Shown piece after piece: positions 1 through 24,000 of a stretch of 24,000 nt of DNA (position 1 is the first letter of the stretch; every line of letters starts with the position of its first letter). The notes under the pieces are model-generated. The model had not been told where the DNA came from. It saw only the letters and a list, made by a program, of their open reading frames with translations, and ran no database searches. Origin of the DNA: Gammaproteobacteria bacterium. Lineage in GTDB: Bacteria; Pseudomonadota; Gammaproteobacteria; Steroidobacterales; GCA-2729495. Position numbers and translations under genes: made by a program. Location: NCBI GenBank assembly GCA_031409515.1, contig JANNXJ010000051.1:25068-49067 (forward strand), given 5' to 3'.

Positions 1-1132
1 TGGCGTAGTTGCCAACACTGGCCAGTACGCGAGGGGTGACATCGGCCCTGACGGATTTCGGGTCCAGAAGCTTTCTCCCGCTCATTTCCTCTATGCACAG
101 TGCACAGCGACAGGCAAGCCGCAGATCCCGGACATCGAAGCGGTCCTCGCGACCGTCCTCCCACAACACGGCGAGCGTGCGCAGGTCTTGCCGGCGCAGG
201 CCTATGGGCCGGACACGGTTTCCCGCGGGCAGGGCCGCGCTTGCCACCCAGCCGGGTGCTCCCTCGTTGGAATCCCACCGCCAGGCAAAAGGCTTGAGCA
301 CTCCACCGCGCGCATTGTTCAGCTGCTCCTCCAGTTGCGCGGCCAGGGCCCCGTAGGCCCGGGCGGCAACGGACTCGGGTCTGGCAATGACGATGGGGCA
401 GCCTTCATCCCCGCCGGTCACGATCTCGGCATCGAGAGGTATCGCACCAAGGAACGGCACCTGCAGCTGCTGGCTCATGCGCTCACCGCCACCACGGCGA
501 AAGACGTCCGTGGTCTCTCCACAGTGTGCACAGGTGAAACCGCTCATGTTCTCAATCACGCCGAGGATGGGCACATGGACCCGCTCAAACATGCGCAGCC
601 CCCGGCGGGCAATCTTCAGACTGACGTCCTGGGGTGTCGTGACGATGACCGCCCCGGACAGGGGTACGCTCTGGGCCAGCGTCAGCTGGATGTCGCCAGT
701 CCCCGGGGGCAGATCCAGCAACAGGAAGTCGAGCGGACCCCACTGGGTAGCGCCGATGAACATCTTGAGGTATTTGCTGACCATAGGGCCGCGGAGGACC
801 GCCGGACTGTCGTCATCGGTGAGCATGGCCATCGACATGGTGCCGATGCCATACCGCTCCACAGGAAGCGCCTGCCCCCCCGGGGTCATCGCTGGGGGCT
901 GGCCAGTGGGGATGCCCAGCATCCCCGGGATGCTCGGTCCCAGAATATCGGCATCCACCAGCCCGACTCGCGCCCCCCGCTGCCGCAGAGCGAGGGCCAG
1001 GTTGACGCTGACCGTCGATTTACCGACACCACCCTTGCCACTGGCCACGGCGATGACGTGGCGGATACCCGGTAACTTCTCCCCTGATGCTCCCGGTTCG
1101 GCACTGGTGGGACCGGTACTTGTGTCTGCCAT
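1..1132 (-). CDS. apbC: Mrp/ApbC-family Fe-S cluster carrier ATPase with a C-terminal DUF971-like domain. The C-terminal end runs off the left edge of the window.
   Basis: This ORF is not in the supplied track because it has no stop inside the window. I translated the minus strand by hand from the ATG at 1132..1130. It gives MADTSTGPTSAEPGASGEKLPGIRHVIAVASGKGGVGKSTVSVNLALALRQRGARVGLVDADILGPSIPGMLG..., which carries the deviant Walker A of the Mrp/NBP35/ParA clade. Further on come LLLDLPPGTGD and the CxxC pair GFTCAHCGE. The tail reads ...VLWEDGREDRFDVRDLRLACRCALCIEEMSGRKLLDPKSVRADVTPRVLASVGNYA, which is a DUF971-type pattern. I saw no in-frame stop down to position 2. Confidence 0.9.
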   Translation of the reverse strand, partial: MADTSTGPTSAEPGASGEKLPGIRHVIAVASGKGGVGKSTVSVNLALALRQRGARVGLVDADILGPSIPGMLGIPTGQPPAMTPGGQALPVERYGIGTMSMAMLTDDDSPAVLRGPMVSKYLKMFIGATQWGPLDFLLLDLPPGTGDIQLTLAQSVPLSGAVIVTTPQDVSLKIARRGLRMFERVHVPILGVIENMSGFTCAHCGETTDVFRRGGGERMSQQLQVPFLGAIPLDAEIVTGGDEGCPIVIARPESVAARAYGALAAQLEEQLNNARGGVLKPFAWRWDSNEGAPGWVASAALPAGNRVRPIGLRRQDLRTLAVLWEDGREDRFDVRDLRLACRCALCIEEMSGRKLLDPKSVRADVTPRVLASVGNYA

Positions 1133-1227
1133 GAGAATTCTGCCTGCGGGAATTGGGACTGGTTCAGTACGATATTCGGCCGGTGAAGGGATCAGTGTCA
1201 AACCGTCCGGGAGCCGGGCCGACGGCA

Positions 1228-1255
1228 GCGGACTTCAATTATAGTGACAGTCCGC
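1228..1255. promoter_or_regulatory. Inverted repeat GCGGACT-N14-AGTCCGC bracketing a TATAGT -10-like hexamer. Candidate promoter and operator for the 1317-6765 operon.
   Basis: GCGGACT (1228-1234) and AGTCCGC (1249-1255) are perfect reverse complements. The AT-rich centre TCAATTATAGTGAC contains TATAGT (1240-1245). The site lies in the 172-185-bp divergent intergenic region between apbC and the DUF2845 gene. Confidence 0.35.
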
Positions 1256-1316
1256 GTCCTGCAGACTTGCCCATCGACGCGGGTAACGATGTGGCTGCAT
1301 CTTCATGAGGAATGAC

Positions 1317-1619
1317 ATGCGTAGTATCCCGGGTTATCTGCTGCTCAGCCTGGCCCTTGGAGCGCTCCTGCCCTCCCTGGCGGCCGCCGATGACAGCAAC
1401 ATGATGCCCGCCACGGGAACCGACAGCTTTCGATGTGGCAGTCACCTGGTCGAAAACGGGATGAGTCTGGCCAAGGTGCAGGAGTACTGCGGTACCCCTA
1501 CCCAGCAGACGTCGGATCGCTGGCTCTACGATCGGGGACCCGACCAGTTCCGGATCATTATCCACGTCCAGCCGGACAATACCGTGGGCATGATCGAGGA
1601 AGAGCAGCCGCAGCAATAG
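1317..1619 (+). CDS. Small secreted protein, DUF2845-like
   Basis: The ORF is open from the ATG at 1305. The second ATG at 1317 has a GAGGAA Shine-Dalgarno 4-5 nt upstream. The signal peptide is MRSIPGYLLLSLALGALLPSLAAA. The mature part contains C..G..V..GMS...V...CG.P......W.Y, the two-Cys pattern I associate with DUF2845. The stop lies 10 nt before the next gene. Confidence 0.65.
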   Translation: MRSIPGYLLLSLALGALLPSLAAADDSNMMPATGTDSFRCGSHLVENGMSLAKVQEYCGTPTQQTSDRWLYDRGPDQFRIIIHVQPDNTVGMIEEEQPQQ

Positions 1620-1629
1620 GCTCCGTTTC

Positions 1630-3003
1630 GTGGTCCTGAGCAGCCTGACCCAGTTCCACGAGAACCCCGTGGTGATCGCCTGGTGGCGTGCCCGCCTGGG
1701 CAGGGCGCTGACAGGCTTTACCCCGGCCCGCCGCCGCGCACTGCTCGCCGCAGGCGCTGTGGTTTTCGCCTTTACCCAGACGCTGCGCCTGCTGAAAAAG
1801 GCCGACGAACTACCGGTGCCCGGGGATCTGCTGGGCAAGGCCAGCGTCATCCTGGCGGGCTTCGGCATTCTGTGGCTGCTGTACCGGGCGGCCCTCGCCT
1901 ATCCCACCCTTCCCGCTGGCGTTCGCCGGTGGCCCCAACTGACGCTGCACCTGGCCTACTGGTTCGTCCTGGTGGTGCTCTGGAACACGGCCCCGACCGG
2001 GGGCTACTGGCGGGGCGTGCTGCTCGGGATAGCGGTCGTGTTTCCCTTTCTGATCTGGCGGTGCGGCTACCTGCTGCTCGCGGGTCAGCAGGGCCGTATG
2101 GGTGGCAGCCGCTTTACCGACCACCTCCTCTACCTCTGGCCGGTCTATGGCGGCTCCCAGACTCCCTACGGCAATGGCCATGGCTACCTGGCCCGTTGCG
2201 AGGCGAAAACGGACGAGCAACTCGCCAGATCCCAGCTCGCCGGCATCAAGCTGATCCTGCTGTCCTTCCTGTGGGGCGCTCTGGCCGACCTGATGGCAGC
2301 GGTGTACGGACCCGGCACTGAGCTGTCCCAGACCCTGGGCGTGCAGCCGGTCACGATCCCCAGACTGCAGGAGATGGTGAAAGGCCAGACTGCGGCGCCT
2401 CTCTGGGCTGCCTGGGCGAGCATCTACTGCGAACTTTTCTGGCAGGTGCTGCGCCATGCCGCCCGGGGCCACCAGATCATTGGCATTCTGCGGGTGTTCG
2501 GCTTCAACGTGTTTCGCAACACCTACAAGCCGCTGCTGGCCCAGTCCATCGTCGGGTTCTGGAATCGTTACTACTACTACTTCAAGGAACTCCTGGCGAC
2601 CTTCTTTTTCCTGCCAACGTTCACCAGCCTCGGCGCTGGACTCCGGAAATGGCCCGCCTTACGCTTGTTACTGGCGGTGTTTGCCGCAGCCTTTGTCGGC
2701 AACATGTACTACCACCTGCTCCAGAGAACCCCCCTGCTGGTCGGTGGCGAGGTCTTCGAGGCACTCTATGACCTGCGCTCCCGGTTCTTCTACTGTTTCC
2801 TGCTGGCAACAGGGATCTTTCTCTCGATGCGCCGGGAGCAGCGCCGATCACGGCAGGCCCTCGCCGCAGGGCCAGTGCAGTTAGTCCTGAACATACTCGG
2901 CGTGTGGACCTTCTTTGGCCTGATCAACATCTGGAACGTGCGCAGTGACGCGCCGTTTTTTGTCCGGGTAGAATTCTTCCTGGGTCTTTTCGGGCTCGCC
3001 TAG
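1630..3003 (+). CDS. Polytopic membrane protein, divergent MBOAT / DltB-like O-acyltransferase
   Basis: About 11-12 hydrophobic segments. The segment GFNVFRNTYKPLLAQSIVGFWNRYYYYF aligns without gaps to the MBOAT/DltB signature as I recall it (G....N..KP....I..FWNRWH.SLS). A His (VGNMYYHLL) sits 49 residues after the R of FWNR, the same spacing as the invariant WHG His in DltB as I recall that sequence. The start codon is GTG at 1630. There is no nearby ATG, so the start is uncertain (GTG at 1669 or 1672 are alternatives). Confidence 0.6.
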   Translation: MVLSSLTQFHENPVVIAWWRARLGRALTGFTPARRRALLAAGAVVFAFTQTLRLLKKADELPVPGDLLGKASVILAGFGILWLLYRAALAYPTLPAGVRRWPQLTLHLAYWFVLVVLWNTAPTGGYWRGVLLGIAVVFPFLIWRCGYLLLAGQQGRMGGSRFTDHLLYLWPVYGGSQTPYGNGHGYLARCEAKTDEQLARSQLAGIKLILLSFLWGALADLMAAVYGPGTELSQTLGVQPVTIPRLQEMVKGQTAAPLWAAWASIYCELFWQVLRHAARGHQIIGILRVFGFNVFRNTYKPLLAQSIVGFWNRYYYYFKELLATFFFLPTFTSLGAGLRKWPALRLLLAVFAAAFVGNMYYHLLQRTPLLVGGEVFEALYDLRSRFFYCFLLATGIFLSMRREQRRSRQALAAGPVQLVLNILGVWTFFGLINIWNVRSDAPFFVRVEFFLGLFGLA

Positions 3004-3027
3004 GCGGTTTCCAGGAAATTCAGAGCC

Positions 3028-4560
3028 ATGTTTCTTGATCTCAAGGTTGGTGCTCTGGCAGAGCCCATCAGCGGCCGGCACTGGGCTGGCACTGACATTC
3101 GCCGGGAAGTCGCTCGGCGGACGGCCCGCTTGCGGCGCCACGGACTGGCGGCCGGAGACCGGGTCTTCCTGCTGTTCGGCAATCGCCTGGAGTTCTTTGC
3201 TGAACTGCTCGCCATCTGGCGGCTCGGCGCCTGCGCCGTGCCCGTCGATGCGCGGCTTACGGCCTTTGAGGTCAACACACTGATCGGCGCTGCAAGGCCG
3301 CGGCTCGCGGTCGTTGACGACGCGACGGACTCAACGGTCCTGGCCGCGCTCACCACCGCTGGCATCCAGGCCGTCAACACCAGCGAGACGGGCAGCCAGG
3401 AGGTCACTGTCGGGCTGAGCCGCCTGGACGATGACGCACTGATCCTGTTCACCTCGGGCTCCACCGGGGCCCCAAAGGGCGTCATCCACACGCATCGCTC
3501 CCTGCGCGCCCGGTGGCTGTCACTGCACGATCACCTCGGCGTCACCGCCTTCTCCAGGACCCTCTGCCTGCTGCCCACCCACTTTGGCCACGGACTCATC
3601 TGTAACAGCCTCTTTCCCTGGCTGGCCGGCCAGGATCTCTACATCACACCACCCTTTCGGGCCGACATCCTCATGCGTCTCGGGGCACTGGTGGATGAAC
3701 ACCGGATCACCTTCATGTCTTCCGTGCCTTCCCTGTGGCGACTGGCCCTGAAGATGTCCCGGCCTCCCCAGGGCGGCACACTGCAGCGGATCCACTGCGG
3801 TTCGGCGCCCCTGTCGGCTGCGGTCTGGGAGGACATTCGCGCCTGGACCGGCACCCGCCAGGTGTGTAACGCCTACGGCATCACGGAGACGGGGAGCTGG
3901 GTCGCGGGGCTCAGCAATGCAGATACCCCGGCAGAGGACGGGCTGATCGGCGCCGGCTGGGGAGCCGTGATCAGGATCCTCAGCACAGCAGATACCTCAG
4001 CCCCCCTCGATGGCAGCCTCGAGTGCGCAGCTGGCGAAGCGGGCTTCGTCTGGCTGAATACTCCGGCGCTGATGAAGGGCTACTTTCAGCGCGACGACCT
4101 GACCCGGCAGGCGGTGGTGGATGGCTGGTTCCTGACGGGGGACATCGGCTGCCTCGATGACCGGGGCCGCCTCGTCCTCCGCGGCCGGGAGCGGGACGAA
4201 ATCAACCGGGGCGGGATGAAGATCTATCCCGGCGATGTGGATGCAGTCGTCGAACGGTTTCCCGGCGTGAACGACGTGTGCACGTTTGCCCTGGACGACG
4301 AGATGTATGGCCAGGCCGTCGGTATGGCCGTTGTACTGAATGCCCGGGATGATGAGACCATCCGTGCCCTGTATCGCTGGATGACAGAGCACCTGGCGGC
4401 CCACAAGATGCCGGGCCGCTGGTGGCTCGTGGACGAGATCCCCCGGACGACCCGGGGCAAGATCAATCGTGATCAGGTCAAGGCGGCGTGCATTAACGAG
4501 CCATCACTGGACCTGATTCGCATCCTAGGTGCCAGCCGGAACCCGGCGGGAAACTCATGA
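3028..4560 (+). CDS. Class I adenylate-forming enzyme (AMP-dependent ligase, functional analogue of DltA)
   Basis: The ANL-superfamily core motifs are all present: LILFTSGSTGAPKGVIHTH (A3), NAYGITETG (A5), WFLTGDIG (A7), GRERDEINRGGMKIYPGDVD (A8) and PRTTRGKINR (A10 Lys). Its stop TGA overlaps the ATG of the carrier-protein gene (ATGA at 4557-4560). Confidence 0.9.
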   Translation: MFLDLKVGALAEPISGRHWAGTDIRREVARRTARLRRHGLAAGDRVFLLFGNRLEFFAELLAIWRLGACAVPVDARLTAFEVNTLIGAARPRLAVVDDATDSTVLAALTTAGIQAVNTSETGSQEVTVGLSRLDDDALILFTSGSTGAPKGVIHTHRSLRARWLSLHDHLGVTAFSRTLCLLPTHFGHGLICNSLFPWLAGQDLYITPPFRADILMRLGALVDEHRITFMSSVPSLWRLALKMSRPPQGGTLQRIHCGSAPLSAAVWEDIRAWTGTRQVCNAYGITETGSWVAGLSNADTPAEDGLIGAGWGAVIRILSTADTSAPLDGSLECAAGEAGFVWLNTPALMKGYFQRDDLTRQAVVDGWFLTGDIGCLDDRGRLVLRGRERDEINRGGMKIYPGDVDAVVERFPGVNDVCTFALDDEMYGQAVGMAVVLNARDDETIRALYRWMTEHLAAHKMPGRWWLVDEIPRTTRGKINRDQVKAACINEPSLDLIRILGASRNPAGNS

Positions 4561-4835
4561 CCGCGACCCGGGAGCAGCGCCTGGCGCACCTGCAGACCTT
4601 TCTTCGCAGCATCCAGAAGCCCGGCAAACCTCTGGGCAGCGTCGGCATTGATGACAACCTGGTGGACTCAGGCCTCATCGACTCCCTGGCCATCGTCCAG
4701 ATCGTGGCCTACCTCGAGGAGACTTACGGGCTGGACTTCGCCGCACGGGGCGTAGATCCGGAAACCCTGGCGTCGATGGGGAGCATTCTGGCCCTGATAG
4801 ACGCGGCCGGCGCGACCTCTGTAACGCAGTCCTAG
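4557..4835 (+). CDS. Phosphopantetheine-binding carrier protein, DltC-like
   Basis: 92 aa. The motif LVDSGLIDSLAIVQIVAYLEETYG contains the G-L-(I/L)-D-S-(L/F) pantetheinylation Ser context that resembles D-alanyl carrier protein DltC (EEGLLDSFGTVELL). The gene is translationally coupled to the ligase gene. Confidence 0.85.
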   Translation: MTATREQRLAHLQTFLRSIQKPGKPLGSVGIDDNLVDSGLIDSLAIVQIVAYLEETYGLDFAARGVDPETLASMGSILALIDAAGATSVTQS

Positions 4836-4851
4836 CCAGGGATTCCTGCTC

Positions 4852-6765
4852 ATGCTCATCGCCCGCTGGGGCTTCATTCTGCGGCGCCTGGGCCTCGTGA
4901 TGCTTCTCTACAGCATCCTGCGCTGCCTGTTTCTGGTCTTCAACCAGGTGCTGTACACCCAGGCATCAGGCGCGGAGATCGCCCGGGCATTTCTCTATGG
5001 CCTCCGGTTTGACGTCTCGGCGACGGTTGCCACCAATGCGATTTTTCTGCTTCTGTGCCTGGTGCCCCGGCAAGAGCCTATGGGAGCCGGGTATCTGCGC
5101 TTACTGAAGACCCTGTTCCTGGCCCTGAACATTCCGTTTCTGCTGATCAGCGCCATTGACCTGGAGTACTTCAGTTTCAACGGCAGGCGCTCGACCCTGG
5201 ACCTGCTCAGCCTGGCGGGGGACGCGGGCGTCAAGTGGCTGGGGCTGATTACCACGTACTGGCCCGTGCTCCTGATCAGCACGGCGCTCAGTGCCGCACT
5301 GTGGCTCTTCTACGGCCAAACCCCTGCAACCGCCAACACCCCCGCTCCGCGGCCCCGGCTTGGCGTAGCCACCTGGGCCCTGAACCTCATCGTTGGTATC
5401 GCACTTGCCGTCGTGGCGATCCGCGGTGGCCTCCAGTCAAAGCCCATCAGCTCCGCGGATGCCGCTTCCCTGGGACGAAGCGAACTGGCGCAGCTGGCAC
5501 TCAACTCTTCACTGACCGTGATCAAGAGCTACAAGAAATCGCCACTCAAGCGTTACAAGTATGTGGAACCGGCTGCCCTGCTGCCCTACCTCCGTAAACA
5601 GATCGACGGCCGGAAACTGATCCCGGATGTCCCGCGGGCCGACAACATCGTCATCCTGATTCTGGAGAGCTTCTCAGCAGAGTACTGGGGTGCCGGCAAC
5701 GGCGGTGGACGCTACACCCCATTTCTTGACGCTCTGGCCAGTCAGTCCCTGTTCCTGCCTCAGCACTACGCGAATGGCCGCCGATCCCGGGATGCGGTGC
5801 CCGCCATACTGGCCGGAATGCCGGCCCTGATGACTGATTCGATGCTCGATTCACTCTATGCCGCCAACGACATTGTCGGCCTGGGGACTTTGCTCGCGCC
5901 ACGGGGCTACACCACGAGTTTCTTTCACGGCGCGACGACGGGCACCATGCACTTCGATACGTTCACGCGGATTGCCGGCATCAACCACTACCTTGGGCTG
6001 GAAGACTATCCGGACCCGAAGGATTTCGACGGGCGCTGGGGAGTCTTCGACGAGCCCTATCTGCAATACGTGTCCCGGGAACTGAGCCAGCAGAAACCGC
6101 CCTTCGCCGCCGTCATCTTTACGGTGACCTCGCACAATCCCTACCCCATCCCTAAAAAGTATCGGGGCAGGTTCAGCAAGGGCACCCTCCCGATTCACGA
6201 GACGATCGGCTACACGGACCATGCCCTGGAACAGTTTTTCGCCACGGCGAGCCGGCAGCCCTGGTTCGCCAACACGCTCTTCATCATTACCGGCGACCAT
6301 ACCGAGACGCTGGAAACGCCGGACTACGTGAACGCACTGGGCCAGTACCGCGTGCCGCTGCTGGTTTACAAACCGGGAGTCACGTTTTCAGGGGTCGACC
6401 CCCGTCGGGTGACCGAGCACGCGGATATCCTGCCGTCGGTGCTCGATTATCTGGGGATCGAGCCCGGGCGCCGCCTGCTCTTTGGCAAGTCGATTTTTCG
6501 CGCCGGAGAAGGCCGCGCGTTCCTGAATGCCAATGGCCACTACTGGCTGGTCCGCGGTGACGATGCCCTGGAGTTCGTGCCGGGCAGCCTGAGTCAGACG
6601 TTCCGTCTCGACACAGACCGGCAGCTGAAGGCGCCCAGCACGGACCAGACCCCCCGCCGGGCGGAACTGGAACTGGAGGCCAAGGCACTCATCCAGTACT
6701 ACAACGACGGCGTCCTGGACAACCGGCTCTACGACACGGGCCTGGCGACGCCTCAGGCCCCCTGA
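4852..6765 (+). CDS. LtaS-family (LTA synthase / phosphoglycerol transferase) membrane-anchored alkaline-phosphatase-superfamily enzyme
   Basis: An N-terminal multi-TM region (about 5 helices) is followed by an extracytoplasmic sulfatase-fold domain. The domain carries NIVILILESFSAEYWG (metal-binding Glu), FFHGATTGTMHFD (Thr nucleophile region), TVTSHNPYP and FIITGDHTE (Asp/His metal ligands). These are all hallmarks of LtaS/OpgB-type enzymes. Confidence 0.85.
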   Translation: MLIARWGFILRRLGLVMLLYSILRCLFLVFNQVLYTQASGAEIARAFLYGLRFDVSATVATNAIFLLLCLVPRQEPMGAGYLRLLKTLFLALNIPFLLISAIDLEYFSFNGRRSTLDLLSLAGDAGVKWLGLITTYWPVLLISTALSAALWLFYGQTPATANTPAPRPRLGVATWALNLIVGIALAVVAIRGGLQSKPISSADAASLGRSELAQLALNSSLTVIKSYKKSPLKRYKYVEPAALLPYLRKQIDGRKLIPDVPRADNIVILILESFSAEYWGAGNGGGRYTPFLDALASQSLFLPQHYANGRRSRDAVPAILAGMPALMTDSMLDSLYAANDIVGLGTLLAPRGYTTSFFHGATTGTMHFDTFTRIAGINHYLGLEDYPDPKDFDGRWGVFDEPYLQYVSRELSQQKPPFAAVIFTVTSHNPYPIPKKYRGRFSKGTLPIHETIGYTDHALEQFFATASRQPWFANTLFIITGDHTETLETPDYVNALGQYRVPLLVYKPGVTFSGVDPRRVTEHADILPSVLDYLGIEPGRRLLFGKSIFRAGEGRAFLNANGHYWLVRGDDALEFVPGSLSQTFRLDTDRQLKAPSTDQTPRRAELELEAKALIQYYNDGVLDNRLYDTGLATPQAP

Positions 6766-7802
6766 CCCTGACCCTGCTGACCCTGAACAGGAGCCGGTGA
6801 TTCTCCAGCGTTGCTGGGACTCCGGCCGGTCCAGCGCCGGTAGGCCCGGGAAAAATTGCTCTGATCCGAGAAGCCCAGCAGGTAAGCAATTTCGGCCTGG
6901 CTGAAGCGGGCTTCCCGGAGGTACGCGTCTGCCAGGCTTCTGCGGGTCGCGTCGAGGACGCGGCGATAGTTGAGCCCCTCGGACTGGAGCTGGCGCTGCA
7001 GGGTGCTGAGGCTGCAGTTGAGGCGGGCAGCCACGGTCTCCTGGCCCACCTCGCCGGTGGGCAACAGCTCACGCAGGATGCGGCGCACCTGGGTCGCAAC
7101 GGGCTGTGGCTGCAAGTCAGCGACATAACGCTCGGCCAGTTGATCCATGAGGACGGACACGTCGGGATTGTCCGTCGGCAGGACCGCCTCGGCAGTGGCG
7201 CTATCGAGCCGCAGGCCGTTCGTTGCCGCATCGAACTCCACCGGGACACCGAACGCGGCGTGGTAGACCGCGGCGGTCGCGCGGCAAGCATGGCGGAGGG
7301 ACACGGAACGCGGTCTCACAGGATGCCCTGCTGCCCGCTCAGCAAGGGTTAACAGAGCCATCAGGGTCGCATCGATCCCCGCCTCGTGGGGCTGCTGGGC
7401 AGGATCCGGAAACGCCGCGGTGAACTGGCAGCCCGCACTGGAAGACATAACGCTGGCGGCTACGGGGAGCGTACTGAGGACCTTGATGTACCGGCAGTAG
7501 CGTTGCAGCGCGTCTGCCAGCGTGCGGCTGCTCATCCACGCGTACCCCAGTGCGTGGAGGCCCTCGGGCCGGACCCGCCGACCAACCTTCAGGCCCAGCG
7601 CCGGGTCCCCGGTGGCGGCCACAGCTTCCTCCCACAACCGCCGTGAGGCGCTTTGGGAGACCCGGGCGCCCGACTCCCGCGTACGGGCCAGGGAAATCCC
7701 CGCGGCTGCGAACAGGGGGCCTGGATCCTTCTGGTAGTCCTGATCCAGCACCTCCGCCAGATAGCGCAGGGCCGTCGCCAGGTTTGTGGCTTCCAGGAGC
7801 AT
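6753..7802 (-). CDS. AraC-family transcriptional regulator with an N-terminal AraC-type ligand-binding domain
   Basis: The C-terminal double HTH reads ...LNCSLSTLQRQLQSEGLNYRRVLDATRRSLADAYLREARFSQAEIAYLLGFSDQSNFSRAYRRWTGRSP. The N-terminal approximately 200 aa (ATALRYLAEVL...LFAAAGIS) resemble the 'arabinose-binding domain of AraC'-type sensor. The 3' end overlaps the LtaS-like gene by 13 nt in convergent orientation. Confidence 0.85.
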   Translation of the reverse strand: MLLEATNLATALRYLAEVLDQDYQKDPGPLFAAAGISLARTRESGARVSQSASRRLWEEAVAATGDPALGLKVGRRVRPEGLHALGYAWMSSRTLADALQRYCRYIKVLSTLPVAASVMSSSAGCQFTAAFPDPAQQPHEAGIDATLMALLTLAERAAGHPVRPRSVSLRHACRATAAVYHAAFGVPVEFDAATNGLRLDSATAEAVLPTDNPDVSVLMDQLAERYVADLQPQPVATQVRRILRELLPTGEVGQETVAARLNCSLSTLQRQLQSEGLNYRRVLDATRRSLADAYLREARFSQAEIAYLLGFSDQSNFSRAYRRWTGRSPSNAGESPAPVQGQQGQGQGA

Positions 7803-7835
7803 GGTCGTGGGCCATTGAATACAGGCTGACCTGAA

Positions 7836-8222
7836 ATGACAAGCCGGGGCACCTCACCGGCAGTTAGGGTGCGCGCCATGAAAATGAATGCGCTGGGCGG
7901 CACCGTGTCCCTGGTGGAAGCCGTGGATCGGGTGACCCGGGCCGTGCATATCGGCGCTCGCCTCCCGGGCTCAAAACGGCCAGCCCTCGATGCGGCGGAC
8001 CGCTCCTATCTGGGCGGCTTTATTGGCGCCCTGGTTGACGCGCTGGACCTGGACGATGGCTTCGCCGAGCTCGTGGTCTACGCCTACCTGCTGCAGGAGG
8101 GCCTGGCGGCCGATGCCGCCCGCCTGTCCAAAGTGATCCTGGTGGTCCCGGAGGTTGGGGAACTGCGCCAGGCATTTCTGCGCGGGAGGGCTGAGGCGCG
8201 GACGGTGGCGGAGCGCCAGTAG
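7836..8222 (+). CDS. Hypothetical protein with no recognisable motif
   Basis: Third-codon positions are strongly G/C-biased in this frame from about 7878 onward. The alternative start ATG at 7878 (MKMNALGG...) may be the real one. I recognise no family signature. The gene ends 8 nt before the 3' end of tRNA-Ser. Confidence 0.45.
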   Translation: MTSRGTSPAVRVRAMKMNALGGTVSLVEAVDRVTRAVHIGARLPGSKRPALDAADRSYLGGFIGALVDALDLDDGFAELVVYAYLLQEGLAADAARLSKVILVVPEVGELRQAFLRGRAEARTVAERQ

Positions 8223-8229
8223 CAACGAG

Positions 8230-8320
8230 TGGCGGAGAGGGAGGGATTCGAACCCTCGTTACGGGGTTACCGTAAACACGCTTTCCAAGCGTGCGCCTTC
8301 AGCCACTCGGCCACCTCTCC
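8230..8320 (-). tRNA. tRNA-Ser (anticodon GGA), class II with a long variable arm and encoded CCA
   Basis: The reverse complement folds as GGAGAGG-TG-GCC-GAGTGGCTGAA-GGC-G-CACGC-TTGGAAA-GCGTG-TTTACGGTAACCCCGTAAC-GAGGG-TTCGAAT-CCCTC-CCTCTCC-G-CCA. The acceptor, anticodon and T stems pair perfectly. The anticodon loop TTGGAAA gives GGA. Confidence 0.95.
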
Positions 8321-8361
8321 ATTAACTGTTTAGTCGCCTATTGTGCCGGTTATCTGCGGCG

Positions 8362-8667
8362 TTATTTGGCCGGCGGAGGCCCGGGATCCTTGCGGAAGTA
8401 GTCCGGAGGCCTTGCCAGACAGGCAGCGCCGTCAACCTGGGCGTCCGCGACCTGCGGCGGGATCACATAGCCGGACCCCCGGTTGGGGGCCGCGAGCCCG
8501 TCGGGGGTAACCACCAGCGGCAGGCTGGTGGCAAGCTGGTACTCGGACACGTCATCGCAGCGGGCGTCCGGGTTCTTGCCACCGAAACAGCCGGTCAGTC
8601 CGCCAACCAGGGCAGCCAGAACCAGGGCCCGGGACCAGCGCGCTGCCTGCAGGGCTCCGCAGGACAC
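8362..8667 (-). CDS. bamC: Small lipoprotein, probably a minimal BamC (N-terminal BamD-binding segment only)
   Basis: Lipobox LVGGLTG|C. The gene sits immediately downstream of dapA (4-nt gap), the conserved dapA-bamC(nlpB) position. YQLATSLPLVVTPDGLAAPNRGSGYVIPP resembles the E. coli BamC N-terminal region [29 protein letters not shown]. It is only 101 aa, against about 344 aa in E. coli. Confidence 0.55.
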   Translation of the reverse strand: MSCGALQAARWSRALVLAALVGGLTGCFGGKNPDARCDDVSEYQLATSLPLVVTPDGLAAPNRGSGYVIPPQVADAQVDGAACLARPPDYFRKDPGPPPAK

Positions 8668-8670
8668 TCT

Positions 8671-9588
8671 CTAGTGCTCCCGCCCAGCCGCAGCCCGGGG
8701 GACGGTGCCATCCGCCAGCAGACCGGCCCGCCGCAGGGCCGCCTCGACAGCTGGCCGGGCACCAGGACTGAGGGTCGTGAGTGGCAGCCGCAGCGCGCCT
8801 CCGCTCAGACCGAGCCGCTCGAGGGCCCATTTGACTGGAATCGGGTTGGACTCGATAAACAGATCACGATGAAGGTCCGCCAGGCAGGCATCCACCTCCG
8901 CCGCAAGCGCGGCATCACCCTCCAGGGCGGCGTCGCACATCCTGGCCATCAGGGCGGGTGCCACGTTGGCCGTGACGGAGATGACACCCTGACCACCCTG
9001 GAGAATGAACTCCCGGCACGTCGCATCGTCGCCACTCAGCAGGAGGAAATCGTCACCACAGCCCTCGCGCAACGGGGAGAGCCGGCTCAGGTCGCCGGTG
9101 GCTTCCTTGATGCCAACGATCCCGGCGTGACCCGCCACGCGGGCCACCGTCGGGGGCAGCATATCGACGCCGGTCCGTCCCGGGACGTTGTAGAGGATCA
9201 CCGGCCGGTCGACCGCGTCGGCAATGGCCAGGTAGTGACGGCAAAGTCCCTCCTGGGTCGGCTTGTTGTAGTAGGGGGTAACAACCAGATAGCCATCGAT
9301 GGGAAACGCCGCCACTGCCTGGGACAGGTCGATAGTCTGGGCCGTGGAATTGGAGCCGGTCCCTGCGACCACCGGAATCCGTCCGCCGGCCCGCTCGGCC
9401 GCGACGCGAATGACCTCGATGTGCTCGGCCCTGTTCAACGTAGCCGACTCACCGGTGGTGCCGGCGATCACCAGATAATCCGTGCCCTCCTCAATGTGCC
9501 AGTCCACCAGTCGCTGGAGGCAGGGGAAGTCCACCGCCCCGTCCGGGGTCATGGGCGTAACCAGAGCGACACTGCTGCCTGAAAACAT
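8671..9588 (-). CDS. dapA: 4-hydroxy-tetrahydrodipicolinate synthase
   Basis: MFSGSSVALVTPMTPDGAVDF...GTTGESATL...YNVPGRTG... is typical of DapA. The ORF is open up to 9687, but homology begins at the Met at 9588 (cat at 9586-9588). Confidence 0.92.
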   Translation of the reverse strand: MFSGSSVALVTPMTPDGAVDFPCLQRLVDWHIEEGTDYLVIAGTTGESATLNRAEHIEVIRVAAERAGGRIPVVAGTGSNSTAQTIDLSQAVAAFPIDGYLVVTPYYNKPTQEGLCRHYLAIADAVDRPVILYNVPGRTGVDMLPPTVARVAGHAGIVGIKEATGDLSRLSPLREGCGDDFLLLSGDDATCREFILQGGQGVISVTANVAPALMARMCDAALEGDAALAAEVDACLADLHRDLFIESNPIPVKWALERLGLSGGALRLPLTTLSPGARPAVEAALRRAGLLADGTVPRAAAGREH

Positions 9589-9722
9589 CAGAGGGAACCG
9601 GGCGGAGATCAGCCGCGAATGGTACTTCCCGACCCCCGGGGTCGCAAGGCCGAAGAGCCGGCAGAGAGGCGCTGAACCGGGCTGCAACGCGCCCCGGTAC
9701 TCACTTGCTGGTGGTCAAATTC

Positions 9723-9745
9723 CCGGTACACTTTACCGGTACACT
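9723..9745. repeat. Tandem direct repeat CCGGTACACT (13-bp period) in the dapA/gcvR divergent intergenic region. A partial third copy lies at 9694-9700.
   Basis: CCGGTACACT occurs at 9723-9732 and again at 9736-9745. CCGGTAC also occurs at 9694-9700. TTGCTG (9705-9710)-N16-TACACT (9727-9732) is a possible sigma70-like promoter facing gcvR. Confidence 0.5.
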
Positions 9746-9779
9746 GGCTATCGTTCAGCAACTCTCCCAGATCGAATTC

Positions 9780-10307
9780 ATGGAAAAGCTACTCGCGGTC
9801 ACCGCCATCGGCCCGGACCGCGCCGGTGTGGTCCGCGACCTGAGCCAGGCCGTGACCTCCGCCGGAGGCAGCATTCGGGAGAGCCGGATGATTGCTCTTG
9901 GCTCCGAGTTTGCCGTGCTGATGCTGGTGTCCGGCAACTGGCACACGGTGACCAAGCTCCAGAGTTCGTTTCAGGCATTGCAGCAACAGTCCGGCCTGAT
10001 CGTTACGGTCCGGGAAACCCGCCCCCGACCCGTTGAAACGGCCGCTCCCTACCTCGTGGATGTGGTCACACTCGACCACGACGGCATCGTGTTCGGCCTG
10101 TCGAACTTTTTTGCTTCCCGCGGACTCGAGATCGCTGAGGTCAGCACGCGCCGGTACAATGCGGCGCACACAGGGTCACTCATGTTCGGCGTACAGATGA
10201 CAGTCAACGTCCCGGGAACCGCCCATGTGGCGACGCTGCGTGACGACTTCCTTGAGTACTGCGATGAGCAGAATCTGGACGCTGTTATCGAACCGGCGCA
10301 ACGCTGA
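9780..10307 (+). CDS. gcvR: Glycine cleavage system transcriptional repressor GcvR (tandem ACT domains)
   Basis: LLAVTAIGPDRAGVVRDLSQAVTSAGGSIRESRMIALGSEFAVLMLVSGNW closely parallels E. coli GcvR (LVITALGADRPGIVNTITRHV...CNIEDSRLAMLGEEFTFIMLLSGSW). The gene is divergent from dapA and upstream of bcp, as in E. coli. The start is taken at ATG 9780, although the ORF is open from 9705. Confidence 0.85.
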   Translation: MEKLLAVTAIGPDRAGVVRDLSQAVTSAGGSIRESRMIALGSEFAVLMLVSGNWHTVTKLQSSFQALQQQSGLIVTVRETRPRPVETAAPYLVDVVTLDHDGIVFGLSNFFASRGLEIAEVSTRRYNAAHTGSLMFGVQMTVNVPGTAHVATLRDDFLEYCDEQNLDAVIEPAQR

Positions 10308-10322
10308 GGAGCTATCGAGACC

Positions 10323-10790
10323 ATGAGCACCGTCAGCCTGGGCAAGGCCGTCCCCAACTTCAGTCTGCCATCCACCGGCGGCAAGACGGTGGATCTGAAG
10401 AGCCTCCGGGGCAGCAAGGTCGTCGTCTACTTCTATCCCAGGGACAGCACCCCCGGCTGCACCACCGAAGGCTGTGACTTTGCCAGCCTCCACGCCCGGT
10501 TCCGCCGCTTGCAGACCGTGATTCTCGGTGTCTCCCGGGACTCGCTGGCCTCCCATGAAAAATTCAAGGCCAAGTTCGAATTCCCCTTTGACCTGCTCTC
10601 CGACGGGGACGAGACCCTGTGCCGGCTGTTCGACGTCATCCGGGAGAAGAACATGTACGGCAAGAAAGTGCTGGGCGTGGAGCGCAGCACCTTCCTTATC
10701 GATGCTGAGGGCAAGCTGCGCGGGGAATGGCGCAAAGTCAGCGTCAAGGGCCATGCCGCCCTGCTGCTGGCGGCAGTCGAAGCGCTCTGA
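10323..10790 (+). CDS. bcp: Thiol peroxidase / peroxiredoxin Bcp
   Basis: VVVYFYPRDSTPGCTTEG carries the peroxidatic Cys motif of the Bcp/PrxQ family. A GGAG Shine-Dalgarno lies upstream. The gcvR-bcp synteny is conserved. Confidence 0.92.
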   Translation: MSTVSLGKAVPNFSLPSTGGKTVDLKSLRGSKVVVYFYPRDSTPGCTTEGCDFASLHARFRRLQTVILGVSRDSLASHEKFKAKFEFPFDLLSDGDETLCRLFDVIREKNMYGKKVLGVERSTFLIDAEGKLRGEWRKVSVKGHAALLLAAVEAL

Positions 10791-10807
10791 GCTCCGCTGG
10801 CGGAACC

Positions 10808-12289
10808 ATGCGACGCCTTATTGCCCTGGTAGCAACCCTGTCCCTGCTCGTGCCTCCAGCGGTTCCCGCCGCAGCGGGTGACGACCTGCCGGATATCGGC
10901 AGTCCCAGCAACTCGGTTCTCTCCCGCGAGAAGGAGCAGCAGATTGGCCGCTCTATTTTCCGCAGCCTGGTCGACACCAACCGGGTAATGGAGGACCCCG
11001 AGGTCCAGGAGTATCTGCAAGATGTGGGCCTGAAGCTCGCCTCCCAGGCGCAGGACGGCGATTTCCGCTTTACCTTTTTCGTCGTTAACGACCCGGCCAT
11101 CAATGCCTTTGCCCTTCCCGGCGGCTACATCGGCGTGCACTCGGGCCTGATCCTGGCCACCACAACAGAAAGCGAACTGGCAGGAGTGCTGGCCCACGAG
11201 ATCTCCCACGTCACCCAAAGGCACATTTCCCGGGCCGTGTTTGCCAACCAGCGCAGCAGTATTCTCACCATGGCCGCCATGCTCGGGGCCATCCTGCTGG
11301 GAGCCGTAGGCGGCAGCCCCGATATCATTACCGGCGCCATAGCCACGGCCCAGGGCGTTTCGGCCCAGCAGCAGATCAACTTCACCCGCGCCAATGAGTA
11401 CGAGGCCGACCGGGTGGGCGTTGGCGTGCTGGCGGCCAGCGGTTTCGATCCCATGGGCATGCCCGCCTTTTTCGAGACGCTCGCGCGTCAGTCGGGTCCG
11501 CTGGCGAGCCAGGCCCCCGAGTTTCTGCGTACGCACCCTGTCACGGTGAATCGCATTGCCGAAACCCGGGAACGGGCGGCCAGCTACCCGCGCCCCGACG
11601 TACGGGACGCGGATGGCTATGCCGTGACCCGCGCCCGTATTCGCGTACTGTCCAGCCCCACGCCGGAGAAGGCCCTGGAGTTTTTCCTGGGTCAGCAACA
11701 GTTACCGAGATCCGCGGGGGACATTGGCACGGAATACGGTATTGCCCTGGTCCGGATGGAACTGGGCCAGTACAGGGAGGCCCGCGCCCTGTTCCAGGGC
11801 CTGCTGGCCACTAATCCGGGTGTGATTCCCTTCCACACCGGCCTCGCTGGCGCAGAACTGGCCCTTGGCAACCGGGACGCGGCCTTCGGCATCTACGAAC
11901 AGGCCATGGAACTCTTCCCCCGCAATACACCACTCACCGTGCGCTATGCCGAGGCACTTCTGGCGGCGGGCAAGAGCAAGCAGGCGCACACCATTCTTCT
12001 CGACCTGCTGAATAACGTGCCGCCCACCACGGAACAGGTGCGATTGATTGCCCTGGCAGCCAGCGCGGCCGGCGATACCGCTGATGCCTACTACTACATG
12101 GCAGAACTGCACCTCTTGAAAGGGGATGTGATCATGGCCGCCGATCAGCTGCGCGTGGCGCTGTCGACGCCGGGCCTTGATGCCGTACAGAAAGCCCGCT
12201 TTACTTCCCGGCTGGCGGAGATTCAGGAGTGGCTGGATCGGGAACAACGAGCCCGGCGCCAGCAAACCTCGGCGGGCAAACAGCAATGA
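10808..12289 (+). CDS. bepA: Beta-barrel assembly-enhancing protease BepA (M48 metalloprotease with a TPR domain)
   Basis: Signal peptide MRRLIALVATLSLLVPPAVPAAAG, then DLPDIGS, NAFALPGGYIGV and the zinc motif HEISHVTQRH. The C-terminal half is TPR-like. The ORF is open from 10727, but the signal peptide begins at ATG 10808. Confidence 0.9.
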   Translation: MRRLIALVATLSLLVPPAVPAAAGDDLPDIGSPSNSVLSREKEQQIGRSIFRSLVDTNRVMEDPEVQEYLQDVGLKLASQAQDGDFRFTFFVVNDPAINAFALPGGYIGVHSGLILATTTESELAGVLAHEISHVTQRHISRAVFANQRSSILTMAAMLGAILLGAVGGSPDIITGAIATAQGVSAQQQINFTRANEYEADRVGVGVLAASGFDPMGMPAFFETLARQSGPLASQAPEFLRTHPVTVNRIAETRERAASYPRPDVRDADGYAVTRARIRVLSSPTPEKALEFFLGQQQLPRSAGDIGTEYGIALVRMELGQYREARALFQGLLATNPGVIPFHTGLAGAELALGNRDAAFGIYEQAMELFPRNTPLTVRYAEALLAAGKSKQAHTILLDLLNNVPPTTEQVRLIALAASAAGDTADAYYYMAELHLLKGDVIMAADQLRVALSTPGLDAVQKARFTSRLAEIQEWLDREQRARRQQTSAGKQQ

Positions 12290-12300
12290 AGGAGTCGGGC

Positions 12301-13083
12301 ATGACGACACTGGGGAGGATCCTGCTGGCCGGTAGCCTTGCCCTGGCAGTCTCCGGTTGTGCCAGTCAGAGCGCTGTAGCGTCTGACGAGGCTTACGATC
12401 CGCTGCAGCCTGTAAATCGCGTGTTCTACCGTTTCAACGACCTGGGCGACCGGTACGTTCTGCGCCCGGTAGCGGTGGGTTATTCCCGCGCCCTGCCGGC
12501 GCAGATCCGGACCGGGGTACACAACTTCTTCAGCAACCTGCTGTACCCCGTCACCATTGCCAACGCTTTCCTGCAGGGCAAATTCCGGCAGTCCGGCCGG
12601 GACGGAGCGCGATTCCTGCTCAACACCACCGTCGGTCTTGGTGGTTTGTTCGATCCCGCCAGCCGCGTAGGCCTCACGGAGAACGATGAGGACTTTGGCC
12701 AGACGCTAGCCGTTTGGGGGGTCGGCAACGGGCCTTACCTGGTCATCCCGATACTCGGGCCCAGTACCCTCCGCAATACCGCGGGTGATGCGGTGGACTT
12801 ACCCCTCACGCCGTTCCTCAACGTCACTGACGGGGATCTCGGCTGGAGGCTGGGAACCTGGGCAATCTACCAGGTAGACCGGCGTTCGGGCTTCCTCGAT
12901 GCCGATGCCCAGGTCTTCGAGGCCTACGACCCCTACATATTCGTCAGGGATGCCTATCTCCAGAACCGGCGGTACCGGTCCCTGGACGGCAACGTCCCGG
13001 AGGATGATTCCTACCTGGATGAATCGGAATTCGATGATCCGGAAGACGATGCCCCGGAAACGGCAGAGCCAGCCGGGGAGTAG
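12301..13083 (+). CDS. mlaA: Outer-membrane lipoprotein MlaA (VacJ)
   Basis: A perfect AAGGAG Shine-Dalgarno lies 6 nt before ATG 12301. Lipobox LAVSG|C. DPLQPVNRVFYRFND...LYPVTIANAFLQGKF...TTVGLGGLFDPA...DFGQTLAVWGV..GPYLVIPILGPST are MlaA/VacJ hallmarks. The C-terminal tail is acidic and low-complexity. Confidence 0.9.
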   Translation: MTTLGRILLAGSLALAVSGCASQSAVASDEAYDPLQPVNRVFYRFNDLGDRYVLRPVAVGYSRALPAQIRTGVHNFFSNLLYPVTIANAFLQGKFRQSGRDGARFLLNTTVGLGGLFDPASRVGLTENDEDFGQTLAVWGVGNGPYLVIPILGPSTLRNTAGDAVDLPLTPFLNVTDGDLGWRLGTWAIYQVDRRSGFLDADAQVFEAYDPYIFVRDAYLQNRRYRSLDGNVPEDDSYLDESEFDDPEDDAPETAEPAGE

Positions 13084-13376
13084 GAGTCGGTCAGCATCGC
13101 CTCGACACCGCTCAGACGGGCAATGGCCAGCAACTTGGCAGGCATCCCCTGGAAAGTGACGGTGCACTGCTGCGCCCGACCCTGACGAAGCCATTCCAGC
13201 AGCAAAGCCAGGCAGGCGCTGTCAACGCTGGTGACCTCCTGCAGATTAACAATTACGGCCTTCTGACCAGCAAACAGCGACTTACCCGACTCGAGCAACC
13301 CGCCCGCGGTGGCAAACGTCACCGGGCCACTGACCGCGATTTGCCCTGCTCCCAACGACGCAAGAGAAGGAGCCAT
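13011..13376 (-). CDS. mlaB: STAS-domain protein MlaB
   Basis: GQIAVSGPVTFATAG...VNLQEVTSVDSACLALLLEW...FQGMPAKLLAIARLSGVEAML is a STAS/anti-sigma-antagonist fold pattern, and the gene is last in the mla operon. ATG 13376 has a GAAGGA Shine-Dalgarno 6 nt upstream. GTG 13394, overlapping the mlaC stop, is an alternative start. A 25-aa Ser/Gly-rich tail extends antisense into mlaA. Confidence 0.75.
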   Translation of the reverse strand: MAPSLASLGAGQIAVSGPVTFATAGGLLESGKSLFAGQKAVIVNLQEVTSVDSACLALLLEWLRQGRAQQCTVTFQGMPAKLLAIARLSGVEAMLTDSYSPAGSAVSGASSSGSSNSDSSR

Positions 13377-13390
13377 CAGGTGTCCTTCGG

Positions 13391-14032
13391 TCACTTACCA
13401 CCCGCACCGGGTGCATTCGTCGTCACCTTGGCCGCATCCGACTTGAGTCGGGCAATCACCGCGTCGATACCCTTGGCGCTGATCTCTGCGTTGAACTGGT
13501 TACGGTAGTTCTGCACGTAGGAGATACCCTCAATGCGGACATCGAAAGCGCGCCAGCCCTTGGGGGTCTGATGCAGGGAGTAGTAAACCGGCAGCTTCGT
13601 CCCGTCCGCCAGCTGCATTTCCGTCTTCACGACAGTCCGCTTCGGATCCGGCGCTTCACCGGCATCCGGCAGAAACCCGACCTTGTCCTTCTCAAAGCGC
13701 AGTACGTACCGTGCATAGCTGCGGAGCAGGAAATCATAGAACGTATCAATGAACTCCTGGCGCTGGGCCGGCGTGGCCGTGCGCCAGTGTTTACCCAGCA
13801 CCAGACGCCCGGAGTAATCGGTGTCGAAGACGGGCAGGAAGACGTCACCAACCAGCTTGTACAGCTCAACCGGGTTCGCTGCGAGCTCCTGCTGTCGGCC
13901 TGCAATACGCGCCGTCAGGGTGTCCGCCGTCTCGCGCACAACCTGACCTGGCGTCCGCTCATCGGCCGCGTGGGCTGCAGGGGCGATGAGCCCGGCAAGC
14001 AGGCTTAGAGTCAGGGCAGCAAAAATACGCAT
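13391..14032 (-). CDS. mlaC: Periplasmic phospholipid-binding protein MlaC (Ttg2D family)
   Basis: Signal peptide MRIFAALTLSLLAGLIAPAAHA, then ...LVGDVFLPVFDTDYSGRLVLGKHWRTATPAQRQEFIDTFYDFLLRSYA...WRAFDVRIEGISYVQNYRNQF, which is typical of MlaC. The start is taken at Met 14032 (the ORF is open to 14074). Confidence 0.9.
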   Translation of the reverse strand: MRIFAALTLSLLAGLIAPAAHAADERTPGQVVRETADTLTARIAGRQQELAANPVELYKLVGDVFLPVFDTDYSGRLVLGKHWRTATPAQRQEFIDTFYDFLLRSYARYVLRFEKDKVGFLPDAGEAPDPKRTVVKTEMQLADGTKLPVYYSLHQTPKGWRAFDVRIEGISYVQNYRNQFNAEISAKGIDAVIARLKSDAAKVTTNAPGAGGK

Positions 14033-14045
14033 AGGAAAACTCCGC

Positions 14046-14588
14046 TTAGTCACTGGACGTGCCGGACTGGTCACCAGGGGTTACGTCAGGGGCGGCTGCC
14101 GCAGGTGCCGCAGGTGCCGCATCCTCCCCTTTCTCCGCCTGACTGAACAGAAACTTGCTCACCAACTGCTCCAGCACGATAGCCGACTGGGTGATTTCCA
14201 GCTGGCTGTTATCTGTCAGATAGGTTTCGGAACCACCCGGGCCGAGACCTACGTATTTACTGCCGAGCAATCCCGCCGTCAGGATACTGGCATCGGAATC
14301 ATCGGGGATCTTGTTGAACTGGGGGTTAATACGCAGCGTTACCAGGGCATCGAGGTTCTCATTGTCAAACACGATGCTCTCAACCCGGCCGATGTTGACG
14401 CCAGCCATGGTCACGGCTGAGCGCACCTTAAGTCCTGCCACATCATCGAAGCGGGCGGTAACCCGATAGCCCTTGTCGCCACCGTACTCTTCCATATCGG
14501 TGGTCTGGGTCGCCAGAAACAGCAGAGCGGCAAAACCCAGAAAAATGAACAGGCCGGTACCCAGTTCCCGCGTGCGCGTGGTTTCCAT
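14046..14588 (-). CDS. mlaD: MCE-domain protein MlaD
   Basis: An N-terminal TM anchor (LGTGLFIFLGFAALLFLA) is followed by the MCE domain YRVTARFDDVAGLKVRSAVTMAGVNIGRVESI. The position between mlaE and mlaC is as expected. Confidence 0.9.
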   Translation of the reverse strand: METTRTRELGTGLFIFLGFAALLFLATQTTDMEEYGGDKGYRVTARFDDVAGLKVRSAVTMAGVNIGRVESIVFDNENLDALVTLRINPQFNKIPDDSDASILTAGLLGSKYVGLGPGGSETYLTDNSQLEITQSAIVLEQLVSKFLFSQAEKGEDAAPAAPAAAAPDVTPGDQSGTSSD

Positions 14589-14601
14589 ATTCGCAACGTT
14601 C

Positions 14602-15369
14602 CTAGAGAAGGTAGGCAGTAATCAAATAGTCGAGGACCAGTACAAGGATCGACGTGGTCACCACCGTACGGGTAGTGGCCATGCCAACACCCTCGGCCGT
14701 CGGCGGGGAATTGTAACCCTCGTACACCGCCACGAGGCCGGCCGTAACGCCAAAAACAAAGCTCTTCAGGACCCCCTCGAAAATATCTTCCGGATCGACA
14801 AACTCCTGCATCTGGGACCAGAAGGCTCCGTTGTCGACGCCCATGACCCGGACACCGATGAACCAGGCACCCAGGATTCCAACCGCATTGAAAACGGCCG
14901 TCAGCAGGGGCACCGAAATTACAGCGCCGACAAAGCGCGGCGCGATGATCCGGCGAATGGGGTCGATCGCCATAACCTCCATGGCGGCCAGCTGGTCGGT
15001 GGCGCGCATCAGACCGATCTCGGATGCGAGGGCCGTGCCAGCCCGGCCAGCAAACAGTAAGGCCGTAACGACCGGGCCCAGTTCCTTGAACAGTGTCAGG
15101 GCAACACCCGCGCCCAGGATGTCCTCCTGCCGCAGTCGGGACAAGGAGTCGTAGCCCTGGAGACCGATGACCATGCCGACGAAGAACGCCGACGTCATGA
15201 TGATGACCAGCGACAGAACGCCGGAGTTGCGGACCTGCTGGGAGATCAGCCTGGGACGCGCCAGCGCCGCCGGACACTGCCGGAGAATCGCGAGCAGGAA
15301 GAGAATCACGGCACCCAGCTTGCGCAGGGACTCGAGCAGTCCGCCCCAGAGCTGGAGTGCCAGGGTCAC
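14602..15369 (-). CDS. mlaE: ABC transporter permease MlaE
   Basis: A multi-TM permease with FVGMVIGLQGY...ELGPVVTALLFAGRAGTALASEIGLMRATDQLAAMEVMAIDP, the MlaE signature. The GTG start overlaps the mlaF stop (GTGA). Confidence 0.9.
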   Translation of the reverse strand: MTLALQLWGGLLESLRKLGAVILFLLAILRQCPAALARPRLISQQVRNSGVLSLVIIMTSAFFVGMVIGLQGYDSLSRLRQEDILGAGVALTLFKELGPVVTALLFAGRAGTALASEIGLMRATDQLAAMEVMAIDPIRRIIAPRFVGAVISVPLLTAVFNAVGILGAWFIGVRVMGVDNGAFWSQMQEFVDPEDIFEGVLKSFVFGVTAGLVAVYEGYNSPPTAEGVGMATTRTVVTTSILVLVLDYLITAYLL

Positions 15370-16172
15370 CGCCCGGCTCCAAGCAACTGCTCGGCATAGT
15401 CAGGGGCGGGGTAATGAAAGGGTACCGGGCCATCGGCAGCGCCCGTCATGAACTGGCGGACGAGCTCTGATGGGCTGGCGGCGAGTTCCGTGGGCGCGCC
15501 CGAGGCAATGACCCGGCCCTCGGAAATGACGATGCAGTGATCAGCAATGTGGCTGATCTCGGCAACATCATGGGAGACAACGATGCTCGTGAGGCCAAGG
15601 GCATCGTTGTTGAGGCGAATCAGCCGCAGCACCACGCCCAGGGAAATGGGATCGAGTCCGGAAAACGGCTCGTCGTAGAGCAGCAGTTCCGGATCCAGCA
15701 CCATCGCCCTGGCCATCGCGACCCGCCGCGCCATGCCCCCGGACAGTTCCGTAGGCATCAGGTCGGCAGCACCGCGGAGGCCAACAGAGTTCAGCTTGGT
15801 GAGTACCACGTGGCGGATCAGCGCATCCGGCAGCCTGGTGTTCTCCCGGACAGGAAATGCGATGTTCTCGAAGACGTCAAGGTCAGTCAGCAGTGCGCTG
15901 TTCTGAAAGAGCATCCCCATGCGCCGCCGCAGGTCGAAGAGCGCGCTGCGGGACAACGCCGCCACGTTCTGCCCTGCCACCATCACGGTGCCCGCCTCCG
16001 GGCGAAGCTGGCCCGTGATCATCCGGAGGAGCGTCGTCTTGCCGGTGCCGCTCGGCCCCATAATCGCGGTAATGCTGCCCCGCCGGATGCCGAGATCCAG
16101 CCCGGAAAAGATCGGGCGCCCGGAACGTCGGAAATGGAGCCCGCTGATCTCGACGAGATTATCCGCTGTCAC
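15366..16172 (-). CDS. mlaF: ABC transporter ATP-binding protein MlaF
   Basis: Walker A GPSGTGKTTLL, ABC signature LSGGMARRVAMARA and Walker B LLLYDEPFSGLD. The start is uncertain. GTG 16172 (VTADNLVEISGLHF...) matches the E. coli MlaF N-terminus and lies 4 nt after the aldolase stop. The ORF is open to 16226, which would overlap fba by 50 nt. Confidence 0.88.
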   Translation of the reverse strand: MTADNLVEISGLHFRRSGRPIFSGLDLGIRRGSITAIMGPSGTGKTTLLRMITGQLRPEAGTVMVAGQNVAALSRSALFDLRRRMGMLFQNSALLTDLDVFENIAFPVRENTRLPDALIRHVVLTKLNSVGLRGAADLMPTELSGGMARRVAMARAMVLDPELLLYDEPFSGLDPISLGVVLRLIRLNNDALGLTSIVVSHDVAEISHIADHCIVISEGRVIASGAPTELAASPSELVRQFMTGAADGPVPFHYPAPDYAEQLLGAGR

Positions 16173-16176
16173 TGAA

Positions 16177-17193
16177 TCAGGCTGCTTCCATGTCGCGGCG
16201 ATACTGCCCGGCATGGGCCAGGCCATTGAGGCGGGCCCGCTTGAGGAAAGCCTCCTGCCCGGCCTTCACGCCCTCGGGCTTGCCACCCCAGGCTTTGAGG
16301 GAGGGCGCCTGCAGGGCACGACCGTATGAGAACGTTAGCTGCCAGGGCAGCGACCCCAGGGCGTTCATGGCGGAGAGATGCTCAGTGGATTCCTCGGGAC
16401 TCTGGCCGCCGGAGAGGAAGGCTATGCCGGGCACCAGCGCCGGAACCGTGCTCTTGAGACAGCGGATGGTCGCCTCCGCCACGTCACGGACCGTCGCCTT
16501 CTGCTTGCAGTCTTCGCCCGGCACAATCATGTTGGGTTTAAGAACCATCCCGGCAAGGTCAACCCGGTGGGCCCGCAACTCGATAAACGTGCGCTCCAGA
16601 GCCATCATGGTTACTTCCTCACAGCGGGCGAGGCTGTGGTCGCCGTCCATCAGAACTTCAGGCTCAACGATCGGGACGATACCCGCTTCCTGGCACAAGG
16701 CCGCATACCGGGCGAGTGCGTGGGCATTGGCCGACAGGCAGTAGTTCGTCGGCAAACCCGGCCCAATAGTGATGACAGCGCGCCACTTGGCAAACTTTGC
16801 GCCCAGCTCCGCGTACTCCTTGAGGCGCTCCCGCAGGCCATCAAGGCCTTCAGTGAGGGTCTCGCCGGGGAAGCCAGCCAGGGCCTTGGCGCCTGCATCG
16901 ACCTTGATACCGGGCAGCATCCCCTGCTGGGCCAGGTACCTGGGAAACGGCACCCCGCTGAGCGTCGACTGCCGCAGGGTTTCATCGTAGAGGATCACCC
17001 CGCTGATGTAATCGGCAGCCCTGGGTGCGGTGAAGAGCATGTCCCGATAAGCGCGCCGGCTATCAGCCGTGGATTCGAGGCGGATTGAATCGAAGCGCTT
17101 CTTGATGGTGCCCGAACTCTCGTCCGCGGCCAGGATCCCCTTACCGGGTAAAACCATCGCCTGTGCGATGGCAGCAAGAGACTGGGCACTCAT
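16177..17193 (-). CDS. fba: Fructose-bisphosphate aldolase, class I (eukaryote-like type)
   Basis: MSAQSLAAIAQAMVLPGKGILAADESSGTIKKRFDSI...ISGVILYDETLRQ...LAGMVLKPNM...FLSGGQS are canonical class I FBA motifs and include the Schiff-base Lys region. A GGAGG Shine-Dalgarno lies 8 nt before ATG 17193 (the ORF is open to 17253). Confidence 0.92.
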   Translation of the reverse strand: MSAQSLAAIAQAMVLPGKGILAADESSGTIKKRFDSIRLESTADSRRAYRDMLFTAPRAADYISGVILYDETLRQSTLSGVPFPRYLAQQGMLPGIKVDAGAKALAGFPGETLTEGLDGLRERLKEYAELGAKFAKWRAVITIGPGLPTNYCLSANAHALARYAALCQEAGIVPIVEPEVLMDGDHSLARCEEVTMMALERTFIELRAHRVDLAGMVLKPNMIVPGEDCKQKATVRDVAEATIRCLKSTVPALVPGIAFLSGGQSPEESTEHLSAMNALGSLPWQLTFSYGRALQAPSLKAWGGKPEGVKAGQEAFLKRARLNGLAHAGQYRRDMEAA

Positions 17194-17329
17194 GGCATAA
17201 ACCTCCGGTTCTTGAATTTCATCCCGCGCTGGGACGCGCTGACTGACCACCACGCCGGGGTCAGAGGCGCGGCGGGGAAGAATAGCAAATTCCCGGTCGC
17301 GACCGGCCCAAAGGGTTCCCCCAGGCGGG

Positions 17330-17354
17330 ATACTGGACTAAGATAGTCCCATAT
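17330..17354. promoter_or_regulatory. Candidate Rrf2/IscR type-1-like operator
   Basis: The sequence ATACTGGACTAAGATAGTCCCATAT matches the E. coli IscR type-1 consensus ATASYYGACTRWWWYAGTCRRSTAT at 20 of 25 positions by my count. The core GGACTA-AGA-TAGTCC (17335-17349) is a perfect inverted repeat. It ends 17 nt upstream of the Rrf2 regulator start codon. Confidence 0.6.
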
Positions 17355-17371
17355 AGATTTGGCCCCGAATT

Positions 17372-17881
17372 ATGCTCCGCATCAGCAAACTGACTGACTA
17401 CGGCACGATGATCCTGGTGCATCTGGCCGTGCAGGCCCGTGGGGCAAAGGACGGCGTCGTGGACCCTGAGCACCTGTGCTCTGCCAGCGATGTTGCTTCT
17501 GGAACGCGCCTGGCACTCCCGACAGTGCAGAAGCTTCTCAAGGTGCTGGCCCGGAGCGAACTCGTGCGGTCTGTCCGCGGTTCTGAGGGTGGCTACGCGC
17601 TGGCACGGAATCCGGCGACGATCACCGCAGCGGAAATTCTCGACGTCTTTGAGGGTCCGCTCAGCATCACCGAGTGCAGTACCGCCGACAGCCGGTGCGA
17701 ACTGGAGGATGGCTGCCCGACCGGCGGTGCCTGGCAGAAGATCAACCGGGGCATTCGTGGAGCCCTCGATGAGATAACCCTGGCGGACCTCGCCCACCCG
17801 CCCCGGGAGTTTCCGCTGGTGGATCTGTCTGGCCGCTCCAGCCGGCTGCGCCACCGCCCTCCTACCCCTGGCCAAGGATGA
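17372..17881 (+). CDS. Rrf2-family (IscR-like) SUF-system Fe-S assembly regulator
   Basis: N-terminal winged HTH (MLRISKLTDYGTMILVHLA...LPTVQKLLKVLARSELVRSVRGSEGGYALA) and a three-Cys cluster-ligand motif C-x6-C-x5-C (ECSTADSRCELEDGC). It is the first gene of the suf operon. Confidence 0.88.
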   Translation: MLRISKLTDYGTMILVHLAVQARGAKDGVVDPEHLCSASDVASGTRLALPTVQKLLKVLARSELVRSVRGSEGGYALARNPATITAAEILDVFEGPLSITECSTADSRCELEDGCPTGGAWQKINRGIRGALDEITLADLAHPPREFPLVDLSGRSSRLRHRPPTPGQG

Positions 17882-17887
17882 GCTGAC

Positions 17888-19335
<1,448 letters not shown>

Positions 19336-19339
<4 letters not shown>

Positions 19340-20097
19340 GCACGTTGCTGGAAGTCTCTGGTCTCCGCGTAGCGGTAGGTGGCAAGGAGATCCTGACGGG
19401 TCTCGATCTTGTGGTTCGCGCTGGTGAGGTCCACGCGATCATGGGCCCGAACGGCTCGGGCAAGAGCACACTGGCCCACGTTTTGTCCGGGCGGGACGGT
19501 TACGTAGTCACTGGGGGCTCGGTGAGCTATCAGGGCCTTGACCTGCTCGCCATGGCTCCCGAAGAACGCGCCAGGGCTGGCCTGTTTCTCGGCTTCCAGT
19601 ATCCGGTCGAGATCCCTGGCGTCAGTAACGTCTACCTGCTGCGCTCGGCGCTGAATGCCCGCAGATCCGCCCGGGGGGAGAGTGAGATCGATGCAGCGGG
19701 TTTTCTGCGCCTGGTGAAAGCCAAGGCGCGACTGATGCAGATGGATGAGAGCTTCCTGCAGAGGGGTGTCAATGAGGGGTTCTCTGGCGGCGAGAAAAAG
19801 CGCAACGAGATCTTCCAGATGGCGGTCCTCGAACCCGTCCTTGCCATCCTCGACGAGACAGACTCAGGACTGGATATTGATGCCCTGAAGATCGTGTCAA
19901 ATGGCGTCAACAGCCTGCGAGACCCTGCGCGGGCCTTTATCCTGGTGACTCACTATCAGCGGCTGCTGGACTACATCAGGCCGGATTTCGTGCACGTCCT
20001 GGCCGGCGGCCGCATCATTCGTACCGGCGACCATACGCTGGCCCTTGAACTGGAGGCGGACGGTTACGAACAGATCCTCGCCGCTGCCAGTACCTGA
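19336..20097 (+). CDS. sufC: Fe-S cluster assembly ATPase SufC
   Basis: [17 protein letters not shown] (Walker A), [22 protein letters not shown] and [15 protein letters not shown]. The TTG start overlaps the sufB stop (TTGA). Confidence 0.95.
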
Positions 20098-20107
20098 GGC
20101 AATCGCC

Positions 20108-21448
20108 GTGGCGCCATCAACGATGCGGGAGGACACCCGCGACCAGACGGGCAACCGCCGCCCCTGGCAAGTCGCTGCAGAGCAATTAAGCCACACGGCC
20201 TCTGGACTCGACTGGCTGACTGAACGCCGCACCGCTGCCCTGGTCCGCGCAGACCGCCTCGGCCTGCCCGACCAGAGCCAGGAAGAGTGGCGGTACACGA
20301 GTCTCACTCCGTTTGCGCGGCGCTGGCTGGATCACCTGGCCGGGGCGCGCCTGCCTGCCGTCCCGGAACCGGTGCCCCCCACCCTGGCAGGCGTATTCAG
20401 CGTGGACATCGTCGACGGAATGCTCTGTGCTCCTCTGCTCGCGACCCCGCCAGGCCTCACGATACAGTCGCTCCAGAACCTTGGCGCGGAGTGGCGGACA
20501 CGGGTGGAAGCGCTGCTTGGAAGCGCGGTGAGCCCTACAGACACCTCCGCCAGCGACAGTCTGATAGATCTCAATACGGCCTTGCTGACTGACCTGATAC
20601 TGGTTACGACAGAACCGGGAGCCAGCGTGGCAATACCCATTCATATGCGGCTTCAGGCCACTGCCGCATCGGCGCTTTGCCAGACCAGACTGCTGGTCGA
20701 TCTGGCGGCAGGCAGCAGGCTGACCCTGAGCCTGGAGTTCACCGGGACAGCCGGTGTCCTGGTGAATGCTGTCTCCCAGATGTGTCTGGGCCGGGACAGC
20801 GAGCTGAACCTGGTCCGCGTGCAGGCGCTGCCCGATGACGGCATGCTCCTGGAGTCGACGAGCATCGAGGCCAATGATTCTGCTGCCGTCACGGTCACCA
20901 GCGTCGATCTCGGCGGGCAGCTCAGTCGACAGTCCCTGACGGTGCGCCTGGCCGGAACCGGAGCCAGCGCCACCGTGCATGGGCTGTTCCTCGCCGACGG
21001 CCAGCGCCATATAGACAACCGCACAAGGTTGCAGCACGAGGCCCCGTCGACGACCAGTCGGGAGTTCTTCCGGGGCATCGCCGCTGACCATGGCCACGGA
21101 GTGTTCAGCGGCAAGATCATCGTGCAGCCCGGAGCGGCAGGCAGCAACGCTGCTCTGACCAACCGCAATCTCCTGCTCACGACGACGGCGGAGATCGATA
21201 CGAAGCCCGAGCTGGAGATCTATGTGGACGACGTCCGCTGCAGCCACGGTGCAACCACAGGGCAGCTGGACGCCAACGCCCTCTTCTACCTGCAATCCCG
21301 GGGACTCGATCTGAGCACCGCCCGGCAGGTGCTCACAGCGGCATTTCTGCGGGATAGCCTCACCGGCATTCCCTTGCCTGAACTCCGCGAACGGCTGGAA
21401 GCGCGGCTCGAGAGCCGCTTGCAGGCTCAGACCGGGGCCGCACGGTGA
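20108..21448 (+). CDS. sufD: Fe-S cluster assembly protein SufD
   Basis: EEWRYTSL near the N-terminus. The C-terminal part reads ...TKPELEIYVDDVRCSHGATTGQLDANALFYLQSRGL, the SufBD-family signature. The start is uncertain: GTG 20108 has a weak TGAGG Shine-Dalgarno, and ATG 20123 is the alternative. The ORF is open from 20045, inside sufC. Confidence 0.9.
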   Translation: MAPSTMREDTRDQTGNRRPWQVAAEQLSHTASGLDWLTERRTAALVRADRLGLPDQSQEEWRYTSLTPFARRWLDHLAGARLPAVPEPVPPTLAGVFSVDIVDGMLCAPLLATPPGLTIQSLQNLGAEWRTRVEALLGSAVSPTDTSASDSLIDLNTALLTDLILVTTEPGASVAIPIHMRLQATAASALCQTRLLVDLAAGSRLTLSLEFTGTAGVLVNAVSQMCLGRDSELNLVRVQALPDDGMLLESTSIEANDSAAVTVTSVDLGGQLSRQSLTVRLAGTGASATVHGLFLADGQRHIDNRTRLQHEAPSTTSREFFRGIAADHGHGVFSGKIIVQPGAAGSNAALTNRNLLLTTTAEIDTKPELEIYVDDVRCSHGATTGQLDANALFYLQSRGLDLSTARQVLTAAFLRDSLTGIPLPELRERLEARLESRLQAQTGAAR

Positions 21449-22683
21449 GCCTGATTACTGCCAGCCCCCCGCTGGACGTCGAGACCATCCGGGGCGACTT
21501 TCCGATACTTGCACAGCAGGTCAATGGTCATCCGCTGGCCTACCTCGACAACGCGGCTTCATCCCAGCGACCGCTGCAGGTTCTTGAAGCCATGCAGAAC
21601 TACTACACCCACGATCATGCCAACGTGCACCGGGGTGTCCACAGCCTCAGCCACCGGGCAACGGACCACTATGAAGCAGCGCGGGAAACCGTCCGGGCCT
21701 TCGTTAATGCCGCATCAGTGCGGGAGATCATCTTCACCCGGGGTACTACTGAAGCGATCAACCTGGTCGCTTTCAGTTTCGGTCAGCGACTGCAGGCAGG
21801 CGATGAGATCCTCATTACGGCAATGGAGCATCACTCCAACATAGTGCCCTGGCAACTGCTCTGCGAGCGCAGCGGTGCCGTCCTCCGGGTTGCCCCCATC
21901 AACGACGCGGGCGAACTCGTTCTTCCCGAATTCATGGCACTGCTCGGTCCGCGGACGAAGCTGGTGGCAATCACCCACGTTTCCAATGCACTGGGCACGG
22001 TCAATCCGGTAAAGGTACTCATTGCCGCCGCCCGGAGCCGGGGCATACCGGTGCTGCTGGACGGCGCACAGGCGATCCCCCACCAGGCTGTGGATGTCCG
22101 GGACCTGGACTGCGACTTCTACGCCTTCTCGGGCCACAAGATGTGCGGACCCACCGGCATTGGCGTGCTCTACGGTCGCGAGGCCATGCTCCAGGATCTG
22201 CCGCCTTTCCAGAGTGGCGGGGACATGATCCTTACCGTCAGCTTCAAGGGCACCACCTATAACGAACTCCCCTACCGGTTCGAGGCGGGCACGCCCCACA
22301 TCGCCGGGGCGATCGGCCTCGCTGCCGCCATCAACTACCTCACCCGCCTTGGCCTGCCGAGCATCGCCGCCTGGGAGGCCGGACTGCTCAGCTACGCTAC
22401 GGAGTTGCTGCTGCAGCTTCCGGGCCTGTCGATTGTTGGTACTGCACGGGACAAAGCCAGCCTGGTCTCCTTCAATATCGCGGGCATCCACCCCCACGAT
22501 CTGGGCACTATCCTCGACCAGCGCGGCGTGGCAATCCGGGCCGGCCACCACTGCGCCATGCCGGTGATGGAGCGCTTTGGCCTGGCGGGTACGGCGCGGG
22601 CCTCCTTCGCCTTCTACAACACCCGCGGGGAGATCGACCAGCTACTGGACGCCCTGCGCCTTGCCCAACGGATGTTCGCCTGA
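21445..22683 (+). CDS. sufS: Cysteine desulfurase SufS (group II)
   Basis: IRGDFPILAQQVNGHPLAYLDNAASSQRP, the PLP-Lys region FYAFSGHKMCGPTGIGVLYG, and the catalytic Cys in RAGHHCAMP. The GTG start overlaps the sufD stop (GTGA). Confidence 0.95.
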   Translation: MSLITASPPLDVETIRGDFPILAQQVNGHPLAYLDNAASSQRPLQVLEAMQNYYTHDHANVHRGVHSLSHRATDHYEAARETVRAFVNAASVREIIFTRGTTEAINLVAFSFGQRLQAGDEILITAMEHHSNIVPWQLLCERSGAVLRVAPINDAGELVLPEFMALLGPRTKLVAITHVSNALGTVNPVKVLIAAARSRGIPVLLDGAQAIPHQAVDVRDLDCDFYAFSGHKMCGPTGIGVLYGREAMLQDLPPFQSGGDMILTVSFKGTTYNELPYRFEAGTPHIAGAIGLAAAINYLTRLGLPSIAAWEAGLLSYATELLLQLPGLSIVGTARDKASLVSFNIAGIHPHDLGTILDQRGVAIRAGHHCAMPVMERFGLAGTARASFAFYNTRGEIDQLLDALRLAQRMFA

Positions 22684-23153
22684 TGTCCGCGCCCGTCAGG
22701 GAGTTGACCGACCTTTACCGGCAGATCGTTCTGGATCACAGCCGTCACCCGCGCCACCAGGGTCGGCCCGAGCATTACAACCGGGAGGCGGAGGGCCACA
22801 ATCCCCTCTGCGGCGACAAGGTCCGGATCTATCTTCAGCTGCAGGATGATCTGCTGCAGGATGTCACCTTCGAGGCCTCCGGCTGTGCCATCTGTCTGGC
22901 CTCGGCTTCCCTGATGGCCGAGACAGTGCGCCGGCGCCCACTGCTTGAGGCCAGGGCTTCCGTCGACGAGTTCGACAGGGCTTTGTCGACCGGTGCTGGC
23001 GCCACCCTGACTGGAGATCTCGCGGCACTTGGAGGGGTCAGTCAGTATCCCTCCCGTATCCGGTGCGCCACACTGCCCTGGAAAACACTCCTGGCTGCAA
23101 TGGATGCAACCTCCGCGACAGTGACTACCGAACAAGAGAGCATCCAGCGATGA
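22683..23153 (+). CDS. sufU: SufU/IscU-like (NifU N-terminal family) sulfur-transfer or scaffold protein
   Basis: LYRQIVLDHSRHPRH..., NPLCGDKV, FEASGCAICLASASLM and RIRCATLPW give the Cys/Asp ligand set and overall pattern of SUF-associated NifU-family proteins. The start overlaps the sufS stop (TGATG). Confidence 0.8.
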   Translation: MSAPVRELTDLYRQIVLDHSRHPRHQGRPEHYNREAEGHNPLCGDKVRIYLQLQDDLLQDVTFEASGCAICLASASLMAETVRRRPLLEARASVDEFDRALSTGAGATLTGDLAALGGVSQYPSRIRCATLPWKTLLAAMDATSATVTTEQESIQR

Positions 23154-23701
23154 ACAGCGCAGACAATGAACCGGTCGTGGTGAGGCGCGACGTGGAAGGA
23201 CTCATGGTGCCGTCCGGGGTCCCCGTGGTGCTCCCCACGGACTCCCTCGTCTACATCACCCAGGCCATGGGCGGAAGCTTTACGGTCTATTTTGAAGGGA
23301 ACCTCGTTCGCGTCCCGGGCAAGGATGCGGATGCCCTGGGGAAAGAGTCCGTAACCCCGCCGGCCCTGCCTGACGACGCCACCGATGAGCAATTCGAGGC
23401 ACTCGCGTGGGAGCAGCTGAAGACCATCTACGACCCCGAGATTCCGATCAACATCGTGGAGCTCGGGCTCGTTTATGAATGCGCCATTCGCCGCCTGGAA
23501 TCCGGGTTGCGCGCAGTCAGCCTGCGCATGACCGTTACGGCGCCGGGCTGCGGCATGGGGGAGATCCTGGTGGAGGAGGCACGGCAGAAGATCAGTATCA
23601 TTCCGACCGTCGGAGAAGTGGACGTGCAGCTGGTCTTTGATCCGCCGTGGAGCCAGGACATGATGTCGGAAGCCGCGCGGCTCGAAGCCGGACTGATGTA
23701 G
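23150..23701 (+). CDS. sufT: SufT-type (long form) DUF59-domain Fe-S assembly protein
   Basis: The C-terminal DUF59/MIP18 domain reads LKTIYDPEIPINIVELGLVY...MTVTAPGCGMGE...VDVQLVFDPPWSQDMMSEAARL. It is preceded by an approximately 80-aa N-terminal region, as in long SufT. ATG 23150 overlaps the sufU stop (ATGA). The ORF is open from 23063. Confidence 0.8.
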   Translation: MNSADNEPVVVRRDVEGLMVPSGVPVVLPTDSLVYITQAMGGSFTVYFEGNLVRVPGKDADALGKESVTPPALPDDATDEQFEALAWEQLKTIYDPEIPINIVELGLVYECAIRRLESGLRAVSLRMTVTAPGCGMGEILVEEARQKISIIPTVGEVDVQLVFDPPWSQDMMSEAARLEAGLM

Positions 23702-23719
23702 CCAGAGGTATCAGCAATA

Positions 23720-24000
23720 ATGCGCCGCCAGTTAACCCTGCTTCGGCACGCCAAGTCTTCCTGGGACGACACCAGGCTCAAAGACCAGCAGCGGCCACTG
23801 AACGACCGGGGAGAGAAAGACGCTCCCCTGATGGGCAAGCGACTGCTCGCCCGGGGTGCGCGACCCACGCTGATTATCACCAGCCCTGCAGTCCGCGCCC
23901 GCCGTACGGCCCAGATTATCGCCAGGGAAATTGGCTATCCCCTGGAATTCCTCCAGCGGGAAGAAGACCTGTACCTGGCAGCGCCCGCTGAGATCATCGC
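23720..24000 (+). CDS. Histidine phosphatase family protein (SixA-like). The 3' end runs off the window.
   Basis: This ORF is not in the supplied track because it has no stop inside the window. Hand translation from ATG 23720 gives MRRQLTLLRHAKSSWDDTRLKDQQRPLNDRGEKDAPLMGKRLLARGARPTLIITSPAVRARRTAQII.... It carries the RHA/RHG catalytic motif and the SP..RA..TA pattern of SixA-type phosphohistidine phosphatases. Confidence 0.75.
   Translation, partial: MRRQLTLLRHAKSSWDDTRLKDQQRPLNDRGEKDAPLMGKRLLARGARPTLIITSPAVRARRTAQIIAREIGYPLEFLQREEDLYLAAPAEII

Follow-up and report, generated by a model that had tools for sequence, protein, structure and literature searches.

A DltB-like membrane protein, a ligase and a carrier protein as a putative acyl-export module in a gammaproteobacterial genome

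In Firmicutes, the Dlt pathway carries out D-alanylation of the lipoteichoic acid made by LtaS. Of its proteins (DltA, DltC, DltB, DltX and DltD), an adenylate-forming enzyme charges a small dedicated carrier protein, and the mechanism by which this carrier feeds transfer through an MBOAT protein has been described (PMC12148441). In the Gram-negative MBOAT-SGNH systems, an inner-membrane protein of MBOAT fold carries a cytoplasmic acyl group to a periplasmic polymer (PMC12148441). PatA/PatB (peptidoglycan O-acetylation), AlgI/AlgJ/AlgX and WssH use acyl-CoA, without ligase or carrier; they terminate in a C-terminal FxYxxF motif and require an SGNH partner. Vibrio cholerae AlmEFG adds glycine to lipid A and draws on a ligase resembling DltA and a carrier resembling DltC (PMC4278540). 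Dlt-like loci of Gram-negative bacteria, Bordetella dra among them, resemble the present locus in bringing together a dlt-type ligase, a carrier and an MBOAT protein in a proteobacterium, and are mentioned in two papers (PMC9410548, PMC4448142). The E. coli OPG enzymes transfer phosphoglycerol (OpgB), phosphoethanolamine (OpgE) and succinyl (OpgC) groups. OpgC is an acyltransferase-3 protein that is not known to use a ligase or carrier.

The operon analysed here (genes g1 to g5) lies in a 24,000-nucleotide stretch of a gammaproteobacterial genome, referred to as the window. Its core looks like an undescribed route by which the envelope is decorated with an acyl group brought across the inner membrane. 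We give a probability of roughly 0.5 to the reading that it is a carrier-dependent acyl-export module, which puts a non-amino carboxylic acid on LPS or another periplasmic glycoconjugate. Neither a matching described system nor a description of the operon was found in the literature searched, in line with an earlier note on this DNA that could not map the gene combination to any known system.

Operon layout and the conserved three-gene core

In the ORF list, all five genes are on the + strand and span positions 1305-6765. Neighbouring genes are 10, 24 and 16 nt apart, except for g3 and g4, which share an ATGA overlap that is visible in the sequence. The tight, co-oriented packing claimed earlier is borne out in its coordinates, gaps and overlap. 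The translation of g4 is coupled to that of g3 through the overlap, and the 16-nt gap before g5 suggests that g5 is co-transcribed with the module. The upstream neighbour of the operon is a divergent - strand mrp/apbC gene, which runs off the start of the window and likely starts near 1131; the downstream neighbour is a convergent AraC/QhpR-like gene (6753-7802). The promoter region is presumed from the gene layout to be the intergenic stretch 1132..1304 (+ strand), since a consensus scan found no sigma-70 match there. BepA, MlaA and MlaFEDCB, all encoded in the window, confirm the outer membrane ascribed to the host earlier. The ORF following dapA encodes a lipoprotein-like product of 101 aa without a family match.

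Our survey comprised 79 genome loci with the MBOAT gene, all from diderm lineages. A g3-type ligase adjoins it in 67 of these and a carrier gene is present in 61, and the conserved unit is MBOAT-ligase-carrier (g2-g3-g4) only. By comparison, g1 and the exact five-gene arrangement occur only in the window and its two closest relatives (L001 and L002), and a g5-type gene adjoins the triad only in these three and in L066. Co-conservation of the whole five-gene block, as the earlier note envisaged it, does not hold. The gene order is MBOAT-ligase-carrier in Proteobacteria and ligase-carrier-MBOAT in Binatia and delta lineages, and the surroundings of the triad are housekeeping genes in most loci. 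A second subtype combines the same MBOAT family with a carrier protein and a ligase of amino-acid type (FDVS/FDIS motif); the family is therefore carrier-protein-dependent whatever the acyl group.

The membrane protein, the ligase and the carrier

The second gene (g2; 1630..3003, + strand, GTG start) encodes a polytopic membrane protein of 457 aa. In Pfam and NCBIfam searches, no model matched g2; Pfam MBOAT was unmatched even by distant members of its family, and a sequence search with g2 matched none of the solved MBOATs. The MBOAT nature of g2 could be demonstrated by structure only. Its AlphaFold (AF2) model (pLDDT 87.7, pTM 0.85) has DltB as best Foldseek match (8jem/6bug, E 4e-6, TM 0.57/0.62), followed by PORCN, HHAT, LPCAT3 and DGAT1. 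Alignment of the g2 profile with DltB (hhalign, probability 82.7%, E 9e-6) pairs GFN..RNTYKPLLA..FWNRYY with GIKSPINFDKPFISRDMKEFWNRWH. The predicted structure thus places g2 in a family of MBOAT fold that lacks annotation and is nearest to DltB; this family comprises 926 clusters at 50% identity. The DltB/MBOAT likeness proposed earlier stands on the structure and the profile alignment, but not on family models.

The MBOAT core motif FWNRYY of g2, part of FWNRYYYYFKE at residues 310-320, aligns to FWNRWH(289) of DltB, and the position of DltB His289 is Tyr in the g2 family. His362 lies 47 residues past this position, the same spacing as from His289 to the catalytic His336 in DltB; the profile alignment ends at residue 328, so the equivalence of His362 and His336 is drawn from spacing only. 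In a 48-sequence family alignment, His362 is conserved in at least 90% and Asn358 is invariant; both are candidate catalytic residues. Other conserved parts of g2 are the N-terminal QFHEN (8-12) and the C-terminal tail FFLGLFGLA. The family C-terminus (R-x-x-FFL[GS]LFG[LIF][AS]) has no Tyr, and the FxYxxF tyrosine shuttle motif is absent from the family. No SGNH partner, DltD or DltX was found beside the module, and the lack of DltD had been recognized earlier. Like PatA, AlgI and WssH systems, the locus has an MBOAT-fold inner-membrane protein in a diderm. However, it differs from them in possessing both a ligase and a carrier, in the Tyr-less end of g2 and in the lack of an SGNH neighbour.

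The carrier protein g4 (92 aa; 4557..4835, + strand) matches Pfam PP-binding (2e-6), with Ser43 of GLIDSLAIV as phosphopantetheine site, in agreement with its earlier assignment. Matches to the ACP and DltC equivalogs are weak and all under cut-off. The D-S-L motif is invariant across 34 orthologues, and in Pseudomonas pohangensis a PPTase gene (Pfam ACPS) is located directly upstream of the module.

The ligase g3 (510 aa; 3028..4560, + strand) is an adenylate-forming (ANL) enzyme of acyl-CoA-synthetase type, with Pfam AMP-binding (1e-57) and AMP-binding_C domains and the motifs TSGSTGAPKG (A3, at 142) and RGK(478)INR (A10). Its best NCBIfam models are FadD-like, MenE and malonyl-CoA synthase, every score being under cut-off, and its closest solved relatives in the PDB are FadD13, MatB, FadD5 and oxalate-CoA ligase; DltA is not among the 60 best. 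The A4 motif PTHFGHGL (THFGHGL at 184) lacks the alpha-amino-binding Asp of DltA and NRPS A domains, so that D-alanyl or aminoacyl transfer is unlikely at this locus, judging from sequence. The earlier reading of g3 as a dlt-like ligase is not upheld, and esterification with an amino acid, one of two options in the same note, is disfavoured here. It is presumed that g3 loads a carboxylic acid onto g4. In 24 loci, the module is followed by a PDP/OAH/DMML/MICL-like lyase (petal-death-protein/oxaloacetate-acetylhydrolase-like) with an RRCGH loop; this lyase, a possible pointer to the acid, is absent from the window. Its tight linkage and the very strong sequence conservation of g3 (56-76% identity across phyla) suggest a specific small acid and not bulk fatty acids.

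AlmEFG offers a parallel in that ligase and carrier feed a Gram-negative envelope modification, and LPS could plausibly be a target of the present module as well. However, AlmG is an LpxL-type acyltransferase and not an MBOAT protein as g2, and AlmE activates glycine while g3 is without amino-acid signature. Bordetella dra-type loci keep a canonical DltB recognisable by Pfam, a DltA-type ligase and DltD. All three are missing at the present locus.

The LtaS-family enzyme and the proposed function

The last gene of the operon (g5; 637 aa; 4852..6765, + strand) encodes a membrane phosphotransferase of the LtaS/OpgB family, with an N-terminal TM bundle (hydrophobic segments within residues 8-190) and a periplasmic alkaline-phosphatase-type domain. 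It matches Pfam Sulfatase (3e-40) and, in the PDB, VP1736 (3LXQ, 1.7e-30) and LtaS (1e-15). The catalytic set E272, S312, H428, D482 and H483 is intact and invariant among orthologues, as expected from the earlier description, with Ser312 occupying the position of the LtaS nucleophile Thr300. However, g5 scores far under the cut-off of the LtaS equivalog (65 bits, cut-off 970) and reaches 33 bits with the OpgB model, whose cut-off is 574. Its orthologues (58-62% identity) sit among Glyco_transf_9 (heptosyltransferase) and PMT/PMT_2 (ArnT-like) genes, and the closest ones outside this lineage lack the triad. The low LtaS score and these LPS-core-type neighbourhoods do not indicate synthesis of polyglycerol-phosphate.

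Genes of two LtaS-family lineages, only about 27% identical to each other, recur next to the MBOAT gene, and the gene orders number at least four. Arrangements comprise MBOAT-ligase-carrier-LtaS, ligase-carrier-MBOAT-LtaS, divergent LtaS/MBOAT, and MBOAT-LtaS pairs that occur without ligase or carrier. This recurrence gives real support to the earlier idea that MBOAT module and LtaS-family transferase work jointly. An LtaS- or EptA/CptA-family gene is present within 6 kb in 14 of the 39 loci with enough flank (36%); a CptA neighbour scores 830 bits (cut-off 404). With a few such transferase genes per genome, a rough estimate of the chance expectation is a few per cent. Delta lineages and Binatia have ArnT-like, BacA and DedA genes beside the module, and none of the periplasmic transferase partners is shared by all surveyed loci. 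The same three chemistries as in the E. coli OPG trio are found around the module across different genomes, namely a transferase of the LtaS/OpgB family, another of the EptA/CptA family, and acyl transfer across the inner membrane; a substituent of succinyl type, as transferred by OpgC, would be in keeping with a dicarboxylate-type ligase. However, g5 is far from the OpgB model, OpgC differs in class and is not known to need a ligase or carrier, no opgGH genes are present near the module, and g5 orthologues adjoin LPS-core genes and not glucan genes.

We propose that g2-g3-g4 is a self-contained module that operates as the first half of the Dlt pathway does and is adapted to the envelope of a diderm. 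In the cytoplasm, g3 would adenylate a non-amino carboxylic acid, maybe a short acid or dicarboxylate, and join it by a thioester bond to the phosphopantetheine arm that g4 carries on Ser43. Acyl-g4 would dock at the cytoplasmic face of g2, which may move the acyl group via a membrane tunnel, past His362 and Asn358, and deliver it to an acceptor at the periplasmic side of the inner membrane. Because a Tyr shuttle motif, DltX and an SGNH partner are all missing, g2 probably acylates the acceptor directly, as eukaryotic MBOATs do, or passes the group to a different partner. The partner here could be g5, adding a phospho-alcohol (phosphoglycerol type) from a phospholipid donor to LPS core/lipid A or another periplasmic glycan, and the acylation target may be this substituent or the same molecule.

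Remodelling of membrane lipids appears doubtful as an alternative. Here g3 would put a fatty acyl group on g4 and g2 would acylate a lipid in the manner of LPCAT or DGAT, using the acyl-carrier protein and not acyl-CoA. LtaS-family and CptA enzymes are established generators of diacylglycerol, the one property common to these neighbours, and candidate acceptors would be a lysophospholipid or the diacylglycerol freed when LtaS-, CptA- and EptA-type enzymes use a phospholipid head group. The FadD-type long-chain ligases among the closest NCBIfam models and PDB structures for g3, the presence of LPCAT3 and DGAT1 among the structural matches of g2, and the lack of a Tyr shuttle motif and an SGNH partner, as expected of a direct lipid acyltransferase, are consistent with such a route. 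However, DltB is clearly the better match of g2 (lipid MBOATs reach E 4e-2 to 0.35 against 4e-6), g3 scores far under the FadD cut-offs, the amino-acid-type ligase subtype argues for small polar acyl groups, and the linked lyase and strongly conserved ligase suggest a specific small acid.

It is likewise rather unlikely that the triad is functionally unlinked to g1 and g5, with g2-g4 an independent module, g5 a phosphotransferase of the ordinary kind acting on LPS or glucan, g1 a periplasmic protein of unrelated role, and a transcript shared only in this lineage. The restriction of g1 and of this g5 arrangement to three loci, the 25 of 39 well-flanked triad loci without a sulfatase-family gene and the g5 orthologues found without the triad would agree with this. 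Against it are the LtaS-family lineages beside the MBOAT gene in several orders, including pairs with it alone, the enrichment of alkaline-phosphatase-family membrane transferases within 6 kb over the estimated few per cent, and the 16-nt gap suggesting co-transcription.

A true dlt equivalent, close to one form of the model in the earlier note, is very improbable; in it, the glycerol-phosphate product of g5, be it a substituent or a polymer, would be aminoacylated, e.g. with D-Ala, to give cationic protection against antimicrobial peptides. The B-A-C logic and an LtaS-family gene within the same operon, the DltB-like fold, the amino-acid-type ligase of sister loci and the ArnT-like, CptA, BacA and DedA neighbours typical of polymyxin-resistance loci speak for it, but the A4 motif and closest relatives of g3 (acyl-, malonyl- and oxalyl-CoA ligases), the missing DltD and DltX, the Tyr in place of His289, the Ser nucleophile and low LtaS score of g5, the LPS-core neighbourhoods of its orthologues, and the diderm host set the locus apart from Dlt.

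For the acyl-export module preferred here, g1 (104 aa; 1305..1619, + strand) would be a gene specific to this lineage, either a passenger or one for an accessory protein of the periplasm. As noted earlier, it is a small secreted DUF2845 protein (Pfam, E 7e-9), with a Sec signal peptide ending ...LAAA|DD and two Cys. Its single-sequence AF2 model has a core pLDDT of 85-93, and the best Foldseek matches, BamE, OsmE and BLIP-like proteins (E 0.03-0.1), weakly suggest a BamE/OsmE-like fold.

Layout of the operon and its MBOAT-like protein

The operon consists of five genes on the plus strand, encoding a 104-aa DUF2845 protein (g1, 1305–1619; Pfam DUF2845, 7e-9), a 457-aa MBOAT-like protein with a GTG start (g2, 1630–3003), a 510-aa ligase (g3, 3028–4560; Pfam AMP-binding, 1e-57, plus AMP-binding_C), a 92-aa carrier protein (g4, 4557–4835; Pfam PP-binding, 2e-6) and a 637-aa LtaS-type protein (g5, 4852–6765; Pfam Sulfatase, 3e-40). 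Gaps of 10, 24 and 16 nt separate the genes, apart from g3 and g4, which share an ATGA overlap. The ORF listing and inspection of the sequence agree with the tight, co-oriented packing described in the earlier note, and Pfam searches support four of its five assignments (g1, g3, g4 and g5). The upstream boundary is formed by a divergent gene on the minus strand for an mrp/apbC-type Fe-S cluster carrier ATPase with a C-terminal extension (1–1131, partial because it runs off the window start). At the downstream boundary an AraC/QhpR-like regulator gene (6753–7802), convergent with the operon, overlaps the stop of g5. Scanning for promoters and terminators gave counts no higher than background, and a DNA search of the five-gene block against a plasmid collection returned no match.

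The remaining protein, g2, is not recognised by family models. It matches neither of the Pfam MBOAT models PF03062 and PF13813, nor any Pfam family at E ≤ 0.1, nor any NCBIfam model. Ten distant members of its family have no Pfam match at E ≤ 1, and a profile of 36 g2 homologues run against all PDB sequences found no solved structure, only chance matches to myosin. The AlphaFold2 model of g2 (pLDDT 87.7, pTM 0.85) was searched against the PDB with Foldseek, and the best nine matches are all MBOATs. DltB ranks first (8jem and 6bug; E 4e-6, TM 0.57/0.62), followed by PORCN, HHAT, LPCAT3 and DGAT1, and the matches beyond the MBOATs are unrelated membrane proteins with TM < 0.2. Judged from the predicted structure, g2 belongs to the MBOAT fold as a divergent member, with DltB as its closest relative. 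The similarity to MBOAT proteins and DltB proposed earlier is thus borne out by the model and by profile alignment, although searches with sequence models alone gave nothing.

The profile alignment was made with hhalign in local mode, using a profile built from 48 g2-family sequences and the Streptococcus thermophilus DltB sequence, which was drawn from the PDB with an approximate DltB sequence as bait. In this DltB sequence His289 lies within FWNRWH and the catalytic His336 within GFWHG. Residues 193–328 of g2 align with residues 182–302 of DltB (probability 82.7%, E 9.4e-6), and GFNVFRNTYKPLLAQSIVGFWNRYY of g2 falls on GIKSPINFDKPFISRDMKEFWNRWH of DltB. The MBOAT core motif preceding the active site (KPF...EFWNRWH in DltB) is matched, with FWNRYY of g2 placed on FWNRWH289. 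Adding 11 streptococcal DltB sequences did not improve the comparison, because they are 77–91% identical to each other.

The second polar residue of the MBOAT active site is His289 in DltB and Asn or Asp in other MBOATs. A conserved polar residue of this kind was not found in g2 at the DltB His289 position, which is occupied by Tyr315. Four residues, Arg313, Lys319, Glu320 and Asn358, are invariant in the g2 family, and it is possible that Asn358, Lys319 and Glu320 act as stand-ins for His289. All 36 close members share His362, which lies in the motif GNMYYH, and across 48 diverse members its conservation is at least 90%. It lies beyond the end of the profile alignment, 47 residues past Tyr315, which is the same spacing as that between His289 and His336 of DltB. 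His362 is the probable, though not proven, catalytic histidine of g2.

Two further motifs mark the family. At the N-terminus, QFHEN...WW (residues 8–19; window 1630–1700) contains Phe9, His10 and Trp19, which are invariant in close members. At the C-terminus, the motif R-x-x-FFL[GS]LFG[LIF][AS] (residues 446–457; window 2950–3003) ends the protein, and this tail sits where other bacterial MBOATs carry a Tyr shuttle motif. Clustered at 50% identity, the family comprises 926 clusters at a threshold of E ≤ 1e-3 and 336 at E ≤ 1e-30, and the few sources that name it at all call it ‘hypothetical protein’.

Ligase, carrier protein and LtaS-family enzyme

In DltA and the NRPS A domains, the Asp of the FDxS motif binds the amino group of the substrate. 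The A4 region of g3, LLPTHFGHGLICN, contains no acidic residue; its A4 motif is PTHFGHGL, and the amino-acid adenylation signature of DltA-type ligases was not found in this protein. The nearest solved relatives of g3 are FadD13, malonyl-CoA synthetase (MatB), FadD5, oxalate-CoA ligase and MenE, and the 60 best matches include no DltA. Its best NCBIfam matches are FadD-like and far under the cut-off. By these features g3 is not a DltA-like ligase.

The carrier protein passes the Pfam PP-binding cut-off (28.2 versus 20.8 bits), and its Ser43, within a DSL motif, is invariant among orthologues. Against the two DltC equivalog models it scores 19.4 and 12.9 bits, where the cut-offs are 68 and 52, and it also falls under the ACP equivalog cut-offs of NCBIfam. 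Judged by these scores, g4 is a generic carrier protein whose identity as DltC is not demonstrable. In the cultured Pseudomonas pohangensis (locus L086, LT629785.1, around 1,219,000–1,224,000), a gene for a 239-aa phosphopantetheinyl transferase (PPTase; Pfam ACPS, 7988–8707) lies directly upstream of genes for an MBOAT protein, a ligase, a carrier protein and a lyase, in that order, which supports g4 being a genuinely phosphopantetheinylated carrier. A weak match of g4 to the ACP model of the OlsH/OlsI ornithine-lipid pathway (25 versus 130 bits) prompted us to consider this pathway, which was rejected because it employs a GH3-like enzyme and not an MBOAT (PMC12493201).

A second subtype of the family is present at loci L023 (8056–11386), L047 (406–3637) and L061 (5754–9054) and, as the distant member P0311, at L087 (3–2884). 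In these loci the MBOAT protein has 28–56% identity to g2, and its flanking genes encode a carrier protein and a ligase with an FDVS or FDIS A4 motif, which is of the amino-acid type seen in DltA and NRPS A domains. Since a carrier is present in both subtypes, the g2 family as a whole appears to be carrier-protein-dependent, and the exported acyl group seems to differ between its branches. The pairing with an amino-acid ligase strengthens the reading that g2 works like DltB, and comparison of the ligase motifs shows the window to represent a putative non-amino-acid branch.

The last protein of the operon, g5, has the architecture of LtaS, in which an N-terminal multi-pass membrane part is followed by an extracytoplasmic domain of the alkaline-phosphatase/sulfatase type. 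A crude hydropathy scan places its hydrophobic segments between residues 8 and 190, and the Pfam Sulfatase domain spans residues 265–536. Its best solved relative is VP1736, an uncharacterised Vibrio protein (1.7e-30), and it also aligns to the ectodomain of LtaS (1e-15). Residues E272, S312, H428, D482 and H483 align with LtaS Glu255, Thr300, His416, Asp475 and His476, S312 being a Ser in place of the Thr300 nucleophile. All five are invariant in 21 orthologues, in agreement with the earlier observation that the catalytic residues are intact. Neither lipoteichoic acid synthase nor OpgB is matched at equivalog level: g5 scores 65.2 bits with the LtaS equivalog (cut-off 970) and 32.6 and 26.3 bits with the OpgB models (cut-offs 574 and 572). 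Membership of the LtaS family therefore holds for architecture and active-site set, but the LtaS equivalog cut-off is missed by far.

Orthologues of g5 with 58–62% identity are found without the MBOAT–ligase–carrier set, between Glyco_transf_9 (heptosyltransferase-type) and ArnT-like (PMT, PMT_2) genes; at L080 (5261–17579) and L083 (4965–9849) they lie amid Glyco_transf_9, GT2 and ArnT-like genes. These neighbourhoods favour LPS, at its core or lipid A, over a polyglycerol-phosphate polymer as the substrate. They suggest that this branch of the LtaS family acts on LPS, the putative acceptor if what it transfers is glycerol phosphate from phosphatidylglycerol.

Conserved module and its variable neighbours

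One genome per species was scanned, which yielded 168 relatives of g2, and 79 loci were examined. These come from Beta- and Gammaproteobacteria, Binatia, Desulfobacterota, Verrucomicrobia, Methylomirabilota and one Spirochaetota-labelled MAG, and all of them belong to diderm lineages. A window-type ligase gene (56–91% identical) adjoins the MBOAT gene in 67 of the 79 loci and a carrier protein gene is adjacent in 61; the adjacent ligase is missing in only three loci with enough flanking sequence. Gene order depends on lineage, being either MBOAT–ligase–carrier or ligase–carrier–MBOAT, which argues for selection on the set and not for inherited synteny. Besides the window, only its two closest relatives, L001 and L002 (~90% identity), have DUF2845 and all five genes in this arrangement. 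It is thus the triad g2–g3–g4 that is conserved as a unit and not the five genes, whose joint conservation the earlier note's reading required. In g1, a Sec signal peptide is followed by a BamE/OsmE-like core, for which structural matches are weak but consistent, and our literature search on DUF2845 found nothing relevant. We regard g1 as a lineage-specific periplasmic accessory or passenger gene.

A 286-aa protein of the ICL/PEP-mutase family is encoded downstream of the module in 24 loci (15 of the 39 with enough flank), for example at 13177–14037 of L021 and 12158–13012 of L086; no such gene is present in the window. With 68–93% identity across phyla, it has an RRCGH lyase loop and is most similar to petal death protein (PDP), oxaloacetate acetylhydrolase (OAH), 2,3-dimethylmalate lyase (DMML) and methylisocitrate lyase. 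A role as PEP mutase in phosphonate biosynthesis was rejected on account of this loop and because true PEP mutase is a far weaker match than these four enzymes. The lyase is the best candidate for the maker of the acid activated by the ligase. Together with the affinity of g3 to MatB and oxalate-CoA ligase, it hints that this may be a short acid or a dicarboxylate.

LtaS-family genes are located near the module in 19 loci and belong to two lineages with a mutual identity of only ~27%. Their arrangements are MBOAT–ligase–carrier–LtaS (as in the window), ligase–carrier–MBOAT–LtaS, MBOAT–LtaS, and divergent LtaS/MBOAT pairs. No ligase or carrier gene separates the MBOAT-like gene from the following LtaS-family gene at L013 (2864–6900), L022 (2700–6100) and L024 (732–4171). 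Pairs lacking ligase and carrier are second copies in MAGs with a full triad elsewhere, as in the MAGs of L013 and L024, which have full triads on other contigs (L019 and L012, respectively). Genes of the CptA/EptA family are found at eight loci, with a CptA score of 830 bits against a cut-off of 404. An alkaline-phosphatase-family membrane transferase lies within 6 kb of the module in 14 of the 39 well-flanked loci, well above what would be expected from the few such genes per genome, this baseline being a rough estimate and not a computed control. In Binatia and delta lineages, the flanks of the module hold ArnT-like, BacA and DedA genes. In two delta-lineage MAGs titled Deltaproteobacteria, the order is ArnT-like, BacA (undecaprenyl-diphosphatase), DedA, ligase, carrier, MBOAT and LtaS-family (L070, 3500–9400; L075, 6390–13100), a layout reminiscent of polymyxin-resistance loci.

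It could be argued that the triad is independent and merely co-transcribed with g1 and g5. The restriction of the five-gene arrangement to L001 and L002, and the g5 orthologues without a triad, are consistent with this; the recurrence of LtaS- and CptA-family genes beside the module speaks for a functional link, and we consider mere co-transcription unlikely.

Proposed acyl export and its alternatives

We favour the reading that g2, g3 and g4 form a system for acyl export to an acceptor on the periplasmic face, to which we give a probability of about 0.5. As proposed, g3 would load a carboxylic acid on g4, and g2 would carry the acyl group across the inner membrane, via His362 and Asn358, to the periplasmic-face acceptor. 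This acceptor may be LPS core, lipid A or another glycan that also bears phospho-substituents from g5-type enzymes.

To our knowledge, a Tyr shuttle motif and an SGNH transferase accompany the MBOAT in every mechanistically understood bacterial system, and Dlt of Gram-positives is the sole example of an MBOAT fed by a carrier protein. In characterised bacterial systems the acyl group passes via the Tyr of an FxYxxF hexapeptide, which belongs to DltX or to the C-terminal end of the MBOAT, and reaches an SGNH transferase, for example DltD or PatB (PMC12148441). The g2 family, in contrast, lacks both elements. No Tyr is present in its C-terminal tail, no small hydrophobic DltX-like ORF with an FxYxxF motif occurs within 6 kb of the module in 54 loci, and no recurrent SGNH-like neighbour cluster is found in the 54 anchored loci. 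DltD is absent from the window, as the earlier note had stated. With the Tyr relay and the SGNH partner missing, acyl transfer by g2 is probably direct or through a new partner. The system also differs from AlmEFG, which finishes with the LpxL-family acyltransferase AlmG; none of the proteins scanned, either the five of the operon or those of other ORFs in the window, matched an LpxL-type model.

A lipid acyltransferase that depends on an acyl carrier, re-acylating for example lysolipids or diacylglycerol left by LtaS or CptA reactions, would also suit a carrier-fed MBOAT with such neighbours. DltB, however, is the best structural match of g2, and we hold this alternative to be rather improbable. 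A genuine aminoacylating equivalent of Dlt, in which the ligase would activate D-alanine, is very unlikely even with an amino-acid ligase in the second subtype, since g3 lacks the amino-acid signature. The observation of the operon is confirmed and its interpretation upheld in part: given the ligase type and the conservation pattern, neither a five-gene ‘dlt + LtaS’ unit nor D-alanylation is supported.

In our literature search, no carrier-protein-fed MBOAT system was described for Gram-negatives beyond canonical dlt-like loci and AlmEFG. We rate the system as a putative case of Dlt-like MBOAT acyl export resting on a protein family missed by current annotation resources. With its ~900 clusters, invisible to Pfam and NCBIfam, carrier-fed, devoid of shuttle motif and SGNH partner, and confined to diderms in the 79 loci, the g2 family stands apart. 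A bolder version of acyl export, which we put forward tentatively and would not expect to hold in full, is a widespread, unrecognised envelope-modification pathway of diderms. A cryptic DltB-like MBOAT fed by ligase and carrier would esterify an unusual small acid, supplied in many genomes by the linked PDP/OAH-like lyase, on LPS or a periplasmic glycan without a Tyr-shuttle/SGNH relay, perhaps with an LtaS- or CptA-family phosphotransferase as periplasmic partner. If true, both the substituent on LPS or glycan and the manner in which MBOAT-mediated transfer is finished would be new.

Surface charge, resistance to antimicrobial peptides and polymyxin, and host recognition are under the control of the acyl and phospho-substituents that LPS, periplasmic glucans and teichoic acids carry. 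Characterisation of the family could uncover a new envelope substituent, account for LtaS-family proteins in Gram-negative bacteria and supply annotation pipelines with a new family model. As a cultured and fully sequenced carrier of the module, Pseudomonas pohangensis makes the question directly testable.

Two ORFs elsewhere in the window have no family match. The one after dapA, in the place assigned earlier to bamC, encodes only 101 aa (8362–8667, minus strand); neither Pfam nor NCBIfam has a family for this product, which shows a lipoprotein-like signal (…LTGC). The other, of 371 aa (17261–18376, minus strand), overlaps the Rrf2 regulator gene in antisense and is probably spurious, like many long antisense ORFs of this GC-rich window. 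The presence of BepA, MlaA, MlaFEDCB, DapA and a suf cluster with the Rrf2 regulator (17372–23153) indicates that the host is a diderm proteobacterium, and BepA, MlaA and MlaFEDCB bear out the outer membrane claimed for it.
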